Positions 1 through 64,000 of a stretch of 64,000 nt of DNA are shown piece after piece. The translations under genes and the position numbers were made by a program. Every line of letters starts with the position of its first letter. The first letter of the stretch is position 1. This DNA comes from Octopus vulgaris (lineage: Eukaryota): contig OX597841.1 of NCBI GenBank assembly GCA_951406725.2, forward strand, positions 12,834,001-12,898,000, in the 5' to 3' direction. The notes beneath the pieces were generated by a model. It had not been told where the DNA came from and did not search any database. It worked only from the letters and a program-made list of their open reading frames with translations.

Positions 1-102
1 TTTACTGAAGCAAGGTCTTGCACAGACATTTACATAATATCGAGGTCTCTTTCTTTCTTTTGCTATCTTACCGTTTTTATCAATATATATATATATATAT
101 AT

Positions 103-300
103 AACGGGAAGCTTTATGAAAATAAACAAAAGACGAAGGCAGGTGGAATACAAACAAACAATTGTATTAGTATGGCGCTCAGGAATATAAATAAAACAAG
201 TCTTTTACGTTTCGAGCCTACGCTCTTCAACAGAAAGATACACAGAAAAGAAACAAGGAGAGAAAAAGGAGAGAAAAAATGCGTGCAGAAGCTAGCGATG
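103..300 (-). mobile_element. Short (TA)n-adjacent repeat with a hammerhead-like motif (Penelope-like terminal repeat / retrozyme-like), copy 1
   Basis: Near-identical to 5523-5715; both begin directly after a (TA)n tract; minus strand 238->201 folds as a minimal type-I hammerhead with a CUGUUGA core. Confidence 0.6.
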
Positions 301-617
301 AGAGAGAGAGAGAGAGAGAGAGAAGAGATAGATAGATAGATAGATACATACATACATACATACATACATACATACATACATACATACATACATACATACA
401 TACATACATACATGCATACATACATACATAGAGTAAGCCTGCAATATATGTTTAAGACGTATTTCTCGATTTTTAAGTGTTTCCTCACGTCCGCGACGTA
501 AAAGTTTTAAGTAATTGTCTTTATATCGAGTCTGACGAGGCTTTGGCTTTGTGGATACCTTAAGTAACTCCATGTCCTTAATTTAAAAGTTTCTGAGCGG
601 GAACGTGAAACTCTGAG

Positions 618-684
618 TAAATCCTTAAATCCTTAAAAATGTTTTAGCCCGAAGGCCGCGGCCATGCTGGGGCACCACCGCTGG
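618..684 (-). mobile_element. LINE-type 3' tail (stem-loop plus short tandem tail) fused to U6
   Basis: Minus strand reads ggtgccccagcatggccgc-ggccttcgggct-aaaac...(taaggatt)x2; shares ggtgcYccagcatggcc with the 3' tails of SINE family A and with 42912-42975. Confidence 0.65.
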
Positions 685-793
685 AAAAAATATGGAACGC
701 TTCACGAATTTGCGTGTCATCCTTGCACAGGAGCCATGCTAATCTTCTCTGTATCGTTCCAATTTAACTATATGTACTGCCGAAGCAAGTAAC
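685..793 (-). ncRNA. RNU6: U6 snRNA full-length copy, probably a retrocopy/pseudogene
   Basis: Reverse complement GTTACTTGCTTCGGCAGTACATATAGTTAAATTGGAACGATACAGAGAAGATTAGCATGGCTCCTGTGCAAGGATGACACGCAAATTCGTGAAGCGTTCCATATTTTTT; contains the ACAGAGA box, AGC triad, ISL and oligo-U end. Confidence 0.97.
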
Positions 794-1043
794 AGATTTT
801 TTGTGATTTTTGTTTGCAGCTTTATTAATAAAGTGTGTGTGTATCAGTGACCATCTTTTGCGTCTTTCCTCGAACGGGTGGAGACTAAGGTCCTTCAGCT
901 TCTCCCAGCGGCTCATCTGTTACACGGAGGCGATTTGGGTCTAACAACATTGGGTTGCTCTGAACTCTGCTGTTACTTTGTAACCCTTTAGCGACCGTTA
1001 TTGGAACCATTAATCCGGGTGACACACGACAAATAATCTCCAC

Positions 1044-1172
1044 AGTCCCGGGTTCAGTCCCACTGCGTGGCACCCTGGGCAAGTGTCTTCTGCTATAGCC
1101 CCGGGCCGACCAATGCCTTGTCAGTGGATTTGGTAGACGGAAACTGAAAGAAGCCCGTCGTATATATGTATG

Positions 1173-1203
<31 letters not shown>

Positions 1204-1410
1204 TTGTCCCCCTAGCATTGCTTGACAACCGATGCTGGTGTGTTTATGTCCCCGTTACCTAGCGGTTCGGCAAAAGAGACCGATAGAATAAGTACTGGGC
1301 TTACAAAAGAATAAGTCCCGGGGTCGAGTTGCTCGATTAAAGGCGGTGCTCCAGCATGGCCGCAGTCAAATGACAGAAACAAGGAAAAGAATAAAGAGAG
1401 AGTAAGAGTA
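1044..1410 (+). mobile_element. tRNA-derived SINE family A, 5'-truncated
   Basis: B-box GGTTCAGTCCC, CORE-like ccctgggcaagtgtctt, internal (TA/TG)n and 3' tail ggcggtgctccagcatggccgcagtc; many copies in the window. Confidence 0.85.
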
Positions 1411-1805
1411 CTCCAAGACATTTTTCTTTTTCTTTTCCTCTTTTCTCTCTCTCTCTCCTGAATGATCTCGGCATCCACCCAGCCCGTCGCCGATGACCAG
1501 CAACCTCATGTGAACTCGTATTCCCACTAAAACTCCGAACATGACCTCCTCACCTCGTCAATAAATGATGGCTACGCTTACGGCACCGGCGCTATCCAAC
1601 GCGCTTGATCTCCCCAGTGGGTGATCCGTCAAATTTGCAAGTCGGGTATTTGGGGTTGCAAGCAAGCAGAAGCATGACTTTGCCTGCTGGAATGTTAGAG
1701 CTGACCATCGGATGAGGTGAACTCATCGGTCGAAACCGGTTCTACCCTGCCCACCCGGGTAAATGCCGCCGCAGCTACAAATACAAGCAGAGCATTGGAA
1801 GCAAT

Positions 1806-2355
1806 AAGGTGGCGAGCTGGCAGAAACGTCAGCACGCCGGGCGAAATGCTTAGCGGTATTTCGTCTGCCGTTACGTTCTGAGTTCAAATTCCGCCGAGGT
1901 CGACTTTGCTTTTCACCCTTTCGGGGTCAATTAAATAAGTACCAGTTACGCACTGGGGGGGGTCGATGTAATCGACTTAATACCTATGTCTGTCCTTGTT
2001 TGTCCCCTCTGTGTTTAGCCCCTTGTGGGTAATAAAGAAATAGGTATTTCGTCTGCCGTTACGTTCTGAGTTCAAAATCCGCTGAGGTCGACTTTGCTTT
2101 TCATCCTTTCGGGGTCGATTAAATAAGTACCAGTAACGCACTGGGGTCGATGTAATTGACTTAATACCTATGTCTGTCCTTGTTTGTCCTCTCTATGTTT
2201 AGCTCCTTGTGGGTAATAAAGAAATAGGTATTTCGTCTGCCGTTACGTTCTGAGTTCAAATTCCGCCAAGGTCGACTTTGCTTTTCATCCTTTCGGGGTT
2301 GATAAATTTGTCCCCTCTGTGTTTAGCCCCTTGTGGGTAGTAAAGAAATAGGTAT
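1806..2355 (+). mobile_element. tRNA-derived SINE family B (Nin/Deu-like central domain) with internal tandem triplication
   Basis: B-box gagttcaaattc followed by gtcgactttgcctttcatcctttcggggtcga..aagtaccag; ~186-bp unit repeated 3x; flanked by the attggaagca duplication (1794, 2354). Confidence 0.85.
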
Positions 2356-2683
2356 TGGAAGCAGTAATCCAGGTGAATGAGGACAAATGTTCTCCACAGC
2401 AGCAAGAAGAATCTAGATTCCTTGCTTCGAATAATCTCCGCTCCCAGTCTGCCAGTCGCTTGGCCATTATTGCTCTCTCTGTGCACACGGAATGGTGTCT
2501 AATCACCGATGCGGATGACCAGGTCATGCACCGAGTCTGACGGCATAAAAGGCGAAACTGAGCGGAGAGACAACTCAGAATGGACAACGGTGGCGACGAT
2601 TCGAGAGAAGAAAGAGGAACGAAGGTAATCGAACAGCATTTACAAGATCGATGGCCATGATTGATTGGAAGTTACTTGTCGCT

Positions 2684-4130
<1,447 letters not shown>

Positions 4131-4530
4131 CCTCTTTCTCATTGACGTCTGCCCTGGAAACGTTTTAAGCTGCCACCCTCTTCCCCTCCCCTCCCCCGCA
4201 CACACACACTCACCATCCCCACCCGTACATACCCGTACCCACCTCCATCGCTCCCACCCGCATTACACCCAGATAATATCAAAAATAGACGATGTTATGT
4301 AGCCCGGGTTCCGTGAAAACTCCCCAAGGGTCGCTCCACTCTCGTTTGGCAACGAAATCAAAGGAATTTAGTCAACACGCCGCTCCTCCACCACTCCACC
4401 ACCACCCCGCCATCCGGGCCACCCACACCCCATCCACCCCAACCCCCCTTCCCACCCCTCAATACAACTGAAAGACAAGAACTTACCAATTCCCACAACA
4501 CGGCTGGAACCTAAGACTGGCAAAGTTCTC

Positions 4531-4564
<34 letters not shown>

Positions 4565-4584
4565 CCGTCATCATCATCATCATC

Positions 4585-4621
<37 letters not shown>

Positions 4622-4983
4622 CCATTATTACCATCATCATCACCATCATCATCACCATCATTATCGTTGTCGTCGTCATCGTCATCCTCATCATCTCCAA
4701 AACCACCATCACCATCCTTACCCTCATCATCACCATTATCATCATCATCATCATCATCATTATCGTCACCATCATCGCCACCACCATCACCACCACCACC
4801 ACTACATCGTCATCATCGTCGTCGTCGCCATCATCATCGTCATCATCATCATCGTCGTCATCATCGTTGATACCATCATCACTGTCATCATCATCATCAG
4901 CAGCAGCAGTAACAACAACTATGTTACCATTTAAACCTTCACCATCACCATCACCATCACCATCACCATCACCAGCAGCAGCA
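4531..4983. repeat. (CAT/CAC/CGT)n trinucleotide low-complexity tract
   Basis: Directly visible. Confidence 0.95.
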
Positions 4984-5313
4984 ATAGTTGACGAGGAGCT
5001 TTACCCAACTTGTAACAATAATTGCTTCCCAGACCCCTGTAACCAACCAATCCATGATGTGTCCAAGTCATAAAACTTATGACTTGCATGAATAGATCGT
5101 AAATATATATATATTCGAAGCTTTCTTCCAAGGAATCTAATGCGCTTAGCTTAGTTTTTCCTTGGGGCTGGCCAGATTGGAGCAATCTCAAGATTAATCA
5201 TCCGAAATTGCGAGGATGATCTGGTTCTTGACTGATGATAGAAAGCTTCGAATGAACCGTCCTTGTTTTTTTGTATCGCCTATCTGGATGTTTTGTTGTC
5301 CCTTTTTGTATCA

Positions 5314-5715
<402 letters not shown>

Positions 5716-6092
5716 ATGGCGTTCTGATATAAACGTAACCAGTTTCGAGTAGTATCGGAGAGGAATGGGCGAAACTACTTGGACATTCCGACTGAAGAGG
5801 CCATCGGCTGCAAATGACCCGTGTATCTTGTTTTGTCCTGGTTGCCGTTCTTGTGCTATCGTCCTTTTGCTGCTTCTCATGTTTTGACGGCTTCCGTTGG
5901 TTGTGTTTTTTACCTTTGATATATATAATATAGCTGATATATATATAATATAAATGAGTAACAGTAGAGTTGCAGGTGTCATCCGTTACAGCCGTTTCTA
6001 ACGACTTCTTTAATTGATTAATGAAAACATTACATCATTCAGTGGGACTGAACCTGGAACCATGTGGTTGGGAAGCAAGCATTTTATCACAG

Positions 6093-6173
<81 letters not shown>

Positions 6174-6176
6174 CAC

Positions 6177-6229
<53 letters not shown>

Positions 6230-6812
6230 TTAATATATATGTGTGTATATACATACATACATGTATATGTATGTATATATATGGATATATATATATATAC
6301 ACGTACATACATACATATACACAGACACATTTGCATACCTACACACAAATTCATACATTTATGTGTGTGTGTATACATTGGATTATGTACACGCTCATAT
6401 ACATACACCAACAAACAAGTCCTTGAGGCTACTGAAGAGGATGGGGCTGTAAATGAGGGCGAAATGGCTACCATTTCTCAATAGAGACTTGTTAAGCATC
6501 AAGTGGTTTCGAGATTTCAGTTCCAAGTTCTTGATTTCTGGGCGTGCTCCGTGTGTCCCCGGCATCAAAGTGGTTCCCAGATAAAAGATGGCTGTTCAAT
6601 GAGAATTTGCGTTGAGCAACCCGATAGGAGAATGTAGGACGAAGGTATTTGAATGTAAATAAACAGTTAATGGTTGTTGACTGGGGTATATCGGGTGGCT
6701 GTGTGGATATCAAAAGAAATGGCTGTGCCGGATAATATACATACAACAAATGTAGGTGTATATGTGTGTGTGTGTATAATATATGTGTGTGTGTGTATAT
6801 ATAATATATATG

Positions 6813-6865
<53 letters not shown>

Positions 6866-6999
6866 ATGTATATATATGCATGCATGTGTGCGTGTGTGTA
6901 TATACAGAGATATATATGTATGCATGAATGTGTACAGAGAGAGAGAGAGACACACATATGTAGTGTGTGTATGTATGTGTCAGTGTATATATATGTATC

Positions 7000-7038
<39 letters not shown>

Positions 7039-7359
7039 TTGTATATATGTATATATATATGTATATATATAAATATATATATATGTATGAATACACACAC
7101 GCACATACATATACACACACACACACACATATATATATACATACATATATATATATATGTATATATATATGTATATTTACATATATGTATGTGTGCGTGT
7201 GTGTGTATAAACTGGTTCTCTGTTGGTTACGAAGACGAGGTTTCTAATGAAGTGAATGTCCTACTGGTTGAGTGCATCACAGATACACATACACTTAATG
7301 CATTCCTCGGGGAGTGCAACACACCTAACCACTAAGCCACACACAAGCATGTATAGATA

Positions 7360-8800
<1,441 letters not shown>

Positions 8801-9291
8801 CACACAATTATCTCCTAACAACAACAACAACAACATGAACAGCCAGCGGCGTAACACGCGCGGCATATCAGAAGTCATTGTCTGGTTACGATATCCGAGC
8901 AACACCGAAAGAAGATGACACAATGAAAATGGCGATATCGAATTTCAGGCACAATGGAAAATGGCTGAAGGCGGTCGCTGCGTAAAAGATTTATCGACAC
9001 AGGAAGTGGAGAGGTGGAGGGCGGCGACCAACGTTGTTTCCTCAATATTTCATGCTCACATTAGCTGCTCAGCCAACCGGAAAATGAGGTCTTCTCTCTG
9101 TACAGGTGATACATACCTGTAGTACATACGAAATGTATACGAAAATGATGTGTACCAATGGTATGTACCAAAGCAAGATATGAGCGGCATGTACCAGGAT
9201 GGTATGTACAGATATGGTCTGTAGAAATGGTATATTCCAATGGTATGTTCTAGCGTTATGCATCAATGATATATCCTTTTCTATTCTTAAT

Positions 9292-9735
9292 GCGGCGAGC
9301 TGGCAGAATGGTTAGCACGTCGGGCGAAATGCTTAGCGGTATTTCGTCTGCCGTTACGTTTTGAGTTCAAATTCCGCCGAGGTCGACTTTGCCTTTCATC
9401 TTTTCGGTGTGGATAAATTAAGAACCAGTTACGCACTGGAGTCGATGTAATCGACTTAATCCGTTTGTCTGTCCTTGTTTATCCTCTCTGTGTTTATATA
9501 TACAGTGCCAGTGCCCCCTGATTGGTTTCCATACCGGTGGCACATAATATGCACCATCCAAACACGTAAAAGGCACCCACTACTTTCTCGGAGTGATTGG
9601 CCTTAGGAAGAGCACCCAGCTGTAGAAACCTTGCCAGATCAGATTGGAGCCTGGTGCAGCCTCCTGGCTTGCCAGTGCTCCGTCAAACTCATTCCAAGGT
9701 GGAAAGTGGACATTAAACGACGATGATGATGATGA
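9292..9735 (+). mobile_element. SINE family B copy followed by a SINE family C 3' part ((GAT)n tail)
   Basis: Matches other family B and C copies in the window. Confidence 0.8.
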
Positions 9736-9742
9736 TATACAT

Positions 9743-9812
<70 letters not shown>

Positions 9813-10102
9813 AAGGAAAGTTTCTTGTCGAAGATACGTCTCGCTTTTATCCTTCGAAACGTAGAGTAGATGAAACCTTAGCGACTGAAGAAGGGGTTTT
9901 TTCGTTGTGTTAATTGTCCTGTACTCCATTTTTTGTTGTTTTAAAAAAAATGTCCAGTTCCTTTGGTTTGTGTCTATGTTTTCGTTTCTCCTTGTGTTCG
10001 ACGTCCCTTTGGTGTCCTGTACTCATATATGCGTGTATATGTACATGTAGAGGTAGGTACGTACATATATGTTTATATATATGCATATGTTTTATTCATT
10101 TA

Positions 10103-10165
<63 letters not shown>

Positions 10166-10746
10166 GTGTGTGTGTGACGGGCTTCTTTCTGTTTTTGTCA
10201 ACCAAATCCACTCAAAAGAAAATGGACGGGCAAAGGCCGTAGTAGAAAGCTGTTGTAAAGTGGGTTCCTCCCGCTGGTGTGATGTGTGACTGCCATTGTA
10301 CTGTAGTTGCTGTTTTATACTAGTAGCCACAATAGTTACTAGTCATGGGTTTACCGTTGTATCTCTTCGTACCGGAAGAGTAATACACTAACATCTTCTG
10401 TCTTGCTATTGCTGATCGCTCCACAAGGCACCGACGACAACTGTCGATTCTCAAGTCTTCGACTCTCGACCCTCTCTTGACGACCGGCTACTGGTCTATT
10501 TGTAATGGCAGCGTCCTACCACTTTTTTTACCGGGAGGGGTATACAGTTTCTCTGTACAACAAAATCATTTGCCAAACCTTCCGAGTTCTTTCTTCTATA
10601 CAGGGCTTAGAAAAACTGAAGGGCCACTGCAATAAGTATGTGAATCTGAGAAGGGAATAAAATCGTAATTAACTGGTCTGCCTGGATTTTCTCTTACCCA
10701 AAGCCAGGAACTTTTCAGCAGACTCTCGTATATATAGTGTCTATAG

Positions 10747-10947
10747 CAGTGCTTTTCAAACTTTTTGCTGGAGCGGAACCCCAAGGAAACATTCCACCGG
10801 CTCGGGGAACCCCTGTGCAATAATTTAATAGTCTTATGCACACAAATCTGCACAGGAGAATTAAAAATTACTGCCGATTTTAGCAGTTTTGTAACTTCTT
10901 GCGGAATCCCTGGACTGTACTGGCGGAACCCTGTTTGAAAACCACTG
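10747..10947 (+). mobile_element. hAT-like MITE
   Basis: TIRs cagtgcttttcaaac / gtttgaaaaccactg; 8-bp TSD gtctatag/ctctatag; second copy at 18027-18245. Confidence 0.8.
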
Positions 10948-11159
10948 CTCTATAGATCTATGCGCACGTGTGTGTGTGTGTATGTGTGTATATTTTCTCC
11001 GTTGGCTAGAATCTGATGCCCCGACATCTCTTTTGCAATCCTTCCAGCCAGTCTGTTACACATTCCTTCTTCTTCCTTATATTTAGCCATTTTCGTGATG
11101 GATCCTTTCTGTGCGTTAATTTCATTGACCGGACACACAGACACACAGAGGCGCCAAGG

Positions 11160-12070
11160 AATTATACACACACGTACAAACAAACACACATACACACAGA
11201 TACATGTATTTGCATGCAAACACATACATATATGAATACATTCAAACATACACATACACAAACAGAAATACATATTTCACACACACATATATATACATAT
11301 ATACATACTTAAATACATACACATAATACAGAAATGTATGCGTTCATATATGCACACATATATACATAGAAACACACATACACATGCACACACATAAATA
11401 ATATATGTACTTACATAAATACATGACATATATACGTACATACAAGCGTACAGACTTACAAACACACACACACATACACACATACATTTATACATGCGTA
11501 CATACATATATACATACATACACACATACATAATACATACTTACATGCATACACACACATACATACACACACTATACATACATACACACATACATACATA
11601 CATACATTCACACATACATTCATACATACATACATTCATACATACATACATACATTCATACATTCACACATACATACATACATTCACACATACATACATA
11701 CATACATACATACATACATACATTCACACATACATTCATACATACATACATTCATACATACATACATACATTCATACATTCACACATACATACATACATT
11801 CACACATACACACATTCAAACATACATACATACATACATACATACATACATACATACATACATACGCACATACGTACGTACATACATACATACATAATAC
11901 ACACATACATACATACATACACACATACATACATAATACATACATACATACATACATACATACATACATACATACGCACATACGTACGTACATACATACA
12001 TAATACACACATACATACATACACACATACATACATAATACATACATACGTACATACATACACACACACA
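11160..12070. repeat. (CATA)n/(CA)n compound microsatellite
   Basis: Directly visible. Confidence 0.95.
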
Positions 12071-12298
12071 TTGAGTGTCATCTGAAGCCGAAAGCATTAC
12101 TCAAGCGTCAGATAAAAAGAGGCAGACGACAGAGAGAGGGGGGAGGGCGAGAGAGGGAGAGAGAGAGGGGGGAGGGGACAGACAGACAGACAGACAGAAA
12201 TAAGGTCATCTTCATTGTTGTGTGACGGGTCTTTCGTGTAATTAAGTTGTGACAGTCATCAGAGACAAGGTCCAGTCATCCATTACATTACCCAAAGC

Positions 12299-12374
<76 letters not shown>

Positions 12375-12441
12375 CATACATACACACACATAGATATACA
12401 CGAATATCACACACATATACATATAATTGTACATACATACG

Positions 12442-12477
<36 letters not shown>

Positions 12478-12837
12478 CATACACATAGATAGATATACAC
12501 GAATATCACACACACACATATATACATATAATTGTACACACACACACACACACACATTCTTCATTTCCTCTCCTCCTTTGCCCCCCCCACACACACACAC
12601 ACATAATTCATTCTGTTCGACTCAGCAATTCTCTGACTTCCAAATTCTCTTTGAATGTTTGTCAGACGATCAATTAAACAACCCTGCCACACACACAGAC
12701 GCTAACATCATCGTCCACCACCACCACCACCACCACCACCACCACCACCACCACCACCATCACCACCATCATCATCATCATCATCACCACCACCACCACC
12801 ACCACCACCACCACCACCACCACCACCACCACCACCA

Positions 12838-13636
12838 GCGAGCCGGCAGAATCTTTAGTACAAAACGCTTAGCGATATGTCATCTGCCGCTATGTTCTCG
12901 GTTCAAATTCCGCCCAGGTCCACTTTACCTATCTTCCTTTCAGGGTCGATAGATTAAGTACCATTGAGACACTGGAGTCAATGTTATTGACTAGTCCCCC
13001 CACCCCCACAAATTTCAGGCGTTGTCCCCTTAGTAGAAAGGATTATTATTATTATTATTAAGGAGGCGAGCTGGCAGAAACGTTAGCACGCCAGGCGAAA
13101 TCCATAGCCGTATTTTGCCTGCCGTTACATCCTGAGTTCAAATTCCGCCGAGGTCGACTTTGCCTTTCATCTTTTCGGGGTCAATTAAATAAGTACCTGT
13201 TACGCACTGGGGTCGATGTAATCGACTTAATCCCTTTGTCTGTCCTTGTTTGTCCCCTCTGTGTAGTAAAGAAATAGGTATTTCGTCTGCTACTACATTC
13301 TGAGTTCAAATTCCGCCGAGGTCGACTTTGCCTTTTATCCTTTCGGGGTCGATAAATTAAGTAGCAGTTATGCTCCTTGGCAATGTACCATGCTTGTGGT
13401 GGCCTGCCAAGCCAAGTGAGATCGTAGTTGTGGCCGATGTCAGTGTCAGGTCAATGGCACATAAAAAGCATCCCCTACACTCTCAGAGTGGTTGGCGTTA
13501 GGAAGGGCATCCAGCCGTAGAAACTCTGCCAGATCAGATTGGAGCCTGGTGCAGCTCCCCAGCTTACCAGTTTTCAGTCAAACTGTCCAACCCATGCCAG
13601 CATGGAAAGCAGATATTAACTGATGATGATGATGAT
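12838..13636 (+). mobile_element. Cluster of SINE family B copies and a family C 3' end
   Basis: Similarity to other copies; B-box and Nin-like domain; (GAT)n tail. Confidence 0.8.
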
Positions 13637-14189
13637 CACTGAGTCAACAACAACAACATCAACATAAACTATCATTAAACTATTATTATTCTCCACCACC
13701 AAAAACCCTGGTCCTGTTCCTATGGAAACAATTCTTATTAATCTGGTGAATCACTACTTGAAGCTTAGTGTTTCTACTCAATTTCCTTCCCAATAACCAT
13801 CATGTAGCTGTCTATAACTTTCACTCTCCCTCTCTCTATGTTCTATTACTCTTGTGCCTATAATTTTTCTTTTCTTTTATTTCTGTTACCAACAACATCA
13901 ATCATGTTCAGATAGTGCTTTTTATGTACCACCAGCACAGGAGCCAATCAGGGGGCACTGGCCACAGCTACAATTTTGGTTTTACTTGACTCAACAGGTC
14001 TTCCCAAGCACATTAAATCACCCAACGTATCAAGGGTACTCTTAAATGGGCCTGGACATGCAACACTGGCCTCAGCCATGGCTGCGATCTCACTTCAGTT
14101 GCTGGGTCTTCTCAATCACAGCATATCTCCAAAGGTCTCGCTCTCCTGTCATTGCGTCTGTGAGGTCCAATGTTCGAAGGTCGTGCTTC

Positions 14190-14410
14190 ACCACCTCATC
14201 CCACGTCTTCCTCTTCCACAGGTAGGGTGTAGCACTTCCTCACACAGCTGTCCTCATCCATACATAACATATGGTCATACCAGTGCAGTTGTCTTTCTTG
14301 CACACCACATCTGATGCTTCCCATGTCCAACTTTTCTCTCAGGGCACTTACACTTTGTTGTGTATGCACACTGACATTACACATCCAGCGGATCATACTA
14401 GCTTCATTTC
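14190..14410 (-). mobile_element. RTE-clade LINE 3' ORF fragment
   Basis: IRWMCNVS...LREKL...RQLHWYDHMLCMDEDSCVRKC resembles the RTE C-terminal RLRWFGHV-R region. Confidence 0.7.
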
Positions 14411-14580
14411 TTGTTATATTTAAAATTAATTGAAATAATTGAAATAATAAGTTACGGAAACAAAAGGGTTAATTACAATGCAAAACCCAGAGAAGTTTTG
14501 CACTCCGGTTCAGCAAATAATAAAAGAAAACAGAAAAGCACAATGTAAAGAAATGACTTTTATTATTATCATTATTATTA

Positions 14581-14727
14581 TTATTCATAATATATGAAAG
14601 AAATATCAAAGAACTTGTGGTTTGGCATGGATGTGATTCGATGATTGATATGTTTAACAAAGCGAAGTGTTTCCGAGTCTCGATAGACGAGGGCCAGAGA
14701 ATTGTGGGCTGGGCTGACAGTAAGCAG
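14581..14727 (-). CDS. OGFOD1: OGFOD1 exon 13 (last coding exon)
   Basis: [48 protein letters not shown], matching the OGFOD1 C-terminus; ttttcag acceptor; AATAAA just downstream. Confidence 0.95.
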
Positions 14728-14796
14728 CTGAAAATATATACAAAAACATTTATGAATATAAAAACATGAATTTATATAAAGTGAAAGAATGGAACT

Positions 14797-15024
14797 TAAC
14801 CCTTTAGTGTTCGCATTATTCTGCCAAAATTAATCCCTTTTTTATCCAAATTGTTTTGAACTAATCATGCATTATCTTGTAGCTATGAGATTTTGATGAG
14901 GTAGCTGTTAATTTTTAAAACGATATTGTAGGGTTGGTGTGAGAGACCAGATCTGGCCAGTTTGAATATAAAACAGGCTGAATACTTCTGGCCGGATATG
15001 GCCGGTTTAAATGCTTAAGGGTTC
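14797..15024. mobile_element. piggyBac-like MITE
   Basis: ttaa-ccctt ... aaggg-tt termini; related pieces near 26000-27015 and 62245-62470. Confidence 0.55.
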
Positions 15025-15497
15025 AGGCATGATATTCCATTGTTTAGTTACAGGAGTTTCAACACAACACATGCTTTTAGTGAATAAAAATATTAACCTT
15101 TGGAGCAGCCGAAACTGCAAATCCAATCTGGAACTCGACTGATGAAAGAAAACTCCGACTGACCCGTCCTTGTTTCTTCTTGTCCCTTTCTGTATCCCCT
15201 AACTGTATGAATGTTTTGTTGTTGCCTGTTGCGTTCTTGTCCTATTTTTTGTATCCTTTTTCATATACATATGTATGTACGTATGTGTGTATGTGTGTGT
15301 ATATGTTTGTGTGTCTGTGCACCCAACATCGCTTGACAACCGATGCTGGTGTGATTACATCCCCATAACTTAGCAGTTCAGCAAAAGACACCGATAAAGT
15401 ACTAGGCTTACAAAGAATAAGCCATGGGGTCAATTTGCTTGACTAAAGATGGTGCTCCAGCATGGCCACAGCCAAATGGCTGACACAAATAAAAGAA

Positions 15498-15880
15498 TCA
15501 TCATCATCGTTTAACGTCTGCTTTCCATGCTGGCATGGGTTGGACGGTTTTGACTGAGGACTGGTGAACCAGATGGCTGCACCAGGCTCTAATCTTGATT
15601 TGGCAGGGTTTCTACAGCTGGATGCCCTTCCTAACACCAACCACTCCGAGAGTGTAGTGGGCGCTTTTACGTGCCATTGGCACGGGGGCCAGTCAGGTGG
15701 TACTGGCAACGACCTCACTCGAATCTTTTTACACATGCCACTGGCACAGGTGCCAGTAAGGCGACGCTGGTAACGATCATGCTCGAATGGTGTCTTTTAC
15801 GTGCCACTGGCACGGAGGCCAGGTAGCCACTCTGGCAACGATCATGCTCGGATGGTTCTCTTTGCACCCTACTAGCACCG
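15498..15880 (-). mobile_element. SINE family C (RTE-associated, (GAT)n tail, internal subrepeats)
   Basis: Conserved ggagtggttggYgttaggaagggcatccagctgtagaaa block on the minus strand. Confidence 0.8.
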
Positions 15881-15956
15881 AATATATATATATATATATA
15901 TACTGGTATTTAACTCTAAATAACTATGTATGTATGTATATATAGCAGAAGCTTAC

Positions 15957-16015
15957 CTCTTCATCTTCACCATTCACTATATATGATATATATCCGCCAT
16001 AGTCTGGTTGCCAAC
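15957..16015 (-). CDS. OGFOD1: OGFOD1 exon 12
   Basis: (G)WQPDYGGYISYIVNGEDEE; AG/GT boundaries, phase consistent. Confidence 0.95.
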
Positions 16016-16507
16016 CTACAATGAAAAACATTAGATAATGTAGTCCTAGGTACACTGTGGCTGACTAGGTGCAGACATTAATGCTGGAATACCTTTACTC
16101 ATGGGTCTGTTGGACCTGGAATTACCTGGGGCCATACAACAGCAACAAGGAAGGGGACACTGGATGATATAATCCAAGATTTGCTATGTCTGAATATAAG
16201 TTGAGATGGTCATGATTGGAACTTCCCTGATCATAGGTTTACTGTATTAGAATAATAACAAGATGAAACAACTCTTTTTTCAGAGAGGAATTTGGCCATT
16301 TTCCAATAAAGTGAGTAAAAGACGGAGAAGAGAATAATTATCCCCAGGAAGACCAAACAGCTAAGTGGACTATGGTAGGGTTTGAACTCAGAGTGTAAAG
16401 AGCCAGAAAAAAATCCTGCAAAGCATTTTATCCAACATGCTGCTGATGATGATGATGATGATGATGAATGATGATGATGATAATAATAATAATAATAATG
16501 TTTTGTG

Positions 16508-16995
16508 TTGGTATAAAAGATGGGCTACAGCAAATATTCTGCTCAATACCACAGATTTGCTTGTCAGTTGTTTGACCTTAACCAGTTGAGTATGTCCCTT
16601 AGTGGCTGACGATATGTGCATCTCTGATCACGAGCAGAAGTAGTGGGGGAGCATCATAGCCATATGTTGAGAGGGATTCTTTGGGGTTTGAATAATTCAC
16701 CTTTGGAAACATGGGTGGTTCTTTCAACATCCTTAAACAACCCTTATTCAGGGACCTTTTGAGCGGGATGGGCTACTCAACCTGAAGAAAATTCTAACTG
16801 GGTCCCACATGCAAGGTCATGTGCTGTTTATCTTGATATGAGATCACCATGTCACACATGTATGGTTGTGATGCATGTGCCTGGTGTACCCTTATCAGAC
16901 GGGTAGTCATGATGGGTATACTGGGCTTCGTATATTTTACCTCAGTGTCACTTTGATGGCATGCACTGCTCTGCTCTCTCACTCAATAATAATAA
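16508..16995 (+). mobile_element. ~490-bp interspersed repeat with (AAT)n tail (family D), copy 1
   Basis: Near-identical to 21133-21620; embedded in (AAT)n runs. Confidence 0.75.
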
Positions 16996-17169
16996 TAATC
17001 CTTTCTACTATAGGCACAAGGCCTGAAATTTTCTTGTGGCAGGGCAGTGAATTAGATCAATCCCCAGTATGCAACTGGTACTTAATTCATCACCCCAGAA
17101 AGGAAGAAAGGCAAAGTCGACCTCAGCAGAATTTGAACGCAGGAGGAGAATAATAATAATAATAATAAC

Positions 17170-17307
17170 CTTCACATCCAAAGAACAAGAATGTATCTAA
17201 AGCATAATCAGCCGACTTTGCCTCTGTGTCTCGCAGGAGTGTGTAAGATCCATGGGACCACATTCGGACTTCATGGCTACAGCTGGCTTCACTGCTATCA
17301 GGGGTAC
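17170..17307 (-). CDS. OGFOD1: OGFOD1 exon 11
   Basis: (G)TPDSSEASCSHEVRMWSHGSYTLLRDTEAKSADYALDTFLFFGCE, similar to OGFOD1 ELRHWKTGHYTL...ALDLILYCGCEG. Confidence 0.93.
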
Positions 17308-17570
17308 CTGGGAAATAAGAAAAATTAAAAAAACATATACAGGTGTATCAAATACCATTCAGCATAAATTACTGTTTTTACCTTTTACTTGTTCCAGTTG
17401 AATGAATCAACCCCAGGAAATACTTTTTTTGTTTTTGTAAAGTCTGATAATTATTCTATTGGTGTCTTTTGTCGAACTGCTAAGTTACAGGGACATAAAC
17501 AAACCAACACTGGTTGACAAGTAGTGGTAAGGACAAACACATGTACTAAGACACACACACACACACATGA

Positions 17571-17612
<42 letters not shown>

Positions 17613-17615
<3 letters not shown>

Positions 17616-18013
17616 CGTAGGAGTGGCTGTGTGGTAAGTAGCTTGCTTACCAGCCACATGGTTCCGGGTTCAGTCCCACTGTATGGCACCTTGGGCAAGT
17701 GTCTTCTACAATAGCCTCGGGCCAACCAAAGCCTTGTGAGTGGTTTTGATAGACGGAAACTGAAAGAAGCTCGTCATATATATGTATATATATATGTATA
17801 TGTTTGTGTGTCTGTGTTTGTCCTCCCAACATCACTTGACAACCGATGCTGGTGTGTTTACGTCTCCGTAACTTAGCGGTTCAGCAAAAAACACTGATAG
17901 AATAAGTACCAAGCTTACAAAGAATAAGTTCTGGGAGTGGATTTGCTCGACTAAAAGCAATGCTCCAGCATGGCCGCAGTCACATGACTGAAACAAGTAA
18001 AAGAGTAAGAGAG
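17613..18013 (+). mobile_element. SINE family A, full length
   Basis: A-box tggctgtgtgg, B-box ggttcagtccc, CORE-like block and 3' tail. Confidence 0.88.
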
Positions 18014-18026
18014 TATATATATATAT

Positions 18027-18245
18027 CAGTGGTTTTCAACCAGGGTTCCGCGGAACCTTAGGGTTCCGCCAGTACAGTCCAGGGGTTCCGCAAGAAGTTA
18101 CAAAACCGCTAAAATCGGCAGTAATTTCTAATTCTCCTGTGCAGATATGTGTGCATAAGACAATTAAATTATTGCACAGGGGTTCCTCAAGCCAGTGGAA
18201 TGTTTCCTTGGGGTTCCGCTCCAGCAAAAAGTTTGAAAAGCACTG
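18027..18245 (-). mobile_element. hAT-like MITE, copy 2
   Basis: Reverse complement of 10747-10947; atatatat on both flanks. Confidence 0.8.
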
Positions 18246-18335
18246 ATATATATAATTGTTAAAGAGGACAACAAACATTAAGTCAAGACAAACATCTCAA
18301 GTCTTATGCAATATTGTTATTGGAAAAAATTCAAA

Positions 18336-18391
18336 GTCTTACAGCTGTTTCTGGGATATCAGCGCGAATGGGATATTCCGTCATCAGAGAC
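18336..18391 (-). ncRNA. Minimal type-I hammerhead ribozyme motif
   Basis: Minus strand gtct-CTGATGA-c-ggaatatc(ccattcgcgct)gatatccc-a-GAAA-cagctg-TA^agac: intact core, stem I gtct/agac, palindromic stem III ACAGCTGT. Confidence 0.8.
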
Positions 18392-18861
18392 AAATAGGGA
18401 AAATGAGAAGGGTTTATATATATATTAATGAGATGACGACATAGAGGAAGGGAGTAAAAGAATAAGGAGATGGAAAGAGAGAAGAAAAAAGAAGCATAAA
18501 AGTTCATAGTTCAACTTTCTGAAGTTATAGAAACGAGTCCTTGGGTGCAAAATCCTGCGTGGATCCATGATGTGGGTTAAAAGTCCTGACGCGGTAGACA
18601 TCCTGAGATGTTATTGACTGTTGATATGTTCGTGTCTTTTGTCTCAGGAGGTTTACTCCATCAGGATTTGAACCCACGTGAATCTACGCAGGACTGGACC
18701 GGAGGAAAATGAACCAAGGGGAATAACTCAGGGGCCAGTGACATCTCTTTGAACAACAGATAAAAACGTGTGTGTATGCGTGTGTGTGTGCATGGACTCA
18801 CGTGAACACACACCTGTCATCAGCCTCGTCAAATCCATTTACCATATGAGCATGGGTGTCC

Positions 18862-18893
<32 letters not shown>

Positions 18894-19599
18894 ATATAAG
18901 AGGGATGACCACTATATATACATTATGCTAGAGGTAGACATCATATGGTCTGACCCCATATGGGGTCTACCTCTAGCATAATAGATGTCCACTTAGTGGT
19001 CATCTCTCTTATATGTATGTAATATAATTTTTCTGATGCTTGGCCACTGGTTTTAAATTGATATTAATCAAATTAATATTCAATTTGTTCACCCTTAATA
19101 TTTAAATATATATTTCGTTTTTTGGATTTGGTTTGCAAGATTCTTTATGTGAGTTCGTGTGTTGAAGCATTTTCTGTTGTGTCTGGGGAGGGTCATTCTC
19201 TTTAGATGCCTTCCTCATTTAACATCCATTGTCCATGCTGGTATGGGTTGGACAGTTTCACCAGGGCTGGCACGCTGGAAGGCTGCACCAGACTCCAGTC
19301 TGATTTGGCAGGGTTTCCACAGCTGGATGACCTTCCTAATGCCAACCACTCCAAGACTGTAGTACATCGGTAATTATCTTGACTTGTAATAAAGCATTAA
19401 AACTTTCGACTTTTAGTACATCCTTGAGGCTAATGGTGGAGCCTGAAGCCCTCAAAGCATTTTGGCTGGGATTAGCATAAAAACTGAAGACTGAAGCAAG
19501 TAAAAGAGTTTATAGGGAGAGTGAGAGAGAAGGTGACCAAAGATGACAGACGTTAGAAGGGGTTACCTAAGGGGCCAGAGCAACAATAACACAACTTAC

Positions 19600-20117
19600 C
19601 TTTCTCCGGCCGAGCTTTGACCGTTTCGCTATCGCCACTTGTGACCGCTGGAAGACTACACTTACTGGTCTCTGTATTGGTCACCTTAGTTGACTGCTGT
19701 CCAGCTGGTTCGGAGGAGGAGGAGGTCGATGAAGGGGTGGTGGTGGTGGTGGTGGTGGTGGGGCCATCATTGGGGCCAACTGAGACGGCTTCTGCACTGC
19801 TCCGACTGGAACAGCCATCTTTCTGGGACTTTCCGAGGTTTTTCCTGTTCTCAGCGGAGACTCTGCTGTTCTGGGGGTCGATCCGGACATTTGTGTTGTT
19901 GTTGTTTTTATCATTTCTGCCTTCAGGGCTCTGATGACTGTCAGTGTCATCGCTGACGTTGTCCTCGTCATCGTCATCACTGACCGGAGCGTCCTTGTGG
20001 AGCTTCAGACCAGTTAGGTTCGAGAGGAAGAGAAACATAATTTCCGACTGAAGCAGCCGGAGACAGTCGGCGATAATCTTGGGGAATGTTCCAGGGTTAG
20101 CAGCCACAGAGTAGTTC
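19600..20117 (-). CDS. OGFOD1: OGFOD1 exon 10
   Basis: (R)NYSVAANPGTFPKIIADCLRLLQSEIMFLFLSNLTGLKLH followed by a long D/N/S/T-rich linker; tgcag acceptor, gtaagt donor. Confidence 0.92.
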
Positions 20118-20192
20118 CTGCAACGACAACAACAACATCATCCTCATTATTTTAATCTTCACTTTTCCATGGGTTAGATGGGGTACATCAAG

Positions 20193-20463
20193 CAGGGCTG
20201 TGGAGTCAGAGTCAGAAATAATTAAAGCATAGCTGGAGTCAGAGTCGGTAAAACTATACTGACTCTGACTCGCGATATCTTTATTCTTTAATCTAAACCA
20301 GTTATGAGATACAGGCCGACTCAAAGTACAAACGTATGCTTTATGTGGCATGTAGACCACAATCACTTGATTACATAAAGAGGAGTCAGAGTCGGAGTCA
20401 GGGGTGCCAATAGTAGAGGAGTCAGAGCTGGAATCAGTTATTTGTTCCGACTCCACAGCCCTG
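20193..20463. mobile_element. MITE with CAGGGCTGTGGAGTC terminal inverted repeats and internal GAGTC(A/G) subrepeats (hAT-like)
   Basis: TIRs cagggctgtggagtcaga / tccgactccacagccctg; no clear TSD. Confidence 0.7.
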
Positions 20464-20473
20464 GTTTTAACGT

Positions 20474-20507
<34 letters not shown>

Positions 20508-21132
20508 ATAACATACACCACACGCCCGACAGAATACTAACATAGCAAGAAACTAAAGCCCATAACAAGACAAACGGGTAGAGGAGACCAACAGGAAGAG
20601 CAAAGGGGGCAGAGGAAAGACGCATGAAATTGCCAAAGAGAAATAACGATTATCAGGTAAAGGGAGACAACTTCCTTTTACATCAATTCATCCACCCGCA
20701 GCACATTCCCAAGGCACACAGAGCTGAATAATAATCCTTTCTACTGGAAACACAAGGCCTCAAATTTGGGAGAAGCGATTAAGTCGATTACATCGACCCC
20801 CAGTGCGTAACTGGTACTTATTTAATCGACCCAGAAAGGATGAAAGGCAAAGTCGTCCCAAGCGAAATTTGAACTCTGAACATGGTGCTTTGCAAAAAGT
20901 CAATAACAATGAAAAAATATAACAAAGAACATGACTAAAGGAGGCAAGCAACTCAGGGCTGCTCATGGAGACCCCAAGAAAAGTCTACAAGTGCCCCGAA
21001 CACTAAGGCAAGAGCCCTCTCTCTCTCTCAGCCTTGGAAACTCAAAAGCACATGCTCAAAGCAGGCCCCTTGACACGGACCACCTTTGCCACATTCACCC
21101 ACCTACCAACAAATAATAATAATAATATCGTC

Positions 21133-21620
21133 CTGGTATAAAAGATGGGCTACAGCAAATATTCTGCTCAATACCACAGATTTGCTTATCAGTTGTTTGA
21201 CCGTAACCAGTTGAGCATGTCCCTTAGTGGCTGACGATATGTGCATCTCTGATCACGAGCAGAAGTAGTGGGGGAGCATCATAGCCATGTGTTGAGAGGG
21301 ATTCTTTGGGGTTTGAATAATTCACCTTTGGAAGCATGGGTGGTTTGTTCAACATCCTTAAACAACCCTTATTCAGGGACCTTTTGAGCGGGATGGGCTA
21401 CTCAACCTGAAGAAAATTCTAACTGGGCCCCACCTGCAAGGTCATGTGCTGTTTATCTTGATATGAGATCACCATGTCGCGCACATATGGTTGTGATGCA
21501 TGTGCCTGGTGTACCCTTATCGGACAGGTAGTCGTGATGGGTACATTGGGCTTCGTATATTTGTACCCCAGTGTCACTTTGATGGCATGAACTGCTCTCT
21601 CACTCAATAATAATAATAAT
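21133..21620 (+). mobile_element. Family D repeat, copy 2
   Basis: Near-identical to 16508-16995. Confidence 0.75.
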
Positions 21621-21919
21621 AATAATGGTAATCTTTTCTACTAAAGGCACAAGGCCTGAAATTTGCAGAGAGAGGCTAAGTCGATTACATCAACACCAGT
21701 GCGTAACTGGTACTTATTTTATTGACCCCGAAAGAATAAAAGGCAAAGATTTGAACTCATAACATAAAATTGCCAAAAGCAATACCACAAGGTATCTTGT
21801 TTGGTGTTCAAAGAATTCTTCCAGTCGACAATCCTACGTGTTTTACAGATATCGGAAGAGAAGGAAAGGAGTGTGAAGAGGAAGAGGGTAAGGTGATAGT
21901 GACCATGTAAAGGAAATAC

Positions 21920-21999
21920 CTTTGGTTGGCAGGGCCTCGATGGACCCACTCAATCTGGCTCTGTAAGAAGGCGTCATTCACTGCTGAATATTTCTCTGG
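21920..21999 (-). CDS. OGFOD1: OGFOD1 exon 9
   Basis: PEKYSAVNDAFLQSQIEWVHRGPANQ(R); conserved W..RGP.N.R motif. Confidence 0.93.
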
Positions 22000-22297
22000 C
22001 TGAAAGATCAGACGAGAGGAAAAGAAAATGAAACAGCAATGGAAACAGACACAAAGAAAGAATTGGGGGAGAGGTTTGTCATCAACCAAGCTTTACCTGC
22101 TAGAAATAGCAACCAAAATACTTTTAAATCAGATCCCAATGCTAGATATTCAAGAACCAAATGAAGGGCAGATATTCAATCCTGGGATAATCCTGATTCC
22201 AAAAAGGTATAAAATGTCTATGTAGAACAAAAGTAGACTGAGATACAGGGATCCCGGACGGACAGAATTTCATGTTTTTATTATTATAGATTAATTA

Positions 22298-22336
<39 letters not shown>

Positions 22337-22513
22337 TGTGTACAGTGCTCAGGTGCACTACAACTCATCTAAAGTGTATATATAGTCAGGTGTAGTTTCG
22401 GCGGATTTCGGAAAGCATGAGGGCCTTAAAGGATGCAGTGTCATAAAATTCAAACAGTTTACATCGTTCAACACATACAAACATTGAAAGTGAAGGAATA
22501 CAAATGTACCAAC

Positions 22514-22627
22514 CTTAAGGAAATCCTGGAGCTGTATTTCAGACTCGAGTTCAAATTTCTCTCTAATTTCCGACTGGACTTCGAGATCAAGGTAGGAAGG
22601 GTTCACCCACTCAAACAACAGATCTGT
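22514..22627 (-). CDS. OGFOD1: OGFOD1 exon 8
   Basis: TDLLFEWVNPSYLDLEVQSEIREKFELESEIQLQDFLK. Confidence 0.94.
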
Positions 22628-23002
22628 CTTGGAGAGGTAAAATATATTCATGAGTAACAGCTGATACTCAGGATATAGGTCATGCGATGCGAAAGGAAAT
22701 GCAGGGTACGAGTGGCTGTGGCAGGGATGGCAATAATGGTGGGGGTGACCAGTTGGACAAGAGCTTGCAAGTCAGAAGATGAGCCAAAGCTCCACTGCCT
22801 TCTCCTTTAGCAAGCTTTCTATGGCTGAATGCCCTTCCTAATGCTAAACAGAGTTGACTGGGTTCTTTTTACATGACACAGGCCCCAGTGAGGTCATCAA
22901 GTAACTCACAAGACAAGATACAGCCCCCTTGATGGGGCCAGTAGTACTGAGGGTCTCCCAGCTCCTTGGAGCCTGTCAAAAGCATCTGACCTCCTTCATC
23001 AT

Positions 23003-23155
23003 CATCATTGTTCGACTGTGGTCGAGACAATGGAATTTACCATGCTACGCCAGACTTCACGGTCCACCATGGCATTACGGAGGTCCTGTTGCTAGATGCC
23101 TGTATCCCTGGAGATTACATCAGGGTAGGAAAGTGTGCGCCCTCTGGTACTGCGA
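23003..23155 (-). mobile_element. RTE-like LINE 3' end fragment
   Basis: Reverse-complement match to 53950-54105. Confidence 0.7.
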
Positions 23156-23202
23156 TGAATGTTAAAAGATGATAAAGATGACAATGATGATGATGATGAT
23201 GC

Positions 23203-23669
23203 TGCCCTGGGTCAAGAGAGTGGTTGCTGGAAGACTCTGTGTCTGGCAACAGGACTCTTCACCTTGCCACACAAGCAGAAGAACCCAGTCATGGCTTTCA
23301 GACAATTCCTGCGACCACATCTGGTCACCAAACTCCCCAACCTTGCAAGCCCTTTGATTATTATGTGTGGGGTGCAGTTGAACGAGAGACCAACAAAACT
23401 CCTTGTAAGACCAAAGATGAACTAAAGGTAAGGATTATGACAGCATTGACCAACTTAAACAAGGAGACCGTCCAGAAGAGTTGCAGGAGATTCCAAAGTC
23501 GTCTGGAGGCCATGGTTGAAGCCAAAAGGGGATTTTATTGAATCAATTTACTCTTTAGTATTTCAAGGTATTTTTATATAATTTTGGTAAATATATCTGT
23601 TAAAATGAGATGTCTGTGTTATTTTCATTTTTGCTTAATTTAGACAACAGTTTATTTCCCACACCCTGG
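23203..23669 (+). mobile_element. Tc1/mariner-superfamily (DDxD) transposase 3' fragment with right end
   Basis: WQQDSSPCHTSRRTQSWL...WSPNSP / PFDYYVWGAVE...CRRFQSRLEAMVEA, with a frameshift; ends in cacaccctg. Confidence 0.85.
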
Positions 23670-24375
23670 ATATATATGTATACACATCATATTAGCATAT
23701 ATGTGTGCCCCAATTACACATACACACAATAGCCTTACAAAACAGTTTACTGCAGTGGTGGTGTACATGCCTCTCTTCCAAAGCTGAAGGGATCGTACCA
23801 TGCTGTTTGACTGGCCTATTACACTGCTAGAATTAGCAGCCAAATCTCCCTCAAGTCACACTACTGTCTTCAAAATTGAAGAACACATTAGTTAATAGTT
23901 TTAGATACACTATGTCTGAATAAAAGATGTGATGGTCATGGCTGGAAGATCTTTGATCATAAATCTGCTTGGATCAGAGATGAACTGAGACTAAACAAAA
24001 AGGAAGGGCAAGGAAGGACACATTAGATAATATAATCCTAGATAGACCATGTCTGAACAAAAGATGGGATTATCACCGTTTGAAGGAGTCTACAACATTA
24101 ACCCCAACCCCCCAGGACAACAGATGATAATTTAAAACTTCTTAATATATTGGAGAGGGGGTAATTAACCAAAGGGGGTAGTTGTCCTGATATGGTTTGA
24201 ACATTTTTTAACATACTGGATCAGGGCTGACCTGGGGCTAAACAGCAGCGCTTGTCATCTCAACAGCACACAGATCCCAGATCTGCTGGGGTAGCCATGT
24301 GTCCACGGGGACTTTGTAGGGTTGGATAAAGGGCCTCAGTGAAGGAGGGAGCAGAAAGCAATGAAGCAGCCTTAC

Positions 24376-24507
24376 CTCTGACTCAAGAGATGGACACAAG
24401 GGGAGCTTACTGGACTGTCCAACTTCAGGGTTCCGGGGCAGGCTGGGTCCATGGAACCATCCAGACACTGAAAGGCGAGTCTTTTCTTTCGACAGAACTT
24501 CAGACAC
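24376..24507 (-). CDS. OGFOD1: OGFOD1 exon 7
   Basis: VSEVLSKEKTRLSVSGWFHGP...; 2-oxoglutarate-binding RLS.SGWF motif. Confidence 0.96.
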
Positions 24508-24693
24508 CTGAAAATTGGACAATATATAATACGTTATCTTCATCATCGTTTAACGTCTGTTTTCCATGCTGAAAATCTCTCGTTATGAGATTTAAAAATA
24601 GTAATTTTCTAATTTATAAATCAGTGACTGGTTGTCACTTTGAATATATTTCGAATGGGAACTTAGCAGCGCCACCTCTAGCCGAACAATTAT

Positions 24694-24737
24694 TCTGTGC
24701 TGATGAAGGGAAATAACCCAGAAATCAGATACACAGA
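24694..24737 (+). ncRNA. Minimal type-I hammerhead ribozyme motif
   Basis: tctgtg-CTGATGA-a-ggg(aaataa)ccc-a-GAAA-tcaga-TA^cacaga: intact core, 6-bp stem I, quasi-palindromic stem III ATCAGAT. Confidence 0.78.
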
Positions 24738-24954
24738 TATTGTTTTGATCTGATTTGGGGTGCTAGATTCCTTTATTGAAGAATATAAGGACACAGATTG
24801 TGTTGTATAGCCAGCTGGAGACAATGTTTCCTGGGGCTAAATTACAGTAACATTCATCCTAAACCAGGACTGCCATGTTATGTTGGCAAACAATCTTTAC
24901 TACATGGCTATAAATTCTAAAGAACATCTGGAGAAATAACCGTAACAAAATAAT

Positions 24955-25062
24955 CTAGACCTTTCTTCTACACCTGGAACTTCTTCTCTAGTTCTGGTAT
25001 TGATTCAGCTATAAGAGCAAGGTCATCAGCATCGAGGAGGAGCACCCAGGGGCAGCCTGCTG
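24955..25062 (-). mobile_element. LINE reverse transcriptase fragment (RTE-like), decayed
   Basis: GCPWVLLLDADDLALIAESIPELEKKFQV*KKGL, the YADD region. Confidence 0.7.
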
Positions 25063-25209
25063 CCCTCTAGATGAGCTTATGAAACAAATGGGATATTTGA
25101 TGCTGAGCTGGTGGAGTTTACAATTAAAAATGCTAAGGAACCAAGAATTCTTTGAAAGTTTAGCTTTTGAAAAGTTAATAAAGACAATAAAGAAATTTTA
25201 TTCACAAAA

Positions 25210-25608
25210 GCGCAGGAGTGGCTGTGTGGTAAGTAGTTTGCTAACCAACCACATGGTTCTGGGTTCAGTCCCACTGCGTGGCATCTTGGGCAAGTGTCTT
25301 CTGCTATAGCCCCGGGCCGACCAATGCCTTGTGAGTGGATTTGGTAGACGGAAACTGAAAGAAGCCTGTCGTATATATGTATATGTGTGTGTATCTGTGT
25401 GTCTGTGTTTGTCCTCCTAGCATTGCTTGACAACCGATGCTGGTGTGTTTACGTCCCCGTCACTTAGCGGTTCGGCAAAAGAGACTGATAGAATAAGTAC
25501 TGGGCTTACAAAGAATAAGTCCCGGGGTCGATTTGCTCGACTAAAGGCGGTGCTCCAGCATGGCCGCAGTCAAATAACTGAAACAAGTAAAAGAGTAAAA
25601 GAGTAAAA
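25210..25608 (+). mobile_element. SINE family A, full length
   Basis: A/B boxes, CORE-like block and 3' tail. Confidence 0.88.
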
Positions 25609-25817
25609 GCAGGAAGAGAATATCTGCAGGACAGGAACTGCAGAAGACCCCTAATGCTAAAAGAATGGTAAATATCTGGTCAGTTAGGGAGAGACTTAAA
25701 GACAAAAGGGTCAGAAGAACCAAGGAGGTGAAGGGGGAATGAATTTTGGGTTTTTTATTGAAAGCAACAACAAGAAAAGGTAAAAACGTATTAAAAAGAA
25801 ACTGTGGAAGTCATAAC

Positions 25818-25909
25818 CTGGTGGAAAGACTGAGGAGACACTTCGAAAAAGGTAAACTGGTTCCAGGCAGGGAGGACCGACTTGACGACTTTGGTCGGTT
25901 GATTAACCT
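25818..25909 (-). CDS. OGFOD1: OGFOD1 exon 6
   Basis: (E)[30 protein letters not shown]; contains the distal iron-binding His. Confidence 0.96.
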
Positions 25910-26035
25910 CTGAAAATACACAAAGAAAACATGACAAGTTCACAATTAATTAACATTTCACACATCCATGATGATGATGATGATGATGATGATGATATCA
26001 TTAACGCTTCAACATTCATATTATTCTGTCAAATT

Positions 26036-26440
26036 AAGACGGCGAGCTGGCAGAAACATTAGCACGCCGGGCGAAATTCTGATCGATATTTCGTCTGCCG
26101 TTACGTTCTGAGTTCAAATTCCGCCGAGGTCGACTTTGCCTTTCATCCTTTTGAGGTCGATTAAATTAAGTAGTAGTTACACACTGGGGTCGATGTAATC
26201 AACTTAATCCGTTTGTCTGTCCTTGTTTGTCCCCTCTGTGTTTAGCCCCTTGTGGGTAGTAAAAGAAATAGGTATTTTGCTCATTGCTGCGTTGTGAGTT
26301 CAAATTCTGCCAAGGCCAACTTAGCCTTTCGTCCTTTCGGGGGGGGGGGGAATTAAGTACCAGTTACACGCTGGGGTCAATGTAATCAACTATCCCCCTC
26401 CCCCAAATTTCAGGCCTTGTGCCTTATAATAGAAAGGATT
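26036..26440 (+). mobile_element. SINE family B, dimeric
   Basis: Matches other family B copies. Confidence 0.85.
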
Positions 26441-26502
26441 ATTCTGTCAAACATAATACTTATTTAATCTCACTGTTTTTAATTAATCTGCTTTATCTTG
26501 TG

Positions 26503-26722
26503 ACTCTCTTTTTACTCCTTTACTTGTTTCAGTCATTTGACTGCGGCCATGCTGGAGCAACGCCTTTAATCGAGCAACTCGACCCCGGAACTTATTCTTT
26601 TGTAAGCCCAGTATTTTATTCTATCGGTCTCTTTTGCCGAACCGCTAAGTGACGGGGACGTAAACACACCAGCATCAGTTGTCAAGCAATGCTAGGGGGA
26701 CAAACACAGACACATACACATA

Positions 26723-26753
<31 letters not shown>

Positions 26754-26924
26754 ACATACATATATACGACGGGCTTCTTTCAGTTTCCGTCTACCAAATC
26801 CACTCACAAGGCTTTGGTCAGCCTGAGGCTATAGTAGAAGACACTTGCCCAGGGTGCCACGCAGTGGGACTGAACCCGGAACCATGTGGTTGGTAAGCAA
26901 GCTACTTACCACACAGCCACTCCT
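26503..26924 (-). mobile_element. SINE family A, full length, inverted relative to 25210-25608
   Basis: Reverse complement of the family A sequence. Confidence 0.88.
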
Positions 26925-27336
26925 GGAATGGTATTGTAAGGTTGGTGTGAGAGGCCAGATCCGGCCAGTTTGAACATAAAACATGGAATATTTTGGCCAG
27001 TTTAAATGCCAAAGTGTGAAGGTGGTCAGCTGGCAGAACCATTAAGACACCAGACAAAACGCTTAGCAGCAGTTTGTCAGTCTTCAGGTTCTGAGTTCAA
27101 ATTCTGCCAAAGTTGATTTAACTTTCACCTTTTCATAGTTTAACTAGTTTAGATTAATTTTAGGGTCTCTAATACACCCTGGGTTCATCGTTGTTGTCAT
27201 CATCACCATTTTCATGTCCAGGTTTCCATGCTTGCATGAGTCACATGAAACTTGCTGAGGCAAAATATCTTCTCTACTCAGATGCTCTCCCTTCCACCAA
27301 CCCTCACTTGTGTCTAAACAAAGCAATATTTTCTCT

Positions 27337-27613
27337 GTGGAGGCACATGGCCTAGTGGTTAGAGTAGCAGACTCGCGGTAGAGGGATTGCGGGTTCGAAT
27401 CTCAGACTGGGCGATGTGTGTGTTTATGAGTGAAACACCTAAGCTCCATGCGGCTCCAGAAGAAGGTAATGGCGAACTTCTGCTGACTCTTTCACCACAA
27501 CTTTCACTCTTTCCTCCTGCATCTTGCAGCTCACCTGCGACGGACTGGCATCCTGTCCAGGTGGGAAACCTATACGCCAAAGAAACCGGGAAACTGGCCC
27601 TTATGAGCCAGGC
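27337..27613 (+). mobile_element. tRNA-derived SINE family E (V-domain-like)
   Basis: A-box tggcctagtgg, B-box ggttcgaatct, and gacggactggcatcctgtccagg block; relative at 46110-46356 on the minus strand. Confidence 0.75.
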
Positions 27614-27754
27614 AAAACATGAACAGTTCAACAGCCAAACCTGTTTTGCATGTCTGATCCCTAATGGATGCCCCTGTTTTTGCATAAATGGTGATTTTGG
27701 CCTTTGTTTGCAGTCATCATGCAAATGTCAAGACTAAGAAACACAAACACACAC

Positions 27755-27980
27755 ATACATATATACACTCCTATACATATATATACTCCTATACATAAAT
27801 ATACACCCCTATACATACATATACACTCCTATACATACATATACACTCCTATACATACATATACACTCCTATACATATAAATATATATATATATACACCC
27901 CTATACACATATATACACTCCTATACATATATATACCCTCCTATACATACATATATACTCCTATACATACATATACACTC

Positions 27981-28025
<45 letters not shown>

Positions 28026-28045
28026 CACCCCTATACATACATATA
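27755..28045. repeat. ~22-bp minisatellite (catacatatatacactcctata)n
   Basis: Directly visible tandem units. Confidence 0.85.
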
Positions 28046-28158
28046 CATTAAAGCCGAAACATCATTGATCAATACGTCTTCTGGATCGGGTCTGACCTGG
28101 AGCTGAACAACAACACCAGTAACATGTTGACTGTGAGATCAAATGAGAGCTGACTTAC

Positions 28159-28275
28159 CATTTGTTGTGAACAAGTCCAATGTGCCACCATCACTGGGGC
28201 CCCAGGGAGGCACGAGGTAGAGGATGAAGGCAATCCGTCGTCCTTCCAGTTCATCGTCATGGCACAGCAAGACAT
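28159..28275 (-). CDS. OGFOD1: OGFOD1 exon 5
   Basis: (D)[38 protein letters not shown]; HxD iron-binding motif. Confidence 0.98.
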
Positions 28276-28885
28276 CTGCAAGGGCAACAGAGAGGAATAC
28301 GAGTGTCATAGGCTTGTGTAAAACAGCAAAGAGTTTATGAAGGCAGCGGCAATGGGTAGACAGAGGACATTTCTGTGCCAAACAGGCAGGGAGTTAGAGG
28401 ACAACCCTGTCTTGGACAGACAGACAGACAGCACCACCACCACCACCACTGACCACCAATGACTTTCCCCAGACACAACAGAAATATTAATATTTCTATA
28501 ATAAGAATTCTGATATTAAAAATATAAAGACGAAGCATGGAAATAAAACATGTAATTGCCGCAACTGATGTTTATCTCCCTTAAGGCAATCCTGTCTAAG
28601 GAGAAATGTCATATATAAAGTCGCAGTTTCAACCCGTAATGAATCAAAGAAGATATACAGAGGAAGTACAACTGATAGTAAGACTAGATATAGGGGTCAC
28701 ACAAATTCATTTATTAATCAAGAAACAAAAAACTCAACCGCACCAGCTACCCATGTTAATAAATAAAAAATGCAGGACTCACTAGCATACCACCATGACC
28801 CACCAGTAAGATGTGTGGGAGCCAACAAGTTAATTATTTAATTGAATTTAATGAAATTGTGACAAGTGATGTTTGAACTTGTTAC

Positions 28886-28986
28886 CTGTGTATTCGTAGA
28901 TGGAACAGAAAAGATCCACAACACTGGTTAATTCTACGTTGGTCACTTTCTTCATCCATTCTAAGACATCTGTGTAAAATAACTTC
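28886..28986 (-). CDS. OGFOD1: OGFOD1 exon 4
   Basis: (R)KLFYTDVLEWMKKVTNVELTSVVDLFCSIYEYT. Confidence 0.93.
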
Positions 28987-29238
28987 CTGAGAAATAGAAG
29001 ACACATTTGACAGAAGATTAAAGAGTGAAGACAGGCAATAGGAGACAGACGACAGAAGACAAAAGATTGAAGACTGAAGAGTGAAAGTAGATTATAGAAG
29101 ACTAACAAAAGATTGAAGACTGAAGACTGAAGATAGAAGACTGGAGATAGACTACCAAAGATTGAAGACAGAAGACTGAAGACAGAGGGAATGGACAAAA
29201 GGATGTCAAGTTTCTAAAAAAAAATGTCTGCAACTCAC

Positions 29239-29285
29239 CTGAAAGCAGTGATTTGTGGGCTGGTATGCTGTGCCAGGTCATAACT
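29239..29285 (-). CDS. OGFOD1: OGFOD1 exon 3
   Basis: SYDLAQHTSPQITAF(R); 47-nt exon with ccag acceptor and gtgagt donor; phase fits its neighbours. Confidence 0.9.
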
Positions 29286-29306
29286 CTGGTAGGAAGAAAT
29301 AGGATG

Positions 29307-29341
<35 letters not shown>

Positions 29342-30129
29342 TATAATAATAATAATAATTATGATAATGATAAGGAAGTAAGGAAGAAGGCTCATGATGT
29401 GAGAGTGTGTTGACAATGAGGAAAACAGTCTGCAATGATGAAGATGATCATTATCATCATCGTTTAACATCCGCCTCTCATGCTGGCATGGGTTGGACAG
29501 TTTGACTGAGGACTGGTGAGCCAGGAGGCTGCACCTGGCTCCATTCTGATCTGGCAAAGTTTCTACAGCTGGATGCCCTTCCTAACGCCAACCACTCTGA
29601 GAGTGTAGTGGGTGCTTTTTATGTGTCACCGGCATGAGGGCCAGTCAGGTGGTACTGGCATCAACCATGCTCAAATGGTGCTTTTTCGTGCTACCTGTAC
29701 AGGAGCCAGTCAGGCAGCACTGGCAACGACCTAACAAGTCAAGCAAATGATGATTGAACCCCTGTTTGTCAATGTTAGAAAAGCAACATGAGAAAAGCAT
29801 CCAGCCCATGCTGTGACGTGGTTGGCATTTGGAAGGGCATCCAGCTGTAAAAATCATGCCAAAACTGACCTCACCTGCACTGGTGCCACGTTAAAAGCAT
29901 TGAGTCCACTTTGCAGAATGGTTGATGTTAGGAAGGGCATCCAGCCGTAAAAAAAAACTGTGAAAACAGACACAGTAGACTGGGGTAGTCTTCTACCTGG
30001 CCAGCTCCTGTCATCCGTCTTACCCATGCATGCATGGAAGATGCACATTAAATGATGATGATGATGATACCTTGTGAAAATGTGACACATCCAAGAGAAT
30101 TTCAGAAACAAGATGGAGATTAAAGATGA

Positions 30130-31085
30130 AACAAGTGGAAAGTGAAAGGGATGCTGGGGCAATACTTCAGAGAAATCAAAGGGAAAGACAAGAGCAACAC
30201 CTGGAGGTGGCTAAGTGATCTGAAAGGATGCACTGAGGCATTGACATGCAGCATCCAGGAACAAGCTCTCAGAACTAATGACACCAGGTGCCAAACAGGT
30301 AAGAGCAGTGAATCACCCCTTTGTAGGATGTCATCATCATCATCATCATCCGTTGTCCATGCTGGCATGGGTTGGACGGTTTGACCAGGGCTGGCAAGCT
30401 GAAAGGCTGCACCAGACCCCAGTCTGATTTGGCACGGTTTCTACAGCTGGATGCCCTTCATAATGCCAACCACTCTGAAAGTGTAATGGGTGCTTTTATG
30501 TGCCAACGGCAAAGGTGCTATTTGCAAGAAGACACCGGTATGTGCCACAACTGTGGTTTTACTTGGCTTCATGGGTCTTCTTCTCAAGCAAGACATAATA
30601 CCAAAAGGTCTCAGTCATTGCCTCCGTGGGGCCAAATGCTTGAAAAACAAAACAAAAAACAATCTCACCTATTGTGAGCAGGTGTAGCAGACTGGCTCAG
30701 AAAGAATACAAAAGGAGGCACGATAACATGGCCAGGTATGTTCCTTGGAGATTGTATGAGAAGCATGGTCTTGAAAAGACATTGGAATGGTGCAAGCATA
30801 AACCAGAGGGGTCCCTGAGAATAATATGGGGATTAGATCTTATGCAATTCCGTGTGGTTCAGTGATTGATGATTGGAGGAAAGTAAGCATTGTTGAGGTT
30901 GATAAAAGGAAGAAAGAAACCAAGACCAGAGATATTGCCAACCTGGGGAATGTAGGAGTCGATGACAAAGAACTGGGAAAGATTGAGAAGTACAAGAAAC
31001 CCGTAAAAGACAAGATTAGATGAATGGGGGCAATGAAGGAAGTGAATATCATCCCAGTTGTTGGTGGGGCACTGAGAACATTAAC
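30130..31085 (+). mobile_element. R4/Dong-like non-LTR retrotransposon 3' fragment (zinc knuckle + restriction-like endonuclease), decayed and interrupted by a family C SINE (30331-30640)
   Basis: GQYFREI...QEQALRTN...SPLCRM / SRCSRLAQKEYKRRHD / KIEKYK / IPVVGGAL motifs; related copy at 45025-45340. Confidence 0.8.
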
Positions 31086-31378
31086 AACCAATTCCAGTTT
31101 CTCCTTAGTCACAATTTATGTTCCTAACACTAGCTTAATGATAACGAAGTTAATTTACTAAATTCTTTGTTATATCTAAAATTAATTAAAAGAAACACAG
31201 AGCATCTCAACAGAAATAGGGTAACAAAAGGGTTAAGAAGAAAAATAATCAGCAGAAGACATGAGAAGGAGACCTCAATGTGGTCACTCTATATGCTAGA
31301 AATAATAGCCTAAATTTCCTTCAATCCACACCCTTCCAACTGCTCCTAATGTGCATCTGCCCAAATGTAGAAGTGTGT

Positions 31379-31580
31379 TTAACCCTCTTGATTCGAACCT
31401 GGCTAAAACCACCTCTGGCTCTGAGTACAAATGTCTTGTTTTCATAAGTTCTCAGTTAAAATCCTCCACCAAACGTTAGTCACAATTTATGTTCCTAACA
31501 CTAGCTGAATGATAACTAAGTTATTTTACTAAATTCTTTGTTAGATTTAAAATTAATTGAAAGAGACACGAAAGGGTTAA
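31379..31580. mobile_element. piggyBac-like MITE
   Basis: ttaaccct ... agggttaa termini; partial copy at 31100-31236. Confidence 0.6.
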
Positions 31581-31799
31581 CGTCCACTCTCGATGCTGGT
31601 ATGGGTTGGACAGTTTGACACGGGGCTGGCTAGGCAAGGAGCTGTTCAGACTCCAGTTGTCTTGGAGGGCCTGTGAATACCGTCAACACTGCCTCTCACT
31701 CCAACACCCAGAAATTAAATGAAAGAACCCCCAAAAAAGTACAAGACAGAGCAGTGAAAAGAGCCATAGGGTGGCGGTCGAGCCCGTAGCCCTTTTTAC

Positions 31800-31954
31800 C
31801 TGGTGGAAGTTGTATAAGTCATTGTTTTTCTCATTGAAAGTGACTTCCTGTAGTTCTCCCTGTAATCTGTCCAAGCAATGATCCTCTGTGATGAACTCAG
31901 GCAACACACAGTGCACAAACGGACTGGAATCAATCAGATTTTCACAAGAAGGAC
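31800..31954 (-). CDS. OGFOD1: OGFOD1 exon 2
   Basis: PSCENLIDSSPFVHCVLPEFITEDHCLDRLQGELQEVTFNEKNNDLYNFHQ, matching OGFOD1 PF.HC.I..F...EK.NDLY.F.Q. Confidence 0.96.
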
Positions 31955-32127
31955 CTGGAAAACAACAAAGCAAAAACGTTTTTTTTTAAAATTTCAATTA
32001 TAAATGTTACATTATCATTATTATTATTATTATTTAAGGCAGTGATACGGGTGGATTAGGAAAAACAAAGGAAAACAAAACAGACACAATTATTATTTAC
32101 AGAAAAGAGGGAAAACAATCGTTTAAT

Positions 32128-32413
32128 GGCAATCTTTCGTCTCTAGTAGACCTTTCCGTCGATTTCCGTAAAAAACATTTCTTTTTTTACATATGGGCTT
32201 GCGGGAACTTTTGAAGATCACACACACACACACACATGTACATCAATGCTTCCCATGCACGGTAACTTGAAAAGAACTTCCCTCGTCATACAATCGCTTT
32301 CTCTTAGTCTCTTTCGCTCTCATTACTTCAAAAGTTCCCGCAAGCCCATATGTAAAAAGAAAATGTTTTTTACGGAAATCGACGGAAAGGTCTACTAGAG
32401 GCGAAAGATCGCC
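32128..32413. mobile_element. Fold-back MITE with ~88-bp inverted arms, in OGFOD1 intron 1
   Basis: Arms 32128-32216 and 32326-32413 are near-perfect reverse complements; TTAA near both ends. Confidence 0.8.
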
Positions 32414-32452
32414 CGTTTAATTAAATAAATAAATGAAATGTTTTTACTCAAC

Positions 32453-32777
32453 TGGAATGTTTGTTGTTGTCAGAGGTGGTGGTCACGTTGTTGTTGTTGG
32501 TGGTGGTGGTGGTGGCGATCGCGGTGTCATTGGCACTGGTGCGGCACGTTCGGATTGTCGGTGATGCAGCAGCACTGGCTGAGCTAAACTCCCGCCTCAA
32601 ATGCTCGATCAGGTCCTCTTCCATGTAACGGGCGTTGATGGAGAGGCCATGCAAGGAAGACCTCTCTTCCTCGTCCGTCACACAATCTTTCTTCTTCTTC
32701 TTGTAAGGTTTCGGCTGCTCGCTGGACGCCTCCGACACGCCACGCTTGCCCATCACCTGCTGCTTCTCCCTCGACAT
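32453..32777 (-). CDS. OGFOD1: OGFOD1 exon 1 (coding part); prolyl 3-hydroxylase OGFOD1/Tpa1, spliced CDS 2025 nt = 674 aa
   Basis: MSREKQQVMGKRG...KPYKKKKK (NLS-like)...SINARY; the phase-1 donor gttgag is weak but is the nearest one restoring frame; the second ATG is an alternative start. Confidence 0.8.
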
Positions 32778-32975
32778 TCCGTCACTGTATTTATAAAATA
32801 TAGAATATAATAATAATAAAGGGGGTTTAATGCTTCCACATGGCCATCAAGCCTCAGTCACAACACAACCCACACATGGGTACGAAGCGGAGTAGGATCC
32901 TTAGTTTCGTATCAAACTACGACAGCACGTACGCGCACACACATAAAATCATACACGCTCTAATATGTATGTATG

Positions 32976-33032
<57 letters not shown>

Positions 33033-33085
33033 TAGAAATATATATAAAAATATATATACTATAAAATATATATATATTATATATA

Positions 33086-33335
33086 GGTACTACAAAAGAA
33101 GAGTGGTTCCCGGTGCGCGCACTCGCGTACTCGCACATCCGCGCTAGCTAGTCGTGACTAGTCGATCCTTACTATGTTATTTTTGTATTTCGTTTACTTT
33201 GCTTAAAAAATCATTTATTTTGTGTTTTATTTACTTTGCTAAGGTAGTCGTTGTAGGATCGACTAGTCACGACTAGCTAGCGCGGATGCGCGAGTACGCG
33301 AGTGCGCGCACCGGGACCACTCTTCTTACGTAGTA

Positions 33336-33337
<2 letters not shown>
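33086..33337. mobile_element. CpG-rich fold-back MITE embedded in (TA)n
   Basis: Arms 33086-33169 and 33255-33337 are near-perfect reverse complements; (TA)n on both sides. Confidence 0.8.
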
Positions 33338-33381
<44 letters not shown>

Positions 33382-33721
33382 TACATTAGTACATATGTGG
33401 GTGTGGCTGTGGGTGTGTCTAGTTATGTGGGTGTGTATGCCGTCGCTGAAAAACGAAACGAATACAGGGTTTATACAAAAATTAAATTGGATATTTACTT
33501 CTTTTTTTTTTTGCATAACCGAAACGAACAAATAAATGTTTAAATAAATAAAAAATAGGACAGCCACCAGGAAATTATCTGCTTTCGAAATGAAATCTTG
33601 ATTATTTATGTCGTGGCAGAATGTATTGAAATTCTCATTGGAGAAGAAACAAATCTTCATTCATAACTTGATAATGTCCACGCTCCACACACACACACAT
33701 ACACACATATATATATATATA

Positions 33722-35470
33722 TCATCATCATCGTTTAACGTCCGCTTTCCATGCTAGCATGGGTTGGACGGTTCAACTGGGGTCTGGCAAGCACGAAGGC
33801 TGCACCAGGCCAGTCAGATCTGGCAGTGTTTCTACTGCTGGATGCCCTTCCTAACGCCAACCACTCCGAGAGTGTAGTGGGTGATTTTATGTGCCACCGA
33901 CACAGGTGCCAGGCGAGGCTGGCAGACGGCCACGCTCGGATGGTGTTTTTATGTGCCACCGACACAGGTGCCAGACGAGGCTGGCAGACGGCCATGCTCG
34001 GATGGTGTTTTTATGTGCCACCGACACAGGTACCAGACGAGGCTGGCAGACGGCCACGCTCGGATGGTGTTTTTATGTGCCACCGACAAGGTACCAGACG
34101 AGGCTGGCAGACGGCCACGCTCGGATGGTGTTTTTATGTGCCACCGACACAGGTGCTAGACGAGGGTGGCAGACGGCCACGCTCGGATGGTGTTTTTATG
34201 TGCCACCGATACAGGTACCAGACGAGGCTGGCAGACGGCCACGCTCGGATGGTGTTTTTATGTGCCACCGACACAGGTGCCAGACGAGGCTGGCAGACGG
34301 CCACGCTCGGATGGTGTTTTTATGTGCCACCGACACAGGTGCCAGACGAGGCTGGCAGACGGCCACGCTCGGATGGTGTTTTTATGTGCCACCGACACAG
34401 GTACCAGACGAGGCTGGCAGACGGCCACACTCGGATGGTGTTTTTATGTGCCACCGACACAGGTGCCAGACGAGGCTGGCAGACGGCCACGCTCGGATGG
34501 TGTTTTTATGTGCCACCGACACAGGTACCAGACGAGGCTGGCAGACGGCCACGCTCGGATGGTGTTTTTATGTGCCACCGACACAGGTACCAGACGAGGC
34601 TGGCAGACGGCCACGCTCGGATGGTGTTTTTATGTGCCACCGACACAGGTACCAGACGAGGCTGGCAGACGGCCACGCTCGGATGGTGTTTTTTATGTGC
34701 CACCGACACAGGTGCTAGACGAGGGTGGCAGACGGCCACGCTCGGATGGTGTTTTTATGTGCCACCGATACAGGTACCAGACGAGGCTGGCAGACGGCCA
34801 CGCTCGGATGGTGTTTTTATGTGCCACCGACACAGGTGCCAGACGAGGCTGGCAGACGGCCACGCTCGGATGGTGTTTTTATGTGCCACCGACACAGGTG
34901 CCAGACGAGGCTGGCAGACGGCCACGCTCGGATGGTGTTTTTATGTGCCACCGACACAGGTACCAGACGAGGCTGGCAGACGGCCACACTCGGATGGTGT
35001 TTTTATGTGCCACCGACACAGGTGCCAGACGAGGCTGGCAGACGGCCACGCTCGGATGGTGTTTTTATGTGCCACCGACACAGGTACCAGACGAGGCTGG
35101 CAGACGGCCACGCTCGGATGGTGTTTTTATGTGCCACCGACACAGGTACCAGACGAGGCTGGCAGACGGCCACGCTCGGATGGTGTTTTTATGTGCCACC
35201 GACACAGGTACCAGACGAGGCTGGCAGACGGCCACGCTCGGATGGTGTTTTTATGTGCCACCGACACAGGTGCCAGACGAGGCTGGCAGACGGCCACGCT
35301 CGGATGGTGTTTTTATGTGCCACCGACACAGGTGCTAGACAAGGGTGGCGAACGGCCACGCTCGGATGGTGTTTGTTACGTGCCCTCAGCACGGAGGCCA
35401 GTTGATGCGGTACTGGCTACGGTCACGCTTGGATGGTTTTCTTATGTGCCACTGGCACTGGTACCATAAA
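33722..35470 (-). mobile_element. SINE family C copy with an internal 62-bp tandem expansion
   Basis: (CAT)n tail and conserved family C block at 33722-33885, followed by the tandem array. Confidence 0.8.
33886..35390. repeat. 62-bp minisatellite, ~24 copies
   Basis: Unit ttttatgtgccaccgacacaggtRccagacgaggctggcagacggccacgctcggatggtgt. Confidence 0.97.
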
Positions 35471-35654
35471 GGATACAAATTCCATTGATGTTCATCGATT
35501 TTGATTTGGTTTGATTTGATTTGATTATATATATATATATATTATATATATATATATATTATATATATATTATATATATTATATAGATATTATATATATT
35601 ATATATATATATATATATATAGTGTTTGTATGTTAATTATATACAAATGAACAG

Positions 35655-36001
35655 AATGTTCTTCAAGTGGCAAGTGACCATTCCTTAAACGTGGAAACTA
35701 CTCTTAAACTTGTGTTCTGCTCATGGCAGCCACCTCGTAAGGTGCTTGAAGCATGACAACTGTTTCGGCCACTGCTTTCCCCAGCAGAAAACAGAATTCC
35801 ATGGCAGTAAGCTGTTTCTTCGTTTCAGCCCTGCAAAACAAAGACACACCACTTGACAATACAACGTCACGGGACTACGCCGGTCGGCGGGCACGATGCC
35901 TGAGGGTCGCATAAAGTTGCGCCTGGCGGCGGAAGCCTGAACGACAAGGGTTTGTCCCATGGAGAATAATGTTTCCGGTTACTTTTGGGTACCTCATCGT
36001 A
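35655..36001 (-). mobile_element. mariner transposon 5' fragment (TIR + decayed HTH region)
   Basis: Minus strand EFCFLLGKAVAETVVMLQAPYEVAAMSRTQV*E*FPRLRNG resembles the mariner N-terminal HTH; TIR-like tacgatgaggtacccaaaagtaaccggaa. Confidence 0.8.
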
Positions 36002-36239
36002 TATTGCTGTCGATTCAAGTATCAATTCACACAAATGGACTGGAATTTACTGCCAGCAGCATGCCTCAACACCCAACACACCCCTGTCGCCTCATCATCA
36101 CCACCACCACCAACAACAACAACAACATCACCACCACCATCATCATCATCCTCATCATCATCATCATCATCATCATCACCATCATTATTATTATTATTAT
36201 TATTATTGTTATTAAAGTTATTATCGTCATCATTATTAC

Positions 36240-36560
36240 AATTATACAACTACTACTCACTATATTAATTAGCAGAAATATATATAATGAAGTCTGATAG
36301 CAACGAGTCTCCTCCAATCGCGAGGAAACCTTTCTTGGGATTCTAACAAAAAATGCGATTGCAATTTTTCTGTAGGTCAACAATGCAAGTTCCAATTCCA
36401 ATATCCCTCAGTCTTTTAGGAGGCATTCTTTTGGGGTGTCGTGCCAAGGGCATCAAATACCAAAGGAATAATTAACATCTTAATCTTTAACGAATCTCTT
36501 AATCTCTCTGACAAGGTATTTCTCAAATTTCTCAATTTTTTTGATAATCACTCTCTTATC
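36240..36560 (-). mobile_element. R4/Dong-like LINE extreme 3' fragment
   Basis: DKRV..KKIEKFEKY...IIPLVFDALGTTP...IGIGTCIVDLQK on the minus strand, followed by (TAA)n. Confidence 0.6.
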
Positions 36561-36601
36561 ATATGACATTATTATTATTATTATTGTTATTATTATTATT
36601 T

Positions 36602-36985
36602 AGGTGGCGAGGTGGAAGAATCGTTAGCTCGCTGGACGAAATGCTGCCGCTACGTTCTGAGTTCAAATTTCACCAAGGTCGACTTTGCCTTTCATCCTTT
36701 CGGGAGTCAATTAAATAAGTACCAGTTATGCACTGGGGTCGATGTAATCGACTTAATCCGTTTGTCTGTCCTTGTTTGTCCCTTCTGTGTTTAGCCCCTC
36801 GTAGGTAGTAAAGAAATAGGTATTTCGCCCGTCGCTATGTTCAGAGTTCAAATTCCGCCGAGGTCAACTTTGCCTTTCATCCTTTCGGGGTCGACTAAAT
36901 TAAGTACCGGTGAAACACTGGGGTCGATGTAATCCACTAGTCCCCTCCCCCAAAACTTCAAGCCTTGTGCCTATAATAGAAAGGA
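36602..36985 (+). mobile_element. SINE family B, dimeric
   Basis: Matches other copies. Confidence 0.85.
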
Positions 36986-37207
36986 TTATTATTATTAATA
37001 AATCTCTAAATGAGGTATAAACAGTAGCTGCAGGACAATGTGAAGTATATCTATCACTTAAATGTGGCTAACCACTAAGGGTGGATGCTACTGTAGCTTT
37101 TTGCCCCAGGAGAACATCTTCTGCAGCTCGCTTTTGACACACTTTCTGTGCCCTATCAGTATTTGCAAAGGGAAGCCATCCTTCTCATCATCAACCTAAC
37201 GTGATAT

Positions 37208-37250
37208 GCACGCACCCAGGTTTCTGGGTATTTACCCGTCGTCAGCGCAC
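37208..37250 (-). ncRNA. Minimal type-I hammerhead motif with a non-permissive G at the cleavage position
   Basis: gtgcg-CTGACGA-c-gggt(aaat)accc-a-GAAA-cctggg-TG-cgtgc; lies inside a 356-bp unit homologous to 24570-24860. Confidence 0.65.
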
Positions 37251-39439
37251 GACAATCACCGGTCTTCGATGCGAAGGGGTCCCAATGCAAACAAATAAAT
37301 CCTTTTTCCAGCGACGAAAAGTCACTGACCTCGCAAAAGTGTAAACAACAATAATAAATCTCTGAACGAGGTATTAACAGTAGCTGCAACGCAATGTGAA
37401 GTATATTTGTCACTTAGTATTATTATTATTATTATCAACATTAATTTTGTTGTTGTGGTGGTGGTGGTGGTGGTGTCCTGGCAGTAATCTGGCGCAGTTT
37501 AACATTAAATGTTATTTCACTTGGGTCTAATTAGTGTCTGGACTACATTCTCAGTATATTAAACTAACAATTGGGTCGATTAAGGGTGGGGCTGAACGCG
37601 TGTCGTGCAATTTCTTGGTACCTTGTGTGTGTGTGTGTGTTTGTGTGTGTGTGCGTGTGTATTGTGTATGTCTGCGCATACGCTTGTATGCATGTGTGGT
37701 GGATGCTTGTGTGTGTGTGTGCTTGGGTGTATGAGTGTGTGTGAGTAAATTTTTTACAGTCGTCATCATCATCATCATCTTCATCATCATTTAACATTGC
37801 TTTCCAAGCTGGCATGGGTTGGACGGTTTGACTGGGGTCTGGTGAACCAGATAGCTGCACCGGGTTCCAGTCTGATTCGACATAGTTTCCACGACTGGAT
37901 GCTCTTCCTAACACCAACCATTTCAAGAGTGTAATGGGGGCTTTTTTACATGACACCAGCCACGGCCACGACGACGATTTCATGGGTGCCACTTTCATGA
38001 CACTGGTATGATGCCATTCCCATGCCACTAGCAACAGCCATGACAACCATTTCAGTTCGCTTGACAATTCTTCTTAGCACAGCACCACGAAAAGTATTGG
38101 TCACTTGTTATCGTATCTGTGAAGTTCATCATTCGAAAGAACATGCTTCCAGCAATGGCCACAACTATGATTTCATTTGGCTTAAGGAGTCTTCTCAAGC
38201 ACAGTATAATCCCAAATGTCCCGGCCATTTGTCATTGCCTCTGTGAGGCCCAACATTCGAAAGATCTCAACGGCCATAACTATGATTTCTCTTGGCTTGA
38301 CAGGGTCTTCTCAAGCCCTGCATATCGCCAAAGCTCTCAGTCACTTGCCATCGTCTCCGTGAAAGCCAACCATTTTTGTTTCCTTCTATATGATAATAAG
38401 GAACCCACTTTTCATCAGTTGCGATGATTCTTACTCAAGAAATATTCAGTAACAAGTCCACAAAAGGTAACCCTTTGTTTAAGATGAGAAGCCATCAGAT
38501 GATGAGGAACTCACTGAATGAGTTCTTTTTTTTAATCCTGGCTTCTTAAGCACCTAGGCCACTCTGTTAACTTTGTTAGTTCTATTTGAAAACCAGGACA
38601 GTGGTACATGAGAAATCACATTTTTTCTTCCAAATAGAACTAACCACGTGCCCTGAGCCAGAAGATTGTTTGAAGACACAAGGTACATCATATAACTCTG
38701 CCTAATTCCAGTGTCTCAATGGCCTGAATTTATTAGTAGCCCTTATTTTAAATACTGTGAACATTAAATAATATTTATCTCTCACCAGATGAAGTAATTT
38801 TGTTCTTGTTCCTACTTTGCAATATAAAGCGCTTAGCAGTATAGGCGACATTTCACACTCAAATGGCCGGAGCCACATAACCTCTCTACCACTGAAGGAA
38901 GAAATACTTAACAGTCAGTTGGCTGAGTAAACAAAACCCTGCACCCCCCCATTTAAGTAACATCTGAACAACCACGTCCTCTTTTAGAATACTAGAAAGG
39001 TGCAATATTGCATCTCTGGTCAGCCACATATGGCACATAAAAGAGGTGGGAACCCCATGCATAATTAAATAGAAGTTCCTTGAACAACCGGGGGTGGGGC
39101 TTATATAAACTGGAGCAAACGAAGTAAACTTTGATTGGTAGAGAAGGCAAGAATCCTAAAAAAATCTCGATTGACTCGAGGACTTTTTTAAGCTCCAGGA
39201 AAGAAGTATTCAGTCAATGCTTGCATCTAAAATGTTTCCTACATCATACTTGGAATTCTTCATTCGTTGAATTGTCTAGTCCTGTTGCAGCTCCTTCTGA
39301 TATCATCAGAGCTGGATCGGTTCTAAGGAGAGTAACCCCATCCTGCCTGCAGCAAAGACAATTATTTTTGTTGACAAAATCGTCCTCCAGTTGTAGAGAG
39401 GTTACTTGAGTCTGATGAGTCGACTATACTTTTTTTTTT

Positions 39440-39823
39440 CTTTTACTTGTTTCAGTCATTTGACTGCGGCCATGCTGGAGCACCGCCTTTAGTCGAGCAA
39501 ATCGACCCCGGGACTTATTCTTTGTAAGCCCAGTACTTTTTCTATTGGTCTCTTTTTGCCGAACCGCTAAGTGACGGGGACGTAAACACACCAGCATTGG
39601 TTGTCAAGCAATGCTAGGGGGACAAACACAGACACACAAACACACACATATATATACATATATACGACAGCCTTCTTTCAGTTTCCGTCTACCAAATCCA
39701 CTCACAAGGCATTGGTCAGCCCGGGGCTATAGCAGAAGACACTTGCCCAAGATGCCACGCAGTGGGACTGAACCCGGAACCATGTGGTTGGTAAGCAAGC
39801 TACTTACCACACAGCCACTCCTG
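39440..39823 (-). mobile_element. SINE family A, full length
   Basis: Reverse complement of the family A sequence. Confidence 0.88.
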
Positions 39824-39954
39824 CTAAGCACTTTATTGGTGCTAAACCAACGGTCACTCTATGACCGGTCATAAGCTGGAGAGCTGCACCAGGCTCCAGT
39901 CTGATTTGGGTTTGGTTTCTACCCCTGGATGTCCTTCCTAATGCCAACCACTTC

Positions 39955-40065
39955 AACCTTCTAATATTGTTGCACCTCTTATGTGTTCGTAACTTGCACC
40001 AGGTACACCCTACGGAGTTCCTATCTTCACCCTTTCTACATATTAAGCAGTGCCACCTACCTGAG
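39955..40065 (-). mobile_element. RTE-like LINE fragment (Cys-rich region)
   Basis: SGRWHCLICRKGEDRNSVGCTWCKLRTHKRC. Confidence 0.6.
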
Positions 40066-41146
40066 GTTTCTTTCAATTCACATTAACCACGTCCACTCAC
40101 AAGGCTTTGATCGGCCTGAAGCTATAGTAGAAGGCACTTGAAAAGGTACCACACAGCAGGATTGAACCCGGAGCTATGTGGTCAGGAAAGAAAATTTCTT
40201 ACCACACAGCTACGCCTATGAAAGCTAGACATGTGCACACATACAAATGTGTGTGTGTGTATGTGTGTGTTTGCATGTGTGTGTATGTGCGTGTGTGTAT
40301 GTGTGTGTATGGCTGTGTATGTATGTGTGTGTGTGAATGAATATATGTGAGTGTGTGAATGTGTGTGTGCATATATGTTTGTATGTATGTGTATGTGCGT
40401 GTACATGTGTGTATGCACGTGTGTGTATGTGTGTGTGTGAATATATGTGTGAGAATGTGTCTGTGTGAATGTGCATGTGTGTGTGTGCATGTGTGTGTGT
40501 CTGTGTATGTATGTATGTATGTGTGTGTGTGTGTGAATATATGTGAGAATGTGTTTGTGTGTGACTGTGTCTGTGTATGTATGTGTGTGTGTGTGAATAT
40601 ATGTGAGAGAATGTGTCTGTGTGTGAATGTGTGTGTGTGTGTGTCTGAGTATGTATGTATGTGTGTGTGAGAATGTGTGTGTGTGAGTGTGTTGTTTTTA
40701 CAAGGAAAGAAGGGTCAGCAGTACTTTGCAAATGTTGGCTTTGTAATTGTGTTTATGGATGTGGAACAACGACGCTTATTATGATGATGATGATGATGAT
40801 GATAACGTTGGTGACAGTAACGGGGGCGGCGGCGGTGTTGGTGTGTGTGTGGTGGTGGTGGTGGTGGTGGGAGGCTGGGGATGAGAGGAAGGCAACACAA
40901 TGCCGTTGACATTCAAAACTTCGACAGCAACAACCTTTGGGAACTAATTGGTGCAACAATAGCAGCAGAAGTAGTAGTAGTAGCAGCAGCAGCAGCAATT
41001 GTAGTAGTAGTAGTAGCAGCAGTAGTAATACTCTGACTACTGTCACCACTGTTTTCCAGTGTCATGTTATTTAGACTGGGTGTGTTCATGTGTGTGTGTG
41101 TGTGCTTATAAATTTGTGTGTGTCTATATATATATATAGATACATA

Positions 41147-41184
<38 letters not shown>

Positions 41185-41280
41185 TGTGTGCATACATATA
41201 TATATATGCATACACACACACATATAGATATACACATTATATATATATATATCCATATCTATGTATATATAAATATACTA

Positions 41281-41311
<31 letters not shown>

Positions 41312-41937
41312 GTATATGTATGTATGTATGTATATGTATGTATATATTTATATATGTATATATAATATATGTGTGTGTTCAGAGGGGGTGAGAGTAATTG
41401 ATGTATATACAGGCATACATACATACATATATGCTTATGTACAACACACACAAACACACATAAATGTAAGCGCATGGCAGTGTGTGTGTGTGCGTGCATA
41501 CGTGTGTGTGTGTGTGTGTCAGAGAGAGAGAATGCGTTGAGTAGGATAATGAAGATTCTACAGTTGCTTTTAAATACCAATCTACTAACGAGCTGAAACA
41601 GAAGCCAGTTTGGCGACGCATAGACACCAAAATACACACACACACACACACACACCCCTCCAAAACACACATATACACACAGACAGACAGACAAACAGGC
41701 AGCAACACATAACCGGTGACTGTCCAATCAGACAAAAGATTGTCTCGGCCTGTTTTCATTTCCACCCCCACCCCCCATAAAGCTCCCCCCCTCACTTATA
41801 TAATACCCCCATTTTGAACGAGTGTTCCACAACCCGAGCGTGAGCATCCACTCTCTCTCTCTCATAGCAACAGTGTCCACTCACTCTGTCCGCATCAGAC
41901 TGAAGGCCCTCTCTGTGTGGCGCAACCGTCAACCGCG

Positions 41938-41943
41938 TATAAG
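41938..41943 (+). promoter_or_regulatory. Candidate TATA box of the M4 protease gene
   Basis: TATAAG ~130 nt upstream of the ATG in unique sequence; CCAAT at ~41724. Confidence 0.45.
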
Positions 41944-42070
41944 GCCCTACACCTGGAAAGTTGGCTGTTTTAAACATTTGCCTCTGTCCCCTGGCTCAAA
42001 GTCCACTGTTCCATCCTTGCTGTGACTCTGCTTGACCAATTCTGACTGACCACTGTGACACAGAGAGACG

Positions 42071-42119
42071 ATGGCTACCTGTAGAGTTGGGGTCCTGCTC
42101 CTGTTTCTCGTAATACTTG
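42071..42119 (+). CDS. M4 metalloprotease exon 1 (signal peptide N-terminal part)
   Basis: gacgATGG Kozak context; MATCRVGVLLLFLVIL + G then a consensus gtgagt donor; phase 1 joins exon 2 (G|CG = Ala). Confidence 0.8.
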
Positions 42120-42172
42120 GTGAGTTAAACGTACAATTTCTTGGTGTAAGTGTGTGTCTGTATGTACATGCA

Positions 42173-42263
<91 letters not shown>

Positions 42264-42690
42264 GTGTGTGTGTCCATCATCGCTTGACAACCGATGCTGG
42301 TGTGTTTACATCCCTGTAACTTAGCGGTTCTACAAAAGAGACTGATAGAATAAGTACTAGGCTCACAAAGAATAAGTCCTGGGAGTCGATTTGCTCGACT
42401 AAAGGCAGTGCTCCAGCATGGCCGCAGTCAAATGACTGAAACAGATAAAAGACTAAAAGAAAAAAATGTTAGCAAAATTTCAGGAAGTATGGAAGACCTG
42501 AAGGATGTTCGTTTCCTGACAGCGAACAACTGATGCAGGCAGTTGAGTCCATGCTTCATCGATTCTGAAACTGTAAAAATATGTTTCTGAAAGTCATGGG
42601 TATATTTATAGCCATGTGGATGTGGATGTGCATATGTGTGCCTCTCTCTCTCTCTCACTCTGTATTTATATAAATATGTGTGTATTATAG

Positions 42691-42734
<44 letters not shown>

Positions 42735-42877
42735 AATTAGAAAAAAAAACACCTTTTATCAATTCAATAATGAAAAATTACATCTTATAGAAAGATTAAA
42801 TATAAGATAAAACATATAACGATGATAAAGTAAAGTGCAAAATTCCCTGTAAGTTTGGAATTAGATTCCCTCATATT

Positions 42878-42909
<32 letters not shown>

Positions 42910-43101
42910 AATGGCGGTGCCCCAGCATGGCCACAGCTCATGAGCTGAAACTAGAATCAATCAATCAATCAATCATATGTATGTATATTCATCAAGTTGC
43001 CAGCTTGCAAAACCAATTAAGGGGGAAATTAATACAAAAGCTTATAATTTTTTCCTTATGTATAAAATACATTTAAATATATATTATCATATATATATGT
43101 A

Positions 43102-43155
<54 letters not shown>

Positions 43156-43289
43156 AAATATGTATAATGATATATTTAAAAATGTTAATTAGACAATTTT
43201 CATATTTATATATTAGATAATAATATAATAGATATTTAGAAATATTTCTTTTTAAATTTAAATAGCTGTCTCACATATATACAGACAAA

Positions 43290-43345
43290 AGGAGATAGAG
43301 AGAAAATTAGACAGGCAGACAGACGAGCAGTCAGGCAAGAGAGAA

Positions 43346-43404
<59 letters not shown>

Positions 43405-43424
43405 CAGACAGACAGACAGACAGA

Positions 43425-43488
<64 letters not shown>

Positions 43489-43505
43489 CAGATAGACAGA
43501 CAGAC

Positions 43506-43600
<95 letters not shown>

Positions 43601-43649
43601 TAGATAGATAGAGAGAGAGATAGATAGACAGACATATAGATAAGTAGAC

Positions 43650-43700
<51 letters not shown>

Positions 43701-43762
43701 TAGATAGATAGATAGAGTGATGGACAGAGATGGATGGACAGACAGACAGAGAGACAGACATA

Positions 43763-43830
<68 letters not shown>

Positions 43831-43980
43831 TAGATATAGATAGATAGAGTGATGGACAGAGATGGATGGACAGACAGACAGAGGTGGAGAGAGAGAGAGA
43901 GAGAGAGAGATAAATAAATAGATGGATGGATGAATAAAAACAGACAGACAGACAGACAGACGGGCAGACAGACAGAGAAT
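43290..43980. repeat. (GA)n/(GATA)n/(GACA)n compound microsatellite
   Basis: Directly visible. Confidence 0.95.
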
Positions 43981-44067
43981 GAAAAGTGAAAGAAAAAGTA
44001 AAGTCGATTGTTTTATGTGACACATGTATATTCTGATCTGATAGAATTTAACGAAGCAAAACATTGA

Positions 44068-44136
<69 letters not shown>

Positions 44137-46061
44137 AGTCTCCGGTCTAACACTTGAAAGGTTATTTAGTTGAGTTTCTCCATAATAAACCCAGCTCCTA
44201 TTAGAATTCGTTATTAGTAATTATTCCAAGGCTGTCGTTAGCTGGCAGATTCATTACTGTGCCCCTGTAAAAATGCTAAGTGGTATTTCAGCTCTCTTTA
44301 CATTCTGAGTTCAAAATCCCCCAAGGTCGACTTTTCCTTTCATCCCCTTCGGGGTCAATAAAATCAAACCTGGGTGCCAAACCCCTAATTAATGAAGTTA
44401 ACATTTTTGTTAACAATTTCAATTTTAAGTTAACATTGGAAATCATTATTGGACTAATTAAATTCCATTAACACAAATCTACTTGAGTTAACTTCATTTG
44501 AATTGAAGTTAAAGGATTTTATAGTTTTGGCCCTTTTTAAAGGTGTTTTTAGGTGATTCTAGAGCAAAAACTGGTTTGGGGGGGAGGGTTTCTATAATTA
44601 AAATAAACATTAACGGTTTATCGATAACTTCTCTTACATTTTTAAAGAATTAACAAATTGATGTTTATCAAAGTTTACTTTTTGGTTAACAGATTAACGG
44701 TTAACAAAGTTAACATTTTGATTAACAGTACCCACCTTTAAACAAAATATGAACCAGCTGTTCTGGGGTTGATGTAATTGATTTATCTCCCGCCACAGAA
44801 ATTGCTGGTCTTGTGCCAAAATTTGAAACCCACAATTATTGCATTTCTGCCTCTTCTGTCTTATTGAACAAAGCATTTTTCTTAATGAGGAAAAGTTGCA
44901 CACCTCACATCTTTAGATATTGATCTTCTACTGGTGATTATAAAAACCCTTATAGCTTTCAATATCCAAAGACCCGTGACCTAATGGTGGAGGTGTTGCT
45001 CTCACAGTCTAGTGATTTGGGGTCAGAGAAATTGAAGGGGAAAATAAGACCAACACCTGGACATGGCTAAATGGTCTGAAAGGATGCCCTGATGCCCTGA
45101 TTTATAGCATCCAGGAACAAGCTCTGAGAACTAATTGTACCAAGTTCCGCATAGATAAGAGCAGTGAATCACCCCTTTGCAGCGAAAATGGAACAATCTC
45201 ATATGTTGAGAGTGAATCTAGCAAACTGGCCCAAAACCACAATAGAAGGAGGCATGATAATGTGGCAAAGTTTGTTCACTGGAGACTGAGTGAGGAATAC
45301 AGTTTTGGAAGAATATTGAAATGGAATGAACCAACACCAGATTTCAAGTGATGTTGGGGGAAGCAAACACAAAGACACACACATAAATATATACAAACAT
45401 ATATATATACACAACAGGCTTCTTTCAGTTTCCGTCTAACAAATCCCCTCATAAGGCTTTGGTTGGCCCAAGGCTATAGTAAAAGACACTTGACCAAGGT
45501 GCCATGCAGTGGGATTGAACCCAGAACCATGTGGTTAGGAAGCAAGCTTCTTACCACACAGCTATGATAGACCAGTCCAAGCTGTATACCACCCCTGGGG
45601 TGCTGTACTCATGTTGTCCTTCAGCTTTAGGGATCTTACCAGAATGAGGATCCTGGATCCTGATGTCAACTCTGTCCATCATTTACTACAAATGCTCCTT
45701 TGTCCCCTATACTCCAGGTAAGAGAGGTGGGGGGAAGTCATATTTTTCTGGGGTACATCACATTTCTGCTTAAATGTTAAGGGATTGCTGGAACAATTCT
45801 TTGGCATTATTAAAGCAAAGTTCCCTCCACAGCATAAATATCAGCAGATGTTTAACTTGTTTACGACAAAACTCTTTTATTCTACCACACCTAATATACG
45901 TCCTGCCATTGTCACTTCAAACGAATATAAATTCGGTCATAACAACACACGTAATTCTTATCAAAGCAGTCGTGGCTATAATAACTCTGTAACAACTGTT
46001 TTAATAGTAGGGAGAATTAGTTCAGTTAATAGTAGTTTAATTAACGAGGATAATGAAGATG

Positions 46062-46094
<33 letters not shown>

Positions 46095-46357
46095 TTATAA
46101 TAAATAAATACGCCCTTTTAAAGCCTAGCCAGGCTCATGGGCCTGGTTTCCCAGTTTCAATGGTCTATGTGTTCTCCATCTGGACGGGACGACAGTCCAT
46201 CGCAGTGTTACTCATTTTTGCCAGCTGAGTGGACTGGAGCAATGTGAAATGAAGTGTTTTGCTCAAGAACACAGCACGTCGCCCGGTCCAGGAATCGAAA
46301 CCACAATCTTACAATCATGGTGCTGGCACCCTAACCACTAAACCACATGCCTCCACA

Positions 46358-46433
<76 letters not shown>

Positions 46434-46856
46434 CGAAAGGCAAAGTCACCCTCAGTGGAATTTGAACTCAGAACCTAGTGACAGGCAAAATACTGCAAAG
46501 CTTTATGCCTGATGTGCTAACGATTCTGCCAGCTCACTGCCATAACATTAATAATAATAATAATAACGATAATGATAATAATAATAATAATAATGATGAT
46601 GATAATAAGAGCAACAAGTTATAATAATGATAATAACTGGATAATGTCTTTTCCCATATCAAAAGATAACTAAAGCCCTTCACCTCTCCTCACATCCACC
46701 CTTTCTCTCTCTCTCTCTCTCCAGCATTTTATCACATAAATTCTAACTAATAATTATGATGATTGTGGTAATAAGAGAATTAGTACATACTTTAGTAATA
46801 GTAATAATAATATTAGTATTGATATTATTATTATTGTTGTTATTATTATTATTATT

Positions 46857-47013
46857 AGGAGTGGCTGTGTGGTAAGTGGCTTGCTTACCAACCACTTGGT
46901 TCTGGGTTCAGTCCAACTGTGTGACACCTTGGGCAAGTGTCTTCTACTATAGCCTTGTGAGTGGATTTGGTAGATGGAAACTAAAAGAAGCCTGCCATAT
47001 ATATGTATGTATG

Positions 47014-47045
<32 letters not shown>

Positions 47046-47255
47046 AATATGTTTGTGTATCTGTGTTTGTCTCCCCATTATCACTTGACAGCTGACGCTG
47101 GTGTGTTTACGTTCCCGTAACTTAGCAGTTTGGCAAAAGAGACCGATAGAATAAGTAATAGGCTTACAAAGAATAAGTCCTGGGGTCGATTTCTTCGACT
47201 AAAGGCAGTGCTCCAGCATGGCCACAGTCACATGACTGAAACAAGTAAAAGAGAG
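46857..47255 (+). mobile_element. SINE family A
   Basis: Matches other copies. Confidence 0.85.
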
Positions 47256-47419
47256 TTACGTCCATCAAAACCTCAAAGCCACAAGATAATGCATGATTAA
47301 TAAAAGACTTGTGAATAAAAAAACCATTCCTTTCGACAGAAAACTGCTGAGGCCGAAGGGTTAAAGATCTTTTTCTCATAATATTCTCTTCAAATATTAT
47401 TATTATTTTTTTCTTCTTT

Positions 47420-48415
47420 AAGGCAGTGAGCTGACAGAATCATTAGTGCAATGGACAAAATACTTAACAGTATTTCGCCCATCAAAGGCAGCAAGCTGGC
47501 AGAAGCGCTATTGCACCGGGCGAAATTCTGATCGATATTTCGTCTGCCGTTACGTTCTGAGTTCAAATTCCGCCGAGGTCGACTTTGCCTTTCATCCTTT
47601 CGGGGTTGATTAAATTAAGTACCAGTTACGCACTGGGGTGGATGTAATCAACTTAATGCGTTTGTCTGTCCTTGTTTGTCCCCGTGTTTAGCCCCTTGTA
47701 GGTAGTAAAGAAATAGGTATTTTGTCTGCCGTTATGTTCTGAGTTCAAATTCCGCCAAGGTCGACTTTGCCTTTCATCCTTTCGGGGGTCGATAGAATAA
47801 GTACCAGTTAAAGCCTGGGGAGGTCGATGTAATCAACTTAATACCTATGTCTGTCCATGTTTGTCCTCTCTGTATTTAGCCCCTTGTGGGTAGTAAAGAA
47901 ATAGGTATTTCGTCTGCCGCTACATTCTGAGTTCAAATTCCGCCGAGGTTGACTTTGCCTTTCATCCTTTCAGAGTCGATAAATTAAGTACCAGTTACAC
48001 ACTGGGGTCGATGTAATCGACTTAATGCATTTGTCTGTCCTCGTGTTTGTCCCCTTGTGGGTAGTAAAGAAATAGGTATTTTGTCTGCCGTTATGTTCTG
48101 AGTTCAAATTCCGCCAAGGTTGACTTTACCTTTCATCCTTTCGGGGTCGATAAATTAAGTACCAGTTACGCACTGAGGTCGATGTAATCGACTTAATCCC
48201 TTTGTCTGTCCTTGTTTGTCCTCTCTGTGTTTAGCCCCTTGTGGGTAGTAAAGAAATAGGTATTTTGTCTGCTGTTATGTTCTGAGTTCAAATTCCGCCA
48301 TGGTCGACTTTACCTTTTATGCTTTCGGGGTCGATAGAATAAGTATCAGTTAAAGACTGGGGTCTATGTAACTGACTCGCCCCCTCCCCTAAAGTTGTGG
48401 CAAAATTTGAAACCA
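47420..48415 (+). mobile_element. SINE family B with five tandem internal units
   Basis: Units starting tatttYgtctgcYg at ~47536, 47718, 47905, 48077 and 48261. Confidence 0.88.
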
Positions 48416-48448
48416 TTATTATCTTCCTCTTTCTCTCTCTCTCTCTAG

Positions 48449-50295
48449 CGTTCCTGGGGAGCCATTGTGTGACGTCAGCGAAATGGCGACAGGCTCGGGA
48501 CGTGTTCCTGTCCAACGTGGAGACGCTGAGTGAGATGGTGAAGCGACAGCCGAGTCACATGATCACCACACGTGACCTGTTTGGTCTAACCAAGGACGAG
48601 GATGTCGAATTAACAGATTCAGCACCAAGCGTACAAGGAACAGACATCAAAAAGTACCACGAGACTTACAGAGGACTTCCCGTGTTTGATGCCACCCTCA
48701 CCGTGGAGACGGATGCCAAAACCCATGTGTACACGGGCCAGGTGACAGGTAAACTGGTTCAAAACCTTGATGATGACATCAACTCTACAATACCAAATGT
48801 CACTGAACAGGAAGCTGTGCAGTTAGCTCTGATGTATGGCAAATTCCCTATGGAAGGGGCCCGCATAGACAGTGACAAACCTCAGTTGATGATCTATGTG
48901 AAGGACAGTATCGGAATTCTGGTTTACCGAGTTCAATACTTCGCTGTGTCTGATGGGGAAAATTATCGATTTTGCATGATGATCAATGCAAAGAATGGAA
49001 GGCTTGTAGACAAATGGAACACACTAGAAACTGCGAGAGAGAAATATCAGATGAAAGGCATAGGAGGGAACAAATTGATAGGGAAGAAAACATACGGGGA
49101 ACTGCTCCCTTATTTGCAGGTGAGGCGGACGGGAGAAGATTGCTATTTCCGCAACAGCTTCGTGATCGTTGTGAACCTGAATGGAAAGGAGTTTCTCTCA
49201 GATGAGGATGAAAAAACTTATCATACCAACTGCAAGAATGGTGCAAAGGATGAAATAAATGGAGCTTATTCCCCGATAAATGATGCTCTTTTCTACGGTA
49301 CCATTATCCACAATATGTACATGGAATGGGTGAAAGTGCCCCCGAAGAAACAATTGCCTATGATCTTTCGGGTGCACTACGGACACAACACGGCCGTGGC
49401 TAACTACAACGGCCGAAACTTTACGTTTGGTGATGGTGATGACACCTTCCTGCCTCTTGTCGGCCTCGACATAGTTGCACACGAAGTGACACACTGCTTC
49501 ACAGAAGAACATTCAAACCTGGTGTACGAGGGTCAGTCAGGGGGCATCGACGAATCCTTCAGTGACCTGGCCGGAGAGGCAGCCGAATATTTTGAAAAAG
49601 GAAGCAACGACTGGGAAGCTGGAGGCGGCGTCACCAAAAATTCGATACGCAAACTTTGTAAACAATCGGAGGATGGTAAATCAATCACAGATGCTGGAAA
49701 CATCTCCGATGATATGGATGTGCACTACCTCAGCGGAGTGTTCAACCGGTTCTACTGTCTGTTAGCCAATTACAAAGACTGGAGTGTTAAGAAAGTATTC
49801 CAGATAACGGCACACAGCAACCGTTTCTACTGGCATCCAAAAACCAACTTCACAGAGGCTGCTTGTGACATCATGAAGTCCACTTATGATCTCGGCTATG
49901 ATACAGCTTCTGTACAGGAATCTTTTGCAAAAGTAGGCATCAAAGTCTGCGATATATCTATGTACATCCGCAACATTCATGAGAACTCAGTAGTTGAGGG
50001 TCTGAGTTCAGTTCCTGGAGAGAAAATCTTGTTTAAACTCAATGTGAAAACGGTATCATTAAAGAAAGTGAAAGTTATTACTTTTGCTGGAACCGGAGAA
50101 GTAGATGTTTATGCTTGCTACAAAAGAAGTCGGTGCTCTGAACGTTTGACAAAATGGCGATCAAGTCAGCCCGGAACGGACCAATTCCTTTCGATTAGAC
50201 ATCCAAAAGTGGGAAAATACTTCGTAACGCTAAAACCAAAAACAAGGTCATATTTTGCAAATGTAACAATCAAAGTGAATTATGAAAAAGATTAA
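48449..50295 (+). CDS. Secreted peptidase family M4 (thermolysin/vibriolysin-like neutral zinc metalloprotease) exon 2: FTP + PepSY propeptide, catalytic domain, C-terminal PPC-like domain
   Basis: HEVTH (49480-49494) + GGIDESFSD zinc ligands; INGAYSPINDA, VHYG, TFGDG..F.PLV.LD, DVHY.SGVFNR motifs as in LasB/vibriolysin; (CT)n-tag acceptor at 48448; AATAAA at 50309. Confidence 0.96.
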
Positions 50296-50629
50296 AATAT
50301 TTCTTTTAAATAAAAAAAAGTCTTCTTTTATTTTCTTTTGTGTTCTAAAAACCATGCATGAACAGAGCTTTCGTAAGATCAAATTCAGTTCATTTTAAAT
50401 TAAATTTAGTAATTGTCTTAACAAAGTCTAATTAAATTGATAAATGCAAAAACAAAAACTGTGACCCCAATCAGAACTAATCGAAGCTGTTATTGATTAC
50501 ATCAATTTAAATACACACACGCACACATATATACATCTACATACACCAGCATCATCAGTTTTAACCTCCACTTTCCATGCTTGCATGGACTAGATAAAAT
50601 TTACATATCTATCTATCTATCTATCTATC

Positions 50630-50669
<40 letters not shown>

Positions 50670-50969
50670 TATACTTCATTAAAAAACAGCAAAAATATCA
50701 CAAAAACTGTATATGGATACACAATATGTGTTTCTATCAAGGTAATTGTATTTCTGCATATAACTTTATCTTGCTCCATTCTTAACAAAACTGTGCATTC
50801 TTGGAGTGGTTGGCATTAGGAAGGGCATCTAGCTGTAGAAACCATATCAAATCAGACAAGAGTCTGGCGCAGGCCCTCAGTTTATCAGCCCTGGTCACAC
50901 CATCCAACCCATGCCAGCATGAACAACAGATGTTAAATGATGATGTTTTATATTTTAGTATTGATGCAA

Positions 50970-52115
50970 TTACATCTCTGCATGAAGAGATACATGCGTA
51001 GTTAAGTGACTTTTTTGAGAGAATGATTTGCCACAGACATCACAGTGATATGGCTTCTCCCCTGTATGGACACGTTTGTGTGTTGTCAGTTCACCACTCT
51101 GAGAAAAAGATGAACCACAGATATCACAGTGGTATGGTTTCTCTCCCGTATGAACACGTATGTGTCTGGTTAATTCACCACTCTGCGAGAACGGCTTGCC
51201 ACAGATATCGCAATGGTATGGATTCTCTCCCGTATGAATACGCCTGTGTTTAGTCAAGACACTGTTTTCAGAGAATGATTTACCACAGATATCGCAGTTG
51301 TAAGGCCTCTCTCCTGTGTGAATTCGTATGTGTCTTGTTAAATCGCTCCCCCTTGAGAATGATTTACCACAGATATCACACTGGTATATTTTCTCTTCTG
51401 CATGAAAATACTTATGTATGGTTAATTCGCTGCTTCCATAGAATGATTTACCACAGATATCACAATGAAATGGCTTCTCTCCTGTATGAACACGTTTGTG
51501 CTTTGTTAACTCACCACTCTGAGAGAACGACTTGTCACAGACATCGCATTGATATGGTTTTTCCCCTGTGTGAATGCGCTTGTGAGTAATCAGGTTGCTA
51601 CTGCCCGAGCAGGACTTACCACAGATATCACAGTGATATGGTTTCTCTCCTGTATGAATACGCTTATGAGTGGTTAGGTTACCTTTACGAGAGAACGATT
51701 TACCACAGATGTCGCAACGATAGGGTTTTTCTCCCGTGTGAATACGGTTGTGAATAGTCAGTTCCCCACTCTGAGAGAATGATTTACCACAGATGTCACA
51801 GCAATAGGGTCTCTCCCCTGTATGAATCCGTTTATGAGTGGTGAGGTTACCTTTTTGAGAGAAAGACACACCACATACATCGCAGTGAAACGGCTTCTCT
51901 CCTGTATGAATACGTTTGTGTTTAGTTAAATCACCATTTTCAGTGAATGATTTGCCACAGATATCACACTGATGGGACTTCTCTCCGGCAGGAATGCGCT
52001 TGAGTTTTGTTAAGTCACTACTTCCAGAGAACGGCTTACCATGGACATCACCATAGGATGACTTTCCAATCACTTTTGGCATATCTTCAGGATAAAACTC
52101 AATTAAGTTTCTCAT
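50970..52115 (-). CDS. C2H2 zinc-finger protein with 12 intact fingers and one degenerate finger
   Basis: Tandem C-x2-C-x12-H-x3-H with TGEKP linkers; first in-frame ATG at 52115 (the ORF track starts at TTG 52124); candidate acceptor at 52432. Confidence 0.93.
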
Positions 52116-52549
52116 ATAATCCAAAGAGGATATTTTCCCTATTTTCCTTTTATTGTATATTCCTCACAAATATTTCTACTGCTCTATTTCCAGTAACCAT
52201 AATCTGTCAATATTTGAAGATGCTGTAAAATTCTTTGCAAAATCATCCAAGTTTAATTAAAAAGGAAAACGAATTTGAAGAAGAGAATTGATGTCATTCC
52301 ACTTATTTCAACATAATTCTTTGGAATTATCAAATCCGTTCCGCATCACATTTTCTTTTAGTCTTTCGAAGATGATAAATATTGACGACGCATCTGATGA
52401 AGAATGAATCAATGCCAAGGTCATCCAATATTCTGAAACAAGATAAAGAAACAATAATGTAAGATATGAAGGAAACAGATTTGAAATGCAAAGATATAAA
52501 AACAAAGGATATTTTTTTTCAGGGAATTTCTTTGGAGAATCTGTTGATG

Positions 52550-52790
52550 TAAAAAACACCATCTGAGAGTGGCCGTTCGCCAGCCTCGTCTGGCACCTGT
52601 GTCAGTGGCACATAAAAAAGCACCCACTACACTCACGGAGTGGTTGGCGTTAGGAAGGGCATCCAGCTGTAGAAACATTGCCAGATCTGACTGGGCCTGG
52701 TGCAGCCTTCTGGCTTCCCAGACCCCAGTTGAACCGTCCAACCCATGCTAGCATGGAAAACTTACATTAAACGATGATGATGATGATGAT
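52550..52790 (+). mobile_element. SINE family C containing one copy of the 62-bp unit
   Basis: Reverse complement of 33722-33950. Confidence 0.85.
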
Positions 52791-53774
52791 TAACCAAGAA
52801 CAGCTGAACATTTTATAACCTAAATGTATTTAAGTTCATTTTGTGTTGAATCAAAAGTTTTGAAATATTTTGGTAACTTATTTTAGTTGCAATAAAAACA
52901 GCCAAACATTCAAAGTAGAGGCCACCGTGTTGTACCATCTGAAGCCACCTTTCAGCCATACAAGTTCTCGTCCTTCAAGATGAAGGGTTCCTCTTGGTTG
53001 ATGAAGCACTGCAAGCACAGGAAGGGAATCAGGGACCAGAACAAGGAATAATCTTACGGAGATATTTTTCCCAAAATTCTAACATGCATAATAAACTCCA
53101 AGGTAAGATCCAGTGGGCTCAAAAGGAGCCACAAACACAGGGAATAATAAAAGTAAGAATCGAAATGGGGAAAGGAAAAATCAAATTGATAATTTACAAT
53201 TGGCATTGTGTGAGATATCGTCTGAGTAACGAAACAAGTGTAATGTCAATCTGATTTCTCCTTTGTACATTTAAATTACATAGTAAAACAGGAGACTGGA
53301 AAAATTTTCTGGTATTATATAGTCACCATTACATGTGTTTCATTTCCTAATAGGAGTTACCAAATTGGACATGCAGGAGAAAACATAAAGGTATTTCCTA
53401 TAAGAAATTCATCAGGTAGAGAATCAAGTAATACACTGTCTTCAGCATGGCAGTGCTCCAGAGGGGGTCTTGTATGTTTGAGACAAGCACTTCAGGCATG
53501 AAAGTGCCAACAGCCAAACTTTCCCGAGATGCTTGCATGGAAATGAAACTGTCCAGCATACAATCATTTAGTGTCTATGCATTAGAGAGTTGTGAGATTG
53601 TGTGGGGCAGTTGTTGTTGCATGCAAGACAAATTCAACTGTCTGCTGAGTGTATTGTGAAGATCAACACAACACCTTCATTTAGCAGAGAAGGAAGGCAG
53701 ATCTTTCTCTGCTTAGTGGCTGTGACAAAAGAGGTTGTGTGGTGGACCCATCTGAAAGGTTTGGAGACAGGCAC

Positions 53775-54108
53775 TTTCCTATCAGGTCAAAATCTCTCGT
53801 GGAAGCGCCATCCAACCAAAATGCAAATATATGGGAAACTACCACCTGTATCATCTCTTGTGAAAGGTAGGAGAGTCCAGTTTGCTGGACATTGTTGTAG
53901 AGCTGAAAACGAGGCAATTTCTACTCTTCTCCTCTGGAAGCCATCTGCTCGCAATACCAGAGGGCGCACACTCTCCTACCCTGATGTAATCTCCAGGGAT
54001 ACAGGCATCCAGCAACAGGACCTCCGTAATGCTATGATGGACCGTGTGGTCTGGCATAACATAGTAAATTCCATTGTCTCGACCACGGTCGAACAACGAT
54101 GATGATGA
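53775..54108 (+). mobile_element. RTE-like LINE 3' end with (GAT)n tail
   Basis: NLSWKRHPT..IYGKLPPVS...RRVQFAGHC.R...LLWKP...MMDRVVW. Confidence 0.8.
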
Positions 54109-55688
54109 GTATCTCTGTGCTTGTCCCCACTTAAACATGGATGTTCCATTATAGGCGCAAACAAACGAGGAGGGTACCAGGTGGTCATGAGATATGCTAA
54201 AAATAACAGCTAAATAGCTCTTAAATCACACTAAAACATTTATTCTAGTTTTTGATTTTCTGAAAATTTCAAAAAAATAAAAAAGTTATGAGAAGGTTAT
54301 ATGTGGTACTTTAAGCAAAATTCCTCTAAAAACCCTGGATTTCTTTTGTTTTTTGGTAAATTTAGCGAAGGACCACTGTGAAATTTCCAAGATACAGAGG
54401 CCGGGAAATACCGAAACGAAATGAAAAAAAGAAATATTGTTTATTACAACATACTTTCATTTTAAAGCAAATTTATTAGAAGAGAAAAGTAAAACAGAAA
54501 TATTTTGGTGACTCTAAAGTATTTAATTAAAACAGCATTAATTATTAGATGTAATGATATCTAAAAGTCCACAGAAATTAAACCACAGCAATACAATCTC
54601 TGTAGTAAACGCAGGTATTTTATTTCGTTTCAGTAATTCAAGTCAAGATTTTATATATTCCCCAATTTCTTGAAAATTACGTCTCAATTATTTTTTCCAA
54701 AACAGAAATGTTTTTAAAAGCATTTCATGGACATAAACGTCATCAAAACCTTCGGAAATGTTTCCCACAAAACTTCATCAAGGAACACGAACAGTCTGCG
54801 TTGCAAGAAGCTTACTTCCCAACCACATGATTCCGGGTTCAATTCCACTGCGTGACACCTTCGGATGTCTCCCACTGTAACCCTAAGCTGACCAAAACCT
54901 TGTGAGTGGATCTTGTAATTGGAAACTGAAAGAAGCCCATCGTATATATATATAAGAGTGTGAGTGCGCGCGCGCTTCTATTTATCCCACCACTTGATAA
55001 TCGGTATTGGTTTATTTACGTCTGGGAGGTAGCAGTTTGGCGAAAAAACCGACAGAACGAGTACCAGATTCAAAACCCTTCAAGGCGGTGATCCCAGTAT
55101 GGCCGTAGTCCAATGATTAAAACAAATAAACAATAAAAAAAACAGCTAAGAAAAATATGAAGACGCAAAGTCACTGGGGCCCTAAAGTGTAGTTATACTT
55201 AAAGAACGTTAATGTTAATGGTTACCTTGTAATTATTGTTTAAGCACCGTTGTAGCTTCTTTGGACGGAGTCACGGGTGGAAGGACGGGAGATACGGAAT
55301 TGGTACTTTGGTCGAGAGAGGAGGAGGGGGATCAGTGCGGCAAAAGTCTGTGAAGGATGCAAGATGAGAGGAAGATGGATGGAATCCACTGGAAACGGTG
55401 GAAAGGACATAAGGACATCGCAGAAGAGATATCCAGAAATACGGATAGGCATTCGGCAGAGAATGGATTGCTGCGTTTTCATTGGTTAATTTTGGTCAGG
55501 TGATGATGAAGACGGTTCTTCTGTTCTGCGAAGGGGAATGGGAAGGGGGGAAAGTCCGAGGGTTACCACTACTACTACTACTACTACAAATACCACTACT
55601 ACTGCTACTACTACTACTACACAATTTCGTCTGGTATTCTGAAAACAATATTTTTCCTCGAGGTCATCAATGTAGTGGCAGCAGCAGC

Positions 55689-55770
<82 letters not shown>

Positions 55771-56495
55771 TAGTAAGTCCCCTGGAGATTATTCTCTCAA
55801 GTCCTGGGCCACGCAGGGTCAGTTATTAACCCTACATGGTTTATCAGTGACTGAGATCCTAATATTTTCTCTGAAAGAGACGTCAGTCGGTCAGTCGGTC
55901 GCAGGGTTGTGACCCGTTTACAGCTGAGCAGACTGGAACAATGAGAAATGAAGTGTTTTGCTCAAGAACACCACAAGTCGCCCAGTCCGGGAATCGAAAC
56001 CACAATCTTGAGACCACAAGTGAAACACCCTCTGCACGTATCTTCACTCATGCCAGTGTCTCTACGCATTAAAGCTTCTATTTGCCATGGGGGTGGCTGT
56101 GTGGTAAAAAGCTTGCTTCCCAACCACATGGTCCCGGGTTCAGTCCCACTGCAGGGCACCTTGAGCAAGTGTCTTTTACTATAGCCTCGGGCTGACCAAA
56201 GCCTTGTGAAAGGTAGACGGAAACTGAAAGAAGCTCATTGTATATATGTGGGTGGGGGTCAGTCTTTCTTTATTTAATCGACCCCGAAAGAATGAAAGGT
56301 AAAGTCGACCTCGGCGGAATTTGAACTCAGAACGTAACGACAGACGAAATACGGCTACGCATTTCGCCCGGCGTGCTACCGTTTCTGCCAGCTCGCCCAT
56401 TTACTAGTATTTATTTTATCGACCTCGAAAGGATGAAAAGCAGCGTCGGAATTTGAACTCAGAACTTAAAGACGGACGGAACGGCGCCAAGCGTT

Positions 56496-56920
56496 GGATC
56501 TTTTCGGTTTGAACGGCAGTTTTTTTCTCGCGGTGTCATATGAAATTGTCACCCATAATTATGACCCTAGTATCGATCTATTGCATTTCAATCTGTTTTA
56601 GGGTTAGGGTTAGTTAGGGTTACGGGTGGGGGGAAGGGTATCTGTTTTTCTTCACAAATGTAAATAAACCCAACCTGTTTCTTAAACGAGGGACATATTC
56701 ATACGGCACAGAATGTTTTTTTTACCTCAATAGACGTCATTGATTGGTTGAAATTGTAGAAAAAAAAAAACAACAAACATCTTACAAACTATAGAATTTT
56801 CTCAATAAAGCCAAGAGAAAAAGATGTTTTATAAACACATTCTTCCAGTATACGAAGTTTAAAAGTGTTTAGTTACCTAGAAATTATTTTACAAATCTGC
56901 TGGTCAAATCAAAAAGATCT
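56496..56920. mobile_element. Non-autonomous TIR element with internal TTAGGG repeats, inserted in a family B SINE
   Basis: Imperfect TIRs ggatcttttcggtttgaacggcag / ctgctggtcaaatcaaaaagatct; flanking 38-bp direct repeat. Confidence 0.65.
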
Positions 56921-58319
56921 CTCAGAACGTAAAGACGGACGGAACGGCGCAAAACGTTTTGTCCGGCGTCCTAACCGGATTCTGCCCTTCTCGCTTTCAT
57001 TTACGCAATGGAAACTTTTACAAGCGGGGACATGAACTTCCGAACACCGCCCACAAGCCATTATCTATTGGTTTCCTATACCACTTCCTGTTGTTAGACC
57101 ACCACTACTACTGCTAATAGTACATCAGCCTGTGCTAGTGTAGCAGACTAGTTTCTGTAACCACATGTGAAGGTATAAACAGAATGAACACCCATTATTT
57201 ATATCTAGAGAAAGACTGCACCATTTAATATAAGGTGATGTCAAAAGGAAGGCGGCTTTGTTTTCTCTTCCCCTAGAGTGACCTCCCTTGCCTGCCACGG
57301 GCACTGACTCCTTGACTGCAGCGGAACAAAGGAGTGTGGGCTTTGTCTTTCAACTAAATCACATCCTACAGAAATATTTCCCCCTAATACTCCGATAAAT
57401 CGATTAATTCTATAAGATCATAAATTATTTATTATCTGTCTAATGTAACGAATCGTTTAAGCGTTCTAAATTCCTTTTATATTATATGCAAAATTAAATT
57501 AACCATTGACAGCTCCGTTCTTCCTTCCAAAGTGCTCGACCTTTTCAGTTTTTCCGCAATCGTCTTCATTGTTCTTGCTTAAATAACATCAGTGATGCGT
57601 ATAATTAATTTAAATTAATTATAGCCGCTTCCGAAGTTCTTCATTTACATCTATGAATTAACACCATTCGGACCGGGTATTATCTGGTAAGTAATTTTAA
57701 TACATTTAAAACAAGGGTTTTAAATGGTGGTGGTGGTGGTGGTGGTGGTGATGGCAGAGAGGTTGGCATTTTTTAAATTATTATTCTCCATTTTCCGGTC
57801 AATTTATTGCATGGTATTTCCTTTCTTTTTTCTTTCTTTCTTTTTTTTTTTTTGTTATTGAATTATCATAGGCGTCCCAGTCATGACCGCCCCGCTCTTG
57901 TGTGTATTTATAACCTGGACTTCGAAAAAAATGTGTCGTTCGGGATGTGATTTGATGGGTATTTAATAGTTCTTTCGGTTTATTCTCTTCGGATAGAATC
58001 GGTAATTATCTAATGTAACCCCAAACCGCAATTTCTTCTAGACTGTGTGTTTTAAACATCGTAGCTTACGCATCTAAAAAAGAGGGAGGGGAATCATTCC
58101 TCCCCCCGCCCCGGCCTCCTTTTCGGCTTACCTTCAGCTTTGAGGGGTTTTTCGTAATTTTTTTCTTCTTATGTTAAACGTAATTTTGAAGAATATTTAT
58201 TGAGCGCAGATGTTTAATATATAAATGCGACAAAAAGGTTATGTTTTCAAAAGAGAAATCAAATCTGGAAAATTACGTTAAAGGAGAGGGTGAGGGCAAA
58301 GAATTCTCCCCCTGTATGT

Positions 58320-58325
58320 ATACGC

Positions 58326-58375
<50 letters not shown>

Positions 58376-58654
58376 ATATATATGTATATATATATGTATG
58401 TATATATATATGTATGTATATATATATGTATATATATATATGTATGTATATATATATGTATGTATATATATATGTATGTATATATATATGTATGTATATA
58501 TATATGTATGTATATATATATATGTATGTATATATATATATGTATGTATATATATATGTATGTATATATATATGTATGTATATATATATGTATGTATATA
58601 TATATGTATGTATATATATATGTATGTATATATATATGTATGTATATATATTTG

Positions 58655-58693
<39 letters not shown>

Positions 58694-58730
58694 ATATGTA
58701 TGTATATATATATATGTATGTATATATATA
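58320..58730. repeat. (TA)n/(TATG)n compound microsatellite
   Basis: Directly visible. Confidence 0.95.
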
Positions 58731-59360
58731 AATCGCATTCTCAGATACTTAGAATGCAAATCCGAAGAAATTAGTTTTTGCCATTCTGGGTTTATTTCCG
58801 ATGTGATTCTGTTAGAATGCCCCCGTTAGTGTTTATGAAAGTGTATTAAATTATATTTTAGGGATTTTAATTTCTATCATCTGCATGAGACGTGAGGAAT
58901 ATTATCGATGGCACCACCCATTTAGTACGTTTCTAATTAGTCAAGCTAATTTTATTAATATCTTGTGCAGTAATTATCTCGTTTTAAGGTGAACTAAGGG
59001 AGGGTGACCTCCGTGTGTTCAGGGTCGAAGTTCCGTTGTTTTATCACAAGATTAACATCGTCAATTAATTTACAGGACAGGACGAGAAATGACTTTTGAC
59101 CCCCAGCAAATAAACCAGTGAAGTTTTCTGACACTTTTTCATTTGATCAGCAAATCTTGACTGGGTACCTTTCATCGTTATTTGTTCAAGTTAAACATAG
59201 CAGCTAATCTCTCTTAAATCATAGTCGACCTTTTCATAAAAGGAAGGACTCTGTCAACAATACAGTCCTTGATAGCAAAACAAAAGGTCAAGATAATCAG
59301 AGCTACAATGATTTTTATTTTACGTGTGTTTGACGAAGGCCATCATAGGGTTAACACGTG

Positions 59361-59397
<37 letters not shown>

Positions 59398-59919
59398 CCA
59401 CACACATGTACAAGGGGTTGCTGAAAAGGTCCTGGCTTTAGGTAAAAGAAAATACAAGAGGTTAATTGTGATTTTGTTCAACATATTCCCCTCCCAAATT
59501 CACACATTTATTGCAACAGTCCTTCAATTTTCCTAAGCCCTGTAAAAGAACTGGGAAGATTGGGCCTGCCTGTATACATGGCTAACTTTCACCAAGTCAT
59601 TCATCTCTCCCTAGTTTCCTCAGTGGCCATTATATGAAAGGGTGAAGGGCTCTGTCAAAGTTGACCTCGGCAGAATTTGAACTCAAAACACAAAAGACAG
59701 ATGAAATGCTGCCAAGCATTTTGCCCAGAATTCTAATGATTCTGCCAGTTCACAGCCTTATATTGATCCCCAAAAACATGTTACTGATGAAATAAAGGGA
59801 TCCTAACTTCCTGATTCATGTGTTCCTCTCATTTTTAACCCTTTCGTTACCAATTTCTGTTGAAATACACTCTCTTTGACTTAATTAATTTTAGAAATAA
59901 TCAAGATCAAATTCGATGA

Positions 59920-60705
59920 CTGATGTCCGTGCTAGCAAGGTGCAAAGAGCACCATACGAGTGTGATCGTTGCCAGAGCGGCTAACCGGCTTCCGTGCCAG
60001 TGGCACATAAAAGGGCATCATTCGAGTGTGATCGTTACCAGCATTGCCTTACTGGCACCTGTGCCCCATGCTAGTAGGGTGCTAAGAGCACCATCCGAGT
60101 GTGATCGTTGCCAGAGTGGCTGGCTTCAGTGCCGGTGGCATGTAAGAGGCACCATTCGAGCATGATCGTTACCAACGTCGCTTCACTGGCACCCGTGCCG
60201 GTGGCATGTGTAAAAGATTCGAGCGAGGTTGTTGCCAGTACCACCTGACTGGCCCCCGTGCTGGTGGCACATAAAAAGTGCCAACCGATCATGACCAATG
60301 CCAGTACCCCCTGACTGGCTTCTCTGCCAGTGGCATATAAAAAGCAACATCCAAATGTGTTCATTGCCAGGCCCACCTTACTGGCTCAGGTGCTGGTGGC
60401 ACATAAAAAGTGCCAACCGATCATGACCAATGCCAGTACCTGCTGACTGGTCCCTATGCCGATGGCATGTAAAAAGCACCATCCGAACATGATCGTTGCC
60501 AGGTCCGCCTTACTGGCTCCAGTGCTAGTGGCACGTAAAAAGCATCCACTATACTCTCGGAGTGGTTGGCATTAGGAAGGGCATCCAGCTGTAGAAACTC
60601 TGCCAGATCAGATTGGAGCCTGGTGCAGCCATCTGGTTCGCCAGTCCTCTGTCAAAATCGTCCAACCCATGCTAGCATGGAAAGCAGAAGCTAAACGATG
60701 ATGAA
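59920..60705 (+). mobile_element. SINE family C, long form with diverged ~60-bp internal subrepeats
   Basis: Repeated ccRgtggcaYRtaaaaagcaccatccgagtgtgatcgttgccag modules ending in the family C tail; near copy at 62805-63291. Confidence 0.82.
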
Positions 60706-61215
60706 GAATTTAATAAAATGCCTGTCATTTTCAAAACTAACAAAATTTTGATGGAAGTTTTTAATTTGGATCACTTTAAAATTGAGAAATCGTATAATAA
60801 AACTAGGGGCCTTGTTTCAAAAGGGTTGTGCTTTTCATAATAACCTTACTACAATTATTTAGATTCCACCAAATCACGTAACTGAGAGTTTAATGTTTTG
60901 GTCCACAGCTCGTGCACACACACACACACACACACTCACACACACACATATGTACATTTTCGTTCTGGCACCAGCGTTAAACCGTCATATTTTTGCTTTC
61001 TTTGCAGGTATGCCAGCCGATTGCTCCATTACAACTTGAAGTACAAGTCAGTGCAAACTTTTCTCCTGGTGAACAGAAAATAACATCTCCACTTCATATT
61101 TCTCACGCTTGTGAACAGACGTCTGTCATATCAAAGACAAGGAACTGAACTTTTATAGATTATATTCGCAAGACATTTCTTAGCTCTTAAGAAAGAATTC
61201 TTCAAGAATATTGAT

Positions 61216-61965
61216 ATGGAGGACCTTAGTCACTTCAACAATCCTGAGACACTTGTCTTTAATGATATAGAGACAGTTACACTGACAGACAGAGATGAGA
61301 AACCTTTATATAGCGAAACATTTACCAATCAAAGAACTTTGTACGACGATATTCCTCAATATTCTTGTGAGATTTGTAGGAAAACTTTCACTTCGCAATT
61401 AGATATCTTCGTGCACAAAGAAATGCACAGTAAGGAAAAAACATTCCGCTGTGAAATTTGTGGGAAATATTTTGTGTCCACCAGTGTGTTGACAAAGCAT
61501 AAGTTGATCCACACAGGTGAAAAACCATTCCACTGCGACATCTGTGGAAAATCTTTCACTCAGAATTCTAACTTAGTCGTTCATCAAAGAATCCACACGG
61601 GGGAAAAACCGTACGAGTGTGACTTGTGTGGAAAATCTTTTGTGAACAAATCTCATCTCGTGACCCACATACGTAGCCACACTGGAGAGAAACCGTTCCA
61701 TTGTGAAATCTGCGGCAAAGCCTTCAGCACTAATTTCCTCTTAAAGACGCACAGACAGATCCACACGGGACAGAAACTTTTCCACTGCGAAATCTGCGGA
61801 AACTCTTTCACTCAAAATTCCCACCTTGTTATCCACATCCGGAGTCACACGGGAGAAAAGCCGTATCATTGTGAAATATGTGAGAAGTCCTTTTTAACAA
61901 ACAGTCATTTGAAGAGACACAAACGAATCCACAGCCGAGGGAAACCATTCAACAGCGAAACATGA
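61216..61965 (+). CDS. C2H2 zinc-finger protein with 7 fingers
   Basis: Seven C2H2 fingers with TGEKP linkers; acceptor tttgcag at 61007; candidate non-coding first exon with gtaagt donor at 57687; AATAAA downstream. Confidence 0.94.
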   Translation: MEDLSHFNNPETLVFNDIETVTLTDRDEKPLYSETFTNQRTLYDDIPQYSCEICRKTFTSQLDIFVHKEMHSKEKTFRCEICGKYFVSTSVLTKHKLIHTGEKPFHCDICGKSFTQNSNLVVHQRIHTGEKPYECDLCGKSFVNKSHLVTHIRSHTGEKPFHCEICGKAFSTNFLLKTHRQIHTGQKLFHCEICGNSFTQNSHLVIHIRSHTGEKPYHCEICEKSFLTNSHLKRHKRIHSRGKPFNSET

Positions 61966-62804
61966 GGGGTCCTTCTGCTGCGACTCTGAACTCGAAACCC
62001 CAACCTGTGTGGGTTGGTAGGGTGGTGGTTGTTTGTCGGAAATGAGTGACTTTGAAGTTCCATCTCGTATGTCTAGAAGTGTTTGTTCTCATTGAATGAA
62101 AATCTTTTCTCCAATACAATGATTCTTAACCATTTTTTTTGTTTGTTTGTTTTTTAGCACCAACCTTGCCCACCTCTTTTAAGTAGTTGTTATTCCCAGC
62201 CCTGCTCTCAGTGGCGAGTGAGATATTATGACTAAACTAACGTAAACCTTTAGGATTTAATCCAGTTATATCCAGCCCAAATATTTTCCTTATTTTACAT
62301 TCGAATCAACCTAATCTGGCTTCTCACACCTACCCTACATTGTCATTCTAAAAATAAAGTATTATATCATCAAAATCTCGAAGCTACTAGATAAAGCATA
62401 ATTAATTTAAAACAATTAATTGAAACAATGTGAATGAATAAGTCCTGCATCTGACAGAAAAACCTGAATAGTGATGGATGGTCACTTGTGGATTTTACTC
62501 AAAAAATGAATTACATAAGCTTTAAACAGTGAAATGACAAAAAAATTAATGAAGACAAAAGCTGTAAATTACACATTGCATGTTATATAACATTAAAAAA
62601 TTAATTATTGCAAAAAACATAACATTAAAAATAAATTTTTCTTGTTCAAACGTGTCTTTATCCGTGATATATATATTTCTTTGTTGTTTTATTTTAATAT
62701 TGTTTTTGTATTTGGTTTGCAAGATTCTTTGTGTGAATTAATGTATTGAAGCATATTTTGTTGTGTCTGGGGAGATTCATTCTGTGTTGATGCCTTATTA
62801 ATGC

Positions 62805-63291
62805 CAAGCGTGGTCGTTGCCAGAGCGGCTAACCGGCTTCCGTGCCAGTGGCACATAAAAGGCACCATTCGAGTGTGATCGTTACCAGCATTGCCTTACT
62901 GGCTCCTGTGCCCCGTGCTAGTAGGTTGCCAAGAGCACCATCCGAGTGTGATCATTGCCAGAGCGGCTGGCTTCAGTGCCGGTGGCACGTAAAAGGGCAC
63001 CATTCGAGTGCGATCATTACCAGCGTCGCCTTACTGGCACCTGTGCCAGTGGCATGTGTAAAAAGATTCAAGTGAGGTCATTGCCAGTACTGCCTGACTA
63101 GCCCCCGTGCCGGTGGCATGTAAAAAGCACCCACTACAATCTCGGAGTGGTTGGCATTAGGAAGGGCATCCAACTGTAGAAACACTGCTAGATCAAGACT
63201 GGAGCCTGGTGCAGCCATCTGGTTCGCCAGCCCTCAGTCAAATCGTCCAACCCATGCCAGCATGGAAAGTGGACGTTAAACAATGATGATG
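62805..63291 (+). mobile_element. SINE family C, long form
   Basis: Homologous to 59960-60705. Confidence 0.82.
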
Positions 63292-63481
63292 ACTCTCACT
63301 GGTTTGATTTCCATTCGTTTACTAATTTTATTTAATTTTTTTTTTTTACAAATTATCATTGCTTCTTGTGACCTCTTCAATAGTTGTTGTATATATAAGT
63401 TCAGTAAAATTTAGATTCAGATGAATATGGTGCTTAAGTTAAAGGCACCATAATTTGGTATGGTATTATCTATATAATATT

Positions 63482-63860
63482 GGCGCAGGAGTGGCTGTGT
63501 GGTAAGTAGCTTGTTTACCAGCCACATGGTTCCGGGTTCAGTCCCACCGTGTGGCACCTTGGGCAAGTGTCTTCTACTATAGTCTTGGGCCAACCAAAGC
63601 CTTGTGAGTGGAATTGGTAGACGGAAACTGAAAGAAGCCCGTTGTATATATGTATATATATATATATGCGTGTGTTTGTGTTTGTGTGTCTGTGTTTGTC
63701 CCCTAGCATTGCTTGACAACCGATGCTGGTGTGTTTATGTCCCCGTCACTTAGTGGTTCGGCAAAAGAGACCGATAGAATAAGTCCCGGGGTCGAGTTGC
63801 TCGATTAAAGGCGGTGCTCCAGTATGGCCGCAGTCAAATGACTGAAACAAGTAAAAGAGT
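63482..63860 (+). mobile_element. SINE family A, full length
   Basis: A/B boxes, CORE-like block and 3' tail. Confidence 0.88.
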
Positions 63861-64000
63861 ATAATTCAAAATGGGGTGATTACAATCAAAATAAGCAACA
63901 AGGATATCCAGAGGTCATGCAGTACGATCGTTTCATGCGACTCCATTTAATTGAACAATGCAAGTATTACATTAAAACTGATGTAATGTCCAAAATGAAG

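Follow-up and report, generated by a model that had tools for sequence, protein, structure and literature searches.

A protease of bacterial type encoded in an animal genome raises the question of whether the gene belongs to the host and, if so, where it came from and what it does. The gene in question lies in a 64-kb stretch of the Octopus vulgaris genome (64,000 nucleotides, here called the window), where an earlier note had described it as a domesticated bacterial M4 protease. The analysis makes it highly probable that this is a spliced, conserved octopus M4 gene of the vibriolysin type and the orthologue of ZnMP2, which likely derives from one ancient proteobacterial transfer into the ancestor of molluscs or earlier and whose product is likely secreted to digest extracellular protein.

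The encoded protein is identical to the annotated O. vulgaris record CAI9742933.1, and it shares 628 of 631 residues with O. sinensis XP_029653636.1 and 574 of 631 (91%) with O. bimaculoides XP_014774680.1. The latter, also 631 aa long and located on the same tree branch, has been published under the name ZnMP2 by Liu et al. (2018; PMC6011040), who list seven Zn-metalloproteinases, ZnMP1-7, as acquired by horizontal transfer. It is transcribed, having been amplified from oligo-dT hepatopancreas cDNA, a single tissue of animals bought at a Shenzhen market (PMC6011040). The published ZnMP2 primers map to the window at 48613 and 49156, spanning 544 bp, which is the published product length. Judged by sequence, the window gene is the one-to-one orthologue of O. 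bimaculoides ZnMP2. An octopus M4 gene of bacterial origin has thus been known since its publication in 2018 in O. bimaculoides, and the earlier note's presentation of the locus as a discovery does not hold; what remains of interest is the age of the family, its function and its altered S1 strand. An open literature search on the mollusc M4 family found only this data paper, which reports neither activity nor a tissue profile, and no biochemical or tissue study (PMC6011040). Automatic names on host M4 genes, e.g., “virulence metalloprotease,” can mislead work on molluscs. As compared to the seven published genes of O. bimaculoides, the O. vulgaris genome contains 11 M4 loci on five contigs, and a phase-1 splice acceptor is found at the identical position in all 11.

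The M4 identity of the protein is clear from Pfam, where Peptidase_M4_C (E 7.5e-25, 88.2 bits against a curated cut-off of 24.4) and Peptidase_M4 (E 1.4e-17, 64.9 bits against 22.4) are matched. The flanking domains of the proposed bacterial architecture are fainter: FTP falls slightly below its cut-off (E 8e-4), PepSY is weak (0.013 in the O. sinensis protein, with E<=1 reached by 18 of 29 family members), and PPC is matched by two of 29 family members and not by the window protein. Here, an AF2 model (pLDDT 85.8) supports an FTP/PepSY-type propeptide and a PPC-like tail by their predicted folds, as its propeptide matches that of MCP-02 (E 1.7e-12, TM 0.78 by target length) and its C-terminus matches PPC and collagen-binding domains (E 2e-4 to 1e-3, TM 0.70–0.76). 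The whole model superimposes on MCP-02 with a TM of 0.88 and an rmsd of 2.0, and the best PDB match is the LasB pro-elastase (2.7e-83, as opposed to 8.8e-27 for thermolysin). The N-terminus is hydrophobic. The zinc-binding and catalytic set is present, comprising HEVTH at 361–365 (H361, E362, H365), E385 in an ExxxD motif, Y376, R417, and H442. The last residue, Y376 and R417 presumably correspond to LasB H223, Y155, and R198. Furthermore, C248, C278, C489, and C517 align with the four cysteines of mature LasB, so that the zinc ligands, catalytic histidine and cysteines expected from the earlier note are all present by alignment. Its six sequons are present as well, but they are rejected as a mark of domestication, since mollusc cores (n=30) have 0.79 per 100 aa, a density not above the 0.86 of the 42 rows taken as bacterial (p=0.51).

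MCP-02, Pseudomonas aeruginosa LasB and Vibrio cholerae HapA share the FTP-PepSY-M4 layout, with a probable counterpart of their PPC tail, the zinc and catalytic residues, the four cysteines and the fold (TM 0.87–0.90) with the octopus protein. Unlike this vibriolysin/pseudolysin group, to which it shows 32–39% identity over its length, the octopus protein has a spliceosomal intron in its signal peptide and VANY in place of NAF/YW, and it is extended at the N-terminus, where a dibasic KR occupies residues 48–49. The thermolysin/bacillolysin group has the same HExxH + E and fold (TM ~0.75) but is far more distant (E 1e-20 to 1e-27) and lies outside the animal and vibriolysin group.

Trees were calculated under LG+G4 on 96 rows and under a mixture model on 40 rows. 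Molluscs fall on one side of a branch with SH-aLRT values of 93 (30 mollusc rows) and 91 (10 rows, mixture model), which are below 95 and without bootstrap, for groups labelled after inspection of a FastTree tree. The named relatives, from 15 bivalve and six gastropod genera, form a single clade with the cephalopods, which places the transfer before the split of bivalves and cephalopods. Two subfamilies are common to both of these classes. On this sequence evidence, the transfer is likely far older than a cephalopod event and took place long before there were octopuses; the abstract that Liu et al. published in Gene in 2018 reportedly puts most transfers in the molluscan ancestor.

The animal-like clade stands in a polytomy with vibriolysin-type proteobacteria. 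The AU test does not reject a topology that keeps the 18 vibriolysin-type bacterial rows together, apart from the animals (support 69), nor does it reject unions of the animals with Vibrio (p 0.83) or with Pseudoalteromonas/Ferrimonas (p 0.80). Constrained searches were better by 25–29 lnL units, indicating that the free quick tree search was incomplete. The trees thus suggest a donor inside the vibriolysin-type group and single out no bacterial order. Of the proposed bacterial transfer, the vibriolysin-type ancestry is retained, whereas the expected nesting within Vibrionales, Alteromonadales or Pseudomonadales is seen as a polytomy only.

The age of the family may extend beyond molluscs. Twenty animal-looking proteins without organism label join the molluscs (SH-aLRT 93 and 99), several of them being paralogue pairs on one large contig. 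A profile built from the mollusc N-terminal extension scores above 5 bits in eight of 16 of these sister proteins as opposed to one of 46 bacterial rows; a loose regular expression for the N-terminal motif separates the groups poorly (16/30, 10/20, and 6/46). Among 20 representatives looked up were three gastropod records and one labelled as a gregarine, which is probably host-derived, as the authors of the underlying gregarine transcriptome report contamination by its animal host. GTDB genomes and JGI metagenomes each contain at least 80 loci with 35–49% identity to the query, none of them close among the matches listed, and the ESM Atlas returned bacterial clusters only. The label-less sister proteins are hinting, by sequence, at an origin older than molluscs. 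If they belong to annelids or other phyla, the transfer would be among the older ones retained from bacteria to animals. There is about an even chance that one vibriolysin-type transfer pre-dating molluscs, in the mollusc-annelid ancestor or earlier, gave rise to an M4 family of invertebrates that has been overlooked. This family would have gained the extension and the signal-peptide intron and divided before bivalves and cephalopods separated, and the subfamily of the window gene would have rebuilt the otherwise near-invariant NAxW strand toward a new specificity.

Alternatively, the gene might be ancient in eukaryotes or metazoans and have passed down vertically, with loss from most lineages and without animals having received it from bacteria. 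Such descent could also produce a clade that can fall outside all sampled vibriolysin-type bacteria with no donor singled out, and the label-less relatives that widen the clade past molluscs fit it. This explanation is nevertheless improbable. The animal-like rows join one proteobacterial subtype, with PPC tail and four cysteines, against the thermolysin-type outgroup with a support of 100, and besides the gregarine-labelled record no named non-mollusc eukaryote occurs among the matches listed (120 of 1057, 120 of 481, and 120 of 500) or the 20 representatives. Liu et al. also screened 95 genomes of fungi, plants, protists, and vertebrates and discarded candidates with hits in at least two of them (PMC6011040). 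The broad vertical distribution which the earlier note had set against bacterial transfer is present in part, across all three large mollusc classes and perhaps more widely, but the clade groups with the vibriolysin type and not with the thermolysin-type outgroup.

Similarly improbable is the view that cephalopods alone received the gene, in a recent transfer, and recruited its product for venom or saliva. The expansion to 11 loci in O. vulgaris would suit it, and metalloproteases of unstated family are listed in the available part of a proteome of the O. vulgaris posterior salivary gland. Against this, the subfamily of the window gene takes in scallops, oysters, pearl oyster, and mussel, and a separate origin of the coleoid genes with Vibrio is rejected (p-AU 0.009), which together refute a recent transfer into cephalopods. 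In addition, no M4-type term occurs in the available portions of the cephalopod venom-gland literature searched, and the ZnMP accessions tried are absent from the accessible portion of a proteome supplement; the venom or hatching role raised in the earlier note is thus without support here. Since the M4 family is kept in filter-feeding bivalves, venom would be unlikely as its ancestral role, and later venom recruitment of the window paralogue alone is possible. The accessible portions of two papers on horizontal transfer, one on amphioxus and one on centipede venom, contain no M4-related terms and nothing on M4, respectively. In bivalves, a phage lysozyme is likewise a foreign enzyme domesticated in molluscs, although it is unrelated and, in the portion of the report available, of narrower range (PMC5303276).

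Returning to the ancient transfer, the substrate-binding edge strand bears on what the enzyme might do. Residues 333–336 read VANY where LasB has N112-A-Y114-W115 (N112→V, Y114→N, W115→Y). In bacterial rows the asparagine is found in 39 of 41 and the tryptophan in 41 of 41, and two octopus paralogues keep an NAFY strand; NAxW is a conserved M4 feature that does not define the family, and the window protein departs from it along with its subfamily, in bivalves and coleoids alike. The edge-strand residues of LasB line S1, and its Y114A variant showed reduced elastin binding and activity in the accessible part of the study (PMC4407726). These changes would fit a weak or non-catalytic binding protein in place of a working protease, a reading to which little probability is given, as all 50 animal-like rows retain H361, E362, H365, E385, R417, and H442. 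The strand is moreover changed subfamily-wide under purifying selection, for which altered specificity is the better fit, and the activity or specificity of the predicted protease may differ accordingly from that of its relatives.

By analogy with the M4 family, the signal peptide would route the protease to the ER, and the FTP/PepSY propeptide would fold and inhibit the enzyme until self-cleavage near residue 212 removes it. Zn2+ would be bound by H361, H365, and E385, with E362 as the base and H442, Y376, and R417 holding the substrate. The S1' pocket (F350, L353, I358, I416), being hydrophobic, predicts cleavage before bulky hydrophobic residues, and the PPC-like tail may bind insoluble protein. 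A role in digestion or matrix turnover is slightly favored; mucosal defence is unlikely, some other role rather unlikely, and a role in venom or saliva quite doubtful.

The structure of the gene is given in Table 1. The ORF is intact, with 631 aa from two exons (coding 42071–42119 and 48449–50295, forward strand), and the earlier note's spliceosomal intron is borne out by an exact two-exon model.

Table 1. Features of the M4 locus and its neighbors in window coordinates.
Feature	Position	Strand	Remarks
OGFOD1 C-terminal-domain exons (two)	14587–14727, 22511–22627	-	context
TATA-like box	41797–41803	+	sole TATAWAW match within 41601–42071
Exon 1, 5' untranslated part	41802–42070	+	without upstream ATG
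Exon 1, coding part	42071–42119	+	ATG at 42071; 49 nt, signal peptide residues 1–16 plus one base
Intron, phase 1, GT-AG, 6.3 kb	42120–48448	+	donor GT 42120, acceptor AG 48447–48448
Exon 2, 5' part	48449–49032	+	residues 17–211: signal peptide end, N-terminal extension, FTP and PepSY propeptide
Predicted mature M4 catalytic domain	49033–49950	+	~residues 212–517; putative start from LasB alignment
C-terminal PPC-like beta-sandwich and stop codon	49951–50295	+	~residues 518–631; fold match, HapA C-terminus alignment
Poly(A) signal AATAAA	50309–50314	+	sequence match
C2H2 zinc-finger ORF	50970–52115	-	host neighbor; context

The exon junction is exact: contigs of 2184, 2180, and 2130 nt, from three runs of three studies that count as RNA by guess only, break at 42119 and resume with bases 1–30 of exon 2. 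Their 5' ends at 41802, 41816, and 41832 cannot fix the start site, and on exon 2 they extend from the acceptor through 50278–50314; the TATA-like box and poly(A) signal of the earlier note were also located. A fourth run has a 187-nt piece of exon 1 as its sole match there, and a contig of run X18 continues from exon 2 into the intron and the 3' flank. The bacterial-type M4 gene is hereby confirmed as a real spliced octopus gene. Bacterial contamination or mis-assembly, which the bacterial-type architecture and the single long coding exon might suggest, is refuted and has next to no probability, given the splice junction in three studies, the independent contig that runs from the ORF into the intron and the 3' flank, the presence of orthologues across three Octopus species, a best bacterial identity of 32–39% among the matches listed, and 11 loci across five contigs.

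Strong purifying selection acts on the gene, with 21 synonymous and four non-synonymous changes relative to a diverged copy in run X18 (pN/pS 0.05, p=5e-11) and a dN/dS of 0.16–0.19 against two paralogues. Host flanks, intron, spliced contigs from these runs and purifying selection support a domesticated, conserved host gene of vibriolysin-type bacterial ancestry, expressed insofar as the guess is right. The splice-junction, shared-intron, and selection evidence strengthens the published but little-followed case for a virulence-type protease turned animal gene family.

The window contains no tRNA genes over its 64 kb, and the intron is full of simple and dispersed repeats, with 115 blastn matches of at least 50 nt elsewhere in the window. 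The placement of the gene between OGFOD1 and host zinc-finger genes was recovered, as both were located in the window, and a further C2H2 zinc-finger ORF lies at 61216–61965.

The M4 protease gene belongs to the host and is spliced. It has two exons and the spliceosomal intron that the earlier note had described from the sequence, and the exon junction recurs in three runs from three studies, with one contig each spanning exon 1 as far as 42119 and then running into the first bases of exon 2. These contigs omit the intron and so show splicing, though the three runs are classed as RNA by software guess only. In the same runs, exon 2 is covered from the acceptor to 50278–50314 by contigs of matching length and depth. 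In a fourth run, X18, which carries a diverged copy, the sequence continues across the end of the intron and through the 3′ flank. It differs from the window gene at 25 coding positions, 21 synonymous and 4 non-synonymous (pN/pS 0.05, p=5e-11), and comparison with the two nearest intact paralogues gives dN/dS values of 0.16 and 0.19. The gene is under strong purifying selection. The glycosylation sequons once cited against contamination carry no weight, their density in mollusc rows (0.79/100 aa) not exceeding that in bacterial rows (0.86/100 aa).

Features of the M4 gene and of repeats in the window
Feature	Position	Strand	Basis or description
Coding exon 1	42071–42119	+	gene model
Intron	between 42119 and 48449	+	gene model; 6,329 bases, phase-1, GT-AG
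Exon 2	48449–50295	+	gene model; whole product 631 aa
Dispersed repeat	47485–48396		about five head-to-tail units, each roughly 185 bases
Tandem repeat	33751–35469		GC-rich; probably a minisatellite
Insertion	42035		17 bases, in one run's contig

Within the 64-kb window, OGFOD1 exons lie upstream of the gene and zinc-finger ORFs downstream, and the intron is packed with repeats that recur elsewhere in the window. The dispersed repeat array directly precedes the splice acceptor, the tandem repeat contains long repetitive ORFs in three frames, and the insertion falls in the 5′ untranslated region. Along the gene, in the direction of its 3′ end, third-codon-position GC drops from 0.59 to 0.35.

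The spliced product is identical to the O. vulgaris record CAI9742933.1 ("M4 family metallopeptidase") and shares 628/631 residues with O. sinensis XP_029653636.1 and 574/631 with O. bimaculoides XP_014774680.1. The latter is ZnMP2, and all listed genes of that study, comprising 12 horizontally transferred genes of which seven encode Zn-metalloproteinases, were amplified from oligo-dT hepatopancreas cDNA (Liu et al., 2018; PMC6011040). Each primer of the published ZnMP2 pair has a single match in the window, one at 48613 and the other at 49156, which yields the published product of 544 bp. The abstract of a companion paper by Liu et al. in Gene reportedly puts most transfers in the molluscan ancestor. 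The orthologue is already known, having been published as a gene of bacterial origin in 2018; the earlier proposal of horizontal transfer was largely right, and the event is shared across molluscs or is older still.

Named homologues among the matches listed come from three cephalopod, 15 bivalve and six gastropod genera. Mollusc M4s fall into a single clade made up of three branches. The window's subfamily unites coleoids with scallops, oysters, pearl oyster and mussel; the second branch holds bivalves, gastropods and cephalopods; the third holds abalone and Aplysia. The clade received an SH-aLRT of 93 in a 96-row tree (30 mollusc rows, 24 named or from the O. vulgaris genome and six placed by an earlier tree) and of 91 under a mixture model (10 of 40 rows). 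Because two subfamilies are common to bivalves and cephalopods, the origin predates the split between these classes. When the window's subfamily had its two coleoid rows placed with Vibrio, the resulting tree was rejected (p-AU 0.009). In a subfamily with abalone members (P0354, P0361, P0358, P0406, P0407), a Thr-rich insertion separates the propeptide from the catalytic domain and extends over several hundred residues in P0406. In P0251 (Saccostrea echinata), M4 is annotated as fused to the ligand-gated ion-channel domains PF02931 and PF02932, probably a gene-model fusion.

The O. vulgaris genome contains 13 matches at 11 loci on five contigs, with long intact frames at nine loci; identity with the window protein is as low as about 35% at some loci. 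One paralogue, on C11, carries a frameshift close to its end, and a broken member of the window's subfamily at 114.56 Mb on C9 (L010, L012, L013) has two in-frame stops and frameshifts and keeps its splice acceptor. An AG at the identical phase-1 position, 12 codons ahead of a conserved anchor, occurs at 11/11 loci, ten of them checked at the acceptor only; because of this shared position, the signal-peptide-region intron probably predates the duplications. Five paralogues stand in tandem on C11 (36.32–36.42 Mb; L005–L009); their propeptides are near-identical, their catalytic domains are more variable and their dN/dS is higher (0.36–0.76), which may reflect gene conversion or diversifying selection. 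The window's subfamily (L001–L003) has a third-codon-position GC of about 0.50, the loci on C11 (L004–L009) one of about 0.26. The intron of the C29 paralogue (L003) holds, upstream of exon 2 on the opposite strand, an open reading frame which we take to resemble a LINE reverse-transcriptase fragment.

As to the donor, animal-like rows (molluscs and the sister proteins described below) group with vibriolysin-type proteobacteria against Bacillus and Streptomyces M4s at a support of 100 in both trees, and the window protein scores far better with LasB than with thermolysin. As to the anticipated nesting among Vibrionales, Alteromonadales or Pseudomonadales, the AU test rejected none of three arrangements: animals with Vibrio, with Pseudoalteromonas/Ferrimonas, or outside all 18 bacterial rows. 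Constrained searches outscored the free quick tree search. Bacterial transfer into animals is the best reading of these sequences, with a backbone that fits several donor orders; vertical descent with wide loss and no transfer stays formally admissible.

A profile was run against 1.84 billion representatives, and the best 150 of 17,326 matches added the sister proteins, which branch beside molluscs (20 proteins, support 93, 96-row tree; nine, support 99, 40-row mixture tree). They include paralogue pairs on single large contigs, and 8/16 versus 1/46 bacterial rows exceed 5 bits with an N-terminal extension profile. One record derives from a transcriptome of the gregarine Siedleckia, whose host is a polychaete. 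In the study behind the gregarine transcriptomes, the parasites had been isolated from the guts of annelids, molluscs and barnacles, and host contaminants were seen (PMC6733595). Owing to the pairs, the common extension and the Siedleckia record, the sister proteins look animal. A transfer older than molluscs is a lead with about an even chance of being correct.

The full M4 architecture proposed earlier stands in part at the sequence level, where Pfam M4 and M4_C exceed their cut-offs, FTP falls slightly below and PepSY and PPC give weak matches or none; the predicted fold is consistent with it. The AlphaFold model (pLDDT 85.8, pTM 0.88) matches mature MCP-02 (TM 0.88), its propeptide (TM 0.78) and PPC/collagen-binding domains (TM 0.70–0.76). 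Zinc ligands and catalytic base line up with LasB, as do the His, Tyr and Arg and four Cys; of these, the earlier note had named HExxH + E, the catalytic His and the four Cys. The S1-lining strand of LasB includes Asn112, Tyr114 and Trp115 (PMC4407726). Its counterpart here is VANY, in a strand variable across the window's subfamily, while bacterial rows have Trp in 41/41 and Asn in 39/41. Since 50/50 animal-like rows retain the full set of six zinc and catalytic residues, we read VANY as suggesting changed specificity, not lost activity.

Following M4 biochemistry, in which zymogens are secreted, folded and inhibited by their propeptide and released by self-cleavage, the window protein would be a secreted zymogen whose propeptide folds and inhibits the enzyme, with predicted self-cleavage near residue 212, in a stretch disordered in the model (211–237). 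Its S1′ residues remain hydrophobic, so cleavage before bulky hydrophobic residues would be expected. The suggested venom role found no echo in term searches for M4 in cephalopod venom papers with partly visible supplements. The hepatopancreas transcript, together with the presence of the family in non-venomous filter feeders, makes extracellular digestion or matrix turnover the likeliest role.

Follow-up and report, generated by a model that had tools for sequence, protein, structure and literature searches.

A probable domesticated M4 zinc metalloprotease gene in Octopus vulgaris, with a predicted signal peptide split by a phase-1 intron

Gene structure and encoded protein

The window analysed here, a stretch of 64,000 nucleotides of Octopus vulgaris contig OX597841.1, contains on its forward strand two coding exons of a predicted M4 metalloprotease gene separated by a long intron (Table 1). 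Host DNA lies on both sides, with zinc-finger genes, an OGFOD1-like multi-exon gene, a match to U6 and octopus-type repeats. The tRNA and Rfam scans returned nothing in the locus itself.

Table 1. Features of the M4 protease locus (positions in the window)
Feature	Position	Strand	Remarks
TATA-like hexamer	41797..41802	+	Candidate core promoter, inferred
Coding part of exon 1	42071..42119	+	Signal peptide residues 1-16 and first base of codon 17; N-terminus same as in annotated P0001
GT-AG phase-1 intron	42120..48448	+	6329 nt, 17% perfect microsatellite
(TG)49 microsatellite	42175..42273	+	55 nt past donor
Decoy AG behind CT run	46723..46724	+	24/25 pyrimidines; phase-1 stop after 8 codons
Truncated extra SINE head	47419..47476	+	5' flank (ATT repeats, then pyrimidines) loosely like the sequence after the SINE tail
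SINE-like element	47485..48422	+	A-box-like head, then 184-nt modules (4.6 x), every one holding a B-box-like motif, and ATT repeats at the end of the 3' tail
Alternative AG in SINE tail	48393..48394	+	Candidate; 54 nt upstream of main acceptor, in frame; follows CTGAC (48372) and a C-rich run
GTG called as start by bacterial-code ORF finder	48397..48399	+	Within SINE tail
Polypyrimidine tract and acceptor AG	48422..48448	+	25/25 pyrimidines; perfect TC run 48432-48446; AG 48447-48448
Coding exon 2	48449..50295	+	Residues 17-27 of the signal peptide, putative FTP/PepSY propeptide, M4 catalytic domain, PPC-like C-terminal domain, stop
HEXXH zinc motif (H361, E362, H365)	49480..49494	+	Third ligand E385 at 49552-49554
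First AATAAA	50309..50314	+	13 nt past stop; further signals at 50399, 50431 and 50678

Joining 42119 to 48449 gives a frame open over 631 codons, as proposed in an earlier note made from the DNA alone, and the intervening 6.3 kb shows the features of a U2-type intron: GT-AG ends, a consensus donor (TTG/GTGAGT), a pyrimidine tract and a preserved reading frame. The resulting junction, TTG/CG, differs from the AG/G proto-splice site. The ATG at 42071 has A at -3 and G at +4, and no ATG occurs in 41700-42070. The length of 49 nt given in the note applies to the coding part of exon 1; the whole exon must be longer, with a 5' UTR extending upstream. An acceptor-like AG near 41867 would fit a possible non-coding exon further upstream. 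Coding exon 2 is colinear with bacterial vibriolysin and LasB, in agreement with the claim that the rest of the ORF is intronless.

For a chance test, the + strand upstream of 48380 was scanned for ATG..GT phase-1 exon candidates, and the 3094 obtained were scored with the N-termini of four other octopod proteins as reference. Exon 42071-42119 ranked first (score 28.25), the best candidate at any other ATG reaching 6.5, and it was also first among the 32 candidates with a GTRAG donor. The Octopus sinensis 'elastase' P0001 (NCBI/UniRef) has the same length, 631 aa, and the same N-terminus across the junction; 628 of the 631 residues are identical, including all of residues 1-198, and the three substitutions (positions 199, 293 and 377) would mark it as another allele, another individual or a very close species. 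The splice model 42119/48449 is thus confirmed at the level of sequence; the gene model was already annotated, and a bacterial origin has already been published for a sister species.

The N-terminus is predicted to be a signal peptide, as the note had suggested, on heuristic evidence of hydropathy, small residues at -3/-1 and homology: it carries a basic R5, a best 11-residue hydropathy window of 3.57 (residues 8-18) and T25/A27 at -3/-1. Cleavage is predicted after A27, so that the intron would split the signal peptide 11 residues before the site, with the last 11 signal residues still encoded by exon 2.

Pfam models Peptidase_M4 (64.9 bits, cut-off 22.4) and M4_C (88, cut-off 24.4) match the protein, the propeptide models FTP (19.5 bits, cut-off 21) and PepSY (16.2, cut-off 24) stay under their cut-offs, and Pfam PPC gave no match. 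The zinc motif at 361-365 is HEVTH, and residues H361, E362, H365, Y376, E385, D389, R417 and H442 are invariant in 12/12 aligned rows. The M4 consensus around the third zinc ligand is GxxNExxSD-like; E385, S388 and D389 of this motif are invariant, while the Asn position is Asp here. The best Foldseek matches are vibriolysin MCP-02 (E 8e-27; TM-score 0.88 normalised by target) and LasB; the fold also matches the MCP-02 propeptide and, more weakly, a collagenase PPC domain. The ESM Atlas has no structure of the octopus protein. The alignment to vibriolysin reaches the end of that protein (34% identity over 559 columns). The octopus protein contains six N-glycosylation sequons and 12 cysteines. 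By these matches, it is an intact M4 zinc protease with the full set of zinc and catalytic residues and with predicted activity, probably of the vibriolysin/pseudolysin type, encoded among ordinary octopus genes.

Bacterial ancestry and distribution in molluscs

Sequence and fold evidence support the bacterial ancestry assumed in the earlier note, and a bacteria-to-octopus transfer was reported in 2018 for the ZnMP1-7 genes of O. bimaculoides (Liu et al., PMC6011040). Of these, ZnMP2 (XP_014774680.1) is the probable orthologue of the gene described here: the two published ZnMP2 primers align to exon 2, with 1 mismatch in 18 and 3 in 20, and lie 544 bp apart, equal to the published product length. 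This product was amplified from hepatopancreas cDNA (PMC6011040); since it lies wholly inside exon 2, the PCR is no test of the junction. The eukaryote screening panel of that study lists no other invertebrate. The passages of two octopus digestive-gland papers reached by term searches do not mention the M4 family.

Named M4 proteins occur in at least ten bivalve genera and five gastropod genera in addition to octopods. In the tree, the clade of the octopus protein includes a scallop protein (100/99), and a second clade divides into bivalve, gastropod and cephalopod groups. On this topology the transfer is ancient, with relatives in bivalves, gastropods and cephalopods forming two paralogous groups. 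This mollusc-wide, two-paralogue distribution was not found in print in the literature searched; the companion Gene paper, 'Ancient horizontally transferred genes', may cover it. As the trees were built without a thermolysin outgroup, we infer the bacteria-to-animal direction.

Without Legionellales, the animal side separates from bacteria with support of 94/96; one protein on the animal side, P0128, was first labelled bacterial and was moved after the tree had been seen. Addition of Legionellales/Coxiellaceae proteins, chosen by motifs from the query's own alignment, weakly broke animal monophyly in two quick trees, and these proteins changed position between trees. AU tests did not reject animal monophyly (p 0.71), nor did they reject a grouping of the query clade with Legionellales (p 0.61). 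A single animal origin had looked supported, but its support weakened once these proteins were added, and one transfer or several may be involved.

Intronic repeats and the origin of the junction

The repeats near the acceptor had been described in the note as five tandem SINE units followed directly by a CT microsatellite. The SINE sequence is instead one element, in which a single head (47485-47535) precedes a 184-nt module repeated 4.6 times (47536-48371, 83% matches) and a single tail, and the reading as five separate tandem SINEs was rejected; the tail also intervenes before the pyrimidine tract, which lies 50 nt past the last module. Dispersed copies, motifs resembling the A- and B-box consensus and an ATT simple-repeat tail are features of tRNA-derived SINEs; ARAGORN found no tRNA. 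The family occupies 6.4% of the window at 14 loci; its other copies there hold one to three module cores, and the modules of this element are 81-91% identical to other copies in the window. SINEs make up about 40% of octopus TE counts, probably as octopus-specific expansions (PMC8967140). The similar flanks of the truncated extra head and the SINE tail, which are of low complexity, possibly represent a target-site duplication.

The CT-repeat acceptor was borne out in that positions 48422-48446 are all pyrimidines, but the perfect (TC)n run within them is only 15 nt long and is one of 13 runs of at least 6 units on both strands of the window. A literature search on CT-repeat acceptors in invertebrates yielded nothing relevant. 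In the structure-bridged introns of fish, AC repeats at one end are complementary to GT repeats at the other; such a structure was rejected here, as the (TG)49 repeat at the 5' end faces no AC run of at least 6 units in the final 1 kb.

The need for splicing would disappear if the gene were a single exon starting at GTG 48397 or at the first in-frame ATG, 48535, or if the locus were bacterial contamination. The frame is indeed open from 48376 with a hydrophobic read-through N-terminus, and internal methionines are used as annotated starts in some relatives (P0002, P0007). However, the GTG, already placed in SINE sequence by the note, lies in the SINE 3' tail, which matches another tail copy at 44811; a start at the ATG would cost the protein its signal peptide together with 18 conserved propeptide residues; other octopods conserve exon 1; and octopus genes and repeats flank the locus. 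Both starts and contamination were rejected, and an unspliced or foreign gene is scarcely credible. Alternatively, the SINE and the CT repeat could have created the acceptor or could now operate it, the tail supplying a branch point and an in-frame AG whose use would lengthen the signal peptide by 18 hydrophobic-rich residues. In the 89 nt before the acceptor, every one of the 17 adenines belongs to the SINE tail or to the ATT repeats that end it, the sole YTRAY match in 48250-48470 is the CTGAC of the tail, and the upstream AG keeps the frame. Against this, an AAG with a C-rich tract is weak as an acceptor, the annotated P0001 uses the main AG, and the ATT run, similar to one at the 5' flank, may be host target sequence. 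Moreover, the N-terminus is common to O. bimaculoides, O. vulgaris and Argonauta proteins and is thus older than a SINE still so close to its siblings, which leaves a role of the SINE or CT run in creating the intron unsupported. This second account is highly improbable, and the repeats next to the acceptor seem to have arrived late, as passengers.

The earlier note left a choice between intron gain and capture of a host leader. The first part stands, a 5' intron having been added to an otherwise intronless ORF. In the second, a bacterial ORF would have come to lie behind a promoter and a signal-peptide exon of the host; this exon would then have spliced into the pyrimidine-rich hydrophobic codons of the bacterial signal peptide, whose first half it replaced. 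The position of the junction inside the hydrophobic core agrees with this, as does the acceptor region, which is hydrophobic when read in frame, so that such codons could double as acceptor; in three Octopus paralogues, 6-8 of the 16 exon-1 residues are conserved, compared with 8-10 of the 11 exon-2 signal residues. In Argonauta, however, identity is equally low on both sides (4/16 and 4/11), and no donor gene was found within the window, where exon 1 is unique; the interval 41690-42170 has no repeat match elsewhere in the 64 kb, which speaks against a repeat-derived exon 1. In bacterial relatives, moreover, a signal peptide is already present and its end falls at this site, as read by eye from the alignment, so none had to be captured. 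In animals, phase-1 introns are overrepresented near the cleavage sites of signal peptides (PMC1626468, citing Tordai and Patthy, and Vibranovski et al.). With both of these observations a captured host leader exon is unneeded, and we consider it unlikely.

An intron at the same position, -11 relative to the cleavage site, was sought in other family members. An acceptor read-through signature was found in three of the five informative ORF calls, on long contigs and from three clades, after P0328 had been dropped for a spurious anchor. The same residue pattern occurs at -11 in 10/32 spliced models and in 70/381 cases when all offsets are counted, and conservation of the intron across the family is only suggestive. 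The proposed pattern of 5' intron gains was not found in print in the literature searched. A wider scenario, decidedly doubtful as a whole, would combine one early transfer, well before the molluscan classes split, with a domestication step in which the gene gained one phase-1 intron, or a captured leader exon, at a point 11 codons ahead of the cleavage site, kept ever since in distant paralogues; lineages would then have added introns only near the 5' end, and the young SINE here would supply a branch point and an in-frame second acceptor, yielding two signal-peptide isoforms.

Proposed history and comparison with known systems

The locus is probably a domesticated octopus gene with two coding exons for a secreted M4 zinc metalloprotease, its signal peptide split by a phase-1 intron. 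A proteobacterial vibriolysin-type gene would have entered animals in an ancestor shared by bivalves, gastropods and cephalopods, or earlier still; the intron would have been inserted into the inherited signal-peptide sequence, and different lineages may later have added further 5' introns. Much later, the SINE presumably landed in a 3' splice region that was already in place, and the gene tolerated it; the CT run may be ordinary slippage in a pyrimidine tract of a microsatellite-rich genome. Judging from what is known of the family, splicing would restore the signal peptide and direct the protein into the ER, and the propeptide would chaperone and inhibit the protease until self-cleavage near residue 211. 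The enzyme would act outside the cell, most likely in digestion in the digestive gland, as suggested by one tissue.

The analysis correctly re-derives an annotated model, and the gene offers a clean example of a bacterial gene turned into a spliced animal gene. If the -11 intron is common to the family, M4 genes could serve as a series in which to date the gain of introns that follows horizontal transfer, and to test whether introns at signal peptides arise by insertion or by exon shuffling.

The octopus protein probably has the same Signal-FTP-PepSY-M4-M4_C-(PPC) order as the vibriolysin/pseudolysin (LasB) subgroup, and differs from it in being encoded by a spliced nuclear gene, in its sequons and 12 cysteines, in the Asp for Asn before the third ligand and in a divergent PPC-like tail. 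Exon 2 shares primer sites and their spacing with ZnMP2 of O. bimaculoides; the text of that data article is silent on introns and signal peptides (PMC6011040). The octopus intron resembles the animal signal-peptide introns described in PMC1626468 in being of phase 1 and, at codon 17, in falling within their reported maximum near position 20. Since the gene is of bacterial origin, however, the intron must be a gain, and the codon that it splits is one for Ala, where the proto-splice model has Gly. The bacterial alpha-amylase of Basidiomycetes is reported to have gained introns after horizontal transfer (PMC3584928) and is likewise a bacterial gene that acquired spliceosomal introns; the gain in the octopus gene is sparse, with one coding intron despite its great age.

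Splice structure and genomic setting

The 49-nt coding part of exon 1 at 42071–42119 ends at the donor TTG/GTGAGT, and the acceptor AG of the following intron occupies 48447–48448. The phase-1 join 42119/48449 yields 631 open codons. The long ORF at 48376–50295 matches a protein annotated as “elastase” in Octopus sinensis (P0001; 631 aa), which differs from the joined protein only at residues 199, 293, and 377. Four octopod proteins, two from O. bimaculoides and one each from O. vulgaris and Argonauta, have homologous N-termini; scored against these, the exon reached 28.25, versus 6.5 for the best candidate at another ATG. The open frame, the N-terminus identical to that of P0001 and the first rank among 3094 ATG..GT phase-1 candidates indicate that the splice proposed in the earlier note is real and was correctly inferred. 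The annotation of a coding exon 6.3 kb upstream presumably reflects transcript support. Decoy acceptors occur within the intron at 46723 (24/25 pyrimidines) and 47421 (20/25). Read in frame, the 3′ end of the intron (48376–48448) is hydrophobic and signal-peptide-like (best 10-residue hydropathy 2.9), a trap for ORF-based annotation.

The surrounding octopus DNA is rich in microsatellites and SINEs (Table). In the OGFOD1-like gene, exons near 22480–22630 and 24410–24510 match Pfam Ofd1_CTDD above and 2OG-FeII_Oxy_4 below the cut-off. Arrays of 64–66 nt units at 15672–15863 and 60233–60544 look similar to the 62-nt repeat.

Table. Features around the protease gene
Feature	Position	Strand	Remarks
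U6 snRNA match, full-length	686–792	-	Rfam RF00026, 105.8 bits; gene or pseudogene
Multi-exon host gene, OGFOD1-like	about 19500–32850	-	Pfam matches in exons
Tandem repeat	33880–35384		62-nt unit x 24, 96% match; produces long spurious ORFs
TATA-like hexamer	41797		upstream of coding exon 1
Acceptor-like AG	near 41867		upstream of coding exon 1
SINE head	47485–47535		first part of single element
SINE modules	between head and tail		184 nt each
SINE tail	ends 48422		3′ end of element, in ATT repeats
Candidate alternative AG	48393		in frame, 54 nt upstream of main acceptor
C2H2 zinc-finger array 1	50970–52163	-	tail to tail with protease, end about 670 nt from its stop codon
168-codon open frame	53596–54102	+	by eye like end of LINE reverse-transcriptase ORF; no Pfam match
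C2H2 zinc-finger array 2	61159–61965	+	

The acceptor and the origin of the intron

The five tandem SINE units reported earlier proved to be one element with one head, 4.6 modules and one tail. Since other copies in the window carry one to three module cores, internal repetition is a trait of this SINE family, which covers 6.4% of the window; SINEs dominate octopus repeats, according to PMC8967140. The GTG at 48397 does lie in SINE sequence, namely in the tail. The acceptor tract, described as a CT repeat, is a 25-nt pyrimidine tract, of which only 15 nt are perfect TC. TC/CT runs of at least six units occur 13 times in the window; by eye, the tracts are ordinary at three probable acceptors in the adjacent host gene, a sample too small for a rate. 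All 17 adenines up to 89 nt upstream of the acceptor fall in the SINE tail or its ATT end, so the candidate branch point would be SINE-derived or in duplicated target sequence. Most likely, both the SINE and the CT run are late and incidental.

Phase-1 introns are in excess around position 20 of animal secreted proteins, and both insertion and shuffling have been proposed to account for them (PMC1626468). Capture of a host leader exon by a bacterial ORF is a possible but less likely reading here. Signal peptides of bacterial precursors end at the same site as the octopus one, and exon 2 itself encodes signal residues 17–27; simple intron insertion is therefore enough, and capture is not needed.

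The 23 ORF calls made on ENA contigs of at least 13 kb, taken as genomic, fit a family-wide arrangement in which one long exon is preceded by small 5′ exons: 16 start downstream of the predicted cleavage site (after A27 in the octopus protein), two start 3–4 residues before it, and five reach -11. Among the latter, the acceptor read-through pattern appears at -11 in three and at -8 in two; the signal at -11 is a lead only, because the background there is already 10/32. The case at residue 66 is clearer. In eight ORF calls of a bivalve subclade (P0289, P0290, P0291, P0146, P0300, P0303, P0306, and P0313) similarity is lost at one propeptide Gly, corresponding to residue 66 in octopus, and the preceding residue is Ser, Thr or Ala in six of the eight, versus one of ten full-length rows. 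Sequence comparison thus points to a second, lineage-specific phase-1 intron at this Gly, which the octopus gene lacks. In a gastropod clade (P0321, P0323–P0326, and P0328), ORF calls begin near residue 164–170 of the nearest gene models, a hint of a further intron.

Distribution and bacterial relatives

Named relatives occur in bivalves (e.g., Tegillarca, Pecten, Mercenaria, and Solemya), gastropods (Haliotis, Pomacea, and Littorina) and octopods, and also in eukaryote transcript sets. In a tree of 68 rows picked from 469 fetched proteins, built without a distant outgroup, the octopus protein falls in an 11-row clade including Argonauta and a scallop protein (support 100/99). A second clade of 16 rows divides into bivalve, gastropod and cephalopod groups. 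The two clades imply two paralogues older than the bivalve–cephalopod split, which is Cambrian. The 44 rows on the animal side, of which 24 lack a species name, are set apart by a branch supported at 94/96. Animal-like groups also lie outside both molluscan clades (P0163, P0383, P0136, P0139, P0155, P0158, P0161, P0169, P0191, and others), two of those in the tree stemming from transcript sets of eukaryotes. The family may not be confined to molluscs.

Forty-nine bacterial M4 loci, a biased selection made by motifs from the octopus protein's alignment, enlarged the tree to 117 rows; the matching loci are mostly Legionellales/Coxiellaceae or unclassified Gammaproteobacteria (L004, L007, L010–L014, L018–L024, and others). 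Against a single animal origin, the Legionellales/Coxiellaceae clade attached within the animal side in quick trees, weakly and at differing places. AU tests on 57 of the 117 rows rejected neither animal monophyly nor the grouping of the octopus clade with Legionellales, the log-likelihood gains over the free quick tree being 15.7 and 6.7 units, respectively. These bacteria are a possible donor group, of unstable placement.

The octopus protease and known M4 enzymes

The gene is annotated and its horizontal origin is published: seven Zn-metalloproteinases of O. bimaculoides, amplified from hepatopancreas cDNA, are reported as horizontally acquired (PMC6011040). The ZnMP2 primers of that study bracket 48613–49156, the published 544 bp, entirely within exon 2. 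Its animals were bought at a Shenzhen market and may therefore not be the species named. The literature covered also included further papers (PMC7851659, PMC12607849, PMC12032550, PMC4758252, and PMC3584928). No publication on either this intron or the presence of M4 genes across molluscs came up in the literature search; work published behind subscriptions or in bioRxiv supplements, beyond its reach, may bear on both.

The protein matches Pfam M4 and M4_C above, and FTP and PepSY slightly below, the cut-offs. The zinc ligands H361, H365, and E385, the base E362, and Y376, R417, and H442 are invariant in a 12-row alignment and align with LasB. The predicted structure (pLDDT 80) matches the fold of vibriolysin MCP-02, including that of the propeptide; the match to a collagenase PPC domain is weak. 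By analogy with vibriolysin and LasB, the octopus protease would be secreted, with its propeptide acting as a chaperone and self-cleavage occurring near residue 211.
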